A stretch of 46,124 nucleotides of DNA. Source: an uncultured Gammaproteobacteria bacterium (GTDB taxonomy: Bacteria > Pseudomonadota > Gammaproteobacteria > Magnimaribacterales > Magnimaribacteraceae). The DNA lies in contig CAXFFS010000001.1 of NCBI GenBank assembly GCA_964002385.1, positions 1 to 46,124 of the forward strand, read 5' to 3'. Of the stretch, positions 1-46,124 are shown one piece after another. The translations under genes and the position numbers were made by a program. The notes beneath the pieces are model-generated. The model was given only the letters and a program-made list of their open reading frames with translations. It did not search any database and was not told the origin of the DNA. Position 1 is the first letter of the stretch. The number at the start of each line of letters is the position of its first letter.

Positions 1-248
1 GAAGCTACCACTTCCGAAACATTTATTTCTGAACTGTGTCTAGATAACCTGTATCCTCCAGTAGGTCCCCTGGCAGCCTCTACAATGCCTGCTTTTCTTA
101 AGTTTCTAAATAATTGTTCCAGGTAAGAAATGGGCATATCTTGTCTAACTGCTATCTTAGAAAGTGAAGTGAATTCTTTACCTGATTGGTGCAGAGAAAG
201 GTCAAGTAAAGCTGTAACAGCATACTTACCTTTGGTTGTTAGTCTCAT
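1..248 (-). CDS. iscR: Rrf2-family Fe-S cluster regulator IscR, N-terminal part (gene runs off the left edge)
   Basis: My own reverse-strand translation from the ATG at 248..246 gives MRLTTKGKYAVTALLDLSLHQSGKEFTSLSKIAVRQDMPISYLEQLFRNLRKAGIVEAARGPTGGYRLSRHSSEINVSEVVA. This matches the winged-helix N-terminus of E. coli IscR (MRLTSKGRYAVTAMLD...SLSYLEQLF..LRK.GLV...RGPGGGY). It is absent from the ORF track because there is no stop codon in the window. Confidence 0.85.
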   Translation of the reverse strand, partial: MRLTTKGKYAVTALLDLSLHQSGKEFTSLSKIAVRQDMPISYLEQLFRNLRKAGIVEAARGPTGGYRLSRHSSEINVSEVVA

Positions 249-257
249 AATCTCGCT

Positions 258-289
258 ATTCTATAATCCCGACTAAATTTGTCAAGATT
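258..289 (-). promoter_or_regulatory. Putative iscR promoter overlapped by an IscR type-1-like operator
   Basis: The minus strand reads TTGACA (285..280), a 16-nt spacer, TAGAAT (263..258), then 9 nt to the iscR ATG. On the plus strand, 265..289 (AATCCCGACTAAATTTGTCAAGATT) matches 20/25 positions of the remembered type-1 IscR consensus ATASYYGACTRWWWYAGTCRRSTAT. Confidence 0.4.
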
Positions 290-444
290 TACTAATATGT
301 ACCTTTTAATATAATTTTGAGGTTTTGTAAAGAGAAAAAATTAGGTAATTTTTGTAAAAAAAAGCTTTAAATATGTGTTTTTTTATGTACCATACAGAAA
401 ATTAAGGTACAGCTTTACTAACGGAAGATTAAAAATTAACCAGT

Positions 445-687
445 ATGGATACTAGATACCTATTTAAAAGACATAACACTTGGTGGGTTAAAATTGCTGT
501 TCCTAGAACCTTACGTAACCAATTAGGATACGATCTAAGGCAATCCTTAAAAACTCATGATCTTGAAGAAGCTCAAGACTTAAGATGGTCTGTCATTGAG
601 TCCTTAAAGGAAAAAATAGAGTTAACAAAGCAAATACCCCTAGAAGATCATAAAATTGAAGAAGCAAGTACTGCTGTAGAAACTTTT
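445..687 (+). pseudogene. Relic of a tyrosine-recombinase (phage integrase) N-terminal domain, in frame with the downstream korC-like gene
   Basis: The first ~60 aa (MDTRYLFKRHNTWWVKIAVPRTLRNQLGYDLRQSLKTHDLEEAQDLRWSVIESLKEKIE) follow the integrase N-terminal pattern RG.TWYFR..VP.DL...LGK.EI..SL.T.D..EA (DUF6538-like). No core-binding or catalytic domain follows. The sequence passes directly into a GltD-like oxidoreductase. Confidence 0.55.
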
Positions 688-2460
688 ATGCCCATTACTG
701 ATGCCAATAACCCTCAGTATTACCATAAAATAGTAGATTGCCAGTACGCTTGCCCTTCTCACACTCCGGTTCCTGAATATATAAGACAAATCTCTCAAGG
801 AAACTACACAGAAGCTTATATGATCAATTGGGAATCTAATGTTTTTCCGGGCATTCTAGGAAGGACTTGTGATAGACCATGCGAACCGGCTTGTAGAAGA
901 ACTAGAACTCATGAAAAACCAGTAGCAATCTGTCGACTCAAAAGAGTTACTTATGACTATAAGGAAGATATAACTCATCTTTTACCAGAAGTTCCAGAAG
1001 AAAAAACTGGTAAAAAACTTGCCCTTATCGGAGCAGGTCCAGCTTCACTTACCGTAGCAAGAGATCTTCTTGTCCTAGGTCATGAGTGCGTAATATTAGA
1101 AAAAGACCATAAAGCAGGCGGACTTATGAGAACTAATATACCTGCATTTAGATTGCCTGTTGAAGTTTTAGACGATGAAGTAGACCAAATTATCAATATG
1201 GGTATTGAAATGAAATTCAATTCAGAAATAGCAAGCATGAAATCGTTACTTGAGGAGGATTTTGATGCCATATTTGTAGGAACAGGCGCTCCTAGAGGAA
1301 AAGACCTTAATATTGAAGGTAGGCAAGACGCAGCAAAAAATATACATATTGGTATAGATTGGTTAACAAGTATTGCTTTTGAACATACTGACTCTGTAGG
1401 GAAAAAGGTAATAGTACTCGGGGGAGGAAATACTGCTATGGATTGTTGCAGATCCTCTCTACGTTTAGGAGCCGAGGAAGTTAAAGTTGTTGTAAGAAGT
1501 CCTTTTGATCAGATGAAAGCTTCCGAATGGGAAATAGAAGAAGCTATGGAAGAAAATATTCCTATATTTGAAAATCATGTACCTAAAAAGTTTCTATTAA
1601 ACGAAGGGAAGCTGGTAGGCATGGAGTTTGAAAAGGTAGATGCCGTTTTTGATGAAAACGGTAAAAGATCATTGGTTCCTACGGGCGAAGACCCTGTGAT
1701 TTTTGAATGTGACGATGTCCTGGTTGCAATTGGACAGGATAATGCTTTCGATTGGATTGAAAGAGATATAGGAATTGAATTTGGTGAATGGGATATGCCT
1801 GTTATTGATAAGGTTACATTCCAATCAACTCATCCTAAAATTTTCTTTGGTGGAGATGCTGCCTGGGGGCCTGAAAATATTATATGGGCTGCAGCCCATG
1901 GCCATCAAGCTGCTATCTCTATTGATAAATTTTTTAATGATCTTGATCTCTACGAAAGACCTGAACCAACTACTAACCTTGTTACTCAAAAAATGGGTGT
2001 TCACGAATGGTCATATGATAACGACATTTCACAAGCAAAAAGATTTCTAGTACCTCATGCAGACCAATCCATATCCTTAAAAGACTTAAAGGTTGAGGTT
2101 GAACTAGGTTTTGACGACAAAATGGCTTTTGAAGAAGCCCAAAGATGCCTCAATTGTGACGTACAAACTGTATTTACTGAAGACCTGTGCATTGAATGTG
2201 ATGCCTGTGAAGACATTTGCCCAACAGATTGTATAAATTTTATAGATAATTCTAATGAGGAAGACTTAAGGAACAACTTGAGAGTCCCAGCCTTAAATCT
2301 GGATCAAGATTTGCTTGTGTCAGACAAACTAATACAGACTCAGAGAGTGATGGTAAAAGATGAAGATGTGTGCCTGCACTGCGGACTTTGTGCTGAAAGG
2401 TGCCCTACTGGGGCATGGGATATGCAAACTTATCTTTATGAGGAAGCTAAGGTTTATTAA
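688..2460 (+). CDS. GltD-like FAD/NAD(P)-dependent oxidoreductase with N-terminal Fe-S cysteines and two C-terminal 4Fe-4S ferredoxin motifs (KorC-like partner of KorAB)
   Basis: N-terminal motifs VDCQYACPSHTPVPEYIR and CDRPCEPACRR. Two Rossmann motifs, LIGAGPASL and VLGGGNTAMDC. C-terminal motifs CLNCDV..CIECDACEDICP and CLHCGLCAERCP. The ORF is open from 445, but the homologous part begins near M82 (ATG at 688), so the start is uncertain. Confidence 0.8.
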   Translation: MPITDANNPQYYHKIVDCQYACPSHTPVPEYIRQISQGNYTEAYMINWESNVFPGILGRTCDRPCEPACRRTRTHEKPVAICRLKRVTYDYKEDITHLLPEVPEEKTGKKLALIGAGPASLTVARDLLVLGHECVILEKDHKAGGLMRTNIPAFRLPVEVLDDEVDQIINMGIEMKFNSEIASMKSLLEEDFDAIFVGTGAPRGKDLNIEGRQDAAKNIHIGIDWLTSIAFEHTDSVGKKVIVLGGGNTAMDCCRSSLRLGAEEVKVVVRSPFDQMKASEWEIEEAMEENIPIFENHVPKKFLLNEGKLVGMEFEKVDAVFDENGKRSLVPTGEDPVIFECDDVLVAIGQDNAFDWIERDIGIEFGEWDMPVIDKVTFQSTHPKIFFGGDAAWGPENIIWAAAHGHQAAISIDKFFNDLDLYERPEPTTNLVTQKMGVHEWSYDNDISQAKRFLVPHADQSISLKDLKVEVELGFDDKMAFEEAQRCLNCDVQTVFTEDLCIECDACEDICPTDCINFIDNSNEEDLRNNLRVPALNLDQDLLVSDKLIQTQRVMVKDEDVCLHCGLCAERCPTGAWDMQTYLYEEAKVY

Positions 2461-4289
2461 TGACCAAGATAGTAAGCATTAATGAGTTTGTAATAAAGTT
2501 TGCAAATGTGAATGGCTCTGGATCTGCAAGTGCAAACCAGATGTTTGCTAAAGGAATTTTTAGATCCGGTGTACCCGTGAGTCCTAAAAATATTTTTCCC
2601 TCAAACATTCAAGGACTTCCTACTTGGTTTGAAGTAAGAATTAGTGAAAAAGGATATCTAGGCAGAACGGAGGGAGTAGATATAGCTGTAGCTATGAATC
2701 CTCAATCATATAACGAAGATCTTAGAGAAATAAATTCTGGGGGTTATTTAATTTATGACTCTTCTTGGAAAAGGGACTTTAAAAGAACAGACATAAATAT
2801 CATTGAAATTCCTCTCACAAAACTTTGTGTTGAAGAATTTACTAACCCCAAAACAAGGCTTTTATTTAAAAATATTGTCTATGTAGGAGCACTTTCTTAC
2901 CTTTTGGGAATGGACAAGGAAATCTATGAAACTCTAATTGCTGAACAATTTAAGGGTAAAGAAAAACTGATAGCCCCAAATATAAAGGCACTTAATATTG
3001 GTTACGATTATGCTTCAGGAAATCTGAAAGGAAATTGTGAAATTAAAGTCAACAAATCAGAAAAAACAAAAGGAATGATTTTAACAAGTGGCAATGATGC
3101 CTCTGGACTTGGCTGTGTTTATGGTGGAGCAACTGTATGTTCTTGGTATCCAATAACACCATCAACCTCTTTAGCTGAAGCTTTTACTGATTATAGTGAG
3201 AAGCTAAGAATAGAAGAGAACACAAACAAAAATAAATATGCCATTATTCAAGCTGAAGATGAATTAGCAGCTATTGGTATGGCTATAGGTGCCAATTGGA
3301 ATGGAGCAAGGGCTTTCACAGCAACAAGCGGACCTGGTATATCCCTTATGAGCGAGTTCTTGGGTTTGGCCTATTTTGCTGAAGTTCCTTTGGTTGTTTT
3401 TGATATACAAAGAGGTGGGCCTTCTACTGGAATGCCTACTCGGACTCAACAATCAGATGTTTTGTCTTGTGCTTATGCATCTCATGGTGATACCAAACAT
3501 GTTTTATTGATCCCCTCAGACCCCAAAGAATGTTTTGAATTTGCAGCAGAGGCTTTTGACCTAGCAGATAGAATCCAGACACCAGTTATTGTTCTCTCTG
3601 ACTTAGATTTGGGAATGAATGACTGGTCTTGCCCGGAATTTGAATGGGATGACTCAAAAACCTATGACAAAGGAAAAGTTCTTCATGCTAAAGATTTAGA
3701 AGAAATTGAGAAATTTGGAAGGTATTTAGATGTAGATGGAGATGGCATACCCTATAGAACCTATCCAGGTGCTCATTCAGAGAAAGGAGCATATTTTACT
3801 AGAGGAACATCCCATGATGAATATGCTAGATATACTGAAGATGGAGTAGTGAATGCAAGAAACTTATCTCGTCTACTCAAAAAATATCAAACCGCATCTG
3901 ACCTGGTTCCAAGTCCTATTTTTAACCAAGAAACAAATTCAAGTCCTACTGGGGTTATTTACTTTGGAAGCACAGAAGCTTCAATGCAAGAAGCCCTGGA
4001 TAAACTCCATGAAGAAGGAATAGTTCTCGATGCAATGAGAATAAGAGCTTTCCCTTTCAACCTAGAAGTTTGGGAATTCATTGAAGACCACGATTTACTG
4101 TTTATAGTAGAGCAAAACAGGGATGGTCAAATGAGAACTCTGTTTATGGCAGAAGGAGGTATCATCCCAGATAAGTTAGTTTCTATCTTGTGTTTTGATG
4201 GTCAACCTATAACTGCAGACTTTATCTCAAACAAAATTAGCTCTCATATAACAGGTAGTCCTTCGAAATCAGCCTCTGGAGGTAAATAA
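2460..4289 (+). CDS. korA: 2-oxoglutarate/2-oxoacid:acceptor oxidoreductase subunit alpha (fused gamma+alpha domains)
   Basis: 609 aa. The N-terminus FANVNGSGSASANQMFAKGIFRSGVPV is typical of the POR gamma domain, followed by a pyrimidine-binding domain (GNDASGLGCVYGGA...YPITPST). The ATG overlaps the upstream stop (TAATG). Confidence 0.88.
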   Translation: MTKIVSINEFVIKFANVNGSGSASANQMFAKGIFRSGVPVSPKNIFPSNIQGLPTWFEVRISEKGYLGRTEGVDIAVAMNPQSYNEDLREINSGGYLIYDSSWKRDFKRTDINIIEIPLTKLCVEEFTNPKTRLLFKNIVYVGALSYLLGMDKEIYETLIAEQFKGKEKLIAPNIKALNIGYDYASGNLKGNCEIKVNKSEKTKGMILTSGNDASGLGCVYGGATVCSWYPITPSTSLAEAFTDYSEKLRIEENTNKNKYAIIQAEDELAAIGMAIGANWNGARAFTATSGPGISLMSEFLGLAYFAEVPLVVFDIQRGGPSTGMPTRTQQSDVLSCAYASHGDTKHVLLIPSDPKECFEFAAEAFDLADRIQTPVIVLSDLDLGMNDWSCPEFEWDDSKTYDKGKVLHAKDLEEIEKFGRYLDVDGDGIPYRTYPGAHSEKGAYFTRGTSHDEYARYTEDGVVNARNLSRLLKKYQTASDLVPSPIFNQETNSSPTGVIYFGSTEASMQEALDKLHEEGIVLDAMRIRAFPFNLEVWEFIEDHDLLFIVEQNRDGQMRTLFMAEGGIIPDKLVSILCFDGQPITADFISNKISSHITGSPSKSASGGK

Positions 4290-4290
4290 A

Positions 4291-5346
4291 TTGACCTACA
4301 TAGTAAAACCAAAGAACCACCACCCTGATCTTGAACGAAATGAACTTGGGCTCACAAGAAGAGACTATGAAGGCTCAATTTCTAGTTTGTGTGCCGGTTG
4401 TGGACATGATTCTATAAGTGCAGCAATTTTAGAAGCTTGTTTCCAACTTAATATTTCAGCCCATCGTGTAGCAAAATTATCAGGAATTGGTTGCTCTTCA
4501 AAGGCGCCAGCTTATTTTTTAAACCAGGCGCATGGATTTAATTCGGTTCATGGAAGGATGCCATCTATAGCAACTGGAGCAAATCTGGCGAATCATGAAT
4601 TAATGTATTTGGGAATTTCAGGTGATGGAGATACTGCCTCGATTGGCATAGGCCAATTTGTTCATGCCGCTAGAAGACAATTAAATGTCGTGTATATAGT
4701 TGAGAACAATGGAACTTATGGACTAACTAAAGGGCAGTTCTCAGCAACAAATGATCTGGAATCAAAAAGTAAATATGGAGAAGATAATCTTTTTCCTGCA
4801 ATAGATTTAGCTGCAATGGCTATCCAGCTTGGAGCTAGCTTTGTGGCAAGAAGTTTTTCGGGAGATAAAGACCAATTAGTCCCCCTCTTAAAAGCATCTA
4901 TGAAGCATAAAGGCTTCTCTTTCCTCGACATCATTTCTCCTTGTGTTACCTTCAATAATCATAAGACTTCCACAAAAAGCTATGATTACATTAGAGAACA
5001 CAATGAGTCGGTCTCTAAGCCAGACTTTGTACCTCTAGGTAAAGAAATAACTACAAGTTATGATGAAGGCGAGAGCGTTCAAGTCCCTCTGCATGATGGT
5101 TCATTGATCTCTTTAGAAAAACTATCTAAAGATTTTGATCCTTCTAATAAGTCTTCTTCTTTGGCCAAAATTAATAAAGCGGAAGAGGAAGGTAAGGTAT
5201 TAACAGGTTTGCTCTATATAAATACTGAGGCTAAGGATTTAAAAGAGATACTTAATGTAGTGGATAAGCCCTTAAATCAATTAAATGAAAAGGACCTATG
5301 TCCTGGAACTAAGAAATTAAAAGAAATTAATAAAGATCTTTGTTGA
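4291..5346 (+). CDS. korB: 2-oxoglutarate/2-oxoacid:acceptor oxidoreductase subunit beta (TPP-binding)
   Basis: 351 aa with a TTG start 1 nt after the korA stop. It has the CAGCGHDS Fe-S/TPP region and the GISGDGDTASIG...ENNGTYGLTKGQ TPP motif. Confidence 0.88.
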   Translation: MTYIVKPKNHHPDLERNELGLTRRDYEGSISSLCAGCGHDSISAAILEACFQLNISAHRVAKLSGIGCSSKAPAYFLNQAHGFNSVHGRMPSIATGANLANHELMYLGISGDGDTASIGIGQFVHAARRQLNVVYIVENNGTYGLTKGQFSATNDLESKSKYGEDNLFPAIDLAAMAIQLGASFVARSFSGDKDQLVPLLKASMKHKGFSFLDIISPCVTFNNHKTSTKSYDYIREHNESVSKPDFVPLGKEITTSYDEGESVQVPLHDGSLISLEKLSKDFDPSNKSSSLAKINKAEEEGKVLTGLLYINTEAKDLKEILNVVDKPLNQLNEKDLCPGTKKLKEINKDLC

Positions 5347-5347
5347 T

Positions 5348-6064
5348 TTATTCTATACCTAGCTTCTTTGCTATTACCTGGTATGACTCAACAACATCCC
5401 CAAGATCCTGTCTAAATCTGTCCTTATCAAGCTTTTCTCTTGTATGCGAATCCCATACCCTGCAACCATCTGGGGTAAACTCATCACCTAGAAGTAATTC
5501 ACCCTTAAAAGAACCAAACTCCAACTTATAATCTACAAGTATCATTCCAGCTTCAGCAAATAGGTTCTTGAGTATTTCATTCACTTGAAATGTCTTCTTC
5601 TTCATCTGATCTACTTGATTTTCAGTAGCCCAATTGAAAGATTCAATATGATATTCATTAATCATAGGATCATGAAGCTCATCATCCTTATAAAAGAATT
5701 CAAAAGTAGGTGGATTCAGATCCAAACCTTCCTCTATTCCAAGCCTTTTACAAATACTTCCTGCTGCTATATTTCTAATTACACATTCAACGGGAACCAT
5801 TTCAAGCTTCTTGACCAAACTTTCAGTTTCAGAAAGTAGCCTTTCAAAGTGAGTAGGCACACCTTCTTTTTCAAGAATATCCATAATAAACGCATTAAAT
5901 TTATTATTAGTAGCACCTTTTCCCTCTAAACTTTCTTTTTTAACGCCATCAAAAGCTGAGGTGTCATCTCTGTAATGCATAAAGTAATAATCTGGGTTAG
6001 AAGTCTCGTACAAAGACTTTGCTTTCCCTGAGCTTATTAACTTACCCTTTTCTATATCTTCCAT
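5348..6064 (-). CDS. purC: Phosphoribosylaminoimidazole-succinocarboxamide (SAICAR) synthase
   Basis: 238 aa. [29 protein letters not shown]...NNKFNAFIM aligns with E. coli PurC. The purC-bamC-dapA synteny matches E. coli. Confidence 0.95.
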
Positions 6065-6072
6065 AAAAGCAA

Positions 6073-7068
6073 CTATGATAACGATTGGTTAATCTCGGAG
6101 AGTAAATCTCTTTCAAAGTTCTCTGCTGCCTCGCTGGCACTATCTACGGTAATGGTGCATTTATTTTGACCAATTTTTTTTACGTAAATTTTAAAGTCTG
6201 GATTCTTTGAATTTTTACTTCTTGTAAAAAGCTTTTTAACAAAGCCTTCTTCCTCTTCTCGAGTGAAACTAACAAAAAATACTCCATTTGTACGGTCTAA
6301 ATCATTAACTGTTATAAGTGCTTCTTTAAGTGCCCTATCAACTGCAGCCCAAGCCCTAGGAAATTCCAGATTCATTTCAATAAAGTTTGAGCCATCCTCA
6401 GATTGTTTTAGAACTGCTTTTTGTCCAAGATTGAGGTTTAAAGCTACTAAAGAAGTACCTCCTGTTGATGGAGCATCCGTTAAAAAATCTAAGGCGTCTC
6501 TTAAAACATCATCTTCAAGATTGTCTTCTACTGGAACACGAATCCAATTATTGTCTGTATTTTTTATTAAATGAGAGAGAAAGATTTCTGAACTGGCTTG
6601 CCTTATACCATGTTCAATTTTCATCTGTAATTTTGTTTGTTTTGAATTTACTTGTAGCTCTTGGCTTTCAAAAATACCTGAATTTGGGTCTTCGTAAGAC
6701 AAACCGAAATTACTAGATGACCAAAAGTCTTTCATCAATGGCCAAACGCTACTAGGAAGAGCTTCCACATAAAGCCATCTAATCTCACCTAATTTATGCA
6801 TCCTTATTTCATTAGTTGACCCGGAAGAGAATACTTGGGCAGGTAGTGGAATCTCATAAGAATCCCCTACAAGATCTTCTTCAGTACTAGGGATTGGATA
6901 AAAATCAATTATGGGTCTTGTAGATTGTTCAGAAGAGATTTCTATAGGCTCAGACTGTTTCTCTTTTAAGTAATCATATCTGTGATCTTCCAATATCCAT
7001 CCACAGGAGCCTAGAATTAAAGCTAACGTAAATAGAACTAAATATTTTTTTCCGCTAAGAATTGTCAT
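6073..7068 (-). CDS. bamC: Outer-membrane protein assembly factor BamC (NlpB) lipoprotein
   Basis: 331 aa with signal peptide and lipobox LILGSC. It sits in the conserved position between dapA and purC. Confidence 0.75.
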
Positions 7069-7956
7069 TTAATTTGTAAGACCTAATTTATTTAGTATTA
7101 GTTCAATCTCGGGAACATACTCTTCATCTAGAATGGTAAGTGGAAGCCTAATGCCTGATGGAATCCTTCCCAGTCTGTTCAGCACCCATTTTACAGGAAT
7201 CGGGCTTGTTTCAATAAATAATGCGTCATGAAGGTTAGTTATTTTAGAATCAGCTTGATGCGCTTCCTTGGCAAGCCCACTTAATGCCAACTCACATATC
7301 TTAGAAATTTTTTCTGGTACTACATTTGCAGTTACCGAAATAATTCCATGACCTCCCCCATTGAGGAACTTGCAAGCAGTTACGTCATCACCTGAATACA
7401 AAAAAAAGGACTCATCATGTATTTTATTTTTTAATTGGGATAATCTCTCAGGATCGGGTGAAGCCTCTTTAATTCCCACAATATTCTCTATTTTAGAGAG
7501 GTCAGCTACCGTTTCTGGTAAAAGATCACACGCTGTTCTCGTTGGAACATTGTACAAAATTTGGGGGATATCTACTTCCGAAGCTATTTCAGAATAATGT
7601 TCTATAAGACCTTTTTGAGTCGGTCTATTGTAATAAGGGGTAACAAGAAGGGCAGCGGATGCACCTGCTTCTTTAGCAGATGAAGTTAGGTATGTTGCTT
7701 CCTTGGTAGAATTGGCTCCAGTACCAGCAATAATAGGAATCCTGCCTGCAGAATGATTTACAGATTGTTCTATTACTTGAATATGTTCTGCAACATCCAG
7801 AGTTGCAGACTCTCCTGTAGTGCCTACCGACACTATTGCTGAAGTTCCAGAGACTATATGCCAATCAATTAGATCAAATAAAGACTGCCAACTAATATTG
7901 CCATCTTGCTCCATCGGAGTAACTAAGGCTACTATTGATCCTTTTACATTAAACAT
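7069..7956 (-). CDS. dapA: 4-hydroxy-tetrahydrodipicolinate synthase
   Basis: 295 aa. GSIVALVTPM...GTTGESATL...YNVP motifs are typical of DapA. The stop abuts the bamC start. Confidence 0.95.
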   Translation of the reverse strand: MFNVKGSIVALVTPMEQDGNISWQSLFDLIDWHIVSGTSAIVSVGTTGESATLDVAEHIQVIEQSVNHSAGRIPIIAGTGANSTKEATYLTSSAKEAGASAALLVTPYYNRPTQKGLIEHYSEIASEVDIPQILYNVPTRTACDLLPETVADLSKIENIVGIKEASPDPERLSQLKNKIHDESFFLYSGDDVTACKFLNGGGHGIISVTANVVPEKISKICELALSGLAKEAHQADSKITNLHDALFIETSPIPVKWVLNRLGRIPSGIRLPLTILDEEYVPEIELILNKLGLTN

Positions 7957-8036
7957 AACAAACTAATCGGGTAACTTATTCTGGTTATTTAAATAGATTT
8001 CTAATAAATTAATTATATCAACAATAAGGAGAATAT

Positions 8037-8507
8037 ATGGCAACACCCAAAGTAGGAAATAAAGCCCCTGTGTTTAAAGGAATTTGTACTGGAGAAGAAA
8101 ATGTAGATCTCTCTAAACTTAAGGGAAAGAAAGTAATTCTCTATTTTTACCCCAAGGACAGTACTCCAGGATGCACAACAGAAGGACAAAATTTTAGAGA
8201 CCTCTATAAGCAGTTTAAAAAAGAAGGTACCTTAATTTTTGGGCTTTCAAGAGAATCTTTAAAATCCCATGAGAATTTTAAAACCAAGCAATCTTTTCCT
8301 TTTGAGTTAATTTCTGACCCAGATGAAAAAATATGTAACCAATATAAGGTGATTAAGGAAAAAAGCATGTATGGAAGAAAGTACATGGGAATAGAAAGAA
8401 GTACCTTCCTGATAGATGAGAAAGGGAAGCTAGTACAAGAATGGAGAAAAGTAAAAGTTACTGGTCATGCCCAAGAGGTACTAGACACAATAAAAACTAT
8501 GAAATAA
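8037..8507 (+). CDS. bcp: Thioredoxin-dependent thiol peroxidase (peroxiredoxin Bcp)
   Basis: 156 aa. YFYPKDSTPGCTTE is the peroxidatic Cys motif. A strong SD (AAGGAG) lies upstream. Confidence 0.92.
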   Translation: MATPKVGNKAPVFKGICTGEENVDLSKLKGKKVILYFYPKDSTPGCTTEGQNFRDLYKQFKKEGTLIFGLSRESLKSHENFKTKQSFPFELISDPDEKICNQYKVIKEKSMYGRKYMGIERSTFLIDEKGKLVQEWRKVKVTGHAQEVLDTIKTMK

Positions 8508-8510
8508 AGT

Positions 8511-9563
8511 TTATTCTAGAGTTTGTTGAGGCCAAGAGTTGATTATGGCTTTAACAAATGTTGCTAATGGTATAGCAAAGAAAAGTCCCCAAAACCCCCA
8601 AATACCTCCAAAAAATAAAACTGAAATTACAATTACCACTGGATGTAGTTTATTTCTAGCAGAAAAGAGTAAAGGTACCAAGACATTGCCATCAAGGGCT
8701 TGGATAATTAGGTATATCCCTAAAAGCCACCAGAAGTCTGCAGATATACCCCATTCATACAATCCGACAAGTAAAACTGGAACAGTAACCAAAATAGCAC
8801 CAAAAAAAGGAATCATGACTGATAGACCTACTAACAAAGCCAGTAAGAAGGTATACGGGAGTCCTAGAAAGGTAAAAGCTATAAAGCTAACTGAAGTTAC
8901 TATAAAGATTTCTATGAGTTTGCCTGTTACATAGTTGTAGAGCTGATCATTCATTTCATTAAAAATGGAATCCATCAAACCTTTTTCTTCTGGAGCAAAG
9001 AAACTAATAAGCGGTAGAAGAGTATCTTTATCTTTAACAAAGAAAAAAACCATTAATGGGATCAAGATGGCATAAATTAAAGCACTAAATGCGAAACTTA
9101 TAGTCCCAGCAATTTGACCAAGAGCTTGCGCAAGAAGATTATTTAACTGAGAGCTTAAGTTAGCAAAAAGGCTAGGAATCTCATCTTCAGAGAAGAATTC
9201 TGGGTATGAGCTTGCTAAGTTGGAAAGAGCCTGTTGCAGGGCTTCAACTATATTAGGAAGGCTTTGGATTAAAGAGTTAATTTGGGATCCTATTGAAGGA
9301 AGTATCAAAAAAAGACTGGTATATAAAGCAAAGAAAACTAGTAATGAAGTCGTCAGAGATAACCATCTTGGAAATTTGAAATTCTCTAAGGTTAGAACTA
9401 ATCCATTTAATAAAAAGGCTACAACTAAACTAATAAGAATAGGTAAAAGAATTCCACCAAAAAAGAAAAGAAGTAAAAATGCCCCTAATAAAAAAAGAGC
9501 AAAATAGACAGTTTCTTCGCTGAAGAAAAACCTATCAAGTAACCCTTTTAAAAGATCTAGCAT
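8511..9563 (-). CDS. AI-2E family transporter (PerM/YhhT-like permease)
   Basis: 350 aa polytopic membrane protein with the C-terminal pattern ALDGNVLVPLLFS....LHPVVIVISVL.FG..WG..G...AIPL typical of the AI-2E/UPF0118 family. Confidence 0.8.
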   Translation of the reverse strand: MLDLLKGLLDRFFFSEETVYFALFLLGAFLLLFFFGGILLPILISLVVAFLLNGLVLTLENFKFPRWLSLTTSLLVFFALYTSLFLILPSIGSQINSLIQSLPNIVEALQQALSNLASSYPEFFSEDEIPSLFANLSSQLNNLLAQALGQIAGTISFAFSALIYAILIPLMVFFFVKDKDTLLPLISFFAPEEKGLMDSIFNEMNDQLYNYVTGKLIEIFIVTSVSFIAFTFLGLPYTFLLALLVGLSVMIPFFGAILVTVPVLLVGLYEWGISADFWWLLGIYLIIQALDGNVLVPLLFSARNKLHPVVIVISVLFFGGIWGFWGLFFAIPLATFVKAIINSWPQQTLE

Positions 9564-9582
9564 TAATTATTTCTTTTCTATT

Positions 9583-9792
9583 CTATAAACAAACTTCCCA
9601 TCCTTTTTTTTCAGCATGAATAAGCTTATTGCTACTTATTTTCGCATAAGAAGCAAAATCTTCCCATGAAGTAGGGTCTGTAGCTGTTATTTCAAGGATT
9701 TCTCCACTGTTAAGTTCAGACAGTGATAACTTGGTCTTCAATAAGGGCAATGGACAGTTTAAATCTTTGGCATTCAAGTATTTCTTTAGCAT
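9583..9792 (-). CDS. TusA/SirA-like sulfurtransferase
   Basis: 69 aa. It has the CPLPLLK active-site motif (CPxP) and the typical beta-alpha-beta length. Confidence 0.75.
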   Translation of the reverse strand: MLKKYLNAKDLNCPLPLLKTKLSLSELNSGEILEITATDPTSWEDFASYAKISSNKLIHAEKKGWEVCL

Positions 9793-9863
9793 ATTTAAGG
9801 ATAGTTTTTGAACTGATTGCTATTATGTAAGTCAATAATTTTATTAACGACCATTATAACGAT

Positions 9864-11321
9864 ATGATTGAGAATAAATCTTTAAGTTCAAATCTAATGA
9901 AAAGTTTAGTCTTGATGATTCTATTTACATCATCTTTTAATGTCTCTTCTGAAGAATCTTTACCTGAACTTGGAGACACTTCTTCTTCTGCAATTTCATT
10001 AGATTCTGAATATAGATTAGGCAGACTCTATATGGCTCAATTAAGGAGATCTGTACCTGATCTAAAAGACCCGCTAGTGCAGGATTATTCTGAACATCTT
10101 ATTTACAGGTTAAGTGAGTACAGCCAACTGGAAGATAGGCGGTTAGAAATAGTCATGATAAGAGACGAAAGCATAAATGCTTTCGCTGCCCCTGGAGGAA
10201 TCATAGGAATATATTCAGGTCTTATTTACCACTCAGAAACAGAGGGACAATTAGTATCAGTTTTATCTCACGAATTGGCTCACTTAAGTCAAAGACATTT
10301 CGCAAGAAACCTTCAAAGACAACAAGACAGAAGTTTATCAAATGCCTTAATTTTATTAGCTAGTATTGCGATTGCAGCTTCAACTAGCCCAGAAGCTATA
10401 ATGGCTGGACAGCAAGTTCTAGCTCAACAAGCCTTATCTTATAGCCGAAGTAACGAACAGGAAGCTGACAGAATAGGGTTTTTAACGATGATTTCTGCAG
10501 GTTTTGATCCCGAAAGCATGCCTCAAATGTTTGAAATGCTACAAGCTCTTAATAGGTTAAGTGGAGCTAATGAGCTTGAATTTTTAAGATCTCACCCCCT
10601 GACAAAGAAGAGAATAAGTGACTCTAGAACCCGAGCTAGAGAAATAAAGGGTTCAAATTATAAAAACAGCTTAGATTTTTCATTAATTAAGCAAAGAATT
10701 TCTATTGGTTTATTTAAAACTTCACGTCAAGCAGTTATGCAATTGAGACAGGAAAAAAGAAGGGCTAAAAACGAACGGCAAAATATTATTGCTGGGTATG
10801 GTCTGGGCTTAGCCCTTTCTAGAGATAACAAATACAGCGCAGCTCTAGATGAAATAAGACAGGCCCTTAAATTAGATGAAGAAAATCTCATCTTGCAAAC
10901 AGCTTTATTAGAAATTCATTTAAATGCAGGTAATGGGTTGGAGGCAGTTGGAGTTGGAAAAAATTTAATAGAAATGAATCCGTCTAATTTCCCTATTTCT
11001 ATGTTGTATGCAAGAGCCCTAATGCATCAAAAACAATATGGCACAGCTGAAGAAGTTCTAAAAAAACTATTACTTAAAAGAAAAGATGATCCTCAGGTGT
11101 GGTATTGGTTAGCTGAAGTTCAAGGGTTGGCAAGAAAAATAATCGCACTACATCAATCAAGGGCAGAATATTTTTACCTCACAGGAAATTATGACCGGGC
11201 TATTGAACATCTCAGGTACGCCTTGGAACTTGCAGGAAATAATTTTCAATTAAATGAAGTTTTGCAAACTAAGATAGAGAATGTCTTTGCTACCCAAGAA
11301 GAGCTAAAAGACTTTACTTAA
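9864..11321 (+). CDS. bepA: Periplasmic M48 metalloprotease/chaperone with TPR domain (BepA/YfgC)
   Basis: 485 aa with a signal peptide, the HELAHLSQRH zinc motif, a downstream EQEADRIG, and C-terminal TPR-like repeats. Synteny with perM and bcp matches E. coli. Confidence 0.88.
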   Translation: MIENKSLSSNLMKSLVLMILFTSSFNVSSEESLPELGDTSSSAISLDSEYRLGRLYMAQLRRSVPDLKDPLVQDYSEHLIYRLSEYSQLEDRRLEIVMIRDESINAFAAPGGIIGIYSGLIYHSETEGQLVSVLSHELAHLSQRHFARNLQRQQDRSLSNALILLASIAIAASTSPEAIMAGQQVLAQQALSYSRSNEQEADRIGFLTMISAGFDPESMPQMFEMLQALNRLSGANELEFLRSHPLTKKRISDSRTRAREIKGSNYKNSLDFSLIKQRISIGLFKTSRQAVMQLRQEKRRAKNERQNIIAGYGLGLALSRDNKYSAALDEIRQALKLDEENLILQTALLEIHLNAGNGLEAVGVGKNLIEMNPSNFPISMLYARALMHQKQYGTAEEVLKKLLLKRKDDPQVWYWLAEVQGLARKIIALHQSRAEYFYLTGNYDRAIEHLRYALELAGNNFQLNEVLQTKIENVFATQEELKDFT

Positions 11322-11659
11322 CCAGGAGGCCACTGAAACTCCCTTCCAGCAATTAGGTGAATGTGGAGATGAAAGACCGTTTGCTGAGCCCCGGCACCAT
11401 TATTTACAACCAATCTAAAGGCGTCTTCAATACCTAGGTCTTTGGCTATACCTCCTGCCACAAGAAATAGATGTCCTAGTAACTCTTTATCTTCTTGGCT
11501 TGAATCAGAAATTTTTTCTATCTTTTTCTTTGGAATTATCAATATGTGAACAGGCGCAACGGGATTTATATCTTTGAAAGCTAAGCAACTATCGTCTTCA
11601 TAAACAATATCCGCAGGCAATTCTTTATCAATTATCTTTTGAAATATAGTATCACTCAT
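11318..11659 (-). CDS. HIT-family (HinT-like) nucleotide hydrolase
   Basis: 113 aa with the histidine triad HLHIHLIAG near the C-terminus. Confidence 0.9.
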   Translation of the reverse strand: MSDTIFQKIIDKELPADIVYEDDSCLAFKDINPVAPVHILIIPKKKIEKISDSSQEDKELLGHLFLVAGGIAKDLGIEDAFRLVVNNGAGAQQTVFHLHIHLIAGREFQWPPG

Positions 11660-11665
11660 AAAGAT

Positions 11666-11935
11666 CTATAACTTTTTTGACTCATCATATCCTAGGATTC
11701 CTTCCTGTTTAGAATTCTTTCCTTCTTCCAAAGAAACTTTATATCCATCCACATAAGATAGTTCTTTGATACCATCTATATGCATTTTCTTATCCTGGAA
11801 CTCCTTTAAACTTAAGACGTTCTCCTTGGCTTTTTTAGGATCTTCAGCTGCAGTAAAAAAGTTCATATGAACCTCATAGAGCCCTTCTCCTATTGAAGGG
11901 TCATAGTAACCAACATGCACCATGTATAAATTCAT
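11666..11935 (-). CDS. Small conserved hypothetical protein (possibly DUF1543)
   Basis: 89 aa. The family assignment rests only on remembered patterns (MVHVGYY...HMNFF...HIDG..EL..VDGY.V.L). Confidence 0.4.
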   Translation of the reverse strand: MNLYMVHVGYYDPSIGEGLYEVHMNFFTAAEDPKKAKENVLSLKEFQDKKMHIDGIKELSYVDGYKVSLEEGKNSKQEGILGYDESKKL

Positions 11936-11964
11936 AACTTAGGTTTATTTAATATTTTTCATAA

Positions 11965-12309
11965 CTATAAACGAATACCAAAACGAGAAAGTAAAGCAAT
12001 ATATAACCAGTAAACCAAAACAGTGGCAACAATTGAGATAAGAAAAGAGTATATGAAATCCAATCTTTTTAGTGCTAAGGGCAAAACAACAAAAAATGTT
12101 AAGGAAGGAGGAATTAATAAAAGTATTGAGTTAGAAAGATTAACGACCGTGTCTACTTCTTTTGTATCAAAATAAAGCCAAGTAATTGCCAAAGCTGAAG
12201 TTAGAGGTATAGAAGCTAATATGCCAGCTATAAAACTTGATCTTCTAGCTATTTCTGAAATAGCTACGATTATTATTACGGTAATTATTGTTTTGACAAC
12301 CAAATACAT
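11965..12309 (-). CDS. Small 4-TM membrane protein of unknown function (DUF3147-like?)
   Basis: 114 aa with four hydrophobic segments and no catalytic motifs recognised. Confidence 0.45.
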   Translation of the reverse strand: MYLVVKTIITVIIIVAISEIARRSSFIAGILASIPLTSALAITWLYFDTKEVDTVVNLSNSILLLIPPSLTFFVVLPLALKRLDFIYSFLISIVATVLVYWLYIALLSRFGIRL

Positions 12310-12361
12310 GCTAACTCGATTTCTACTAATTTTTTAATTCTCAAGTATTATTATAGAAAGA

Positions 12362-12949
12362 ATGGCTAAGAACAATAAAGATACTAACTTTGAATTGGAA
12401 ATTTCTCAAAAAGAACTACAAGAATTCATTGAAAATTTAGATCCTAAAAGGAATATTCAAGATCTAGCTGCATCTGCAGCTGAAATAATAGCCTCTGCCG
12501 GATTTTCTACGCACTGGGATGATATTTTACCTATGTTGGATGATGAACATATTTCAGAAGATTTAAGATTGGCTGCACATATTATTTTTAGAGCTAAACT
12601 AGTATTGGAAGAGATGGAAAAAGATTCTTCGTTACGTAATATCGTCTATAACACAATGCTAATGATGGATGCCTTAGAGGTGGCCAACATAAAGGGATAT
12701 ATTCCTTCTGCATCTGATGTGAATTTCAATAAAATGGAAGCCAAAACTTCGAGTATGAATATGGCTATCAAAAAAGAAAAAATCATTGATACCATAAGAC
12801 AGTTGGCGAAAGAAAATCCGAAAAAAGGCATCACTTGGCTTAGAAAAAGAGCATCTACCTTGCTTAGTTCTGAAACACAGAAAGGATATAGTTATAGACA
12901 AATCTTAAGAGATACTAAGGGAATGAGAATAAAAAATGATAAAACTTAA
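12362..12949 (+). CDS. Hypothetical protein (orphan, helical, acidic N-terminus and basic C-terminus)
   Basis: 195-aa ORF with coding-like composition and no recognisable motif. Its stop overlaps the crcB stop (shared TTAA). Confidence 0.5.
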   Translation: MAKNNKDTNFELEISQKELQEFIENLDPKRNIQDLAASAAEIIASAGFSTHWDDILPMLDDEHISEDLRLAAHIIFRAKLVLEEMEKDSSLRNIVYNTMLMMDALEVANIKGYIPSASDVNFNKMEAKTSSMNMAIKKEKIIDTIRQLAKENPKKGITWLRKRASTLLSSETQKGYSYRQILRDTKGMRIKNDKT

Positions 12950-13308
12950 TTGTTGGTTATCTGCATACCAATCCAAGTAGCCAACAAACATCCTATTACA
13001 GTAAAGACAATATAACTCATAACAGCCAACCAATTACCTTGCTCAATTAGTTGAAACGTTTCTTTTGAGAAAGCAGAAAAGGTAGTAAAGGCTCCTAGGA
13101 AACCCATTAACAAAAGAGGTTCATAGATTTCTTCATATTTTGGACCCATTAAATTAATTAAAATTCCCAATAGAAAACATCCTAAGATATTTACTGAAAA
13201 AATTCCCAGAGGGAAAAAAAGAAGTTGTGCTCTTTCAATTACTTCAGAAATTAAAACTCTGCATAAGGCTCCTGTAGCTCCTCCAATAAGAATTAAAAAA
13301 TACTTCAT
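12946..13308 (-). CDS. crcB: Fluoride ion channel CrcB/FluC
   Basis: 120 aa, 4 TM. IGGATGALCRVLI and GFLGAFTTFSAFS are typical CrcB motifs. Confidence 0.9.
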   Translation of the reverse strand: MKYFLILIGGATGALCRVLISEVIERAQLLFFPLGIFSVNILGCFLLGILINLMGPKYEEIYEPLLLMGFLGAFTTFSAFSKETFQLIEQGNWLAVMSYIVFTVIGCLLATWIGMQITNN

Positions 13309-13315
13309 TTTTTGA

Positions 13316-13392
13316 TGGTGGGCCGTCGGCGACTCGAACGCCGGACCAATTCCTTAAAAGGGAACTGCTCTACCAAACTGAGCTAACGGCCC
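13316..13392 (-). tRNA. tRNA-Lys (anticodon UUU), CCA encoded
   Basis: The reverse complement is GGGCCGTTAGCTCAGTTTGGTAGAGCAGTTCCCTTTTAAGGAATTGGTCCGGCGTTCGAGTCGCCGACGGCCCACCA. I folded it manually into a cloverleaf: 7-bp acceptor stem GGGCCGT/ACGGCCC, D stem GCTC/GAGC, anticodon stem GTTCC/GGAAT with loop CTTTTAA, T arm CGGCG-TTCGAGT-CGCCG. Confidence 0.95.
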
Positions 13393-13394
13393 AA
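13354..13394. repeat. Direct repeat copy 1 (41 bp): tRNA-Lys from 2 nt upstream of the 5' end through the anticodon loop
   Basis: ttaaaagggaactgctctaccaaactgagctaacggcccaa is identical to 20288..20328, checked base by base. Confidence 0.95.
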
Positions 13395-13513
13395 GGTCGG
13401 CATTATACATATTAACAATTAATAATTTGATATAGTCAAATTATGAAAATACTTCTCTTCAAAGTACTTCTTCAAATGATGAGATCTTATTAATTAAAAA
13501 GATATAATTTGAT

Positions 13514-14203
13514 ATGAATTCTTCCTTAAATTTAATTTGGACCAGAACTCAAAATGTTATTGGTTTTGTTTTAATGATAGTTTTCTTGGCTTATCCATTC
13601 CCTAGACTTGTTTTTATTTCAATAGCTGCCTGGATTTTAATTTCTACCACAGTCACGGCAATTTTACTAAAAACTACCTTTACCATAGCCAATACAGTTA
13701 CTATTTCAAGAGCATATGGATTGGTAATTTTTTCTTTTTTGCTTGCTTACAATCAATCTGTCACTAACTTATCTATTTTTATTTTAGGAATCTGTTTAAT
13801 GGCAGATTTTTTTGATGGTTACCTTGCCAGAATCTTTACGACAAGTTCTGCAGGAAAAGTGCTTGATGGAGAGACTGATCAACAGTTTGTGTTAGTAGCA
13901 GCTTCTACAGCTTTTATTTTTTTAGATATTTCTTTTTGGGTGTTACTTTTCCCCAGCATGAAGTATATTTTTGAAACTTGTTATGATCTATTTAGATTAA
14001 AAGTTAACGAAAAAGAAGGAAAGAAAAGAAGGAAAATTATTGCTGCAATTGTAATGATTATTTTATTTATAAACCTAGCTTTTATAGAAGAAGAATCTAG
14101 TATCTTTTTTTATTTAATAGGTCTCCTAGCACTTTCCTACTCTTTTTTAACAGATCTAATTAGGGCATTGAAGTCACAATTAAAGAATAATCATGTCTCT
14201 TAA
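13514..14203 (+). CDS. CDP-alcohol phosphatidyltransferase family membrane protein
   Basis: 229 aa, polytopic. It carries the signature ADFFDGYLARIFTTSSAGKVLDGETDQ (DxxDGxxAR...GxxxDxxxD). Confidence 0.85.
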   Translation: MNSSLNLIWTRTQNVIGFVLMIVFLAYPFPRLVFISIAAWILISTTVTAILLKTTFTIANTVTISRAYGLVIFSFLLAYNQSVTNLSIFILGICLMADFFDGYLARIFTTSSAGKVLDGETDQQFVLVAASTAFIFLDISFWVLLFPSMKYIFETCYDLFRLKVNEKEGKKRRKIIAAIVMIILFINLAFIEEESSIFFYLIGLLALSYSFLTDLIRALKSQLKNNHVS

Positions 14204-14897
14204 CAAACAACAAAAAATTGTTAATTGGTTTGATATAACATATAAACGTAAAGGTTTTTCTTATCTACGAACTTCTGAAGCATATGAAGTATTCACTAAG
14301 ATTTTGAACTTAAAATCAGGTGACTCAGTTCTTGATGTTGCTTGCGGACCAGGACTTTTTTTAAGTCTCGCAAATGAAATTGATTGTAGATGTACAGGTA
14401 TTGATGCTTCTAAAGAAGCTGTAAAAATGGCTCAAAACTATACTCCTGAATCTGAGATCTATTTGGGAAATTCAGAAAAATTACCTTTTGAAGACAATAG
14501 CTTTGATGTGGTAGTTTGTATTGGTGCCTTAGAGCGTTTTGTAAATCTCCAAGAAGCTCTTGCTGAACAACTTCGTGTCGCTAAACAAAATTCTCGTTTT
14601 TGCTTCTTAGTTAGAAATTCAAGTAGTATTTTATGGACTATCAACATGAAAATATTGAGGCGTCAAAATACAGCTGGACATCAAGATGCAAAGTCACTGG
14701 ATCAGTGGAAACATGTTTTCGAATCTAATGGCTTTAATATTGAAAAAATTTTTCCTGACCAATGGCCTTTACATAAAATAATCTCATTCTTTCCTTTATT
14801 TATAAAAAAAAGAATTATGCTAAGTATTCATAAAGGGGTTTTTCCTCTTAGTCTTTCTGGAGAATTCATATTTCTTCTCTCCAAAAAAAACCCTTAA
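14193..14897 (+). CDS. Class I SAM-dependent methyltransferase
   Basis: 234 aa. Motif I is VLDVACGPGLF and the post-I/II region is LPFEDNSFDVVVCIGALERF. It overlaps the upstream gene by 11 nt. Confidence 0.85.
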   Translation: MSLNKQQKIVNWFDITYKRKGFSYLRTSEAYEVFTKILNLKSGDSVLDVACGPGLFLSLANEIDCRCTGIDASKEAVKMAQNYTPESEIYLGNSEKLPFEDNSFDVVVCIGALERFVNLQEALAEQLRVAKQNSRFCFLVRNSSSILWTINMKILRRQNTAGHQDAKSLDQWKHVFESNGFNIEKIFPDQWPLHKIISFFPLFIKKRIMLSIHKGVFPLSLSGEFIFLLSKKNP

Positions 14898-14903
14898 AAA
14901 TAT

Positions 14904-16505
14904 GTGGTTTTAATGATTGAAAGAAGAATTTACTACTTTATATTGGCTATTTTGTCCGCTCTGTTTTTAAATCTTTTCCTTTCAATATCCTTCACCCCAG
15001 AAAAATGGTTCAGATTAAGTTCAGATTTACTTTTATTTTTACCTTTTCTGTTAATAACAAGTTCTTTATCTAAAAAACCAAATTTCTGGATACATTTGTT
15101 TTGTTTATTAATTTGTTTATTTGGTCTTTACAGGTGCCTCAGTTTAGTTTCTGAATTGATCTTTCATAGACCATTTTCTTTCTTTGATATATTTCTAATT
15201 TCTGAATTAGATTATTTCATAGATCAGAGTCTATCTGCTTATGAAAAAAGCTTATTCATACTAGTAACTCTATCAACAGCTATCCTAAGTTATCTTGTGA
15301 TATTCAGTATCAGTAAATGGATAGTTAAATCATTCAGGTTAAGTAAAAAGATTACGCTGGCAGGAATCTTTTTAGGATTTTTCATGATAGTTTTTATTCA
15401 ATTTTTAGTCATTAAAGAAGGTGATAATTTTTCTGTAACAAGGGGTTTATATTTAAAAGATTTTGTTGTTTTTTTTGATGAAGCCCTAGAAGGGATAAAA
15501 ATCAAAAATAACAAAGATCTAGTAAAAAAAAACCTTGAGTTATCTAACAGCTTCTTAAATAAAGATGCTTATGATCTATCAAAAATAAGTAACACTAATG
15601 TTGTTATTATATTTGTTGAATCGTATGGAGCTGTGTTAGTTCAAAATTCAGATTTATTTGAATCTTATCAAAGCTTTTATACTGAAATGAATACCAAATT
15701 AGAAAAAAAGTTTTTCTCCATGGTTACTGGTTATTCAGCAGCTCCTGAAAGTTCTTGGCTTTCTAGACTAAGTTTTTCATCCGGCACAAAGATGGATCAC
15801 AGATACATAGCTAACCTAGCAATGGTGTCCAATTTGACGACATTAAATAAGAAATTTTCTTTAGAAGGTCATAAAACTTTTAGTTTTATGCCAGGTGTCA
15901 CTGAACATGTTGAATACATAGAATCATTCTTCGATTTCGAAAAAAGAATTCGTTTTTGGCATTTAGATTGGCCTGCTGATATAAATCCAGTTGGCTGGGC
16001 AGTCATTCCAGATCAATTTGCTTTGGAGTGGTTGGGAAGAAAATCAAGTTTCGAGAACTTAACCCCTTTTTACACAGAGATAGTCCTCTCAAGCAGCCAT
16101 ACACCATTTGGCGAAGTGCCTCCTTACATACCAAAAGGAAATTTTAACTTAGAAGACTATCCTTTTATTAAAAAAAGAAATTCTTTGGGTATTTTGTCTC
16201 ACATGGAAAGCAGCCCTAAAAAATACATGATTTCAATTGAATATAGTCTCAATTCAGTTTGTGACTTTATTGAAAAATATCTTAGCCCGGAAGATTTGAT
16301 TATTGTGATAGGAGATCATCAACCTCCTGTACTGAAAACTAATTCTAATCTAGTTCCAGTACATATTATTAGTGGTAAAAAGAGCTTATTAGACCCATTT
16401 GAAAAAATAGGTTTCCATAACAATTTATCTCAATTAAAACTTAAAAAACATATTAATCACGAAGACATTGCGGAATTCCTATTGGAGAACTATTCTTCTT
16501 ATTAA
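14904..16505 (+). CDS. Membrane-anchored alkaline-phosphatase-superfamily protein (sulfatase / LTA-synthase / phospho-alcohol transferase-like)
   Basis: 533 aa with about 5 N-terminal TM helices and then an extracytoplasmic domain. That domain has VVIIFVESYGAVL (metal/nucleophile region) and IIVIGDHQPP (the GDH motif of the superfamily). The start is GTG at 14904 or ATG at 14913. Confidence 0.6.
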   Translation: MVLMIERRIYYFILAILSALFLNLFLSISFTPEKWFRLSSDLLLFLPFLLITSSLSKKPNFWIHLFCLLICLFGLYRCLSLVSELIFHRPFSFFDIFLISELDYFIDQSLSAYEKSLFILVTLSTAILSYLVIFSISKWIVKSFRLSKKITLAGIFLGFFMIVFIQFLVIKEGDNFSVTRGLYLKDFVVFFDEALEGIKIKNNKDLVKKNLELSNSFLNKDAYDLSKISNTNVVIIFVESYGAVLVQNSDLFESYQSFYTEMNTKLEKKFFSMVTGYSAAPESSWLSRLSFSSGTKMDHRYIANLAMVSNLTTLNKKFSLEGHKTFSFMPGVTEHVEYIESFFDFEKRIRFWHLDWPADINPVGWAVIPDQFALEWLGRKSSFENLTPFYTEIVLSSSHTPFGEVPPYIPKGNFNLEDYPFIKKRNSLGILSHMESSPKKYMISIEYSLNSVCDFIEKYLSPEDLIIVIGDHQPPVLKTNSNLVPVHIISGKKSLLDPFEKIGFHNNLSQLKLKKHINHEDIAEFLLENYSSY

Positions 16506-16516
16506 GTAAGGAAAAA

Positions 16517-17641
16517 ATGAATAAAATTAATAACGTAAAAAATGCTATTAAAGTTTCTTCGTTCATTCAGTCTAGCGATCTAGATCTTGACAAAACTACA
16601 CGAGAATTGTGGCCAGCTATACTAGCCTTAAAAAATTTCTTGGTTTCTGCTAATTCTCTTCCTACAACAGGATATTTTCTCAGAAAAGAAGATAAAAATT
16701 CTTGGGAATATTTTGTTCCTAAAGAAAAAAAATCTTTCAAATTTTTTGAGAAAAATTTCAAATTTGTTATTGAAGTTAGATCAACTCCAAATTTTAAAAG
16801 AGAAGAAATTAATAATTTAAATAATCAAAAAAGTAAAACCTTTACTTCTTTTCATTTAACCGAACTGATTAATCAAAATCTGAATTCCAAAATAACCAAG
16901 ATGGTTAATTTGGATTATGACTTAATAAGAGCAATAACTTCCCTTAGCTTGTATTTACCCATTATTTTAGGGGAATGGGAAGCTAAGCAATCTGCTTCAA
17001 TTTTCGTAACAGGTCACTTAACTCAGTCTGAAGATGGGAAAATTGCAAAGAAAGATGGTTCTCCAATTTGGTTAGGGGGAGAATTAGATAAGATGCATAC
17101 ACATAGATTAAGAAGTCTTCATGGATCTTTGTTGATAGGATCAAAAACCCTTAAGCATGATAACCCCCAATTAAATGTGAGGCACTGTGAAGGAAAAAAT
17201 CCTGATCTAATAATTTTTGAAACTAATGATGAGGATTTCTTTGACAAAAAACTTTTTCAGTTAAAAAAAAGAAAAATTTTTCTTTTATGTAGAAATCAAA
17301 GAGAAATGAGTAAAAATTTCAAACTAAAGTCCATAATAAAGAATATAAAATTTGACTGTAATAAAACATTTATATCTCCCAAAGAAATCTTAACCAAGCT
17401 TGTTAAAAACAATATTCATTCTATATTTATAGAGGGTGGAGGAATAACTATCTCGCATTTTCTTGTTGCAAATTTGTTTGATCGTTTTCACTTACAAACC
17501 TCGGATAAAACTCTTGGTTCTGGAATTAATTCTTTTAATCTTCCAACTTCTTCAGATATTGAAAACATATCTGCTTTTATTAGGACTGACTACAAAATTG
17601 ATGAACAAACTTTGTCTGATTATTCTAAAGTGATTCCTTGA
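16517..17641 (+). CDS. Protein with a C-terminal RibD-C / dihydrofolate-reductase-like reductase domain and an unknown ~160-aa N-terminal domain
   Basis: 374 aa. The C-terminal half reads IFVTGHLTQSEDGKIA...LRSLHGSLLIGSKTLKHDNPQLNVR...IFIEGGGITISHFLVANLFDRFHL, as in RibD C-terminal domain (PF01872-type) proteins. Confidence 0.6.
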   Translation: MNKINNVKNAIKVSSFIQSSDLDLDKTTRELWPAILALKNFLVSANSLPTTGYFLRKEDKNSWEYFVPKEKKSFKFFEKNFKFVIEVRSTPNFKREEINNLNNQKSKTFTSFHLTELINQNLNSKITKMVNLDYDLIRAITSLSLYLPIILGEWEAKQSASIFVTGHLTQSEDGKIAKKDGSPIWLGGELDKMHTHRLRSLHGSLLIGSKTLKHDNPQLNVRHCEGKNPDLIIFETNDEDFFDKKLFQLKKRKIFLLCRNQREMSKNFKLKSIIKNIKFDCNKTFISPKEILTKLVKNNIHSIFIEGGGITISHFLVANLFDRFHLQTSDKTLGSGINSFNLPTSSDIENISAFIRTDYKIDEQTLSDYSKVIP

Positions 17642-17666
17642 TCTGGATAAGTACACTAATAGTAAA

Positions 17667-18725
17667 ATGTTTGAAATTGAAGTTCTACAACCACCAAGAA
17701 ATAATCTTCAGTCTGGTGGCTATTTGTTTAATTATAAAATAACTCAAAACCTCAAAAAGAAATGCTCTTGTCGACTAGTTGAAATTGAAAATAAAGATCT
17801 TGTTAAATACTTATCAAAACGTGCTAAGAATAAATCTGTAATTATCTTAGATAGTATTTATCTTAAATATATAGATTATTCAGAAATTGAACCTTTATTG
17901 AAGGGTAGAAACCGTAGAATTATGCTTTTATTGCACTTATTACCTAGCGCTGACTTAAATAAAGAAAATTCAACTCTCACTTTAAAACGAAAAATTCAAT
18001 CTAGAGAACTAGGTTGGATTAAGAAAAGCAACTTAGTAATTATAGTAACAGGTAAAAATTACAAAAAAGAGCTGGTTAAAAAAGGGGTTTGCCCTTCGAG
18101 GATAAAGGTTATCTACCCGGGCCAAGAAACCAAAATACTTAAGAATAAAGAAGTATCAAATAGAGTAAAGCATCCTGTAAGAGGTGTAACAGTTGGTTCT
18201 ATATGTCCAAGAAAGAATCAAATTCTGCTTCTAGAAATACTAAGAAAAATTAAACCTGAGTTATATGAATGGACCTTTATAGGTAATATGGATATATCTC
18301 CTAAATACACCAAAAAATTAATTCATATTGTTAAAAAGGGTAAGATGAAAAATAGTATATTTTTTAAAGATCAGATTCATCACACAAAAGTCATTGAGAA
18401 CCTTCTTCAATCAGATTTATACGTGTCAACTTCAGTTCAGGAGTCCTACGGCATATCTGTAGCAGAAGCTTGTAGTGTAGGTCTACCAGTATTGTCTTTA
18501 AATACTGGAGACTTTTCTTATTGGGTACAAAATAATAAAAATGGTTATTTAATAGACCAAGAAAATACGAAAGAACTTGAAAATAAAATACTTGCTGTTC
18601 TTGCTGATTTAAATTTATTAAATCAATTGAAGATTTCTTCCATAAAGCTTAGCAAAGAAATATCTATTCCCACTTGGGAACAAAGTAGCTCAAAATTTGA
18701 GAAAATCTGTTGTTCTCTCTACTAA
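17667..18725 (+). CDS. Glycosyltransferase, GT4 (GT-B fold) family
   Basis: 352 aa. The C-terminal ESYGISVAEACSVGLPVLSLNTGD is the E-x7-E-like donor-binding region of group-1 glycosyltransferases. Confidence 0.8.
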   Translation: MFEIEVLQPPRNNLQSGGYLFNYKITQNLKKKCSCRLVEIENKDLVKYLSKRAKNKSVIILDSIYLKYIDYSEIEPLLKGRNRRIMLLLHLLPSADLNKENSTLTLKRKIQSRELGWIKKSNLVIIVTGKNYKKELVKKGVCPSRIKVIYPGQETKILKNKEVSNRVKHPVRGVTVGSICPRKNQILLLEILRKIKPELYEWTFIGNMDISPKYTKKLIHIVKKGKMKNSIFFKDQIHHTKVIENLLQSDLYVSTSVQESYGISVAEACSVGLPVLSLNTGDFSYWVQNNKNGYLIDQENTKELENKILAVLADLNLLNQLKISSIKLSKEISIPTWEQSSSKFEKICCSLY

Positions 18726-19702
18726 TGATGAAAACTTATAGTTACTGGGTTATTGAAGCCAACAAAGGAGAGATTCGAGAATCCAACCTCAAAGAAGAAA
18801 AAGATTACTCACTAGTAAAGACCTTGTTATCAGGAATAAGTACTGGAACGGAAAAACTCGTTGGTAAAAGAAATGTTCCAAGCTCAGCTTACAATTTTAT
18901 GTCTGTTCCATACATGGAAGGTAACTTTGATCTTCCTATTAAGTATGGTTACAGCTTGGTTGGAGTACCTCTGAGTGGAAAATACAAAGGTTTAAGGACA
19001 TTTATCATGCACCCACATCAAACTTTATTTTATGCATCTGACAGTGACTTATTAGTCTTACCAGATGAAATTTCTAATGAAGCAGCCATTTTGATCCCTT
19101 ATTTAGAAACAGCTTTAAATGCTATATGGGATGCAAAACTTAGACAAAAGGAAAGTGTTGCTATTGTGGGTGGAGGGAATTTGGGCATCTTTGTAGGCTT
19201 TGTGCTTAAGTCTATGGATATAAAATTTTCACTTATTGAAAAAAGCTATAAACGCTACAGAAAAATATTGAATCTAAAATGGATAACTTCTACCTACAAG
19301 GAAAGTTCTGATCTAGGACAAACTTTTGACGTGATATTCAATACTTCAGGTTCGTCTGAAGGTCTTCAAAAATCTTTAGATATAGGAGGATTTGAGAGTA
19401 GAGTTATAGATTTAAGTTGGTATGGGTCAACCAATGTAAACTTGAATTTAGGTGAATCTTTTCACTGGAACAGAAAAAAAATTATTTCTTCCCAAGTTTC
19501 TCACGTAGCAGCTCCTAAGAGAATATCAGTTAGCAAAGACGAAAGACTGAAACAGGTCCTTGACCTATTGAGAGATCCTGTTTTAAATAAGTTTGGAAGG
19601 TGTGAAATAGAATTTAAAAACTTACCAGGATTTATGCATCAATTATATGCAAATAAAGACGTTGGATGGTCTCCTATAATTCATTATGAAAGAAATAGCT
19701 AA
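18725..19702 (+). CDS. Medium-chain dehydrogenase/reductase (MDR) family protein lacking the catalytic zinc ligands
   Basis: The Rossmann motif is VAIVGGGNLGIFVG. The positions of the ADH motifs GxCxxD and GHE read GISTGTE and GYS (Cys to Ser, His to Tyr, Glu to Ser). I chose the ATG at 18725 (TAATG overlap with the GT stop). The ORF track uses TTG at 18710. Confidence 0.65.
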   Translation: MMKTYSYWVIEANKGEIRESNLKEEKDYSLVKTLLSGISTGTEKLVGKRNVPSSAYNFMSVPYMEGNFDLPIKYGYSLVGVPLSGKYKGLRTFIMHPHQTLFYASDSDLLVLPDEISNEAAILIPYLETALNAIWDAKLRQKESVAIVGGGNLGIFVGFVLKSMDIKFSLIEKSYKRYRKILNLKWITSTYKESSDLGQTFDVIFNTSGSSEGLQKSLDIGGFESRVIDLSWYGSTNVNLNLGESFHWNRKKIISSQVSHVAAPKRISVSKDERLKQVLDLLRDPVLNKFGRCEIEFKNLPGFMHQLYANKDVGWSPIIHYERNS

Positions 19703-20079
19703 TGTATAGTCTTTCAGTAAATGATTTTTTCATGGTCGCCCACAGTCTAAAAGGTAAAGAATTTGGTCAAGCTCAAAATCTTCATGGGGCCACCTTTGAA
19801 ATTACAACTGAATATAAAGTTAAAAAGTTAAATAATTTAGGAATAGTGATAGATGTTGTAGTTGCAAGTGAAATTCTAAAAAAGGTAATAAAGCAGTTTA
19901 ATTATAAGAATTTAGACGATTTAAAAGAATTTCAAAATTTAAACACATCTATGGAAGTACTCTGTGAGTATATTCACAAACAAATTTCAGGACTTTTACT
20001 GGGTAACTTTGAAGGCTCTCTAAAGGTCACAATTAAGGAAAATCCATTAGCCCAATGTTCCTTTGAAGATAAAATCTAA
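19702..20079 (+). CDS. 6-pyruvoyl-tetrahydropterin synthase / QueD (COG0720)-like protein with a degenerate active site
   Basis: 125 aa. FFMVAHSL....GQAQNLHGATFEI aligns with the QueD sequence FEAAHRL....CGRLHGHSF. However, the Cys and third His are both Ala here, and the DHH of LDHHYLN is NYK (FNYKNLD). The ATG overlaps the upstream stop. Confidence 0.55.
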   Translation: MYSLSVNDFFMVAHSLKGKEFGQAQNLHGATFEITTEYKVKKLNNLGIVIDVVVASEILKKVIKQFNYKNLDDLKEFQNLNTSMEVLCEYIHKQISGLLLGNFEGSLKVTIKENPLAQCSFEDKI

Positions 20080-20287
20080 ACTTTGTTTAGGTTTGTAACC
20101 TTGGTATCCAAATAACAGCAAAAAAGTTTATTAGAGCTTTTAAAAATAAACTAATTTCAAACATATTTTAGGGATAGCTAAGGGATAGCAATTAATATGA
20201 GTCTATGTCAAGGTATACAGATTTTATAGGCTTATATAACAACATATAATGTTGATATATAAAGGAATTTGGGATTAGATAACTTCT

Positions 20288-20328
20288 TTAAAAGGGAACT
20301 GCTCTACCAAACTGAGCTAACGGCCCAA
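20288..20328 (-). pseudogene. Direct repeat copy 2: orphan 5' half of tRNA-Lys (positions 1 through the anticodon loop, plus 2 upstream nt)
   Basis: It is identical over 41 bp to 13354..13394. Identity stops exactly at the 3' edge of the anticodon loop, and 4 of the next 6 nt still match. No 3' half follows. Confidence 0.9.
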
Positions 20329-20358
20329 AGAAAGGCGTATATTAAATGTTTAGGCAAG

Positions 20359-21033
20359 TTAATTCGACTCCTGAATTAAAGTTTCCTTAGATTTTTTTGC
20401 TAATTCTGCTGCTCCTGTATCAGGATATTCAGAAATAAGTCTGGAAAAATAGGAATTAGCTGCCTCATCATTGAGTAAAAGTTTCTCAATCACTCCTAGC
20501 TTATATAGACAATCAGCAACCCTGTCATGATCTTTAAACTTTTCTGCAACTACCAGGTAATGTTCTCTTGCATCTTCCAATTGTTCTTGGACTAAATAAA
20601 GTTCGCCAGACCAAAAATAAGCATCAGCAGAATAAGTTCCTTCTGGAAAAGAAATTATTAAGTCGCGGAAGACTTCTAAGGCTTCAGCGTATCTTGAGAC
20701 TTCAAACAACTCCAAAGCTTCTTTGTATAAATCAATCTCTTCAGTTGAGTTTAAATCATTGAGATTTAAGGATCCCTCATTTAATTCTTCTAGTTCTCCT
20801 GAAAGGATACTGTGTAACCTTTTGTCTAAATCTAGGTATCTTTGCTGTTGAAGTTCTTGATAGCGTTCGATCAAAAAGGTATTTTCTTCAATCAAGTTTC
20901 TCAGAGTGGCTATCTCTTGCTCTAGGGCTCCAATTTTTTGGTAAATTAAATCTAATGATCCTTCTTCCTCAGAAGAAAGTCTTAGCTGAAAAGCTAAAAT
21001 AAATACAAAAAATAAAAAAAGTGATTTTTTCAA
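20359..21033 (-). CDS. cpoB: Tol-Pal system protein CpoB (YbgF), TPR protein
   Basis: 224 aa with a signal peptide, an N-terminal coiled coil and C-terminal TPR repeats. It is the last gene of the tol-pal cluster. Confidence 0.85.
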   Translation of the reverse strand: MKKSLFLFFVFILAFQLRLSSEEEGSLDLIYQKIGALEQEIATLRNLIEENTFLIERYQELQQQRYLDLDKRLHSILSGELEELNEGSLNLNDLNSTEEIDLYKEALELFEVSRYAEALEVFRDLIISFPEGTYSADAYFWSGELYLVQEQLEDAREHYLVVAEKFKDHDRVADCLYKLGVIEKLLLNDEAANSYFSRLISEYPDTGAAELAKKSKETLIQESN

Positions 21034-21045
21034 ATCAGATTAAAT

Positions 21046-21513
21046 TTACAATACTTTAACTACAGCTCTTCTATTTTTAGACCAAGAAGATTCGTTAGAA
21101 CCGTAAGCAACTGGTTTTTCTTCTCCGTAACTAACCGTTGTAATACTGTTAGATGAAACCCCGTTAACTTGAAGCAACTCGGAAACCGCATTGGCTCTCT
21201 TTTCCCCTAAAGCTAGGTTATATTCTCTAGTACCTCTTTCGTCACAGTGGCCTTCTATTCGAACCTTACTGGAACTTGATTTAATTGAATTTGCAAGAGC
21301 ACGAATTTCTGATACGGCTGATGCACTTAGATTGTATTTATCATATTCAAAATATATTGTTCCTTCCACTGGGTTATCAGAGTCTGAGTATTCAGATTCT
21401 GAAACAGCAGAAACAGTTTCTGCTTCAACTGCTCGATCCATTGAAACTGATGCACATCCACTGAAAGAACAAATTACGGCTGCTATTATTAAAAACTGAT
21501 CAAATAAACTCAT
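21046..21513 (-). CDS. pal: Peptidoglycan-associated lipoprotein Pal (OmpA-like)
   Basis: 155 aa. It has the lipobox FSGC and an OmpA C-terminal domain (IEGHCDERGTREYNLALGEKRA...NRRAV). Confidence 0.93.
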   Translation of the reverse strand: MSLFDQFLIIAAVICSFSGCASVSMDRAVEAETVSAVSESEYSDSDNPVEGTIYFEYDKYNLSASAVSEIRALANSIKSSSSKVRIEGHCDERGTREYNLALGEKRANAVSELLQVNGVSSNSITTVSYGEEKPVAYGSNESSWSKNRRAVVKVL

Positions 21514-21587
21514 ATTTAACTCCTTCGATTAATTATACTTTCTTTTATTTAAAATAACCTCTTGGAATATGACTACATTTTTTGGGA

Positions 21588-22886
21588 TTAGTTGCTTGTG
21601 GAAACTAATAAAGGGGACCAATTGGGTTCCCTTACTCCCCCTGAATTAGTGGGTAAGATAAATCTTGTTTTTCCATCTATTGATATTCCAGCAAGAATAT
21701 CTTTTTCCTTCTCTTTAGTCGCATAAATGATTACCTTCCCGTTAGGAGAAATTGTAGGAGATTCATCAAGTTTAGTATCCGTTAAAATTTGTAGCTTAGC
21801 AGTTCTTAGACTTTGGACAGCTATATGAAATAGCTCACCTCTTCTGTGCACAAATACAAAACTCCTTCCATCTGGGGTGTACCTAGCCCTGGCATTGTAA
21901 GTTCCTTCAAAAGTTTTTCGTCTAATCTTTCCATTTGAAATAGTTATTTCATAAATTTGAGGTGTACCACTTCGATTGGAAGTAAAAATTATCTTTTTTC
22001 CATCAGGTGACCAATCAGGTTCTGTATCAATTCCAAAATGTTTTGTTAACTGTTTCCATGAATCTTTTTCTAAATCGTATCTATAAATATCTGGATTACC
22101 TCCTTTGGAAAGGACTGCAGCTAAATACCTGTCTGAAGGAGACCAGTTAGGTGAACTATTAATTCCTTTCTCCCGTTTTAAACTTTTTCTTTTTCCTGTG
22201 TAGATCTCTTGGATAAATATCCTTGAAGTACCCTCTTCAAAGGAAACATAAGCCAACTGTCTTCCATCAGAAGACCAATCAGGAGACATAAGGGGCTCAG
22301 GAGAAGAAAAAATATTTGAATCATTTCTTCCATCTATGTCAGCAACTCTAAGAAAGTATTTTTCATCAGAAGAATTATTTTTATTTATATAGGAAATTTT
22401 CGTTGAAAAGATTCCTGGTAAACCATTAATTTCATTATAAATTCTGTCACTGATGACATGAGCCAAAGCATTTAAATAGAAGGTAGTACCGGTACTTATA
22501 GATCTTTTCATTAATCTTTCCCTAGTCACATTAAATAGAGAGAAATTCACTACTACTTCCCCTGCGACTTCTCCTTGTAAAGCTGATCCTAAAACTAAAT
22601 AATCAACATCTAAAAGTTTCCAGTCCCTATAAAAGATTTCTTTATCCGTTTTAGGAAGACTTAACATTTCTTTTGGTGATAATGACTCGAATTCCCCAAA
22701 GGACTCTAAATCTGAAGAAATGATTTCATGCAGATACTCTCTGGGTGGATTTTCAAGATTCCAGACTATTGGAACTATTGCTATCCGAATTGGATCTTTT
22801 ATTCCTTCAGTTATTTCTATTCTTAATCCTGATGTTAAAAGAGAGCTGAAAATAAGAAGTAAAAGTGCCGAAATCCTATAGATCAT
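21588..22886 (-). CDS. tolB: Tol-Pal system beta-propeller protein TolB
   Basis: 432 aa with a signal peptide and repeated P.WSPDG blades (PDWSSDGRQLAY, PNWSPSDRYLA, PDWSPDGKKIIF). Confidence 0.95.
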   Translation of the reverse strand: MIYRISALLLLIFSSLLTSGLRIEITEGIKDPIRIAIVPIVWNLENPPREYLHEIISSDLESFGEFESLSPKEMLSLPKTDKEIFYRDWKLLDVDYLVLGSALQGEVAGEVVVNFSLFNVTRERLMKRSISTGTTFYLNALAHVISDRIYNEINGLPGIFSTKISYINKNNSSDEKYFLRVADIDGRNDSNIFSSPEPLMSPDWSSDGRQLAYVSFEEGTSRIFIQEIYTGKRKSLKREKGINSSPNWSPSDRYLAAVLSKGGNPDIYRYDLEKDSWKQLTKHFGIDTEPDWSPDGKKIIFTSNRSGTPQIYEITISNGKIRRKTFEGTYNARARYTPDGRSFVFVHRRGELFHIAVQSLRTAKLQILTDTKLDESPTISPNGKVIIYATKEKEKDILAGISIDGKTRFILPTNSGGVREPNWSPLLVSTSN

Positions 22887-22890
22887 AAGT

Positions 22891-23502
22891 TTAATTCTCA
22901 GGATTAAATACTAAAGTAAACTTTCTAAAATTATTATCAAATAACCTCCTACTCATATCTAAACCGTCGAATTTAGATACCTTTTGAATGGCATTAAGGG
23001 TAGAGCTATCGAAAGCTTGGTTTCCACTGGTCTTGATAAGCTTTACTTGAACAATTTCTCCAGTGGGAACTAGAGTTATAAGTATTTCAGCTGACATTCC
23101 TTTTTTTGCAGAACTTGGTTGTTTCCAATTTATTATTACTTGATCTCTAATAAGATTTGAATAATAAGAGATCTCCTCAACAGAACTTTTAATCTCTTCA
23201 CCCAATATTTGTTTCAACAACAAGTCTTTTTCCACTTTTACAGTTTCTATCTCTGCTTTTGCATTGGCAGTTTCTAAAACTGTAGGGCTAATTATTGGTT
23301 CTTCTTGTATTAGTTCTTTAACCTTCTTAATATTTTTTTTCTTTGAAATAACTAGAGGTTTTTCAAATACAAGATAAGCAGGCATTGGTTCAACTTTGTT
23401 AAGTGAGTAAAGATTATCTATTTGAAAGAAGTTGGCGAAAGATAAAACTAACCCTAAATGCAGAATGAAAGAAACAAAGAACCCTGAAAGGTAATTTTGC
23501 AT
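22891..23502 (-). CDS. tolA: TolA (short form: TM anchor, short linker, TolA/TonB-like C-terminal domain)
   Basis: 203 aa. It has an N-terminal TM helix and occupies the position between tolR and tolB. The C-terminal sequence is ILITLVPTGEIVQVKLIKTSGNQAFDSSTLNAI. Confidence 0.75.
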   Translation of the reverse strand: MQNYLSGFFVSFILHLGLVLSFANFFQIDNLYSLNKVEPMPAYLVFEKPLVISKKKNIKKVKELIQEEPIISPTVLETANAKAEIETVKVEKDLLLKQILGEEIKSSVEEISYYSNLIRDQVIINWKQPSSAKKGMSAEILITLVPTGEIVQVKLIKTSGNQAFDSSTLNAIQKVSKFDGLDMSRRLFDNNFRKFTLVFNPEN

Positions 23503-23505
23503 GTT

Positions 23506-23931
23506 TTACAAAGAAGGGGGTTGGGTTATTAAACCGACATCTTCAGCACCTGAAGCTTGTAGCACGGACATTAACTCCATAACTTTTTGGTATTTAACAT
23601 TCCCATCTCCTCTTACTACTACCTGTAAATAAGGGTTTGCTTTAAGAATTTTGTCCACCTGGACTGAAAGGTCTTCCAGATTAAGCGGTGTGTTTCTTGT
23701 AGCTTGAGTTTCAAGAAAAAATACGCCATCTGACTTAATAGAAATGATTAAAGGATCGTTTTTTTCTCTTGGTAATGGCTCAGATAGAGTTTCAGGGAGA
23801 TTTACTAAGACGCCTTGAACCATTAAAGGTGCTGCTATCATGAATACAACCAGAAGCACTAACATAACATCTATGTATGGAACTACATTTATATCGGAAA
23901 GTAATGTCCTTCTTCGCCTTCTTGAAGTCAT
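23506..23931 (-). CDS. tolR: Tol-Pal system protein TolR (ExbD family)
   Basis: 141 aa. INVVPYIDVMLVLLVVFM is typical of ExbD/TolR. Confidence 0.92.
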   Translation of the reverse strand: MTSRRRRRTLLSDINVVPYIDVMLVLLVVFMIAAPLMVQGVLVNLPETLSEPLPREKNDPLIISIKSDGVFFLETQATRNTPLNLEDLSVQVDKILKANPYLQVVVRGDGNVKYQKVMELMSVLQASGAEDVGLITQPPSL

Positions 23932-24596
23932 TTTTTGTAAAGGTCTCTACGCAGAACAATAGAGAATTCATCCATAAAATCTTCAAAACTTGAAAGAAGT
24001 GTTTCAACTGAGGCTGTGTATCTGTTGTATGCAATTAAAGCTGGTATTGCTGCAAAAAGACCTATTGCTGTGGCTATTAAGGCTTCTGAGATGCCAGGAG
24101 CTACTGTTGATAAGGTAGCTTGATTAGTTTCTGCTAATCCTCTAAAAGAATTCATAATTCCCCAGACTGTTCCAAATAAACCAACGTAGGGCGATGCAGA
24201 AGCTACAGTAGCTAAAAAAGGTAAGTGCTTCTCCAGCGTAGTTTGTTCCCTTGAAAGAGAGATTCTCATAGCTCTTTCTGCTCCTTCTAACACTGTCTCT
24301 GGTTCTAAATCTTGGTTATTAATATTCTTGTATTCTTGATACCCTGATCTAAAAATACATTCCGCTCCAATGGCTACATAGTTTTCTTCTTGGCCTTGCT
24401 TAAAAACTGCCTCTAGGCCTGCTTCAGACCAGAATAGATCTTCAAAACTAACTAATTCTTGTTTTGATTTATTTAAAAATATCCACCTTTCAAAAATAAC
24501 CATCCAAGAGAAAATTGAAGCTAACAAAAGTAAAAAAATAACCAGCTGAACTACCAGGCTAGCATTGAGAATTAAATCGATGATTGAAAATGACAT
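23928..24596 (-). CDS. tolQ: Tol-Pal system protein TolQ (MotA/ExbB family)
   Basis: 222 aa, 3 TM, with the conserved LATVASASPYVGLFGTVWGIM...GISEALIATAIGL. Confidence 0.95.
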   Translation of the reverse strand: MSFSIIDLILNASLVVQLVIFLLLLASIFSWMVIFERWIFLNKSKQELVSFEDLFWSEAGLEAVFKQGQEENYVAIGAECIFRSGYQEYKNINNQDLEPETVLEGAERAMRISLSREQTTLEKHLPFLATVASASPYVGLFGTVWGIMNSFRGLAETNQATLSTVAPGISEALIATAIGLFAAIPALIAYNRYTASVETLLSSFEDFMDEFSIVLRRDLYKK

Positions 24597-24601
24597 AGTT
24601 C

Positions 24602-25000
24602 TTATAGCAATGATTTCATACCTTGGTATAACTTGCTAGGAAGAGCTTTGGGTTTAAAATTTTTTAAACTAAGACAACCGCATTTAACAATCCCACCACA
24701 CAATAAGTTGCCTTCATCAGTAAAAACTTCTTGAGTAAAATCAAAGCTAACTTTTCCTGCTTTTATGATTCGAGTATGTACTTCTATTTGCTGGTCTAGA
24801 TAAGCTGGTTTTTTGAATTCTATAGCTACTTCTCTGACAACAAAAATAGCTCCTTGTTCCATTAAGTCCTTCTGCTCATAGCCAATCTCTCGAAGATATT
24901 CTGTCCTTGCTCTCTCAAAAAACTTTAAGTAGTTTGCGTAATAAACTACCCCTTGAGCGTCAGTATCTTCGTAATAAACTTTAATTGGCAAAATATGCAT
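24602..25000 (-). CDS. ybgC: Tol-Pal-associated acyl-CoA thioesterase YbgC (4HBT hotdog fold)
   Basis: 132 aa. VYYEDTDAQGVVYYANYLKFFERAR is the YbgC signature. The gene lies immediately upstream of tolQ. Confidence 0.92.
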   Translation of the reverse strand: MHILPIKVYYEDTDAQGVVYYANYLKFFERARTEYLREIGYEQKDLMEQGAIFVVREVAIEFKKPAYLDQQIEVHTRIIKAGKVSFDFTQEVFTDEGNLLCGGIVKCGCLSLKNFKPKALPSKLYQGMKSLL

Positions 25001-25002
25001 CT

Positions 25003-25413
25003 TTATAAATCGTGGTCTTGTATATCTTCTTTATAAAGATTTTTAAGAAGAAAGATAAAATCTTCCCATAGCAGATCTGCGGTATAAGGAGCATTAATAT
25101 TTAATTCGGGGTTAATAGCCCCGAGGGGAATTCTTACTTTGATAGGTCTTCTATTAAACTTATACACAAGCGCTGGAATTCCTTCTTCACGAGTAGCATC
25201 AAGAACTTGCTGCCACCAAGCTTCCAGTGGTTCAGCACCTGTACCATATCTTTTACATTCTATGTACCATCGTCCTAGCATTAAATCGGGCAAGTGCTTC
25301 TCCCTGGTTTGTTCTAGAATTCTTCTTACATTGTTCTTCAAACCAAGATCTGCAGTTAATAGATTTCCAATTTCTCTTTCAAAAGACGCCCCTTTATTCC
25401 TTGAATTTGTCAT
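25003..25413 (-). CDS. Small PD-(D/E)XK nuclease, Hjc / VRR-NUC-like (putative Holliday-junction resolvase)
   Basis: 136 aa. The N-terminal KGASFEREIGNLL resembles archaeal Hjc (KG...ERE...LL). It is followed by PD43-x8-E52-C-K54 (PDLMLGRWYIECK), giving the E...D...ExK arrangement. It occupies the slot where ruvC (and ruvAB) normally lie. Confidence 0.45.
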   Translation of the reverse strand: MTNSRNKGASFEREIGNLLTADLGLKNNVRRILEQTREKHLPDLMLGRWYIECKRYGTGAEPLEAWWQQVLDATREEGIPALVYKFNRRPIKVRIPLGAINPELNINAPYTADLLWEDFIFLLKNLYKEDIQDHDL

Positions 25414-25415
25414 GG

Positions 25416-26162
25416 CTAATCTAGATGCTCAACGACCTCTTCAGGAAAATCTGCATTTGAATGTACATTTTGAGTATCATCTAAATCCTCCAAAGCTTCT
25501 AATAGTTTATAAATCTTTATCGAAGTTTCTAAGTCTGTAGAAACACTAGTCTCCGGAACTAAACTAATTTCAGACTCTAGTGTTTCTATTTCTTTATCAA
25601 TTAATGCTTTCTTAACTGGATCAAAATCTTCAGGTAAGGTAGAAATAGTTATTGACTGATCTGAGTTCTCTTCTATATCTTCAGCACCCGCTTCTATTGC
25701 AACCTCAAGTACCTGTTCTAAGCTTGTGTTGTTACTTAATTGTATCAATCCTTTTTTAACAAAAAGATATGAGACAGAACCATCTGTACCTAGGTTTCCT
25801 CCTGCTTTGGAAAAAGCATGCCTTACTTCAGCTACAGTCCTATTGTTGTTATCAGTCATAGATTCAACAATTATGGCGACACCTCCAGGACCATAACCTT
25901 CAAAGGTAGTTTCTTCTAGGTCGTCTCCTTCTGCTGATCCAGATCCCCTTTGTATAGCCCTTTCTATCGTATCTTTTGGCATGTTTGCTGATAAAGCTTT
26001 ATCTAAAGCAGTTCTTAGCCTTGGGTTATCTTCTGCAACTGGCCCTCCTAATCTGGAAGCTACTGTTAGTTCTCTAATCAGACGGGAAAATATTTTTCCC
26101 CTTTTAGCATCTTGACGACCTTTTCTGTGCTTAATATTTGCCCATTTAGAATGTCCAGCCAT
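25416..26162 (-). CDS. yebC: YebC/PmpR family DNA-binding transcriptional regulator
   Basis: 248 aa. MAGHSKWANIKHRKGRQDAKRGKIFSRLIRE is the family N-terminus. Confidence 0.95.
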   Translation of the reverse strand: MAGHSKWANIKHRKGRQDAKRGKIFSRLIRELTVASRLGGPVAEDNPRLRTALDKALSANMPKDTIERAIQRGSGSAEGDDLEETTFEGYGPGGVAIIVESMTDNNNRTVAEVRHAFSKAGGNLGTDGSVSYLFVKKGLIQLSNNTSLEQVLEVAIEAGAEDIEENSDQSITISTLPEDFDPVKKALIDKEIETLESEISLVPETSVSTDLETSIKIYKLLEALEDLDDTQNVHSNADFPEEVVEHLD

Positions 26163-26164
26163 AG

Positions 26165-27937
26165 CTAATCTTCCTTATCAACAATAATTTTTAACTCCTC
26201 TAACTGGTCAGATGAAGCCTGTCCGGGTGCATTCGTCATCAAACATGAAGCTGTCTGTGTTTTAGGGAATGCTATTACATCTCTTATAGATTCAGATGAA
26301 GTCATAAGCATAATTAAGCGATCGTAACCGATTGCTAATCCAGCATGAGGAGGACAACCATGTTGCAGAGCTGATAATAAGAATCCGAATTTTTCCTCCC
26401 CTTCTTTCTTATTTATTCCCAGAACTTCTAATACAGAAGACAACATTTCGTGGTCATGAATACGCACTGATCCTCCTCCTAATTCTAGACCATTAAGGAC
26501 AATATCATATGCATCTGATAAGCAACTTAGAGGATCTTTTTTAAGCTGCTCCTTGCTACATTTAGGTGATGTGAAAGGATGATGTAGGGGAGTGATTTCT
26601 CCACTTGCATTAAGTTCAAACATGGGAAAATCTGTTATCCAACAAGGGGCCCAATCACTAGTTAATAAATTGAGTTTTTTTCCTAACTCAATTCTCAGAG
26701 CAGCTAAAGAGTCATTAACTATTTTCTTAGGTCCAGCTCCAAAGAAGATAATATCCCCTTTCTGAGCTCCCACCCTTTGTAATAAAGTTTTTACAATATC
26801 ATCTTCCAAAAACTTGAGAATAGGTGACTGTAAGCCTTCCTTACCCTTCCCTGGGTCTTCTACTCTTATATAAGCTAATCCCTTAGCTCCAAAATTTGAT
26901 ACAAATTCAGTGTAGTCATCTATTTGTTTCCTAGTTAGAACTTCTCCTCCAGGTACTCTTAAACATGCTATTTTTGAATCTTTAGAGTTTGCTGGATCGT
27001 TAAAAACTTTAAATTCAGTACTTACAAACAATTCTGATACATCTTCTAGTTCAAGAGGGTTTCTTAAATCAGGTTTGTCGGTACCGAATTTGGCAATTGC
27101 ATCTTCATAAGTCAAAGTTGGAAATTTTCCCAGCTTAATATTTAGAACTTCAAAGAAGATTTTTTTTAATAAATCAGTCACTAGGTCTTTAATATTTTGC
27201 GAGGTTACAAAAGAGCACTCTAAATCTATCTGAGTAAATTCTGGTTGCCTATCAGAGCGCAGATCTTCATCCCTAAAGCATCGAGCGAATTGGTAGTACC
27301 GTTGAAACCCTGAAGCCATTAAAGTTTGTTTAAATAACTGTGGAGACTGAGGGAGCGCAAAAAATGAACCTGGAAATGTTCTACTAGGCACAAGATAGTC
27401 CCTTGCTCCTTCTGGAGTTGCCTTAGTAAGCAAAGGAGTCTCAATTTCAATAAATTCATTAGTTTCAAGATAATCTCTAACACATTTAGAAGTTTTAGAT
27501 CTTAATCTAATATTTTTTTGCATTTCTTCTCTTCTTAAATCTAAGAACCTGTATTTAAGTCTAGTTTCTTCACCTACTGAAGCGTGCTCATCTAATTGGA
27601 AAGGTATAGGTAAAGAAGGGTTAAGAATTTTAAGAGAGGATCCAACTACCTCTACTTCCCCTGTATCTAACTCTAGGTTAACTGTTCCTTCTGGTCTTTC
27701 CCTCACTTTTCCTTCAACTGAAATTACGTATTCATTCCTACAAGTCTCTGCCAATGCAAAAGTGTCCTTTTCTTCTGGGTTGCAGACCACTTGGACTAAA
27801 CCAGACTCATCTCTTAAATCAAAGAAAATGACTCCCCCATGATCTCTTCTTCTGTGTATCCAGCCACAAACCTCAACAACTGAGTTAAGTTTCTTCTTGG
27901 TTATAGATCCGCATTTTACTGTTTCTATATTCTTCAT
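26165..27937 (-). CDS. aspS: Aspartate--tRNA ligase
   Basis: 590 aa. It has an OB-fold N-terminus ([19 protein letters not shown]), class II motifs ([27 protein letters not shown]) and a GAD insertion. Confidence 0.97.
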
Positions 27938-27949
27938 ATTCTGTACCGT

Positions 27950-28246
27950 TTAAGAACTTTCTGATTTCTCTTCTTTCTTTTTACCTTCATCTTTCTTTAC
28001 TTTATTCTCAGTCTTAGTTTTACTTACATTACCTTGCTTATCTTCATCATTTTTAGCCAGATTTTTCTTTTTTCCAGTTTTAAAGTCAGTTTCATACCAA
28101 CCTGTCCCTTTAAGCCTAAAAGATGGAGCTGTTGGAATCTGTTTAAGTTTAGGATTATTTAACTTAAAAGAATCAAGTTCAGATATCTTCATCTGAACTT
28201 CAATCAACTTTCTTTTACCTTTTTCCTTAAATACGTAAGTGGGCAT
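27950..28246 (-). CDS. FmdB-family zinc-ribbon homologue that has lost all four cysteines, with a Lys/Glu-rich tail
   Basis: 98 aa. MPTYVF......IEV......P.....APSFRLKGTGWYETDF parallels FmdB proteins (MPIYEY.C..CG..FE...CP.CG.....F.LKG.GWY.TDF). The protein contains no Cys at all. Confidence 0.55.
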   Translation of the reverse strand: MPTYVFKEKGKRKLIEVQMKISELDSFKLNNPKLKQIPTAPSFRLKGTGWYETDFKTGKKKNLAKNDEDKQGNVSKTKTENKVKKDEGKKKEEKSESS

Positions 28247-28343
28247 ACTAATTGAGTGAGAATTATACCAACATAAGCTTATTTACTTATTATCTCGTTT
28301 ACTCTTTTACTAAATGTTAATATTGAGAAGGTAAAAATTAACC

Positions 28344-29615
28344 ATGAAAACTAGTAATTTACTCTTAGCAACTCAAAGAGAAAACCCTTCTGATGCAGAA
28401 ACTATAAGCCATAAATTAATGTTAAAGGCAGGGTTAATAAGACAGGTAGCATCGGGTGTATATAACTGGTTGCCTCTAGGAGTAAAAGTCCTTAGAAAGG
28501 TAGAAAATATTGTTAGAAGAGAAATGGAAAATTCGGGAGCACAAGAAATCTTGATGCCAATGGTTCAACCTGGAGAATTGTGGAAAGAATCAGGAAGATG
28601 GCAACAATACGGTCAAGAGTTATTAATTTTTGAAGATAGACACGATAGAGAATTCTGCTTAGGTCCTACCCACGAAGAAGTAATTACAGACTTGTGTAGA
28701 AATGAAATAAGAAGTTACAAACAGCTTCCTGTTATCTTCTACCAAATACAGACAAAATTTAGAGATGAAATTAGACCTAGGTTTGGTGTTATGAGATCTA
28801 GAGAGTTCATTATGAAAGATGCTTATTCTTTTGATCTTTCGGAACAACAAATGGATGACAGTTATCAAAGCATGAGAGATGCATACATAAAGATTTTTAA
28901 TTCACTTGGCTTAGATTACAGAATAGTAAAAGCAGACAGTGGAGCTATAGGGGGGGCTGATTCAGAAGAATTTCATGTATTAGCAGATTCTGGTGAAGAT
29001 CTACTAGCTTTTAGCGACAAAAGCGATTATGCAATTAATGCTGAATTGTTAATAGAATCAAAATCTGACCAGGATCCGGGAAGCCTGGAAGGACAAGATA
29101 GTCCTGATGGAAAGGGTAAGTTAAAATTAAAAAGAGGCATTGAAGTAGGCCATATCTTCAAACTAGGAAGAAAATACTCTGAGAGTATGAAACTTACCAT
29201 CCAATCTGAGAAAGGAAATATTCACCCTGAAATGGGCTGTTATGGCATAGGTATATCAAGAATAGTTGCTGCTGCTATCGAACAAAGTCATGATGATAAA
29301 GGAATAATCTGGTCTAAAGAAATCAGTCCTTACACAACTGCCTTAGTTGAAATAAACCCTAAAGGTGAGGAAAACCTTAAAAATCTTTGTACCCAAATAT
29401 ACACCTCTTTAAAAGAGAGAGGACATGAAGTTCTTTGGGATGATAGGGATCAAAGTGCTGGGGTAAAATTTTCTGATATGGAATTAATTGGAATACCTCA
29501 AATGATTATCATTGGAGAAAAATCTTTTAGAGAAAATAAGGTTGAATTTAAGATAAGGGGTGAAGATAAGATAGTCTCACTCACCCCAGATGAAGTTCTA
29601 AATAAAATTCAATAA
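28344..29615 (+). CDS. proS: Proline--tRNA ligase, bacterial type, lacking the INS editing domain
   Basis: 423 aa and collinear with E. coli ProRS through motif 2 and ...FSDKSDYAINAEL. After a ~25-aa linker it resumes at SPDGKGKLKLKRGIEVGHIFKLG.KYSE (motif 3 region). The ~180-aa insertion domain is absent. Confidence 0.92.
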   Translation: MKTSNLLLATQRENPSDAETISHKLMLKAGLIRQVASGVYNWLPLGVKVLRKVENIVRREMENSGAQEILMPMVQPGELWKESGRWQQYGQELLIFEDRHDREFCLGPTHEEVITDLCRNEIRSYKQLPVIFYQIQTKFRDEIRPRFGVMRSREFIMKDAYSFDLSEQQMDDSYQSMRDAYIKIFNSLGLDYRIVKADSGAIGGADSEEFHVLADSGEDLLAFSDKSDYAINAELLIESKSDQDPGSLEGQDSPDGKGKLKLKRGIEVGHIFKLGRKYSESMKLTIQSEKGNIHPEMGCYGIGISRIVAAAIEQSHDDKGIIWSKEISPYTTALVEINPKGEENLKNLCTQIYTSLKERGHEVLWDDRDQSAGVKFSDMELIGIPQMIIIGEKSFRENKVEFKIRGEDKIVSLTPDEVLNKIQ

Positions 29616-29635
29616 ATTTATCTGAGAAAGAGAAA

Positions 29636-30676
29636 TTATTTTTTTTCAGCTAAAGTTTCTAGTATCTGCTTTTCTATTTTTTCAGCGATCTTAGGATTTT
29701 CTTGTAGAAATTCAACAGCTTTAGCCTTACCTTGTCCTATCTTCTCACCTTCCAAGCTGTACCAAGATCCAGCTTTTTCTAAGATGCCTAAATCAGACCC
29801 TCTGTCTAAAAGCTCACCTAACCTGTTTATACCTTTATTGTAAATAATTTGAAATTCAGCCTGTTTAAAGGGTGGAGAAACTTTATTTTTTACAACTTTA
29901 ACTCTAGTTTCATTTCCTACAACCTCATCTCCTTCTTTAACAGTACCAATCCTTCTAATATCTAATCGGCAGGAGGCATAGAATTTAAGGGCATTACCTC
30001 CAGAAGTAGTTTCTGGACTTCCAAACATAACCCCTATTTTGTGTCTAATCTGATTGATAAAGATAACTAAAGTATTTGATTTCTTAACATTACCCGTAAT
30101 TTTTCTCAAAGCTTGTGACATCAACCGAGCTTGTAAACCCATATGAGAATCACCCATTTCTCCTTCTATCTCAGCTTTGGGAACCAAAGCAGCCACTGAG
30201 TCAATGACCAATACATCTACTCCGCCTGAATGGACCAATATATCTGTTATTTCTAGAGCTTCTTCGCCTGTATCTGGTTGTGAAATTAATAACTCTTCAA
30301 CATTAACACCAAGTTTCTCTGCATATATGGGATCTAAAGCATGTTCAGCATCAATAAATGCCGCTGTCCCACCTAGTTTTTGGCATTGAGCAATGACCTC
30401 TAAAGTCAACGTTGTTTTTCCTGAAGATTCAGGACCATATATTTCAACAACTCTTCCTTTAGGTAAACCCCCTATTCCTAGTGCAATATCTAACCCTAAT
30501 GAACCTGTAGGTATGGATGGAATCTTTTCAAGGACTTTGTCGCCCATGCGCATAATTGCTTTCTCGCCCGGCCCTTTATCAAATCTTGATCCAATCTGTT
30601 TTAATGCGTTCTCTAAACTATTTGTTCTATCTTTCTCTTTATTCACTTCAATACTAGTTACCTTTTTCTGTGCCAT
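29636..30676 (-). CDS. recA: Recombinase RecA
   Basis: 346 aa. It has the Walker A motif GPESSGKTT and the sequence [20 protein letters not shown]. Confidence 0.98.
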
Positions 30677-30715
30677 GTCTACCTCCTAAAGGGTTTACAG
30701 GGCAATTATACATAA

Positions 30716-30735
30716 TACTGTATAAATAAACAGTA
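30716..30735. promoter_or_regulatory. LexA (SOS) box upstream of recA
   Basis: TACTGTATAAATAAACAGTA is a perfect CTGT-N8-ACAG palindrome. It lies 40-59 nt upstream of the recA start codon. Confidence 0.8.
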
Positions 30736-30739
30736 TTAT

Positions 30740-31264
30740 TTAAGTGTTCTTTAAGAGCTTAATTGTACCCAATAAAGCTCTTTCAACGGAGAAATATCTG
30801 ACATCATTCCTTTCCCCTGAGAAATGTTCTGTAGAAGTTACTATTTCTTGATCATTTACTTTCCAAGCAAAACAAACTGTTCCGACAGGTTTAGTTTCGG
30901 TGCCTCCTGTAGGTCCTGCAATTCCACTTATAGCTACTCCAACATTCGCACCTGATTTACTTAAAGCACCCGAGACCATTTGTCCTACAATTTCTTCACT
31001 TACCGCACCAAAATTGTCTAAGTCAGATGAAGAGACACCCAAAATTTGGGTTTTAGCTTCATAGGAATATGTTATAAAAGAAGATCCAAACCATTTTGAA
31101 CTTCCTGGAACAGAAGTTAGAGAATGTCCTACCCAACCACCGGTACAGGACTCTGCACAAGTGAAGGAATACCCTTTTGACTTAAGTAGTTCGCCTAATT
31201 CAAAACTGATTGATACTAACTTTTCTTGATTCAAAAAAGGTCCTTCTAAATGAGTAAAGCGCAA
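30740..31264 (-). CDS. pncC: Nicotinamide-nucleotide amidohydrolase PncC (CinA C-terminal domain protein)
   Basis: 174 aa with a TTG start. It has the CAESCTGGW motif and lies upstream of recA as in E. coli (ygaD-recA). The exact start is uncertain. Confidence 0.85.
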   Translation of the reverse strand: MRFTHLEGPFLNQEKLVSISFELGELLKSKGYSFTCAESCTGGWVGHSLTSVPGSSKWFGSSFITYSYEAKTQILGVSSSDLDNFGAVSEEIVGQMVSGALSKSGANVGVAISGIAGPTGGTETKPVGTVCFAWKVNDQEIVTSTEHFSGERNDVRYFSVERALLGTIKLLKNT

Positions 31265-31339
31265 TTAGACCAGAAATCAAATTATTGTCCAGATAGTAGT
31301 TAATTGGATATATTGCTAAAATCTACCCTTCATAATGTT

Positions 31340-31663
31340 ATGGCTTTTATAGTTGTAGAATCCTGTATTAAATGCAAGCTCACTGACTGCGTTGAGGTCT
31401 GTCCCGTGGATTGTTTTTATGAGGGACCAAACATGCTTGTAATCAATCCTGATGAATGTATTGATTGTGCTTTATGTGAACCTGAATGTCCTGTAGATGC
31501 AATTTACTCAGAAGATGAGCTTCCAGAGGATCAAATTCAATTTATAGAATTAAATGCAGAGCTATGCATGGAATGGCCTAATATTACCGAAGAAAAAGAC
31601 CCTCCTGAAGACGCCGATGAATGGAGAGAAGTAAAAAATAAAATTAAATATCTCGAAAAGTAG
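31340..31663 (+). CDS. fdxA: Ferredoxin FdxA (7Fe, [3Fe-4S][4Fe-4S] Azotobacter type)
   Basis: 107 aa from the ATG at 31340. [55 protein letters not shown] is nearly collinear with A. vinelandii FdI. The track ORF starts 36 nt upstream at a TTG. Confidence 0.93.
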
Positions 31664-32516
31664 AAGATAATTTTTGTAAGAGAAAAATAAATAAAACTCC
31701 TAGAATTAAGCCTGAAAAGGTTTCAATATAACCTAATTGATATTCGGGTAGAGAAATCTTCCATTCATCAGATTTCCATAGTAAAGGAATGCTCAAAAAG
31801 ACTAAGGAATAAAAGAAACCTAAAAGGTGGTCGGGATAATCTTCATAAGCTTTTTTAACTACCCTAATGAAAAGTAAGAGACCTACTAAACATCCTGCAA
31901 ATAAACTTGAAAGAACAATTAAATTAAAATCTTTAATTGAAATAATAACTAACTCGTAAATACCTAACAGTACCAATATAAAACTTCCAGAAATACCTGG
32001 GAGTATAAAAGCACATACTCCAACAAATCCTCCAAAAAATATGTAAATTAGACTAACTTCTCTAAATTCATTAGACGGGAAACTCCATGCCAAAGTTATT
32101 ACTAAACAAGCTAACAAAAATCCTAAGAAAAACTTTTTATCAAGCTTCTCAGGTTTTAAGGGTTTGTAAAATAAAGAAGTGAAGAGAATGCCAGAGAAGA
32201 AGGCCTTGAGAAAGAATGGGAAATTATGAAAAAAGAAAACAATTATTGAGGAAAGGGATAATACAGATACGATCATCCCTAGAACCAAGAAAAGAAGAAA
32301 ATTGGTATCAGATTGGCGCCAAGATTGTTTAAAACTTCCACTTAATATACCTTTCAAAAAAGTAAAATTAATATTTGAAATAGCCCTTATTAATCTTTCG
32401 TAAATACCTAATATAAGAGCAATTGTTCCGCCAGAAACTCCTGGGATTAATTCAGCAACTCCCATAATCATGCCTTTAAAGAAAATGGATAGATTAGATT
32501 TCATAAAAAGTACCAA
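31644..32516 (-). CDS. DUF368 family membrane protein (PopT-type undecaprenyl-phosphate translocase family)
   Basis: 290 aa, polytopic, with duplicated LIPG(V/I)SG(G/S) motifs ([16 protein letters not shown] and [16 protein letters not shown]). Its 3' end overlaps the fdxA 3' end by 20 nt. Confidence 0.8.
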
Positions 32517-32524
32517 AAAAAGAT

Positions 32525-33211
32525 TTATTCAACTCTGCCGCCTAAAAAGGGAACAAAGAGCACTTTTTCTACAACTTCTGTTTCGTATTTATCTTTCCCT
32601 ATTTTTTTTATTAGTGACAGGTCTTGAACCTCCCTATCTCCTATAGGAGCAACTAATCTTCCTCCAACATTTAGCTTATCTAGAAAGTAAGAAGGAACTT
32701 CTAAAGGAGCAGCTGCAAATAATATGGCATCATAATTTTCTGAAGAATCTCTAAAGTTTGACCCATCGTCAAATAGAAGCCTTACATTCCTAATTTTTAG
32801 GTTCTTTAAATTCATGGCAGCCTTATCGTGCAATGCTTTAATCCTTTCCAAAGAATGCACGGATTTAGAGAAACGAGAAAGAATTGCAGCTTGATAGCCA
32901 CAACCTGTTCCGACTTCTAAAGCTTTTTCTATGGGTTGTGCTTCCAATTTTTTATCTTCTATCAGAATCTCAGTCATCCTTGCAACTATATATGGTTGAG
33001 AAATTGTTTGTTGATATCCTATGGGCAATGCAAGGTCTTCATAAGCTCTTGAAGCTAGAGCTTCATCTAAAAATAAATGTCTCGGTGTGTCCCTCATTGC
33101 CTCTAAGACCCTTACGTCTTTAATACCTTTTTCAGTCAATCTTTCTACCAGTCTCTGTCTGGTCCTCAGAGAGGTCATCCCAAGGCCCTGAGTTTTTCTT
33201 TTTTCTAACAT
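32525..33211 (-). CDS. pcm: Protein-L-isoaspartate O-methyltransferase
   Basis: 228 aa. It has QTISQPYIVARM and the SAM motif LEVGTGCGYQAAIL. Confidence 0.95.
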   Translation of the reverse strand: MLEKRKTQGLGMTSLRTRQRLVERLTEKGIKDVRVLEAMRDTPRHLFLDEALASRAYEDLALPIGYQQTISQPYIVARMTEILIEDKKLEAQPIEKALEVGTGCGYQAAILSRFSKSVHSLERIKALHDKAAMNLKNLKIRNVRLLFDDGSNFRDSSENYDAILFAAAPLEVPSYFLDKLNVGGRLVAPIGDREVQDLSLIKKIGKDKYETEVVEKVLFVPFLGGRVE

Positions 33212-33213
33212 GC

Positions 33214-33987
33214 TTAGTTAAAAGAGTTTATCCATTCTTTTAGCAATTGATCGTAATCGTTTACTAAAAATCTTGGTCCAATTGGACTAATAGAGACTTC
33301 GCCTCTGGTTAAGGTTGCAATATCAGAGTTTTCTTCATTCTCAGGTACTTTATTTCTGTGAGTTATCCAGAATTGATCTTTTCCTGAATTTAAAGTTTCT
33401 TTACGTGGCGGGTTTCTTTTTCCCCACGAACCAGGGTAAGTGAGTTTTAGTCTATTAATCTCTTCATAATTAAGATTAGGAACATTAACATTTAGTGTTA
33501 TTTTAGAATCTATTTTAATTTCGTGTAATTTCTCAATGATATCTGCACCTATCTTTGCAGCAGTTAAAAAATTAGGTTGGGATTTACCTTCTGAACCAGG
33601 TTGTATAAATGCTGCTGCAGAAATAGCAATTGATGGAATAGAAAATTCCCTACCTTCCATGGCTGCCCCAACCGTACCGGAATAGAGTAAATCTTCTGCC
33701 ATATTTGCCCCATAGTTTATACCGCTCAACAATAAATCTGGTTCAAATGGACAAAGTTGATTTAAACCCAAATGTACACAATCAACTGGAGTTCCGTTGA
33801 TAGCTATAAAATTTTCTTTTATTTTAATGGGGAATAGAGGCCTTTTGGTTGTAATAGATGAACCAGCTCCGCTCATTTCTTTTTCCGGAGCTATAACGAA
33901 AACCTCATGTTCCTTTATTAATTGGTCGTGAAGTACATTTATGCCTTCAGCATGAATGCCGTCATCATTACACAGCATTATTTTCAT
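33214..33987 (-). CDS. surE: 5'/3'-nucleotidase SurE
   Basis: 257 aa. It has MKIMLCNDDGIHAEGI and GINYGAN...YSGTVGAAMEG. Confidence 0.95.
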   Translation of the reverse strand: MKIMLCNDDGIHAEGINVLHDQLIKEHEVFVIAPEKEMSGAGSSITTKRPLFPIKIKENFIAINGTPVDCVHLGLNQLCPFEPDLLLSGINYGANMAEDLLYSGTVGAAMEGREFSIPSIAISAAAFIQPGSEGKSQPNFLTAAKIGADIIEKLHEIKIDSKITLNVNVPNLNYEEINRLKLTYPGSWGKRNPPRKETLNSGKDQFWITHRNKVPENEENSDIATLTRGEVSISPIGPRFLVNDYDQLLKEWINSFN

Positions 33988-33993
33988 AAAAAA

Positions 33994-34473
33994 CTATTTA
34001 ATCCTTTTTTCAATCAGGGAAACTGTTTGGCAAGCAATTCCTCTTTTTTCTCCTTCAAAGCCCAAGCCATCTGTTGTAGTAGCCTTACAACTAACGCACC
34101 CCTTTTCAACTCTAAGGTCCTTAGAAAGAAAATCAATTATTAAATCTGCTTTTTGGTTAATTTTTGGGGTTTCTGTTATTAAAGTAATATCAACATTGAT
34201 AACTTTATATTTATTTGCATCCAGGAGATCCATAACTTGAGTTAAAAGAACTCTACTTGATATGTCTTTATTTTTTGGATCTTTTGATGAAAACAGACTA
34301 CCAATATCACCTAATGCAGCTGCTCCTAAAAGAGAATCAATAACAGAATGGATAATAACATCTCCATCGGAGTATGCTTCTAAGGCATATTCACATTCAA
34401 TAAAAACACCACCGAGATACATCCCCTTTCCGGGTATGAGTTTATGGGCATCATATCCAATTCCAACTCTCAA
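33994..34473 (-). CDS. ispF: 2-C-methyl-D-erythritol 2,4-cyclodiphosphate synthase
   Basis: 159 aa with a TTG start. It has RVGIGYDAHKL and SDGDVIIHSVIDSLLGAAALGDIG. Confidence 0.95.
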   Translation of the reverse strand: MRVGIGYDAHKLIPGKGMYLGGVFIECEYALEAYSDGDVIIHSVIDSLLGAAALGDIGSLFSSKDPKNKDISSRVLLTQVMDLLDANKYKVINVDITLITETPKINQKADLIIDFLSKDLRVEKGCVSCKATTTDGLGFEGEKRGIACQTVSLIEKRIK

Positions 34474-34474
34474 A

Positions 34475-35179
34475 TTAACTCTCCATTCTTCCTTGAGAAG
34501 AAAGTATTGATTTAATCAAATTTAAATCTTCAGGAAAGGTTAGTTTTATATTATCTTTAAACCCTTGAACCATTTTTAATTTTCCACCATTAGCTTCTAT
34601 TAAACTAGCTTCATCAGTAAATTCTTTATTTAGATTCTCTTCTGAAACATTTTTTACTAGGACTTCTTTTTTAAAAATTTGAGGAGTAAAGGCTCTCCAT
34701 AGCTCAGCTCTATCAAGAGTACTTAATATAAAAGATTCCTTAACTGATACTTTCTTTATGGTATCTGAACAAGGGATGCCTAAAACAACTCCATCTACTT
34801 CATTGTCTATTGAATCAAGTGCTAGTTGAACATCAGAGCTCCTTAAACAAGGCCTCACAGCATCGTGGATAAGAAAATAATCAAAGGATACATCTGACTG
34901 TTCCCAGAATTTAATTCCGTTAGCAACAGATTTGAATCTGCTATGTCCCCCTTCAGCTATAAAGATTTTAGGATTATCTATTGGATCTAGAGCTTTATGG
35001 TATTGATCATCAGGTGGAACTAGCACGCAAATTCCAATACATTCAGAAAAATCTAGAAGGGGTCTAATACTTAACTCAAGCACGGTTCTTCCATCTAGTT
35101 TCAGGAATTGTTTTGGTACTTCTCCAGAGTACCTACTACTCTTCCCGGCAGCTGGAATAATGGCAACAAAGTTATTCAT
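34475..35179 (-). CDS. ispD: 2-C-methyl-D-erythritol 4-phosphate cytidylyltransferase
   Basis: 234 aa. It has IIPAAGKSSRY..EVPKQFL and HDAVRPC. Confidence 0.95.
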   Translation of the reverse strand: MNNFVAIIPAAGKSSRYSGEVPKQFLKLDGRTVLELSIRPLLDFSECIGICVLVPPDDQYHKALDPIDNPKIFIAEGGHSRFKSVANGIKFWEQSDVSFDYFLIHDAVRPCLRSSDVQLALDSIDNEVDGVVLGIPCSDTIKKVSVKESFILSTLDRAELWRAFTPQIFKKEVLVKNVSEENLNKEFTDEASLIEANGGKLKMVQGFKDNIKLTFPEDLNLIKSILSSQGRMES

Positions 35180-35553
35180 TGATCTTGATTAGATATTTTA
35201 GGATCAATTTCTTTGTCTTTAGTCAGCTCAGATTGAAATTTATAAAAAGTCTCACCTGGTTTTATCAAACCTAATTCATATCTAGCCAACCCTTCAATGG
35301 CATTTCTTTCTGATCTTAATTGTTCTTTTTCTTGTTCCAACAAAAGATTGCTTCTCTCTAGTTCTAAAGTTAATTGTTCCTTTTCTTTAAACTCTTCCTT
35401 TAAATCCTGCAGATTTGAATACCCATAGTCCCCAGACCAAATATTAACTTGTATCATTATCAGAAAGACCAACAAAAGTATTACTGAAGGAAAGAAGATA
35501 TAGTCATCCTTATTAAGCTTTTTTAGTTTATAAAGCTTCATTTTTCCCAACAA
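35176..35553 (-). CDS. ftsB: Cell division protein FtsB
   Basis: It has an N-terminal TM helix and then a coiled coil (LQDLKEEFKEKEQLTLELERSNLLLEQEKEQL...AIEGLARYELGLIKPGETFY). It lies between eno and ispD. The start may be the internal ATG at 35541. Confidence 0.85.
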   Translation of the reverse strand: MLGKMKLYKLKKLNKDDYIFFPSVILLLVFLIMIQVNIWSGDYGYSNLQDLKEEFKEKEQLTLELERSNLLLEQEKEQLRSERNAIEGLARYELGLIKPGETFYKFQSELTKDKEIDPKISNQDQ

Positions 35554-36826
35554 AAGGAATTTTAAATTTCTCTTCTAAAATTATTAAGCGATTATATTTT
35601 GAGACTCTATCAGTCCTAGAAGGAGCTCCCGTTTTAATTTGTCCAGCAGCCAAACCGATAGCAAGATCAGCTATAGAAGTATCTTCAGTTTCACCTGAGC
35701 GATGCGAGATAATAGTTTTGTAACCATTTTCTTGAGATAAAGCTACTGCTTCTAAAGTCTCAGAAATCGTTCCTATTTGATTCATTTTAATAAGTACTGA
35801 GTTTGCTACACTTTCTTCTATTCCCCTTTTTATCCTTTCAGGATTAGTAGCAAAGAGGTCATCACCAACTAATTGCACTTCTGAACCCAAAGTTTGTGTT
35901 AAGGACTTCCACCCTTCCCAATCATCTTCATCTAAGCCATCTTCAATTGAATTAATGGGGTATTTTGAGGTTAAAGTTTTGAGATAACTAATCATCTCTC
36001 CAGGATTAAGATGCTTATCTTCTCCTTGTAGAATATATTTATTTTCGTTGAAAAACTCTGAAGAAGCAGGGTCTATACATACAAAAACATCCTTTCCAGC
36101 TTCATAACCAGAAGCTTTTATTGCTTTAAGAATAAGCTCTATTGCTTCCTCAGCTGTTGCTAATTGAGGTGCGAAACCCCCTTCATCACCTACGGAAGTA
36201 ATTAAATTTTCACTTTTAAGCAAATTCTTAAGTTCATAAAAAATTTCTACACCACAACGTAAGGCTGATTTAAAAGTATTAAATCCTAAAGGTTGAATCA
36301 TGAATTCTTGAAAATCAATCTTATTATCAGCATGAACTCCTCCATTCAAAATATTTAACATAGGTGCAGGAAGAATAGGTTCTTTATTTAACTTAGAAAC
36401 TTGTTTATTTATAGAATGTATATATTGATAAAGAGGCATAGACCTAGAAACAGCGGATGCCCTTAAGTTAGCTAGAGAAACAGCTAAAATTGAATTTGCT
36501 CCTAGAGCACTCTTATTATGAGTTCCATCGGCTTTACATAAATTAGTATCTATAAACTTCTGGTCTAAAGGATCTAAACCAATGATTGATTCTTTTAATT
36601 CATTTTTTATAAAATTGATTGCCTTTGAGACTCCTCTTCCGTTGTACCTAGACTTATCTCTGTCTCTAAATTCTAAAGCTTCGTGCTTACCTGTTGAGGC
36701 ACCAGAAGGTACATATGCTATTGAAGAGTTGTTATCTGAGAGTATTACTTCTGCCGCTATAGTAGGGCTTCCTCGGGAATCTAATACTTCAAAAGCTAAA
36801 ATATCTTTGATAGTTAATTTAGCCAC
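35528..36826 (-). CDS. eno: Enolase
   Basis: 432 aa with a GTG start. It has EVLDSRGSPT and SHRSGETEDT. Confidence 0.98.
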   Translation of the reverse strand: MAKLTIKDILAFEVLDSRGSPTIAAEVILSDNNSSIAYVPSGASTGKHEALEFRDRDKSRYNGRGVSKAINFIKNELKESIIGLDPLDQKFIDTNLCKADGTHNKSALGANSILAVSLANLRASAVSRSMPLYQYIHSINKQVSKLNKEPILPAPMLNILNGGVHADNKIDFQEFMIQPLGFNTFKSALRCGVEIFYELKNLLKSENLITSVGDEGGFAPQLATAEEAIELILKAIKASGYEAGKDVFVCIDPASSEFFNENKYILQGEDKHLNPGEMISYLKTLTSKYPINSIEDGLDEDDWEGWKSLTQTLGSEVQLVGDDLFATNPERIKRGIEESVANSVLIKMNQIGTISETLEAVALSQENGYKTIISHRSGETEDTSIADLAIGLAAGQIKTGAPSRTDRVSKYNRLIILEEKFKIPFVGKNEAL

Positions 36827-36828
36827 TT

Positions 36829-37668
36829 TTAACTTATCTCTATTTCAGAAAATGTTTTTACTAACTTATCAATAGCCTTAATCTGGTGCAAGAATTCTTT
36901 TAGATGTTTTAAAGGTAAGGCACAAGGACCATCACATTTAGCTTTATCTGGATCAGGATGTGTTTCTAAGAACAAACCAGCAATACCTATAGATATTGCA
37001 GATTTAGCTAGATCTAGAGCTAACGATCTTCTTCCAGAAGTACTTTCACCTTTCCCCCCAGGTTCCTGTAGAGAATGAGTCACATCAAAAATTACTGGGT
37101 AGTCATATCGCTTTAGCTCAGCCAAACCCAGCATATCAACCACAAGGTTGTTATAGCCAAATGTAGTTCCTCTTTCACATAACAAGATATTCTTGTTATT
37201 AAAATGTTCGAATTTAGTAATAATATTTTTCATCTCAGCCGGTGAAATAAATTGACCCTTCTTAACATTAACAGGCAGTCCAGTTATAGCTGCACTAGAA
37301 ATTAAATCTGTTTGTCGACATAGAAATGCAGGGATCTGTATGACATCCAATATTTCTTTAGCCTTTTCAACTTCTCCCGGAGAGTGGACATCAGACATTA
37401 CAGGCACTTTGTAATCTGATTTAATCTTTCCTAACACCTCTAGACCTTTTTCAATTCCTGGTCCCCTAAAAGATTCAATTGAAGACCTGTTAGCTTTATC
37501 ATAAGAAGCTTTGAAAATAAAAGGGATGTCCAGTTCATCACACACTTTTTTCAATTCTCCTACCACTTCTTTAACTATAGATTCATCCTCTAGAACATTA
37601 AGACCAGATATAAGAACAAGACTTGACTTGTTGCTTAAAGAAATTTCACCTACTTTTACTTTTTTCAC
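36829..37668 (-). CDS. kdsA: 3-deoxy-8-phosphooctulonate (KDO-8-P) synthase
   Basis: 279 aa. It has IPAFLCRQTDL and FDVTHSLQ. Confidence 0.96.
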   Translation of the reverse strand: MKKVKVGEISLSNKSSLVLISGLNVLEDESIVKEVVGELKKVCDELDIPFIFKASYDKANRSSIESFRGPGIEKGLEVLGKIKSDYKVPVMSDVHSPGEVEKAKEILDVIQIPAFLCRQTDLISSAAITGLPVNVKKGQFISPAEMKNIITKFEHFNNKNILLCERGTTFGYNNLVVDMLGLAELKRYDYPVIFDVTHSLQEPGGKGESTSGRRSLALDLAKSAISIGIAGLFLETHPDPDKAKCDGPCALPLKHLKEFLHQIKAIDKLVKTFSEIEIS

Positions 37669-37669
37669 T

Positions 37670-39367
<1,698 letters not shown>

Positions 39368-39432
39368 TTAACAAAAAGTAGGTTGAGTCACAACGTAAAT
39401 AATTATTAGGTATAGATTAAATTATTTGTAGA

Positions 39433-40830
39433 TCAGTTATCTTCATTGTCTTCATAGTACTGAGTAGGATATCTTTCTTCCCTAGCTAGATTCTCGAATT
39501 TAGCTATTGAGTCCCTAAAGGCAAGAGAAGTGGTTCTAGTAGGCCCGTTCCTTTGTTTAGCTATATTAATCTCAGCTTTCCCTTTATTTTCTAAATCATT
39601 CCTATCGTAGTATTCATGTCTATATAAGAAAGCAATCACATCCGCATCTTGTTCTATAGCTCCAGAATCTCTTAAATCAGCCAATATAGGTCTTTTATTA
39701 GGTCTCGATTCAACTGCCCTATTTAACTGTGAGAGCGCAACTATTGGGACATCTAGTTCCTTTGCCAGAGCTTTAAGAGATCGACTTATCTCACTAATTT
39801 CTTGTACCCTATTATCGCTCCTACCGTGTACTTGCATTAGTCCAATATAATCTACTATGATCATGGCTAAATCCTTGTCTTCTCTCTTTACCCTTCTAGC
39901 CCTAGATCTCAATTCTGTAGGACTCAGTGCAGGGGTATCATCAAGAAGAATGTTTTTACTGCTTAATATGGACAAAGCTTTATCTATCCCTTCCCAATCT
40001 TTATCCTGAAGTTGCCCTCTCATTAGTCTTTGTAGATCTATATTTGCTATGCTAGAAATAAACCTTCTTACTACTTGTTCTGCAGACATTTCCATACTAA
40101 AGATCAATACAGTTTGATCTGTTTGTCTTGCTACATTCTCAGCTATGTTAAATGCTAAGGCTGTTTTCCCCATAGACGGTCTTCCAGCAATAATAATTAG
40201 ATCAGATTTTTGAAACCCTAGAGTAATTTCATCTATTTCAGTAAATCCAGTACTCACTCCTACCAGAGAATCTCCTGACTCGTTTGCTTCTTGTATATTG
40301 GAATAAACTGGTCCCAATAGCTCCCTTATTCCCTTTGGACCCGATGATCTTTTAGCATCATCCCTTAAGCTTAAGATGCTTTCTTCAGCATGGTCAATAA
40401 TTTGATCGCTACCAGAAGAATCTGACTCTCTTGCATTCTGGGCTATCTGGTCTACTGTAGTTATTAATCTTCTTAAATTAGATCTTTGCTTAATTATTTC
40501 AGCGTAACTTTCTATATTAGCTACACTAGGTGTCTCTTTGGCAAGCTGAGTTAAATAACCCTTACCCCCTAAGTTAACTAGCCCAGGTAGATCACCATTT
40601 CCTTCAAGAGCTTCTTGTACTGTTATAAGGTCTACAGGTTTACCTAGATCCTGTAGATTTTTGATAGTTTTAAAAATTAATTTATGTTCTTTTTTGTAGA
40701 AGTCTTCTTCTAGAACAACACTTGCCACTAGATCCCATGCATCATTTTTTAACATGATGCCTCCTAATACCGCTCTTTCAGCTTCTACTGAGAAGGGAAG
40801 CTGTTCATTTGAGGAAAGGTTTTGGGGCAT
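39433..40830 (-). CDS. dnaB: Replicative DNA helicase DnaB
   Basis: 465 aa. It has PFSVEAERAVLGG and the Walker A motif GRPSMGKTA. Confidence 0.97.
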   Translation of the reverse strand: MPQNLSSNEQLPFSVEAERAVLGGIMLKNDAWDLVASVVLEEDFYKKEHKLIFKTIKNLQDLGKPVDLITVQEALEGNGDLPGLVNLGGKGYLTQLAKETPSVANIESYAEIIKQRSNLRRLITTVDQIAQNARESDSSGSDQIIDHAEESILSLRDDAKRSSGPKGIRELLGPVYSNIQEANESGDSLVGVSTGFTEIDEITLGFQKSDLIIIAGRPSMGKTALAFNIAENVARQTDQTVLIFSMEMSAEQVVRRFISSIANIDLQRLMRGQLQDKDWEGIDKALSILSSKNILLDDTPALSPTELRSRARRVKREDKDLAMIIVDYIGLMQVHGRSDNRVQEISEISRSLKALAKELDVPIVALSQLNRAVESRPNKRPILADLRDSGAIEQDADVIAFLYRHEYYDRNDLENKGKAEINIAKQRNGPTRTTSLAFRDSIAKFENLAREERYPTQYYEDNEDN

Positions 40831-40907
40831 GTAAATATAATTCTGAGTCTTTTTTATTAGACCCTAATTTTCCCACTGGATTAGATTTAAAACAACAGAA
40901 ACTTACA

Positions 40908-41357
40908 CTATTCTTCGGCTTTAATAGTTATGGAAATTTCTTGAATAACTTCTGGATGAAGTTCCAAATCTATTTTATATTCTCCAAGTTTTTTTAGAGT
41001 TCCTTCTGGTAACCTGATTATTCCTTTCTCAATCTCTATACCTTGTTCACTTAAGGCATCTGAAATCTCTCTAGTTCCAATAGAACCGTATAAAGTGCCT
41101 TCTTCTGAAACCGGAACAGTAATAGAAATATCTAAAGATTCTAATTTGTTAACTAAGTCTAATGCTAACGATTTTCTTTCTAATTCAGCTTTTTCTAAAG
41201 ATGATTTTCTTTGCTCATATTCGGCTTTGTTTTCTTCATTTGCTTTGATTGCTTTACTGAAAGGAATTAAGAAATTCCTAGCGTAGCCTGATTTGACATT
41301 AACTAAATCTCCTGGATCCCCTAATTTAGTTATTTTTTCTAAAAGAATAACTTCCAT
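40908..41357 (-). CDS. rplI: 50S ribosomal protein L9
   Basis: 149 aa. The N-terminus is MEVILLEKI..LG..GDLVNVKSGYARNFLIP. Confidence 0.96.
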   Translation of the reverse strand: MEVILLEKITKLGDPGDLVNVKSGYARNFLIPFSKAIKANEENKAEYEQRKSSLEKAELERKSLALDLVNKLESLDISITVPVSEEGTLYGSIGTREISDALSEQGIEIEKGIIRLPEGTLKKLGEYKIDLELHPEVIQEISITIKAEE

Positions 41358-41359
41358 AG

Positions 41360-41626
41360 TTATTTATAATGAGAGTCGGTATAAGGTAGAAGAGCTAAAT
41401 GCCTAGCTCTTTTTATAGCTGTAGTAAGTTGTCTCTGGTATTTAGCAGAGGTACCAGTTACCCTTGCTGGCATTATTTTTCCGGTTTCCGTAACAAATTC
41501 TTTTAATAAATTAATGTCTTTATAATCAATCTCTTCAATACCTAACGAGGTAAACTTACAAAATCTTCTTCGATTTTCTTGATCTGGACGTCTTTTTTTA
41601 AAATTCTTCTTTTGCTTTCTCGGCAT
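41360..41626 (-). CDS. rpsR: 30S ribosomal protein S18
   Basis: 88 aa. It has RRFCKFT....IDYKD..LLK.F....GKI.P.R.TGT.AKYQR.L..AIKRAR.LALLPY. Confidence 0.96.
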
Positions 41627-41631
41627 AGCCC

Positions 41632-42084
41632 TTATCCCTCATTGACCTTAACTTCTTCTTCAGGTTTTCCTGTGTTTTCTTTTTCTTCAGGTTTTTCATC
41701 CACTGAATTCAATTTAGGTTTTATAACTTCCTCCTTGTCACCCAGGTTCTCCTTATCTTCTTGCTCAGTTTGAGAAGATAAAGCTGACAATTCTGTTTCA
41801 GCCTTATTCTTAGTTACAATCAAATCTCGAATAATTGAGTCATTGAATTTAAAAGAAGATTTTATTTCATCTAGAGCATCTTTATTACACTCTACATTCA
41901 GTAGAGCATATGAAGCTTTAAATTGATCCTCTATTGGATAAACTAATTTTCTTCTTCCTATATTCTCTAAACGATGAACTGTTCCACCTGATTCTTTAAC
42001 TATAGAAGAGAACTTATTTAAAACTGATTGTGTTTGATCTGATTGATCGGGATGAACCAAAAAAACTATTTCGTAATGTCTCAT
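41632..42084 (-). CDS. rpsF: 30S ribosomal protein S6 (with a long acidic C-terminal tail)
   Basis: 150 aa. The N-terminus is [15 protein letters not shown]. Confidence 0.96.
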
Positions 42085-42161
42085 TTATACCTCTCGGTTT
42101 TTTAGCTCTCCCCTATAATCAGTAGAGAGCAAGGTATCAAGGATGCGCATTCTATTTGAGC

Positions 42162-43133
42162 TTATTGCTTCAAGCAAGATGTATTTAATATCCTTACTAT
42201 TAAATTATTAAAATCTATTCCTTCAATGGCAGCTGATTTTGGTACCAGACTTTTCTCTGTTAAACCAGGTACTGTGTTGATTTCAATTAACTGGAAGTTG
42301 TTTTCTCTGTCTTTGATTAAATCAACTCTACCCCAGCCCTTGCAACCTAAACAAGAGAAAGCATGGAAAGAAAATTCTTTAACAGTATCTAACTCAACAG
42401 CATTTAAATCTGACTTTAAGTATTCTGTATCATTTCTAATATATTTTGCTTCAAAATCATAAAATGAGTTTTTTGGTTTGATGCTAACAGGTGTCAAAAT
42501 CTCTTCACCAAGAATAGGAACTGTAATTTCCTCTCCTTCAACAAAAGCTTCGACTAAAAGAGTGTCATCATATTTAATGGCTTCTTTCATAGCATCTTCT
42601 AAAGATGTATCGCCTCCTGGATGGACAATAGTTATGCCAAAACTAGAGCCTTCTCTAGCTGGTTTTACTACAAATGATTCTTTTAAAGGACTTATATCAT
42701 CTTCTGCAGACAAAAATGGGGAAGTTTCTAGATCACTGGTTCCAGCATTTTTGATTTCTACAAAATCAGGAGTGGGTAAAGATAACTCTCTCCATATTTT
42801 TTTAGTTTCAGATTTATTCATAGAAATTTCACATGATTTAGAATCACTACCAGTGAATTGAATATTATTTTCTTCTAGAATCCTCTGAATGTACCCATCT
42901 TCGCCCCCTCTTCCATGCAAAGCTATAAAAACTAGATCTAATGAGTTGACGATCCCTTTGATCTCATCTGGTGAAGTAAGGTCTATACCTGTCACACTAA
43001 GACCTAGGGATTTAATAGAATCCGTTACAGCTTTTCCTGTTTTCAAGGAAATCTCCCTTTCAGCTGACCAGCCTCCCATTAACACAGAAATCTCTCTGTC
43101 TATTAAATTGCTTAGATTTTGGTCCTCCACCAT
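42162..43133 (-). CDS. ddl: D-alanine--D-alanine ligase
   Basis: 323 aa. It has ALHGRGGEDG, an ATP-grasp region, and the C-terminal LIEINTVPGLT. Confidence 0.95.
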   Translation of the reverse strand: MVEDQNLSNLIDREISVLMGGWSAEREISLKTGKAVTDSIKSLGLSVTGIDLTSPDEIKGIVNSLDLVFIALHGRGGEDGYIQRILEENNIQFTGSDSKSCEISMNKSETKKIWRELSLPTPDFVEIKNAGTSDLETSPFLSAEDDISPLKESFVVKPAREGSSFGITIVHPGGDTSLEDAMKEAIKYDDTLLVEAFVEGEEITVPILGEEILTPVSIKPKNSFYDFEAKYIRNDTEYLKSDLNAVELDTVKEFSFHAFSCLGCKGWGRVDLIKDRENNFQLIEINTVPGLTEKSLVPKSAAIEGIDFNNLIVRILNTSCLKQ

Positions 43134-44518
43134 TAGCTACTCTCCAGCATTAATTTCTTAGAAATATCAGAGATACTTCCAGCTCCTTGGATTAATAGAA
43201 CTTCTTTTTTCTTAGAAAAAGAGGAATTTATTAATTCTAAAGCTTGCTTAGTAGAGTTAGCTAACAATAAATTTTTAAGACCTTTGTCTTTAAGGCTCTC
43301 AAGTAGTGCTGAGGAGCTTATTCCATCAATAGGTTTTTCTCCTGCTGAATATATTTCCAAAAGAATTAGTCCTTCAACTAGTTGAAGGACTTCTACAAAT
43401 TCTTCATATAAATCCTTGGTTCTGGAAAACCTATGAGGTTGAAATACCATAGTTATTTCTGATCCTGGGAAAGATTCTCTTAAAGTAAGAATAGTATTCC
43501 TAATCTCAGTGGGATGATGTCCATAGTCATCTATTACAACAGTGTCACCTAAGTTTCCTAAAAATTCCATCCTTCTTCGTATTCCAGAAAATTTTTCTAA
43601 AGCTGACTTTATGTTTATTAAGGATACACCTTCTTCTATAGCCAAAACTGAAGCTGCTGTTGCATTTAAAACGTTGTGTTTACCTGGCAAATTTAATTTT
43701 AGGCGAGATACAGAATCCTTATCATAGGATAAAGTAAATTCAGATGTAAAAGATTCAGTCTTGTAATTGCTTATGATGTAATCATTGTGGTCCTCAAAGC
43801 CATAAAGGATTGTCTTTCTTGAAAAGGAGCCTACTAATTTTTTAATGATTGGATCATCTCCACAAGCAACCAGTAGACCGTTAAAAGGTAACTTTTTTAC
43901 AAATTTAATAAAAGCTTCTTCAAGATTATTCATATTATTTTTGTAATTAACTAAATGATCAGCATCTATATTGGTTATTATTTCTAATGAGGGTTGTAAC
44001 ATTAAAAAAGACTTGTCACTTTCATCTGCTTCCGCAAGCATATAATCTCCGGTTCCTAGCTTTGCATTGGAAGAAAAGCTATTGATAATCCCTCCATTAA
44101 TAAAGGTTGGGTCTAACATTGCTTCAGTCATAATTGAAGCTAAGATACTAGTAGTAGTAGTTTTGCCATGAGTTCCAGCAATTGCTACTCCTCTTTTCAT
44201 GTTCATTAAGCTTGATAAAAGTTCAGCCCTTTCAAGAATAGGTAAACCCAACTTACGAGCATGAGTGAGCTCAACATTTGTGCCTTCAATAGCTGTAGAT
44301 TTAATGACCATATCCACATCATCTAGATTAGTTACCTTATGACCGATGCTTAAATTTATTCCTAAGACCTCTAGTCTTTCAGTAACTTCTGATTCCTTAA
44401 TATCTGATCCAGATACTTCATAACCTAAATTAAATAGAACTTCAGCTAAACCGCTCATACCGCTGCCTCCTATACCTATAAAAAAGATTTTATTAGGTGT
44501 CTTCTTGGAGGGATTCAT
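43133..44518 (-). CDS. murC: UDP-N-acetylmuramate--L-alanine ligase
   Basis: 461 aa. It has FIGIGGSGMSGLAEVL and GTHGKTTTTS. Confidence 0.96.
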   Translation of the reverse strand: MNPSKKTPNKIFFIGIGGSGMSGLAEVLFNLGYEVSGSDIKESEVTERLEVLGINLSIGHKVTNLDDVDMVIKSTAIEGTNVELTHARKLGLPILERAELLSSLMNMKRGVAIAGTHGKTTTTSILASIMTEAMLDPTFINGGIINSFSSNAKLGTGDYMLAEADESDKSFLMLQPSLEIITNIDADHLVNYKNNMNNLEEAFIKFVKKLPFNGLLVACGDDPIIKKLVGSFSRKTILYGFEDHNDYIISNYKTESFTSEFTLSYDKDSVSRLKLNLPGKHNVLNATAASVLAIEEGVSLINIKSALEKFSGIRRRMEFLGNLGDTVVIDDYGHHPTEIRNTILTLRESFPGSEITMVFQPHRFSRTKDLYEEFVEVLQLVEGLILLEIYSAGEKPIDGISSSALLESLKDKGLKNLLLANSTKQALELINSSFSKKKEVLLIQGAGSISDISKKLMLESS

Positions 44519-45572
44519 CTATTTTCTTAAAAATTACTTTTGCTGCATCTGGAAGATAGGCAAGTTTAGCTGAATTAGCCATTGAAAGTCTTTCCTCATT
44601 ATCAAATGCAAGCTTTGTAAGCACAAAAGCCAATTCCGAAATATTTTCTTCTTCTGATGTTATGACCTTAGCTGCTCCAAGATCTTCTAAATATTTAGCA
44701 TTTAAAGCTTGATGTGCGTCGGTTGCCCAGGGCAAGGGAAGTAAGATACTAGGTGTGTATGTCGCTATCAATTCAGAAATAGTCATTGCTCCTGCCCTGC
44801 TAATGACTAAATCCGAGTTATTATAAACTTCTCCCATATTTTCAATAAATGATTCAACCTTGTAATTAATCTTTAATTCTTTGTAGAATTCTTCTAACTT
44901 ACTCTTATCTGAAACACCTGTTTGATGAATGATGCTCCAACTCTCCTTTTCTTTAACTTTTTTTAATGCTTCCATCACTAACCCATTAAGTTGTGAAGAT
45001 CCTTGGCTGCCCCCTAGTATCAATAGTTTAAATTCACCATTAAAAGTCTCTTCGTTATTAGTATTAATAAAAGAAGTAATTTCAGCTCTTACTGGATTTC
45101 CTACAAAAATGATTTTTTCGTTGTTCTTGTCAAAAGATTGGGGAAATCCTTCAAAACCGTTCCTCGCAAAATGCACTAATAACTTATTTGCTGAGCCGGC
45201 TACACTATTTTGTTCATGAATAAATAGAGGAATTCTTAAAACTCGTGAAGCAAGTCCTGGTCCTAAACTTGAATAGCCTCCAAAGCAAAATATAAAGTTA
45301 GGTTTAAGTTGCCTAAAGATATAAATAGATTTAATAAAAGAAAGTAAAAAGTGATAGATAGAAACGATTTTTTCTTTATAAGTTTTTTCCCTAAAACCTG
45401 AAGACATGATTGGTTGGAAGAAAAAATCTTCTTTTAGAGAAAGTTCTTGTTCTAAAGAATTTTCTTTTCCCATCCAATGTATCTGCACTCCAGAATTTTT
45501 AAATTGCCTAGCTATTTCCAGAGCTGGGTAAACATGACCTCCTGTACCCCCCGCAACAAATAAAGCTTTCAT
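44493..45572 (-). CDS. murG: Undecaprenyldiphospho-muramoylpentapeptide beta-N-acetylglucosaminyltransferase
   Basis: 359 aa. It has AGGTGGHVYPAL and SRAGAMTISEL. Confidence 0.96.
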   Translation of the reverse strand: MKALFVAGGTGGHVYPALEIARQFKNSGVQIHWMGKENSLEQELSLKEDFFFQPIMSSGFREKTYKEKIVSIYHFLLSFIKSIYIFRQLKPNFIFCFGGYSSLGPGLASRVLRIPLFIHEQNSVAGSANKLLVHFARNGFEGFPQSFDKNNEKIIFVGNPVRAEITSFINTNNEETFNGEFKLLILGGSQGSSQLNGLVMEALKKVKEKESWSIIHQTGVSDKSKLEEFYKELKINYKVESFIENMGEVYNNSDLVISRAGAMTISELIATYTPSILLPLPWATDAHQALNAKYLEDLGAAKVITSEEENISELAFVLTKLAFDNEERLSMANSAKLAYLPDAAKVIFKKIDESLQEDT

Positions 45573-46124
45573 TAGAAACTCACCCTTCTAGAAATACTTA
45601 TTGATGGCATTGCAGATTTCGTTTCCTGATCAACTCGAAGAACCAATGCACAAAGAGAGCACATAATTAATAAATTTGTACCTCCATAGCTTAAAAAGGG
45701 CAAAGTAAGACCTTTAGTAGGCAACAGTCCTGTTGCTACTCCAACGTTAATAAAAGTATGAAGGCCTATTAATATACCAACTCCATATGAAATTAAAAAA
45801 CCAAAATATAGATTTCGTTCAAGGGCTTTTCTTCCGATATAAAAACTCCTGAAAGAAATAAAAAATAGAGTTGCAATAATTATTATCGCAGTAAAAAGAC
45901 CCATCTCCTCAACTATTATAGAAAAAATAAAATCAGTATGTGCATCTGGAAGATATCCCAATTTCATAAGACCTTCTCCTAAGCCAACTCCAAACCATTC
46001 TCCCCTACCTATAGCCATAAGAGATAAAGTTAATTGATAACCTCCACCAAAAGGATCCGTCCAAGGATCCATAAAAGAAATAATCCTTTCCCATCTCCAT
46101 GGGACAAAAACGATTAAGGCCAAG
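45572..46124 (-). CDS. ftsW: Peptidoglycan glycosyltransferase FtsW (SEDS family), C-terminal part (gene runs off the right edge)
   Basis: The C-terminal ~183 aa carry LPDAHTDFIFSII and LLPTKGLTLPFLSYGG. The position upstream of murG matches the dcw cluster. Confidence 0.9.
   Translation of the reverse strand, partial: LALIVFVPWRWERIISFMDPWTDPFGGGYQLTLSLMAIGRGEWFGVGLGEGLMKLGYLPDAHTDFIFSIIVEEMGLFTAIIIIATLFFISFRSFYIGRKALERNLYFGFLISYGVGILIGLHTFINVGVATGLLPTKGLTLPFLSYGGTNLLIMCSLCALVLRVDQETKSAMPSISISRRVSF

Follow-up and report, generated by a model that had tools for sequence, protein, structure and literature searches.

In the 46,124-nucleotide stretch of DNA from an uncultured gammaproteobacterium analysed here (the window), a 6.9-kb island of seven biosynthetic genes lies between the tol-pal cluster and tRNA-Lys(UUU). 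Read in the direction of the tRNA, the order is cpoB (with pal, tolB, tolA and tolR upstream of it), an orphan 5' half of tRNA-Lys, the seven plus-strand genes, the intact tRNA and crcB, in agreement with a preliminary description of the sequence. The features of the region are as follows.

12946..13308, minus strand: crcB, chromosomal flank downstream of tRNA-Lys (Pfam CRCB, E = 4.6e-29)
13316..13392, minus strand: intact, chimeric tRNA-Lys(UUU) (ARAGORN)
13354..13394, minus strand: direct-repeat copy 1 (attR core), 'tt' plus tRNA nucleotides 1-39 (exact 41-mer)
13395..13513, minus strand: island-borne region upstream of the intact tRNA, also the divergent spacer to cargo gene 1 (sequence read)
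13514..14203, plus strand: cargo gene 1, CDP-alcohol phosphatidyltransferase (Pfam PF01066, E = 6e-13)
14193..14897, plus strand: cargo gene 2, SAM-dependent methyltransferase (Pfam Methyltransf_11, E = 1.9e-20)
14904..16505, plus strand: cargo gene 3, polytopic membrane protein with LtaS/sulfatase-like domain (distant homologues)
16517..17641, plus strand: cargo gene 4, RibD C-terminal-type reductase (Pfam RibD_C, E = 1.3e-25)
17667..18725, plus strand: cargo gene 5, family 4 glycosyltransferase, GT4 (Pfam Glycos_transf_1, E = 1.8e-23)
18725..19702, plus strand: cargo gene 6, medium-chain dehydrogenase-like protein (NCBIfam BchC-like, E = 1.8e-11, under the curated cut-off)
19702..20079, plus strand: cargo gene 7, 6-pyruvoyl-tetrahydropterin synthase / QueD-like (Pfam PTPS, E = 1.5e-21)
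20167..20287, minus strand: remnant attL arm (alignment of the window with L085, L061 and L090)
20288..20328, minus strand: direct-repeat copy 2, orphan 5' half of tRNA-Lys (20288-20326) plus 'tt', abutting agaagttatct...
20329..20358, minus strand: native tRNA-Lys upstream region, stranded beside the orphan half (identity to empty alleles)
20359..21033, minus strand: cpoB (ybgF), last gene of the tol-pal cluster, chromosomal flank (Pfam TPR and TolA_bind_tri)

The tRNA-Lys(ttt) called by ARAGORN is the single tRNA of the window. The 41-mer TTAAAAGGGAACTGCTCTACCAAACTGAGCTAACGGCCCAA occurs in two exact copies, at 13354-13394 and 20288-20328, with no further copy in the window at up to 3 mismatches, no match in 100 shuffles and a chance expectation of 0; the perfect repeat that had been described as bounding the island is therefore real, and with only these two copies in the window it is not a dispersed repeat. 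In the tRNA direction, the repeat consists of 'tt' followed by tRNA-Lys nucleotides 1-39. Owing to one extra base in the D-loop, nucleotide 39 corresponds to A38 in the standard numbering; this is the final base of the anticodon loop and the point at which the repeat terminates. The span given earlier, from 2 nt upstream of the tRNA 5' end to A38, was borne out by reading the sequence. Over the 6 nt past the repeat, the orphan half has agaagt and the tRNA ggaatt, so that 4/6 still match the anticodon stem, as had been noted. The 5' fragment (20288-20326) is on the same strand as tRNA-Lys, upstream of the gene and in direct orientation. The comparison of composition that had been called for sets the island apart, with a GC content of 0.303 against at least 0.343 in every other 6.9-kb stretch of the region.

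Cargo gene 1 has weak ClsA/PgsA matches under the curated cut-off; cargo gene 3 gave no direct match in a Pfam search, and its distant homologues (23-29% identity) carry PF00884, one of them being named phosphoglycerol transferase MdoB-like enzyme. Cargo gene 4 matched RibD reductase domains in the PDB, with its N-terminal 160 aa outside any assignment, and cargo gene 6 (325 aa as called in metagenome contigs; longest ORF from 18710) matched butanediol dehydrogenase weakly in the PDB. The most likely target of the seven cargo enzymes is a membrane lipid or a glycoconjugate of the cell surface, which they would modify; the cargo is probably a lipid or surface-glycan pathway, and traits of this kind affect recognition by phages and grazers. 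None of the seven island proteins matched a recombinase family, and a profile built from related integrases had no match among all stop-to-stop ORFs of the 46-kb window, which upholds the earlier statement that the island lacks a recombinase.

Empty sites and horizontal spread of the island

Twenty metagenomic contigs (L001-L020) whose CpoB or CrcB protein is identical to that of the window carry cpoB, tRNA-Lys and crcB with nothing between them, crcB adjoining tRNA-Lys directly, and the empty site of L001 equals the window sequence left of the orphan junction followed by the tRNA and right flank of the window. Uninterrupted sites were found in L001-L020, L053-L057, L063, L065, L066 and L073-L083. 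Empty alleles predominate in the lineage of 92-100% CpoB identity, and empty and occupied alleles co-occur in samples ERZ23495352 and ERZ8578505. At the 10 most distant SAR86 loci showing the site (CpoB identity <= 66%), tRNA-Lys comes right after cpoB and there is no island. The empty alleles that had been proposed as a check are thus present in 20 contigs and also predominate in all distant SAR86 lineages, and the ancestral state of the site is empty.

The occupied structure, with both junctions, recurs in many independent assemblies (ENA, JGI and Tara) of several lineages (L021-L025, L070, L108), and the orphan-half junction is identical across all occupied loci. Islands 99.5% (L024) and 98.4% (L070) identical to that of the window lie between flanks of only 79-81% identity, and in L024, L070 and L021 the identity switch falls at the tRNA sequences and not in the flanking core genes. 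These results show that the island is a real insertion that has spread horizontally. On the same ground we rejected a replacement flexible genomic island exchanged through flank recombination. Mosaic island variants were seen in L026 and L029; in L030 the switch is 7 nt upstream of the tRNA and not in the anticodon loop, and this contig may be a chimeric assembly.

Two loci, L034 and L068, have at the same location a cluster 72-73% identical to that of the window, between flanks 75-76% identical; in L034 the cluster (72%) lies between cpoB and tRNA-Lys without an orphan half. The tRNA-proximal end of the window island is homologous to the chromosomal spacer from cluster to tRNA-Lys in this other SAR86 species (L034), and therefore part of the island's history goes beyond simple integration. 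The integrated element of the preliminary description thus stands as an insertion, but the island is not simply an element minus its int gene.

The island was also found at a second site. In two independent assemblies (L107, L109), with flanks mutually 98% identical, it occupies a site at which no tRNA was called, and its ends are the same as at tRNA-Lys. The layout there is X, then from agaagttatc... through the island to tataatgccgacctt and the 5' half, then gggaagcgg. The pseudo-site inferred there, GCACTTC-N8-9-GGAAG, resembles GCAGTTC-N8-GGAAT of the tRNA. At this non-tRNA site the island brings the putative promoter and the 5' half with it, which supports the earlier suggestion that the attP of the element carried the tRNA 5' half.

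Integrase-bearing elements at the same junction

The suggested search for an intact element with its integrase led to an integrase-bearing element in L061 and in L085/L086, where junction and 5'-half duplication are the same as in the window. In L061, a protein of 438 aa, with the domains Phage_integrase (2e-19) and Arm-DNA-bind_3 (1.7e-10), starts 137 nt past the same orphan junction; its PDB matches are XerA, IntI4, HP1 Int and a CP4-like arm-binding domain. L085 and L086 hold a complete 4.85-kb element between flanks like those of the window, with a 42-bp 5'-half repeat and an 80%-identical integrase; its only other contents are four small ORFs and a protein of 414 aa that belongs to an uncharacterized phage family. 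In each of L061, L085, L086 and L088-L090, int comes after the same orphan half with the same agaagttatct junction. The insertion, its exact ends and an integrase family at the same junction are therefore directly observed, in line with the earlier description of the repeat as the footprint expected for an anticodon-loop-targeting tyrosine recombinase.

The window island itself bears a trace of such an element. About 120 nt of its tail are homologous to the integrase-proximal arm of the L085, L061 and L090 elements; the homology stops at the int start, and the int of L061 and L085 is missing from the window. This remnant attL arm contains the tandem motif CTATCCCTTAGCTATCCC (GCTATCC) at 20171-20188, which occurs once in the window against 0.06 expected. 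The integrase-bearing element has the GCTATCC motif on both arms; the tRNA-proximal arm of the window island lacks it, and excision of the island alone may therefore be impaired.

The identity block ends at the anticodon loop, between the inverted repeats of the anticodon stem, at tRNA-Lys (A38) and likewise at tRNA-Val in L091, where a 47%-identical integrase lies beside an orphan tRNA-Val 5' half broken at the same point, and similar arms occur at the secondary site. Strand exchange may have taken place inside the 7-nt anticodon loop; with 41 bp identical in both copies, the window sequence is compatible with a crossover at any point of the repeat. In L093 and L094, a member of the integrase clade has the classical arrangement of intact tRNA-Val followed by int; within the clade, polarity at one and the same tRNA-Val gene may switch from classical to reversed or back. 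Where polarity is reversed, int adjoins the orphan half. The reversal noted in the preliminary description thus holds for the tRNA fragment, but not for the position of int relative to the crossover, which is the same as in classical islands.

Searches for intermediates of movement gave 0 matches in JGI metagenome contigs for the exact attP junction of an excised circle and for the exact island-to-arm junction, and 0 matches in IMG/VR viral contigs for the junction common to attL and attP. Among the integrase contigs no clear tandem array was seen, every one having native sequence upstream. The sole hint of such an array is the end of contig L110, which reads island, 5' half and 'agaagtatttgaccccct', with just 18 nt visible.

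Upstream regions and the two halves of tRNA-Lys

The island-borne region upstream of the intact tRNA has a perfect TATAAT at 13402-13407 (minus strand), followed by gccgacc, tt and G1, and has conserved counterparts in L034 (actatgtataatgccgggttt) and at the empty site of L073 (tatatgtataatgccgacctt). This TATAAT was not called in a two-hexamer promoter scan; from its sequence, the region may act as a promoter. The native upstream region stranded at 20329..20358 has TAATAT at 20339-20344 (minus strand) and matches without a difference what precedes the intact tRNA in the empty alleles L001-L020 and L053-L057; in general, the orphan half retains the native upstream sequence of each lineage.

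The 3' half of the tRNA differs between L070 (ccTgcg..cgcAg) and the window (ccGgcg..cgcCg), which have the island-borne upstream sequence tataatgccgacctt in common, and when L024 is compared as well, the 3' half varies with the lineage and the upstream sequence goes with the island. Because of this combination, sequence comparison shows tRNA-Lys as a chimera, nucleotides 1-39 and the upstream region being island-borne and the 3' half chromosomal, in line with the chimeric gene proposed earlier.

Integration, alternative explanations and known systems

We consider it probable that the 6.9-kb segment is a mobile SAR86 island, integrated in the anticodon loop of tRNA-Lys(UUU) by a P4-type tyrosine integrase. 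Elements of this integrase type would carry the tRNA promoter and 5' half, not the usual 3' half, on the far side of attP. Insertion of the island downstream of tol-pal-cpoB would strand the native promoter and 5' half as an orphan beside cpoB, and the working tRNA would then consist of the island promoter and 5' half joined to the chromosomal 3' half. The island has no integrase, and of the att regions just the core and the integrase-proximal arm are left; in other cells the sister element (4.9 kb, with integrase) occupies the same site. The island probably behaves as a cis-mobilizable element, which would move either through an integrase provided in trans or once it has joined an integrase-bearing element by tandem accretion. 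We put forward more tentatively, as a possibility open to considerable doubt, that the two form a SAR86 helper-hitchhiker pair at tRNA-Lys, in which the minimal 4.9-kb integrase element mobilizes the 6.9-kb cargo island with its one att arm.

A circular or linear island copy might instead have entered by RecA-dependent recombination alone, via the 41-bp (or 77-bp) tRNA identity and with no integrase. The tRNA identity is the only perfectly conserved stretch between ~80%-identical SAR86 lineages and the breakpoints coincide with it, the integrase is missing from the island and the whole window, the mosaic variants L026 and L029 reflect homologous recombination inside the island, the L030 switch point is within a shared promoter motif, and the JGI metagenome contigs contain no attP circle. 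We nevertheless regard this route as improbable, since the same two island ends recur at the L107/L109 site without tRNA homology, the island tail is a conserved integrase att arm, and the identical junction is used by integrase-bearing elements. An identity of 41 bp is also about the minimum for RecA-dependent recombination, and despite this at least five lineages gained the island.

Vertical origin, with an old resident cluster, an orphan half produced by local tRNA duplication then truncation, and empty alleles arising as deletions between the repeats, seems very unlikely. The L034 and L068 clusters diverge about as much as their flanks, as descent predicts, and recombination between the two repeat copies would restore an exact empty allele; however, every more distant lineage is empty, islands 98-99.5% identical lie in backgrounds 79-81% identical, the same island is present at a second locus, the orphan junction and tail match the attL of the integrase element, and truncation falls exactly at the anticodon-loop end both here and at tRNA-Val in L091. 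The identity profile in particular largely refutes vertical descent. Placement of the repeat and island by a chimeric metagenome assembly can be given almost no credence: contigs L026-L028 and L101-L105 do break at island ends and L030 looks chimeric, but both junctions are found in many independent ENA, JGI and Tara assemblies of several lineages.

The integrated island resembles known systems to differing degrees. In the Islander database, 159 islands have a fragment from the 5' part of a tRNA gene and 3760 one from the 3' part (PMC4383910, Table 1; Hudson, Lau and Williams 2015), and in Klebsiella, islands have been described that occupy the arg2 tRNA gene at its 5' end (bioRxiv 10.1101/2020.11.02.365908); the reverse polarity emphasized in the preliminary description is thus present here and rare, but not unprecedented. 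As in the Islander 5'-fragment islands, the island is bounded by an intact tRNA gene and a displaced, directly oriented 5' fragment, and a tyrosine integrase family is involved; the anticodon loop forms the centre of the attachment site, as in Islander class 'A' (2083 islands; PMC4383910). Unlike Islander islands, for which an integrase inside is required, the window island has no integrase gene; the Klebsiella arg2 sites span the acceptor and D arms, whereas the site here takes in the whole 5' half to the anticodon loop, and the host, in contrast to those of Islander and Klebsiella, belongs to an uncultured, streamlined marine clade. Like the cis-mobilizable elements (CIMEs) of the ICESt1/ICESt3 family of Streptococcus thermophilus, for which accretion has also been defined (PMC5704250), the island has lost integration genes but kept the repeats and one att arm, has a related autonomous integrase element that targets the same site, and exists as near-identical copies in divergent hosts. 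Unlike in that system, the partner element has no visible conjugation genes, the candidate arm-site motif is on 1/2 att arms and no clear tandem array was seen; classic CIME examples are at the 3' end of genes.

The integrases share with P4/CP4-type enzymes the N-terminal arm-binding domain (Pfam Arm-DNA-bind_3), as indicated by architecture and PDB matches, and an int gene that lies just 3' of the crossover and reads in the direction of the tRNA. The tRNA-identical block, however, runs away from int in the tRNA-Lys elements and L091 (5' half and promoter), whereas classically it runs toward int (3' half). Coleman et al. are said to have described, in 2006, Prochlorococcus islands flanked by partial repeats of tRNA 3' ends and mostly without integrases. 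Those islands are likewise variable, tRNA-adjacent and flanked by tRNA-derived repeats in an abundant streamlined marine bacterium, but their repeats are tRNA 3' ends and those of the window a tRNA 5' half; we know of no cognate integrase element reported at the same junction as a Prochlorococcus island.

Few uncultured bacteria of the surface ocean are as abundant as SAR86, and little is known of gene exchange among their streamlined genomes. The locus offers a sequence-defined route of gene flow, made up of an integrase family specific for tRNA-Lys together with a cargo island that passed almost unchanged between lineages only ~80% identical. Its novelty is modest, as 5'-fragment islands and integrase-less att-flanked islands were already known; it does not overturn current understanding but adds a new host to what is known of island biology, and the defined att sites and integrase are possible tools. 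It is also a clean case of reversed polarity in which a host tRNA would receive its promoter and 5' half from the element, and tRNA-Lys expression in carriers would therefore depend on foreign DNA. On the tentative helper-hitchhiker reading, such elements would seize the expression signals of an essential tRNA, probably present in a single copy, and could replace them for good. The island-type promoter sequence is already present at empty sites of two SAR86 lineage groups, and more distant lineages bear the other type.

The tRNA-Lys locus and its empty counterpart

The sole tRNA called in the window by ARAGORN is tRNA-Lys(ttt), at 13316-13392 on the minus strand. A 41-mer at 13354-13394 recurs as an exact copy at 20288-20328; the window holds no third copy even at 3 mismatches, and 100 shuffles yielded 0. 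On the tRNA strand, the 41-mer consists of 'tt' followed by tRNA nucleotides 1-39, and because this tRNA has one extra D-loop base, the final repeated base is the final base of the anticodon loop. Beyond the distal copy the sequence is agaagt, against ggaatt in the gene (4 of 6 bases agree), so that the perfect 41-bp repeat of the preliminary description stands in each of these particulars. Between the two copies lies the island, whose seven genes and flanks are as follows.

Flanks and cargo of the island
12946-13308, tRNA strand: crcB flank
20359 onward, tRNA strand: cpoB-pal-tolB-tolA-tolR flank
Cargo, plus strand: CDP-alcohol phosphatidyltransferase
Cargo, plus strand: SAM methyltransferase
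Cargo, plus strand: 533-aa membrane protein, whose distant homologues carry a sulfatase/LtaS domain
Cargo, plus strand: RibD_C reductase
Cargo, plus strand: GT4 glycosyltransferase
Cargo, plus strand: medium-chain dehydrogenase-like protein
Cargo, plus strand: PTPS/QueD-like protein

More specific names for the cargo were not obtained, with NCBIfam matches all below curated cut-offs and PDB matches limited to generic domains. The reported lack of a recombinase was borne out, as none of the seven island proteins matched such a family and a profile of related integrases had no match in the window. Composition, a check proposed at the same time, also sets the island apart: its GC content is 0.303, vs at least 0.343 in every other 6.9-kb window of the region. 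The orphan 5' half (window 20288-20358) retains native upstream sequence, with TAATAT at 20339-20344, and lacks a terminator-like site after it; transcription from it might therefore continue into the island and run antisense to PTPS.

Empty alleles, which the preliminary description had suggested looking for, were found. Exact-protein lookup of the window's CpoB and CrcB returned 20 marine-metagenome contigs, and all 20 show cpoB, a 116-nt spacer holding tRNA-Lys, and crcB. This empty site is reproduced base for base by taking the window's cpoB-side sequence as far as the orphan half and continuing directly with its tRNA and crcB side. For PTPS, an exact match to the window's protein was found in 10 contigs, each with the seven genes at this site, and occupied and empty alleles coexist in samples ERZ23495352 and ERZ8578505. 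A scan of a genome collection with the 533-aa protein showed the host clade to be SAR86 (L033, L034). Alignment of CpoB located 32 further loci, which we sorted by the identity of their CpoB to the window's.

State of the site at further loci, by CpoB identity
92-100%: 5 loci, empty
75-78%: L063, L065 and L066, directly empty
75-78%: 6 loci with the orphan junction, leading into the island in L062, L069, L070 and L071 and into the integrase-bearing element in L061; L072 inferred
75-78%: L058, L059, L060 and L064, small extra gene ahead of the tRNA
75-78%: L067, contig stops in the tRNA, unassigned
71-72%: L068, diverged cluster, no orphan half
71-72%: L073, empty
66% or less: 10 loci showing the site, all empty

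Taken together with the exact-protein contigs, the 10 of 10 empty loci at the lowest identities show that the island is an insertion and that the empty site is ancestral. The extra gene in four of the loci, all of one sublineage, encodes a 142-aa Cupin_7 (ChrR-like) protein and lies on an insert of about 615 nt that separates cpoB from the tRNA-Lys promoter (L059 1399-2011). A further copy of the seven-gene cluster, 50% identical at the protein level, follows tRNA-Met and precedes hydrolase, pnp and rpsO genes in another contig (L031 31-6893); it was considered as a classical island at the adjoining tRNA-Met and rejected, as no tRNA-Met fragment is repeated within the contig.

Movement between lineages and to a second site

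The island moves between lineages. In contigs L024 and L070 it is 99.5% and 98.4% identical to the window, respectively, with flanks at 79-81%, and in L021 it is 99.5% identical with flanks at 94-96%; the switch in identity between island and flanks falls at the tRNA sequences. The orphan half retains the native upstream of each lineage (cttgcctaaacatttaatatacgcctttcttt in that of the window, gaattaattacgtatgtataatgcccgctcat in the 75-78% group), and ahead of the intact tRNA stands the island's own sequence, ...atatgtataatgccgacctt. The 3' half of the intact tRNA is in turn the lineage's own, ccGgcg..cgcCg in the window vs ccTgcg..cgcAg in L070 and the empty sites of that lineage. The chimeric tRNA-Lys postulated earlier, with an island-derived 5' half and a chromosomal 3' half, is thus what these alleles display.

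A two-hexamer promoter scan left the island-borne TATAAT (13402-13407) uncalled, for want of a -35 element 16-18 nt away; its conservation and position are what suggest a promoter function. SAR86 lineages differ in the promoter ahead of this tRNA-Lys, which is of one or the other of two unrelated types. Empty sites of the 75-78% and 71-72% groups (L063, L065, L066, L073) natively carry the island-type core, atgtataatgcc, and the other type is found in the window's lineage (e.g., L001), in L024 and in most distant lineages (compared: L074-L080). This distribution may reflect ancient promoter replacement by reversed-polarity elements.

Two independent assemblies, L107 (JGI; 2222-9910) and L109 (ENA), carry the island, 99.2% identical, between an SDR-family dehydrogenase gene (Pfam adh_short) and oadA/malate synthase G genes. 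The flanks of the two assemblies agree at 98% identity and bear no relation to those of the window, and no tRNA was called at the insertion site. The island ends are identical to the window's, starting at agaagttatctaatccc... and finishing with ...tataatgccgacctt plus tRNA nucleotides 1-39, directly before gggaagcgg, and the copy thus brings an orphan promoter and tRNA-Lys 5' half with it. RecA-type homologous recombination via tRNA identity cannot account for this copy. The island itself carries the tRNA 5' half and has fixed ends, in agreement with the earlier proposal that its attP contained that half. The inferred target, gcaCTTC-tgagccca-gGGAAGcgg, compared with gcaGTTC-ccttttaa-GGAATtgg of the tRNA, is alike in its two arms and not in its spacer, as would be expected of a secondary site of a tyrosine recombinase.

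An integrase-bearing sister element and a probably composite island

Related elements that do encode an integrase, a search for which had also been proposed, occupy the same tRNA-Lys site. In L061, of the 75-78% group, the same orphan half passes through the same junction (TTTTAA followed by agaagttatct), and after 137 nt a 438-aa protein with Phage_integrase and Arm-DNA-bind_3 domains begins. Its PDB matches are XerA, IntI4, HP1 Int and the CP4-like arm-binding domain, and the catalytic motifs CRLGE, HSLRHH and GH...Y are readable directly in the sequence. In two contigs with flanks like the window's (L085 9825-14787, and L086), a complete 4.85-kb element with a P4-type integrase, 80% identical to that of L061, is present. 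The order is native upstream and orphan half, int, four small ORFs, a 414-aa protein, element-borne upstream, intact tRNA-Lys and crcB, and the direct repeat is again the tRNA 5' half (42 bp). The 414-aa protein belongs to the uncharacterized phage family phrog_4756, in which no function is assigned, and the small ORFs had no credible Pfam match (one marginal Ribosomal_L29 match fell below cut-off).

About 120 nt at the end of the window's island (20167-20287) align with the att arms of L061/L085 type, and the homology stops at the point where int starts in the integrase elements. Inside this tail, at 20171-20188, lies a tandem GCTATCC motif, a candidate arm-type binding site, which is found in both arms of the integrase-bearing element and in the int-side arm only of the window island. 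The attP of the island would read ...TATAATGCCGACCTT + 5' half + AGAAGTTATCTAATCCC, and that of the integrase element ...AAAGGTTT + 5' half + AGAAGTTATCTAACCTG. The attP-type junction expected of an excised circle or a tandem array of the island, with its promoter and 5' half running into agaagttatc, had 0 exact matches in JGI metagenome contigs. Among IMG/VR viral contigs, two junction searches gave 0 matches and an integrase-profile search gave one irrelevant 31% fragment only, so the element is not a recognised phage. In a 7047-nt contig (L110 1-24; ENA ERZ976284) the island promoter and 5' half are followed by agaagtatttgaccccct, the last 18 nt of the contig. These match neither the 3' half of the tRNA nor a known tail, and may mark a tandem junction with an element of a third type.

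That the island is an L085-like element which simply lost int can be rejected, since its tRNA-proximal end has its homologue in a chromosomal spacer of L034 rather than in the L085 arm. A 72-73%-identical seven-gene cluster stands between cpoB and tRNA-Lys in another SAR86 species (L034 8385-15913, L068 10001-17529), where orphan half, att arm and crcB are all absent, and the tRNA-proximal spacer of this cluster is homologous to that of the window island. On this homology the island looks composite, with an att arm from the integrase element and a chromosomal-type cluster, promoter and tRNA 5' part. The tRNA promoter of L073, a related empty site, matches that of the window island over 20 nt. 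Homologous recombination does act inside the island, between diverged versions of it, as seen in two mosaics (L026 1-2255 and L029 1-1100, corresponding to window 13400-16500, genes 1-3) whose left third is 64-78% identical to the window and whose remainder is 99-100% identical. In one further contig (L030 3579-3830) the island and the cpoB flank are 100% identical to the window, and the left flank, which has a variant tRNA-Lys and lacks crcB, is 70% identical. This disparity points to a chimera assembled through the shared island, the alternative being a recombinant switching in the promoter, and we therefore set L030 aside as evidence on the crossover point.

Polarity and known systems

The observation and interpretation in the preliminary description are sound; the claimed singularity was overstated. 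Among the islands of the Islander database, 159 have a 5' tRNA-gene fragment vs 3760 with the 3' counterpart, and the attachment site is centred on the anticodon in 2083 (PMC4383910); in Klebsiella islands lie at the 5' end of the arg2 tRNA gene (bioRxiv 10.1101/2020.11.02.365908). The window island fits the tRNA-island signature except that an integrase is absent inside it. Cis-mobilizable elements are defined as elements that retain att sites after losing their integration genes and that move through accretion with a relative (PMC5704250); the island matches this definition but for one incomplete arm and a mobilization that is presumptive. Its known kinds are now extended to a new, ecologically important host.

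Three relatives of the L061 integrase at tRNA-Val(TAC) differ in arrangement.

Relatives of the L061 integrase at tRNA-Val(TAC)
L091, 9818-9855: integrase 47% identical to that of L061, beside an orphan tRNA-Val 5' half broken right after the anticodon loop
L093 (9808-9883) and L094: 40%, at the chromosomal locus of L091, intact tRNA-Val then int (classical)
L095, 5560-5640: 41%, bare 3' half ahead of int

In every one of these tRNA-Val relatives int lies just 3' of the crossover, and the variable feature within the clade is the tRNA half that the element carries.

Follow-up and report, generated by a model that had tools for sequence, protein, structure and literature searches.

A mobile seven-gene operon of SAR86 as a reduced variant of a widespread cassette, possibly for a pterin- or ribitylaminopyrimidine-like envelope head group

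Closest Described Systems

In the early riboflavin pathway of archaea and fungi, GCH II or GCH III acts first and is followed by the Rib7/ArfC reductase before deamination. The cassette described here is similar in combining GCH II with a RibD_C-fold reductase and no active deaminase; unlike the riboflavin pathway, it lacks DHBP synthase, lumazine synthase and riboflavin synthase, goes on to a glycosyltransferase, a dehydrogenase, a methyltransferase and lipid enzymes, and is dispensable and mobile.

PTPS-IV is a named subfamily of COG0720 (Phillips et al. 2012; Zallot et al. 2016, PMC5041015; AGeNNT 2017, PMC5445326). Its signature, FGPAQ, and its gene neighbourhood, which holds PF00925 and PF01872, were published in 2017 (PMC5445326), and the only functional statement is that of a 2016 review, which ties PTPS-IV to archaeal F420 synthesis by citing unpublished data (PMC5041015). 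The operon studied here carries FGQAQ in place of FGPAQ, and the PF00925/PF01872 neighbourhood is the same as in the cassette loci, whereas the published neighbourhood does not include the dehydrogenase, GT4 glycosyltransferase, methyltransferases, CDP-alcohol transferase or LtaS-like enzyme.

Streptomyces coelicolor SCO6650, a PTPS homologue (PDB 3d7j), is the orthologue of gene 7 of the operon (E 1.3e-19), and neither protein has the catalytic Cys or the third zinc His. Orthologues 85–90% identical to SCO6650 lie in three Streptomyces loci (L079, L082 and L088) with the gene order CDP-OH <> MDR-PTPS-GT4-MT-flippase-like-RibD_C-GCH II. Compared with this locus, the window (the whole stretch of 46,124 nucleotides that was analysed) lacks GCH II, a methyltransferase-like gene of ~290 aa and a flippase-like gene; its methyltransferase differs, and its LtaS-like gene stands alone. 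In Streptomyces, GCH II carries Met at a position, which we take to be the specificity-switch residue, where Tyr is kept in most other lineages. The GCH II paralogue of the SCO6650 locus is presumably SCO6655 (Spoonamore et al. 2006 and 2008). A 2026 review states that the function of the third RibA copy is 'unrelated to flavin biosynthesis' and nothing more (PMC13151069).

The membrane proteins also have well-known relatives. Protein 3 resembles LtaS/LtaP, GacH, OpgB/MdoB, EptA/MCR-1 and EptC in its five TM segments and extracytoplasmic alkaline-phosphatase-fold domain, and it shares with these transferases the conserved Glu, Ser/Thr, Asp and His set of metal ligands and nucleophile, at a sequence identity of 9–16% to LtaS/GacH/EptA-type enzymes. 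The spacing from E239 to S284 is 45 residues, which we take to be equal to that from E255 to T300 in Staphylococcus aureus LtaS. Unlike LtaS/EptA-type enzymes, the protein 3 family is coupled to a dedicated CDP-alcohol transferase. The gene 1 product belongs to the same family as PgsA, PIP synthase and CAP-type cardiolipin synthase and has the same catalytic motif; unlike those of the three enzymes, its genomic partners are unrelated to phosphatidylglycerol, phosphatidylinositol or cardiolipin synthesis, and its best NCBIfam matches, to ClsA and PgsA, are weak (37 vs 240 and 25.7 vs 109 for the equivalog cut-offs).

Organisation of the Operon and Its Products

Seven plus-strand ORFs occupy positions 13514–20079 (Table 1), and the tight packing noted in the preliminary description is confirmed: the junctions are, in order, an 11-nt overlap, gaps of 6, 11 and 25 nt and two 1-nt overlaps, the last two assuming the dehydrogenase start placed by metagenome gene callers at ATG 18725. 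This spacing suggests that the seven genes are co-transcribed; promoter and terminator scans gave counts at or below the shuffled expectation. No protein of the cluster reached a curated NCBIfam cut-off in the profile search. No GCH II was found in the operon or anywhere else in the 46-kb window.

Table 1. Coordinates of the operon genes and of the island features in the window
Feature	Coordinates	Strand	Basis or remark
Gene 1, CDP-alcohol phosphatidyltransferase, 229 aa, multi-TM	13514..14203	+	PF01066, motif, hydropathy
Gene 2, class I SAM-dependent methyltransferase, 234 aa	14193..14897	+	PF08241
Gene 3, LtaS/EptA/GacH-type membrane phosphotransferase	14904..16505	+	Alignments, family PF00884, profile, AF2, Foldseek, topology
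Gene 4, RibD-like protein, 374 aa	16517..17641	+	PF01872, AF2, Foldseek, alignment
Gene 5, GT4 glycosyltransferase, 352 aa	17667..18725	+	PF00534
Gene 6, atypical MDR-superfamily dehydrogenase, 325 aa	18725..19702	+	ATG 18725; alternative start TTG 18710
Gene 7, PTPS-IV-type T-fold protein, 125 aa	19702..20079	+	PF01242, PDB match, signature
tRNA-Lys(UUU) gene, integration target	13316..13392	-	ARAGORN; Rfam tRNA 67 bits
Left copy of 45-nt direct repeat, left island boundary	13350..13394		Repeat search
Right copy of 45-nt repeat, right island boundary	20284..20328		
Genomic island, 6,934 bp	13395..20328		Seven genes, no integrase

The family assignments proposed earlier from the letters alone hold. 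Gene 1 matches PF01066 (E 6e-13, 49.9 bits, cut-off 22) and keeps the motif D-x2-DG-x2-AR-x7-G-x3-D-x3-D intact, as DFFDGYLAR-IFTTSSA-GKVLDGETD; gene 2 matches PF08241 (E 2e-20, 73.7 bits), and its methyltransferase type recurs in cluster variants of Planctomycetota and Saprospiraceae; gene 5 matches PF00534 (E 2e-23, 83.4 bits). Gene 7, described as PTPS/QueD-like, matches PF01242 (E 1.5e-21, 77 bits) and falls within PTPS-IV, a subfamily that already has a name, its best PDB match being SCO6650 and true QueD/PTPS scoring 0.01 or worse. It carries the signature FGQAQ..HGAT, with Ala replacing the third zinc His (FGPAQ is found in 70 of 80 cluster-linked homologues), and since the zinc site and the catalytic Cys are missing, it may bind instead of catalyse.

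Two of the descriptions need qualifying. In gene 4, residues 164–339 form a RibD_C pyrimidine-nucleotide reductase domain (PF01872, 1e-25, 90.8 bits), as proposed; the N-terminal ~160 aa, which had been called novel, form an alpha/beta domain without the HAE and PCxxC zinc motifs, and in the AF2 model (pLDDT 82) the fold overlays the RibD/RibG deaminase domain, the top Foldseek matches being full-length RibG/RibD over ~370 columns, with Rib7 also among the matches. Sequence does not support this likeness, hhalign being negative. Gene 6 has a Rossmann GxGxxG, an invariant HPHQ and no conserved Cys, and it matches zinc-dependent polyol and threonine dehydrogenases over the Rossmann half only; that it lacks the canonical zinc ligands is supported, while 'zinc-less' as such, the earlier wording, is not proven.

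Protein 3, described earlier as a 5-TM sulfatase/LtaS-like protein with an extracytoplasmic domain, called for several approaches. The protein itself has no direct Pfam or NCBIfam match, falling below the Pfam threshold, whereas 11 of the 14 members of its family match PF00884 and the family profile has the LTA primase LtaP as its best PDB match. The AF2 model (pLDDT 85.2) matches LtaP, LtaS, GacH, MCR-1, PbgA and EptC in Foldseek at modest TM-scores of 0.35–0.47. Hydropathy and the positive-inside rule give an N-in topology of 5 TM helices with the catalytic domain outside, and family alignments show E239, S240, S284, H399, D471 and H472 to be invariant.

A Conserved Cassette across Phyla

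The genes co-occur far beyond this genome. A neighbourhood search recovered at least 598 cassette loci in species-representative genomes of more than eight phyla, and the 83 loci anchored on the dehydrogenase (gene 6 family) were tallied: a PTPS-like gene is present in 77, GT4 in 71 (adjoining the PTPS-like gene in all 71), RibD_C in 69, any methyltransferase in 60, CDP-OH in 44, GCH II in 41, a flippase-like gene in 31 and an LtaS-like gene in 30. The remark in the preliminary description that, in other phyla, uncharacterised subfamilies of COG0720 lie close to genes for glycosyltransferases, dehydrogenases and methyltransferases is borne out. With an independent anchor, the LtaS-like homologue P0360, the full set was recovered in locus L101. 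The cassette consists of a soluble core (GCH II, RibD_C reductase, PTPS-IV T-fold protein, atypical MDR dehydrogenase, GT4 and at least one methyltransferase) and a membrane module (CDP-alcohol phosphatidyltransferase and LtaS/EptA-like phosphotransferase), and the operon in the window is a trimmed variant of it, not unique to this genome.

Three gene fusions link steps of the pathway: Nostoc and Scytonema have GCH II and RibD_C in one gene, CDP-OH and the LtaS-like domain form one polypeptide in 10 loci, and CDP-OH is fused to an FkbM methyltransferase in L101. Clusters of Bacteroidota, Cyanobacteria, Actinomycetota and Proteobacteria include GCH II; 13 loci share a gene of the creatininase family that weakly matches ArfB (FAPy deformylase); and cluster variants contain genes for PEMT/ICMT-like membrane methyltransferases and for flippase-like proteins. 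A search for a recurring cytidylyltransferase among the cassette loci found none. CDP-OH stands next to the core in 31 of 31 loci with an LtaS-like domain (30 and the window) and occurs without an LtaS-like gene in fourteen loci. In many Proteobacteria the soluble core has neither CDP-OH nor an LtaS-like gene and adjoins OpgH/ChvA instead, and a Chloroflexi genome (L100) has the CDP-OH and LtaS-like pair without the soluble core; since core and membrane pair each occur alone, the core need not lead to a lipid-bound end product.

Proposed Pathway and Alternatives

It is proposed, with a probability of roughly one half, that the head group of a phospholipid is formed from a ribitylaminopyrimidine- or pterin-like alcohol, glycosylated and methylated, and is passed to an envelope acceptor; the chemical steps, their order, the donor lipid and the acceptor are all deduced from homology and gene context. 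GCH II, in this genome presumably the housekeeping enzyme and in other phyla cluster-encoded, would open GTP to give 2,5-diamino-6-(5-phosphoribosylamino)pyrimidin-4-one, whose ribosyl group the RibD_C-type reductase of gene 4 would convert to ribityl; because the deaminase-position domain of gene 4 has no zinc site, the 2-amino-4-oxo (pterin-like) ring is probably kept. The PTPS-IV T-fold protein of gene 7 and the MDR dehydrogenase of gene 6 would tailor the side chain or ring, the GT4 enzyme of gene 5 would add a sugar, and gene 2 would methylate the product. Gene 1 would then couple the alcohol to CDP-diacylglycerol, a donor favoured by the lack of a recurring cytidylyltransferase, to give a phospholipid with an unusual head group. 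Finally, protein 3, its catalytic domain facing the periplasm, would move the phospho-head group to the envelope acceptor via a Ser284-phospho intermediate with release of diacylglycerol; the coupling of the LtaS-like family, by fusion in 10 loci, to its own CDP-alcohol transferase points to a dedicated donor lipid and not to bulk PG or PE.

Alternatively, the phospholipid may itself be the end product and stay in the membrane, with no transfer to another polymer, which we hold to be rather unlikely: gene 1 would use a 5'-phosphorylated ribityl compound as PgsA and PIP synthase use glycerol-3-phosphate and inositol-1-phosphate, and the LtaS-like protein would be a head-group hydrolase or phosphatase acting after flipping, or a PbgA-like lipid binder. 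Products of GCH II and RibD_C do carry a 5'-phosphate in riboflavin chemistry, PbgA/YejM, a non-transferase of the same fold, is among the structural matches of protein 3, and the loci with CDP-OH but no LtaS-like gene suggest that a lipid product can stand by itself; however, E239, S284, D471 and H472 are fully conserved, as in active LtaS, GacH and MCR-1, and the catalytic domain of protein 3 lies across the membrane from the active sites of CDP-alcohol transferases.

It is unlikely, too, and somewhat harder to sustain, that the product of the soluble core is a free pterin- or pyrimidine-type metabolite, glycosylated and methylated (a cofactor, UV screen, pigment or signal), with the membrane genes as a separate travelling module or for export or anchoring. 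Pterin glycosides occur in cyanobacteria, the core is accompanied by neither CDP-OH nor an LtaS-like gene in about half of the loci, the membrane pair stands alone in L100, and the statement on PTPS-IV in archaeal F420 synthesis suggests a cofactor rather than a lipid (PMC5041015). Such a separation is opposed by the packing of the seven genes of the window (gaps of at most 25 nt), which move as one 6.9-kb unit, by the presence of CDP-OH beside the core in every dehydrogenase-anchored locus with an LtaS-like gene, by the CDP-OH::methyltransferase fusion, and by the membrane methyltransferase and flippase-like genes inside clusters.

The preliminary description offered two hypotheses, the pterin- or ribityl-like alcohol on a phosphodiester and a teichoic-acid-like polyol-phosphate decoration, and the former is favoured because GCH II belongs to the ancestral cassette (41/83) and, in Nostoc and Scytonema, forms one protein with RibD_C. 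That the LtaS-like enzyme builds a polyol-phosphate chain on the outer face, drawing on a special phospholipid and on a polyol made by the reductase and dehydrogenase, is improbable: LTA synthases and primases are the closest structural relatives of protein 3 and polyol-type MDR dehydrogenases the nearest of gene 6, but RibD_C enzymes act on ribosylaminopyrimidines, not on free sugar phosphates, the cyanobacterial reductase is fused to GCH II, and there is no cytidylyltransferase or TagF/TarL-type polymerase. Polymerisation and single transfer are not separable by sequence.

It is very improbable that the genes form an ordinary locus for a cofactor (an alternative supply of riboflavin, F420 or folate) or for a polysaccharide (O-antigen or capsule). 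RibD_C and PTPS are families of riboflavin and pterin metabolism, and GT4 is common in polysaccharide loci, but the island lacks RibB, RibH, RibE, FolB, FolK, FolP, CofG and CofH as well as Wzx, Wzy, Wzz, an ABC exporter and an initiating polyprenyl-phosphate transferase, no equivalog cut-off is reached, and near-identical genomes dispense with it.

That the head-group pathway is undescribed, as first suggested, holds in so far as the literature gave no characterised pathway and no paper assigning a pathway function, and no curated family model was found; the cassette itself is very widespread, PTPS-IV and its link to GCH II and RibD_C are published, and the structure of SCO6650 is solved.

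Island Mobility in SAR86

The strain-variable tRNA island of the preliminary description is real in all its parts. The tRNA-Lys gene is intact, and a copy of its 5' part lies at the far end of the island: the left repeat copy comprises tRNA-Lys positions 1–43 and 2 nt upstream, the right copy is a 5' fragment that adjoins the original upstream flank, and the two are identical at 44 of 45 positions with a spacing of 6934. GC content is 0.29–0.32 in the island versus 0.33–0.38 in the flanks. Ten contigs (L090–L099; one of 824 kb), which share an identical Pal protein and whose flanks are 97–99.8% identical to the window, lack the island, and in L090 the empty site joins ...acggcccaa directly to agaaaggcg....

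The host, SAR86, is an abundant marine gammaproteobacterium. In one related contig (L004) the island is 99.5% identical to that of the window and the flanks 81–82%, while in another (L006) the flanks are 99.5% and the island 93.5% identical; its absence from near-identical SAR86 genomes, together with 99.5% identity where the flanks reach only ~81%, indicates that the island moves horizontally. A role in phage evasion, also put forward for it, is speculation; the 6.9-kb island is exchanged between SAR86 lineages, and the seven genes are its cargo.

Organization of the Gene Cluster

Seven open reading frames are arranged head-to-tail on the forward strand, and the junctions of genes 1 to 7 are, in order, an 11-nt overlap, gaps of 6, 11 and 25 nt, and two 1-nt overlaps, gene 6 being read from ATG 18725, the start chosen by metagenome gene callers. 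Immediately upstream, the opposite strand carries a tRNA-Lys(UUU) gene; the tol-pal genes follow downstream. Above-threshold Pfam matches were obtained for five families, namely the CDP-alcohol phosphatidyltransferase (CDP-OH_P_transf), the class I methyltransferase, RibD_C, the GT4 glycosyltransferase and PTPS; the preliminary description is thus confirmed in its seven closely packed same-strand genes and in its calls of a CDP-alcohol transferase with an intact motif, a methyltransferase and a GT4 enzyme. No protein of the cluster reaches a cut-off in NCBIfam (June 2026 release), and no riboswitch was found in the window or in seven of the homologous loci. Promoter and terminator scans of the window gave counts at or below shuffled expectation; the best promoter-like match, if real, would give a nearly leaderless transcript, but it is weak, the scan having found fewer sites than shuffled sequence. 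As for a riboflavin operon, neither the island ORFs nor a tblastn search of the rest of the window gave any RibB, RibH or RibE.

Features of the window and of homologous loci (L numbers) discussed in the text
Feature	Sequence	Position	Strand	Remarks
Seven-gene cluster	window	13514-20079	+	genes 1-7
Promoter-like match	window	13479-13514		ATGAGA-18-TATAAT, ending 6 nt before the gene 1 ATG
Direct repeat, left copy	window	13350-13394		45 nt, 44/45 identical, from repeat search; 5' 43 nt of tRNA-Lys plus 2 nt upstream
Direct repeat, right copy	window	20284-20328		spacing 6,934 bp
Non-coding island DNA	window	20080-20283		about 200 nt between gene 7 and right repeat; short tandem duplication (agggatagc-taagggatagc) and AT-rich palindromic stretches
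Conserved small ORF near crcB	window	12362-12949		195 aa, no Pfam family
Conserved small ORF near crcB	window	11666-11935		89 aa, no Pfam family
Island allele with split RibD-like gene	L006	125-6738		RibD-like ORFs of 106 aa and 246 aa
Cluster-linked GCH II, Gaiellales MAG	L027	15054-15707		Phe-Ser-Ser aligned with three zinc-binding Cys
CDP-OH_P_transf::FkbM methyltransferase fusion	L101	11614-13086		490 aa; adjoins LtaS-like gene and GT2 gene
Creatininase-family gene (PF02633)	L082	5852-6628		also in 12 other loci
Soluble-core locus	L085	8064-9926		core beside MdoH/OpgH
Soluble-core locus	L032	15093-16886		core beside a ChvA/NdvA-type glucan exporter

Membrane Enzymes

The product of gene 1 matches PF01066 with 49.9 bits (gathering threshold 22), and its translation contains the catalytic motif D-x2-D-G-x2-A-R-x7,8-G-x3-D-x3-D as DFFDGYLAR-IFTTSSA-G-KVL-D-GET-D. 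It is polytopic, with 5-7 hydrophobic segments by hydropathy, and belongs to none of the named equivalogs PgsA, ClsA, PssA and PIPS, the best scores being 37 bits for ClsA (cut-off 240) and 25.7 for PgsA (cut-off 109).

Protein 3 itself has no match in Pfam (PF00884 included), NCBIfam or a single-sequence PDB search, and its assignment is based on the family profile and on structure prediction. The sulfatase family PF00884 is matched by 11 of 14 members of the protein 3 family (best 2e-13), the family profile finds the lipoteichoic acid primase LtaP as its best solved relative, and E239, S240, S284, H399, D471 and H472 are invariant (family alignments A2 and A4). When the AF2 model (pLDDT 85) was searched with Foldseek, LtaP, LtaS, GacH, MCR-1, PbgA and EptC ranked ahead of true sulfatases, with E values of 4e-8 to 5e-5 for LtaP, LtaS, GacH, MCR-1 and EptC. 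The alkaline-phosphatase fold, the conserved metal ligands (Glu/Asp ... Asp-His) and the Ser/Thr nucleophile are all present. Five hydrophobic segments and positive-inside loops define an N-terminal 5-TM anchor of N-in/C-out topology; the AF2 helices span residues 2-169, and the alignments to MCR-1 and PbgA are full-length. The earlier call of a 5-TM sulfatase/LtaS-like protein with an extracytoplasmic domain is borne out by this topology, the PF00884 matches of the family and Foldseek; hydropathy puts the predicted catalytic domain outside the cytoplasm. The reaction predicted for protein 3, with a phospholipid as the donor of a phospho-alcohol to an acceptor, is supported by the fusion and adjacency of its family to the CDP-alcohol transferase.

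Soluble Enzymes

The product of gene 4 matches PF01872 with 90.8 bits over residues 164-339 of 374 aa; D173, G174 and E306-G-G are invariant and shared with true RibD (alignment A3), and the reductase domain is superposed by Foldseek on Rib7/ArfC-type reductases with TMt ~0.8. Its score against the NCBIfam ribD equivalog is 82.6 bits, below the cut-off of 156.35, and the reductase domain resembles the two types that differ in substrate preference to much the same degree. The H-A-E and P-C-x-x-C deaminase zinc motifs, present in the true RibD rows of the same alignment, are absent from residues 1-160, and PF00383 has no match in the protein. The N-terminal ~160 residues are found only in close SAR86-type relatives and in one sequence at 30% identity. 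With full-length RibG/RibD the AF2 model (pLDDT 82) can be overlaid along ~370 columns (TMq 0.55), while hhalign of the N-terminal domain against true deaminase domains gives a probability of 0.4%, that is, no profile similarity. A RibD-C-like reductase is therefore upheld, whereas the N-terminal domain that had been called novel overlays the RibG/RibD fold without profile similarity; to call it a degenerate deaminase domain is reasonable, though unproven. Gene 5 matches PF00534 (Glycos_transf_1) with 83.4 bits (threshold 26.4) and reaches no NCBIfam equivalog cut-off.

The best PDB match of protein 7 is SCO6650 (3d7j), far ahead of any true QueD or PTPS, and its score against the QueD equivalog, 44.9 bits, is below the cut-off of 89.25. 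It carries the signature FGQAQ..HGAT (active-site region QAQNLHGAT), and by this FGQAQ signature and the RibD_C protein in the same operon it is assigned to PTPS-IV. FGPAQ has been described as the signature of the PTPS-IV subfamily, with PF00925 and PF01872 in its neighbourhood (AGeNNT; PMC5445326). FGPAQ is found in 70 of 80 cluster homologues of protein 7, and the C(3-5)HGH or ExxHGH active-site motif of PTPS-I, II and III in none of the 80, nor in protein 7; the earlier PTPS/QueD-like label thus holds for the PF01242 family but not for the QueD/PTPS catalytic motif. An identity of PTPS-IV with 'PyrD', a pyrimidine deaminase predicted for archaea, was considered and set aside, since the source names no protein family for PyrD. 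Five PTPS-IV-like representatives of 370-855 aa (P0205, P0209, P0213, P0216 and P0240) each contain 3 or 4 tandem regions that match the query and look like multi-copy T-fold proteins.

GTP cyclohydrolase II (GCH II) is absent from the window and present in 41/83 related loci. The Streptomyces loci of this set carry orthologues 85-90% identical to SCO6650, which in S. coelicolor is accompanied by the GCH II paralogue SCO6655 with its Met120 switch. At the position of E. coli RibA Y105, the cluster-linked GCH II of most lineages keeps Tyr; Streptomyces and Amycolatopsis have Met there, and Saccharothrix has His. In a Gaiellales MAG the zinc-binding Cys residues of GCH II are replaced, so that this enzyme may have lost its activity or serve another purpose.

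Protein 6 gave only a weak BchC-like match in the family-model scan. Its family has the invariant Rossmann GxGxxG glycines G149, G151 and G154, and the profile alignment with polyol, threonine and butanediol dehydrogenases covers positions 104-232, the Rossmann half only (best 1.7e-12). The medium-chain dehydrogenase (MDR) proposed earlier, putatively zinc-less, is sustained in its Rossmann half; the family has no invariant Cys, its N-terminal domain is not alignable to zinc MDRs, and the invariant H96, H98, E43 and E128 could make an alternative site.

Distribution, Fusions and Modules

The first three neighbourhoods inspected, from different phyla, contain RibD_C, the dehydrogenase, the PTPS-like protein, GT4 and the CDP-alcohol transferase together, and the Catalinimonas cluster additionally encodes GCH II. 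When one genome was scanned for each species, at least 598 dehydrogenase-anchored loci emerged, those listed coming from Cyanobacteria, Planctomycetota, Bacteroidota, Alpha-/Beta-/Gammaproteobacteria, Actinomycetota, Gemmatimonadota and Acidobacteriota; the families that the preliminary description had joined co-occur far beyond this genome. Among the matches listed from the species-representative genomes there is no close relative of the window dehydrogenase, the maximum being 43% identity.

When the ORFs of 83 loci were scored with iterated HMMs, the PTPS-like protein was found in 77, GT4 in 71, RibD_C in 69, any methyltransferase in 60, the CDP-alcohol transferase in 44, GCH II (filtered by score, as its HMM weakly matched RibD_C proteins) as stated, the flippase-like LPG_synthase_TM in 31 and the LtaS-like protein in 30, with the PTPS-like protein, GT4 and RibD_C together in 60; these counts are lower bounds, since contig ends truncate many of the loci. 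With a distant protein 3 homologue as anchor, a Rhodospirillales genome showed the full set and a Chloroflexi genome only the pair of LtaS-like protein and CDP-alcohol transferase. This pair and the tally indicate two separable modules, a soluble core and a membrane module; the window carries a reduced version, closest in make-up to the Planctomycetota and Saprospiraceae type.

The LtaS-like domain always occurs with the CDP-alcohol transferase (31/31 loci, counting the window), and in 10 loci, counted at domain level, the two form a single polypeptide, CDP-alcohol transferase first. GCH II and RibD_C are fused in one 576-aa protein in Nostoc and Scytonema. A third fusion, in L101, joins the CDP-alcohol transferase to an FkbM methyltransferase. 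The three fusions order the proposed pathway steps. FkbM and PEMT/ICMT-like membrane methyltransferases are also recurring neighbours. The creatininase-family gene, a weak match to the archaeal formylaminopyrimidine deformylase ArfB, occurs among others in the Streptomyces and Saccharothrix loci with Met or His at the GCH II Tyr position. MdoH/OpgH stands beside the soluble core in 15 alpha/betaproteobacterial loci; it and the ChvA/NdvA-type neighbour score above curated cut-offs.

A Mobile Island at tRNA-Lys

The exact PTPS-like protein occurs in 525 assembly-index blocks, mostly marine metagenome contigs, and each of the six contexts displayed has the seven genes with crcB/tRNA-Lys on one side and cpoB-pal-tolB on the other. 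The assignment to SAR86 is based on the 90%-identity clusters of the flanking proteins, in which the names of the members read 'SAR86 cluster bacterium' or 'Gammaproteobacteria bacterium'. Ten contigs with an identical Pal protein (L090-L099, one of 824 kb) lack the cluster, their cpoB-crcB spacing being only 116 nt and their flanks 97-99.8% identical to the window. Window and empty site are identical up to ...gagctaacggcccaa, where 6.9 kb of extra window DNA starts; at the end of this DNA the first 43 nt of the tRNA gene are repeated, and beyond them the original flank resumes. In contig L004 the island is 99.5% identical and the flanks 81-82%, which argues for recent transfer between SAR86 lineages; in L006 the flanks are 99.5% identical and the island, a different allele, 93.5%. 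The sharply different identities of flanks and island, together with the empty sites, mark the cluster as a mobile, strain-variable island, and the strain-variable tRNA island of the preliminary description is corroborated by the tRNA-Lys repeat, the precise empty site and the contrast between L090-L099, without the island, and the window and L001-L006, with it.

The island contains seven biosynthetic ORFs only, and no integrase or recombinase was detected in it by ORF and Pfam scan. Integrases that target tRNA genes normally duplicate the 3' end of the tRNA; unlike the usual tRNA islands, this one duplicates the 5' part of tRNA-Lys. The intact tRNA-Lys now has island DNA upstream, and the 5' fragment remains with the original upstream flank. 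The non-coding DNA after gene 7 could be the remnant of an attachment or recombination site. The two small ORFs near crcB are kept in both island-plus and island-minus SAR86 contigs.

Proposed Pathway and Alternatives

A composite mechanism, whose chemistry is entirely inferred, is put forward at even odds. GCH II would open GTP; the gene 4 reductase would convert the ribosyl to a ribityl group with no deamination; the PTPS-IV protein and the dehydrogenase would tailor the compound; GT4 would add a sugar and the methyltransferase would methylate it; the CDP-alcohol transferase would couple the product to diacylglycerol phosphate; and, on the outer face, the LtaS-like enzyme would pass the phospho-head group on to an acceptor in the envelope. 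The donor logic would be that of phosphatidylglycerol with LtaS, GacH or OpgB and of phosphatidylethanolamine with EptA or MCR-1. CDP-diacylglycerol is favoured as activated donor because no recurring cytidylyltransferase was found among the cluster neighbours. More speculatively, oxidation of the ribityl 2'-hydroxyl by the dehydrogenase beside the 5-amino group would permit ring closure to a dihydropterin, which would explain a pterin-binding T-fold protein in the cluster.

The most far-reaching reading, to which we give a probability of roughly 0.4, is that the cassette may make a new class of membrane lipid in many phyla, with a glycosylated, methylated ribitylaminopyrimidine or pterin-type heterocycle, derived from GTP via GCH II, as head group; this lipid would be the donor for a dedicated LtaS-like envelope decoration, and in SAR86 a mobile, strain-variable cassette would alter the cell surface. 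The alternatives depart from the composite mechanism chiefly at its end: the pathway may stop at the lipid, yield a soluble glycoside or build a polymer. The MdoH/OpgH-adjoining loci are without CDP-alcohol transferase and LtaS-like gene, their core consisting of dehydrogenase, PTPS-IV, GT4, methyltransferase, RibD_C and GCH II; the OpgH linkage in some Proteobacteria suggests periplasmic glucans as a possible acceptor. As for an O-antigen or capsule locus, neither the island ORFs nor a tblastn search of the rest of the window gave any Wzx/Wzy or ABC exporter with an initiating transferase.

The finding of the preliminary description is real and its interpretation holds, with three corrections: the cluster is a reduced, mobile form of a cassette that is widespread rather than unique, the soluble half of this cassette had been seen before, and the chemistry is that of a proposal. 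The earlier statement that no characterised pathway joins the two halves stands in that no curated cut-off is reached and that no paper on the whole cassette or its product was found in the literature covered.

If true, the proposed pathway would for the first time connect the making of membrane lipids or the envelope with the GCH II branch of purine-derived cofactor chemistry, and would give a function to the PTPS-IV subfamily, to SCO6650 with its GCH II paralogue, and to a dehydrogenase family present in at least 598 species-level genomes. It can be tested directly in culturable carriers, among them Streptomyces, Chromohalobacter, Agrobacterium larrymoorei, Nostoc and Catalinimonas. The MR1 ligands presented to MAIT cells derive from ribitylaminopyrimidines, and pterins are redox-active and UV-absorbing, so that a surface-displayed ribitylaminopyrimidine or pterin could matter for host recognition, light biology or phage adsorption. 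SAR86 is among the most abundant groups of ocean bacteria, and its clean presence/absence polymorphism, together with the evidence of recent transfer, would make the island a tractable marker of surface microdiversity.

Follow-up and report, generated by a model that had tools for sequence, protein, structure and literature searches.

A gene encoding a putative Hjc-like PD-(D/E)XK nuclease was found on the minus strand of the window, the 46,124-nucleotide stretch of DNA analyzed here, which comes from the SAR86 group (Magnimaribacterales). It belongs to a string of co-oriented genes headed by aspS (Table 1). According to the ORF list of the window, the gene has an ATG start. Two nucleotides (CC) separate the TAG stop codon of yebC from the ATG of the nuclease gene, and another two lie between the TAA of the latter and the ATG of ybgC at position 25000, so that the spacing of 2 nt on either side of the 136-aa ORF, given in the preliminary description of this DNA, is exact. 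The NCBIfam matches of the named flanking genes are all above the curated cut-offs; tolA is without an NCBIfam match and is named by its position alone. The window also carries recA, whose strand-exchange product forms the junctions on which a resolvase would act.

Table 1. Genes and catalytic codons at the nuclease locus (positions in the window).
Feature	Position	Strand	Evidence
Putative Hjc-like PD-(D/E)XK nuclease gene, PF24608 (PDDEXK_15), 136 aa	25003..25413	-	ORF, Pfam, PHROG, AlphaFold, Foldseek, hhalign, dN/dS
Codon of E12, first catalytic acid, KGxxFERE motif	25378..25380	-	Family and SAR86 alignments; aligned with first-helix Glu of P. furiosus Hjc (ER motif)
Codon of D43, PD motif	25285..25287	-	SAR86 alignment; aligned with Asp of Hjc 'VDLVAG' / 'PDIVAG'
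Codons of E52-C53-K54, ExK motif	25252..25260	-	Family and SAR86 alignments; aligned with Hjc IEVK
yebC (YebC/PmpR family), directly 5' of the nuclease gene	25416..26162	-	NCBIfam NF001030 equivalog, 7e-103
aspS, head of the co-oriented gene string	26165..27937	-	NCBIfam NF001750, 1e-247; synteny
ybgC (tol-pal-associated acyl-CoA thioesterase)	24602..25000	-	NCBIfam TIGR02799 equivalog, 4e-44; synteny
tolQ-tolR-tolA-tolB-pal-cpoB(ybgF), 3' of ybgC	20359..24596	-	TIGR02796, TIGR02801, TIGR02800, TIGR02802, TIGR02795, all above cut-offs
recA	29636..30676	-	NCBIfam TIGR02012, 1e-160

A scan for sigma-70 promoters and terminators found nothing convincing at the borders of the nuclease gene, and promoter-like sites were fewer than in shuffled sequence. 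This result is weakly consistent with co-transcription and is no proof of it; the nuclease gene is probably transcribed together with the whole aspS-yebC-X-ybgC-tolQRAB-pal-cpoB string, in which X denotes the nuclease gene. The preliminary description raised the possibility that the nuclease gene shares the regulation of ruv; YebC is currently described as a translation factor, not as a ruv regulator.

Family, active site and fold of the nuclease

The nuclease scored 40.4 bits (E=3.7e-10) with the Pfam family PF24608 (PDDEXK_15, "phage putative PDDEXK endonuclease"), for which the gathering cut-off is 27, and the match spans residues 3-98, corresponding to model positions 1-114 of 164. This was the sole match when hmmscan was run against Pfam at E<=10, with none to Hjc (PF01870), VRR-NUC (PF08774), RecU (PF03838) or RusA (PF05866). 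No NCBIfam model matches the protein, its homologues are named "hypothetical protein" at NCBI, and the gene is left unnamed by annotation pipelines. A single-sequence search of the PDB sequences returned only a chance match to acetyl-CoA carboxylase (E=0.89), and none of the PADLOC defence models matches, which leaves a reading as a defence system without support. In a set of 5.8 billion proteins, 794 homologues were found, and all those listed carry PF24608. Our literature search found no paper on the biochemistry of PF24608 / PDDEXK_15.

The protein also matched PHROG 244 (1e-13), which is labelled as a Holliday-junction resolvase, "RusA-like". As the RusA family was not matched, this label can be taken as a statement on function only; as a statement on fold it was rejected, since neither an HMM nor a structure of RusA was matched and none of the 50 Foldseek PDB matches listed is a RusA structure. 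A VRR-NUC identity was likewise rejected, as the PF08774 HMM did not match.

The motif string of the nuclease reads MTNSRNKGASFEREIGNLL..LPD43LMLGRWYIE52CK54, exactly as previously described, residue numbers included. In an alignment of 67 diverse PF24608 members, E12 does not vary, and conservation reaches at least 90% at E52 and K54; D43 does not appear in the list of conserved columns, owing to a shift of the alignment in its vicinity. In the SAR86 orthologues checked, none of the four residues varies (79/79). The protein thus carries the acidic/acidic/ExK motif of the PD-(D/E)XK superfamily, and the catalytic acids and lysine that had been singled out beforehand are conserved across the family for E12, E52 and K54 and across the 79 SAR86 orthologues for the complete set. 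The 67-member alignment also revealed two conserved motifs of the family's own, R31-x-L-x-Q35 and W66-W67-x-Q69.

The AlphaFold2 model of the nuclease (pLDDT 93.2, pTM 0.88) has the secondary structure H4-23, E44-46, E49-56, H64-73, E79-86 and E92-96, and it shows the alpha-beta-beta-beta-alpha-beta core of PD-(D/E)XK enzymes. When the model was compared with the PDB by Foldseek, ranks 1-12 were all archaeal Hjc, the best being 2wcw (E=8e-4, probability 1.0), followed by 1gef and 2eo0; the matches with E<0.08 were archaeal Hjc exclusively, and a weaker one was the restriction endonuclease 3ndh. For the Hjc structures 2wcw, 2wiw, 1gef and 2eo0, the probability was 0.97-1.0 and the TM score 0.46-0.56. 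Most of the BFVD matches that carry a name are Holliday-junction resolvases; among the unnamed viral ones, the best reach a TM score of ~0.8. A profile search of the PDB sequences placed Hjc 1gef and 2wcz within the top three, at E-values of 0.15-0.3, with KGxxxER, D and ExK of Hjc in register, and hhalign against two Hjc sequences (probability 90% and 86%) put E12/D43/E52-x-K54 on the Hjc catalytic residues.

The resemblance to Hjc is remote and lies in the fold and the active site only. The nuclease shares with archaeal Hjc (1gef, 2wcw, 2eo0; PF01870) the PD-(D/E)XK fold, the N-terminal KGxxxER helix, the D and ExK residues and a length of ~120-140 aa. However, it has no PF01870 match, the identity is ~16-22% and the TM score ~0.5, and its family is distributed in bacteria and phages, not in archaea. 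The segment from helix 1 to the PD motif, which contains R31-x-L-x-Q35 and is modelled with lower confidence (block mean 78), is unlike Hjc, and both this segment and the WWxQ helix are specific to the family of the nuclease. Of the initial assignment as "Hjc/VRR-NUC-like", the Hjc-like fold and active site are therefore upheld by Foldseek and hhalign, while membership in PF01870 or PF08774, neither of which matched at E<=10, is not.

The ruv slot, Ruv markers and phage homologues

In Pseudomonas, the gene order is aspS-yebC-ruvC-ruvA-ruvB-ybgC-tolQRAB-pal-ybgF. The order in E. coli K-12 is aspS-nudB-yebC-ruvC-yebB-ruvA-ruvB, which confirms the yebC-ruvC and ruvAB linkage already pointed out for this species. 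The strongest genomic neighbours of RuvABC in STRING are YebC, YbgC, TolB, TolQ and TolR (PMC3403352). In SAR86, the order aspS-yebC-X-ybgC-tol was found in 80/80 species-level loci fetched, including the closed genome of HIMB1674, and a metagenomic homologue of 58% identity shows the same yebC-X-ybgC order. Judged by the established Pseudomonas order, the nuclease gene thus occupies the ancestral ruv slot in all of these 80 loci. In one of the fetched loci, the nuclease gene and ybgC are 3.2 kb apart; this gap was considered as a site of relocated ruvAB and rejected, as it holds acetolactate-synthase-like and aldehyde dehydrogenase genes.

RuvA, RuvB and RuvC had no match among the 39 other window ORFs of at least 90 aa that were scanned, and a tblastn search of the window and 1.55 Mb of fetched loci (mostly SAR86) returned no match for the three E. 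coli Ruv proteins; E. coli YebC, the positive control, gave 83 matches in the window and fetched loci. The observation that the window lacks ruvA, ruvB and ruvC is thereby borne out. For the group as a whole, the absence of Ruv rests on CheckM HMM markers in one supplementary table (Ramfelt 2024 Table S1), in which the markers RuvA_N, RuvA_C, RuvB_C and RuvC (PF01330, PF07499, PF05491, PF02075) are scored absent from HIMB1674, a closed genome, and have the value 0 in nearly every SAR86 genome column shown (PMC11582366). According to the same study, 27/28 missing markers are systematically absent from 732 putative SAR86 genomes (PMC11582366). RadA, MutS/MutL and Rep are also scored absent from SAR86 in the marker table, and YqgF/RuvX (PF03652) is present (PMC11582366). 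The universal SRP markers FtsY and Ffh/SRP54 M domain are scored missing in SAR86 as well (PMC11582366), so some of the "absences" in the table may be threshold artefacts. The displacement of RuvC proposed in the preliminary description hence finds backing in a table that lacks RuvA, RuvB and RuvC in SAR86 and probably contains false negatives elsewhere. In our literature search, no paper tying SAR86 to RuvC, RuvA, RuvB or Holliday junctions was found.

The nuclease gene is a core gene of SAR86, vertically inherited and under purifying selection. None of the 79 SAR86 orthologues checked is disrupted, their lengths are similar, and the dN/dS of the nuclease gene is ~0.13, compared with 0.10 for yebC, 0.29 for ybgC and 0.30 for tolQ. 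Its GC and GC3 are those of the neighbouring genes, and the ORF scan of the window found no other phage genes near it.

The homologues point to a phage source, as had been suggested from the sequence. In a neighbour-joining tree with 40 bootstraps, the SAR86 nuclease clade is monophyletic in 34/40 replicates and is joined by its sister P0125 in 35/40; P0125 is encoded on a viral contig from IMG/VR, where its neighbours are a DUF3799 nuclease and a Toprim/VapE primase. The phage homologues show ~36% identity to the nuclease. The one of Roseobacter phage CRP-406 is located inside an SSB-primase/helicase-nuclease module, and in Pseudomonas phage IME307 the homologue is flanked by a DnaC-like replication gene and the gene for antiterminator Q. 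Lambdoid phages usually carry RusA or Rap in this slot upstream of Q. The SAR86 proteins resemble the phage members of PF24608 / PHROG 244 in profile match, length class and the KGxxFERE...D...ExK...WWxQ pattern, whereas the SAR86 genes are chromosomal, core and part of a housekeeping string instead of a phage module.

Proposed role of the nuclease and competing explanations

The best reading of these data, and in our view a probable one, is that a domesticated phage Hjc-like resolvase has displaced ruvCAB in situ, as a non-orthologous replacement. The SAR86 (Magnimaribacterales) ancestor would have acquired the nuclease gene from a phage, the gene would have become fixed between yebC and ybgC-tol, which is the ruvC-ruvA-ruvB slot of related Gammaproteobacteria, and the entire ruvCAB set would have been lost in this ancestor during genome streamlining. 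The product may be a small Mg2+-dependent PD-(D/E)XK endonuclease of phage origin with the Hjc fold and the E12/D43/E52/K54 tetrad. If it acts in the way of Hjc, RecU and phage resolvases, its homodimer would bind the four-way (Holliday) junction made by RecA and nick two opposing junction strands symmetrically, after which ligase would seal both nicked duplexes. Nuclease activity, dimer formation, junction specificity and the replacement of RuvC in vivo are all predictions of this reading.

Expressed RusA can stand in for RuvABC in E. coli. Like RusA of lambdoid prophages, the family of the nuclease is small, phage-borne and stand-alone, with the Pseudomonas phage homologue upstream of Q; unlike RusA, it has a different fold and different catalytic residues, and the nuclease has no Pfam RusA match. 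RuvC has an RNase H fold. The nuclease shares with the RuvC (+ RuvAB) of Proteobacteria the slot 3' of yebC and the presumed substrate, whereas the folds are unrelated and a RuvAB partner is missing in SAR86 by the marker table (PMC11582366). That a PD-(D/E)XK resolvase can take the place of RuvC in a bacterial lineage is known from RecU in Firmicutes and Mollicutes (PMC3403352). However, RecU lineages retain RuvAB, and recU lies far from ruvAB (PMC3403352), whereas SAR86 also lacks the markers of RuvA and RuvB, the nuclease gene sits in the ruv slot itself, and there is no Pfam RecU match.

The gene could instead encode a domesticated phage PD-(D/E)XK nuclease with another role, acting on stalled or reversed forks, flaps or branched DNA, or in DNA degradation or salvage. 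In that case, YqgF/RuvX or RecG-type dissolution would deal with the junctions in SAR86, or they would not be processed at all, and the position in the ruv slot would be an accident of the ruvCAB deletion. PD-(D/E)XK nucleases of similar size do perform other jobs, the YqgF/RuvX present in SAR86 could resolve junctions instead, the likeness to Hjc is remote (TM ~0.5), and PF24608 is without any characterised member and has motifs of its own, R31-x-L-x-Q35 and W66-W67-x-Q69. We nevertheless consider such a role rather unlikely, given that the significant or near-significant PDB fold matches are junction resolvases throughout and that the phage homologues occur in recombination/replication modules, one of them upstream of Q in a lambdoid phage. 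Functional displacement, moreover, predicts just this: a gene placed exactly in the ruvCAB slot and a loss of the RuvC marker throughout the lineage.

It is more doubtful still that SAR86 has retained RuvABC, or at least RuvAB, in a form divergent enough to be missed by the CheckM HMMs, with the nuclease being accessory or, like RecU, replacing RuvC alone. False negatives do occur in the marker table, as the scoring of FtsY and the SRP54 M domain indicates. However, few bacterial proteins are as conserved as RuvB, the nuclease gene fills the ancestral ruv slot, and four independent Ruv HMMs are without a match in a closed genome. The systematic absence of 27 of the 28 missing markers across the 732 putative genomes (PMC11582366) argues in the same direction. 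The mostly phage-borne distribution of PF24608 would also suit a prophage remnant that is selfish or in decay, or a DNA-binding protein that is catalytically inactive and has no cellular nuclease function, yet this explanation, to which we assign only a slight probability, is essentially refuted by conservation: 79/79 orthologues are intact, similar in length and invariant at the catalytic residues, the dN/dS of 0.13 is as low as that of yebC, the base composition is fully ameliorated, no further phage genes lie nearby, and no PADLOC defence model matches.

Displacement of ruvCAB by the phage-derived resolvase thus remains the preferred reading. We give about even chances to the broader idea that RecA-dependent recombination in SAR86 proceeds without the RuvAB motor or RuvC, and that a single domesticated phage Hjc-like resolvase, sitting precisely at the former site of ruvCAB, processes the Holliday junctions. 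According to a 2012 survey, RuvAB is missing in <2% of sequenced bacteria, mostly parasites with reduced genomes (PMC3403352). SAR86, by comparison, is free-living and among the most abundant bacterial groups of the surface ocean, and replacement of the whole resolvasome, if true, has not been described for any free-living bacterial order. PF24608 would thereby receive a cellular function for the first time. For genome surveys, the completeness of SAR86 genomes would be underestimated by pipelines relying on Ruv markers. The nuclease gene is present in HIMB1674, the first SAR86 isolate, so the proposal is testable now. If confirmed, it would provide a clean case of one phage gene displacing a three-gene system in situ, and would show how little recombination machinery streamlined free-living cells need.

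The nuclease gene and its neighbours in the window

The gene for a putative nuclease starts 2 nt past the TAG of its upstream neighbour and ends 2 nt ahead of the ATG of its downstream neighbour. The preliminary description had placed it between yebC and ybgC, with ruv genes missing from the window, which was borne out by ORF, NCBIfam and tblastn data: the RuvA, RuvB and RuvC models matched none of the 39 other window ORFs of at least 90 aa that were scanned, and the E. coli K-12 RuvA, RuvB and RuvC queries gave no tblastn match in the window, while the E. coli YebC query did. The motifs and residue numbers reported earlier (K7-G8-A-S-F-E12-R-E, P42-D43, and E52-C-K54) are also exact. A scan of the gene borders revealed no convincing promoter or terminator signal; together with the 2-nt spacings, this suggests co-expression with yebC and ybgC-tol. 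The earlier idea of shared regulation finds no support in YebC: members of its family are currently seen as translation factors relieving stalling at proline-rich stretches (PMC12234827, PMC11990639).

Features of the window and of related loci
Feature	Location	Strand	Remarks
Putative nuclease gene	25003..25413	-	ATG start, 136 aa
Antisense ORF	25139-25540	+	133 aa, overlaps nuclease gene
Antisense ORF	25227-25424	+	65 aa, overlaps nuclease gene
aspS	upstream of nuclease gene		NCBIfam equivalog model, 1e-247
YebC/PmpR-family gene	upstream of nuclease gene		NCBIfam equivalog model, 7e-103
YbgC, tol-pal-associated thioesterase	downstream of nuclease gene		NCBIfam equivalog model, 4e-44
TolQ, TolR, TolB, Pal, YbgF/CpoB	downstream, after YbgC		NCBIfam equivalog models
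TolA	downstream of nuclease gene		name from position only
recA, proS	just past aspS
Lysine-rich ORF	27950-28246	-	98 aa, between proS and aspS
proS	28344-29615	+	ProRS of 423 aa only
recA-proS gap	29616-29635		only about 20 nt, as in closest relatives
ORF without family	14904-16505	+	533 aa, GTG start
ORF without family	12362-12949	+	195 aa
ORF without family	18710-19702	+	330 aa
Insertion, SAR86 SAG AH-779-I09	10454-13577 of locus L039		3.2 kb, between nuclease gene and ybgC
Thiolase-like gene, HIMB1674	4638-5816 of locus L007		392 aa, between recA and proS

The two antisense ORFs were treated as shadow ORFs of the conserved nuclease gene. The lysine-rich ORF had no Pfam match; by tblastn, a majority of the 80 SAR86 loci have it in the same place. 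Long bacterial ProRS models (559-568 positions) match the window protein in two separate pieces, and a 437-position "exception" model matches it end to end, so it appears to be of the short type that lacks the inserted editing domain. Three sizeable ORFs without family assignment are located in a lower-GC stretch (0.29-0.32), adjoining glycosyltransferase, methyltransferase, and CDP-alcohol phosphatidyltransferase genes; the 533-aa and 195-aa ORFs had no match in Pfam or NCBIfam, and the 330-aa ORF had only a weak BchC-like match (1.8e-11, far under the cut-off).

Family and fold of the encoded protein

Pfam assigned the protein to PF24608 (PDDEXK_15, "phage putative PDDEXK endonuclease"; 40.4 bits vs. 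a 27-bit cut-off) and to no other family even at E<=10, which rules out sequence-level membership of Hjc, VRR-NUC, RecU, and RusA. In PHROGs it matched phrog_244 (1e-13), whose label reads "RusA-like Holliday junction resolvase", and no NCBIfam or PADLOC model matched. HMMER, run over all 1.84 billion cluster representatives, yielded 442 related clusters; in an alignment of 67 diverse members, K7, G8, E12, R31, and Q35 are invariant, and R5, L33, E52, K54, W66, W67, Q69, and P80 are conserved in at least 90%.

The AlphaFold2 model built from this alignment (pLDDT 93.2, pTM 0.88) has an alpha-beta-beta-beta-alpha-beta nuclease core. Archaeal Hjc resolvases took ranks 1-12 in a Foldseek search of the PDB, including those of A. 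fulgidus (2wcw, E=8e-4, probability 1.0), P. furiosus (1gef), and S. tokodaii (2eo0), with TM-scores of only 0.46-0.56. Among predicted viral structures, the best matches were unnamed phage proteins (TM ~0.8), and the named ones were mostly Holliday-junction resolvases. A profile search of PDB sequences had Hjc 1gef and 2wcz in its top three with weak E-values (0.15-0.29), and hhalign of the alignment against two Hjc sequences gave probabilities of 90% and 86%. In every alignment, E12-R13 stands opposite the ER of the first Hjc helix, D43 opposite the Hjc Asp, and E52-x-K54 opposite the Hjc ExK. From its family, fold matches, and active-site alignments, the protein is predicted to be a PD-(D/E)XK nuclease by family, Hjc-like in modelled fold and active site.

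Conservation in SAR86 and phage relatives

Scanning a single genome from each GTDB species gave 80 loci, among them the closed chromosome CP151794.1 of Magnimaribacter mokuoloeensis HIMB1674, the first SAR86 isolate. The nuclease proteins of these loci share 61-98% identity with the window protein. Wherever contigs extend far enough, the order is recA / proS / small ORF / aspS / yebC / nuclease gene / ybgC / tolQRAB / pal / cpoB, with a single clear exception (L039, AH-779-I09), where genes for an acetolactate-synthase-like TPP enzyme (551 aa) and an aldehyde dehydrogenase (478 aa), not ruv, are inserted after the nuclease gene. The same insertion may be present in L038, a contig ending soon past the nuclease gene. 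A metagenomic homologue with 58% identity shares the same gene context. The thiolase-like gene of HIMB1674, of acetyl-CoA acetyltransferase type by eye, is also found in many other loci.

All but one of the loci (79/80) are labelled SAR86 or unclassified Gammaproteobacteria. The exception, PAWD01000035.1 ("Thaumarchaeota archaeon isolate SAT137"), carries the complete SAR86 order recA-proS-aspS-yebC-nuclease-ybgC-tolQRAB-pal-cpoB; its nuclease is 85% identical to that of the window, and mis-binning of a SAR86 contig almost certainly accounts for the label.

All 79 extractable orthologues are intact, with an ATG start and 135-143 aa; 51 positions do not vary among them, and E12, D43, E52, and K54 belong to this set. 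Median pairwise dN/dS (NG86, pairs with dS<1.5) was 0.13 for the nuclease gene, compared with 0.10 for yebC, 0.29 for ybgC, 0.30 for tolQ, and 0.02 for recA, while its GC (0.372) and GC3 (0.263) match neighbouring genes. The gene is thus a core, vertically inherited, long-resident gene in SAR86; intact orthologues, low dN/dS, and neighbour-like composition make it very unlikely to be a remnant or to have been inserted recently.

In a neighbour-joining tree, the syntenic SAR86 genes form a single clade (34/40 bootstraps), whose sister (35/40) is P0125, a homologue with 51% identity. The P0125 contigs, one of which is an IMG/VR viral genome, are full of small ORFs, and neighbouring genes encode a DUF3799 PD-(D/E)XK-like nuclease and a Toprim/VapE primase. 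Cultured Roseobacter and Pseudomonas phages carry homologues at ~36% identity, located beside a PD-(D/E)XK nuclease, SSB, and primase/helicase in phage CRP-406. In the lambdoid-like Pseudomonas phage IME307, the homologue is flanked by a DnaC-like replication gene on one side and the antiterminator Q gene on the other. The junction resolvases RusA and Rap of lambdoid phages lie in this same slot upstream of Q. The simplest reading of these sequence relationships is that the gene was acquired once, long ago, from a phage.

Ruv markers and probable displacement of ruvCAB

The E. coli K-12 order is aspS-nudB-yebC-ruvC-yebB-ruvA-ruvB, and in Pseudomonas (PA0963-PA0974) it is aspS-yebC-ruvC-ruvA-ruvB-ybgC-tolQRAB-pal-ybgF, as stated earlier. 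A comparative study (PMC3403352) ranked YebC first among the genomic neighbours of RuvA, RuvB, and RuvC, with YbgC, TolB, TolQ, and TolR next, as the order yebC-ruvCAB-ybgC-tol predicts; it also found RuvAB to be missing in <2% of sequenced bacteria, mostly parasites.

According to Ramfelt et al. (PMC11582366), 27 of 28 missing markers are systematically absent across 732 putative SAR86 genomes. In Table S1, RuvA_N (PF01330), RuvA_C (PF07499), RuvB_C (PF05491), and RuvC (PF02075) are "No" in HIMB1674 and score 0 in almost every SAR86 genome column shown, as do RadA, MutS domains, the MutL C-terminal domain, and Rep. SspB, RF3, BioB, LolA/LolD, and both alpha2-beta2 glycyl-tRNA synthetase subunits are also scored absent there, and YqgF/RuvX (PF03652), RecF, and RecR present; the text of the paper mentions neither Ruv, Holliday junctions, nor this nuclease. 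The glycyl-tRNA synthetase scores in that table suggest another displacement in SAR86.

FtsY and the SRP54 M domain are, to our knowledge, universal. Both are scored absent in the same marker list (PMC11582366), more likely as threshold artefacts, so some marker "absences" may be of this kind. That ruv genes are present in SAR86 and were missed by marker HMMs is nevertheless quite improbable, the four Ruv scores for a closed genome pointing the other way. We consider it somewhat less improbable, though still unlikely, that the nuclease has another branched-DNA role and junctions are resolved by RuvX, scored present, or by another enzyme. Conservation and selection all but exclude that the ORF is a remnant or encodes a dead protein.

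In-situ non-orthologous displacement of ruvCAB by a phage Hjc-like resolvase gene is, in our judgement, the probable explanation. Such a gene would have become fixed between yebC and ybgC, and ruvC, ruvA, and ruvB would have been lost in the course of streamlining; a homodimer of its product would bind four-way junctions made by RecA and make paired Mg2+-dependent nicks via E12, D43, E52, and K54. The PF24608 family is already catalogued; UniRef calls at least one homologue a Holliday junction resolvase, and two of the homologues listed carry the name hypothetical protein at NCBI. The Ruv marker absences are in a supplementary table (PMC11582366); in the literature searched, no paper linking a PF24608-type nuclease to Ruv absence in SAR86 was found. 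The setting of the gene, both genomic and evolutionary, is unusual and informative.
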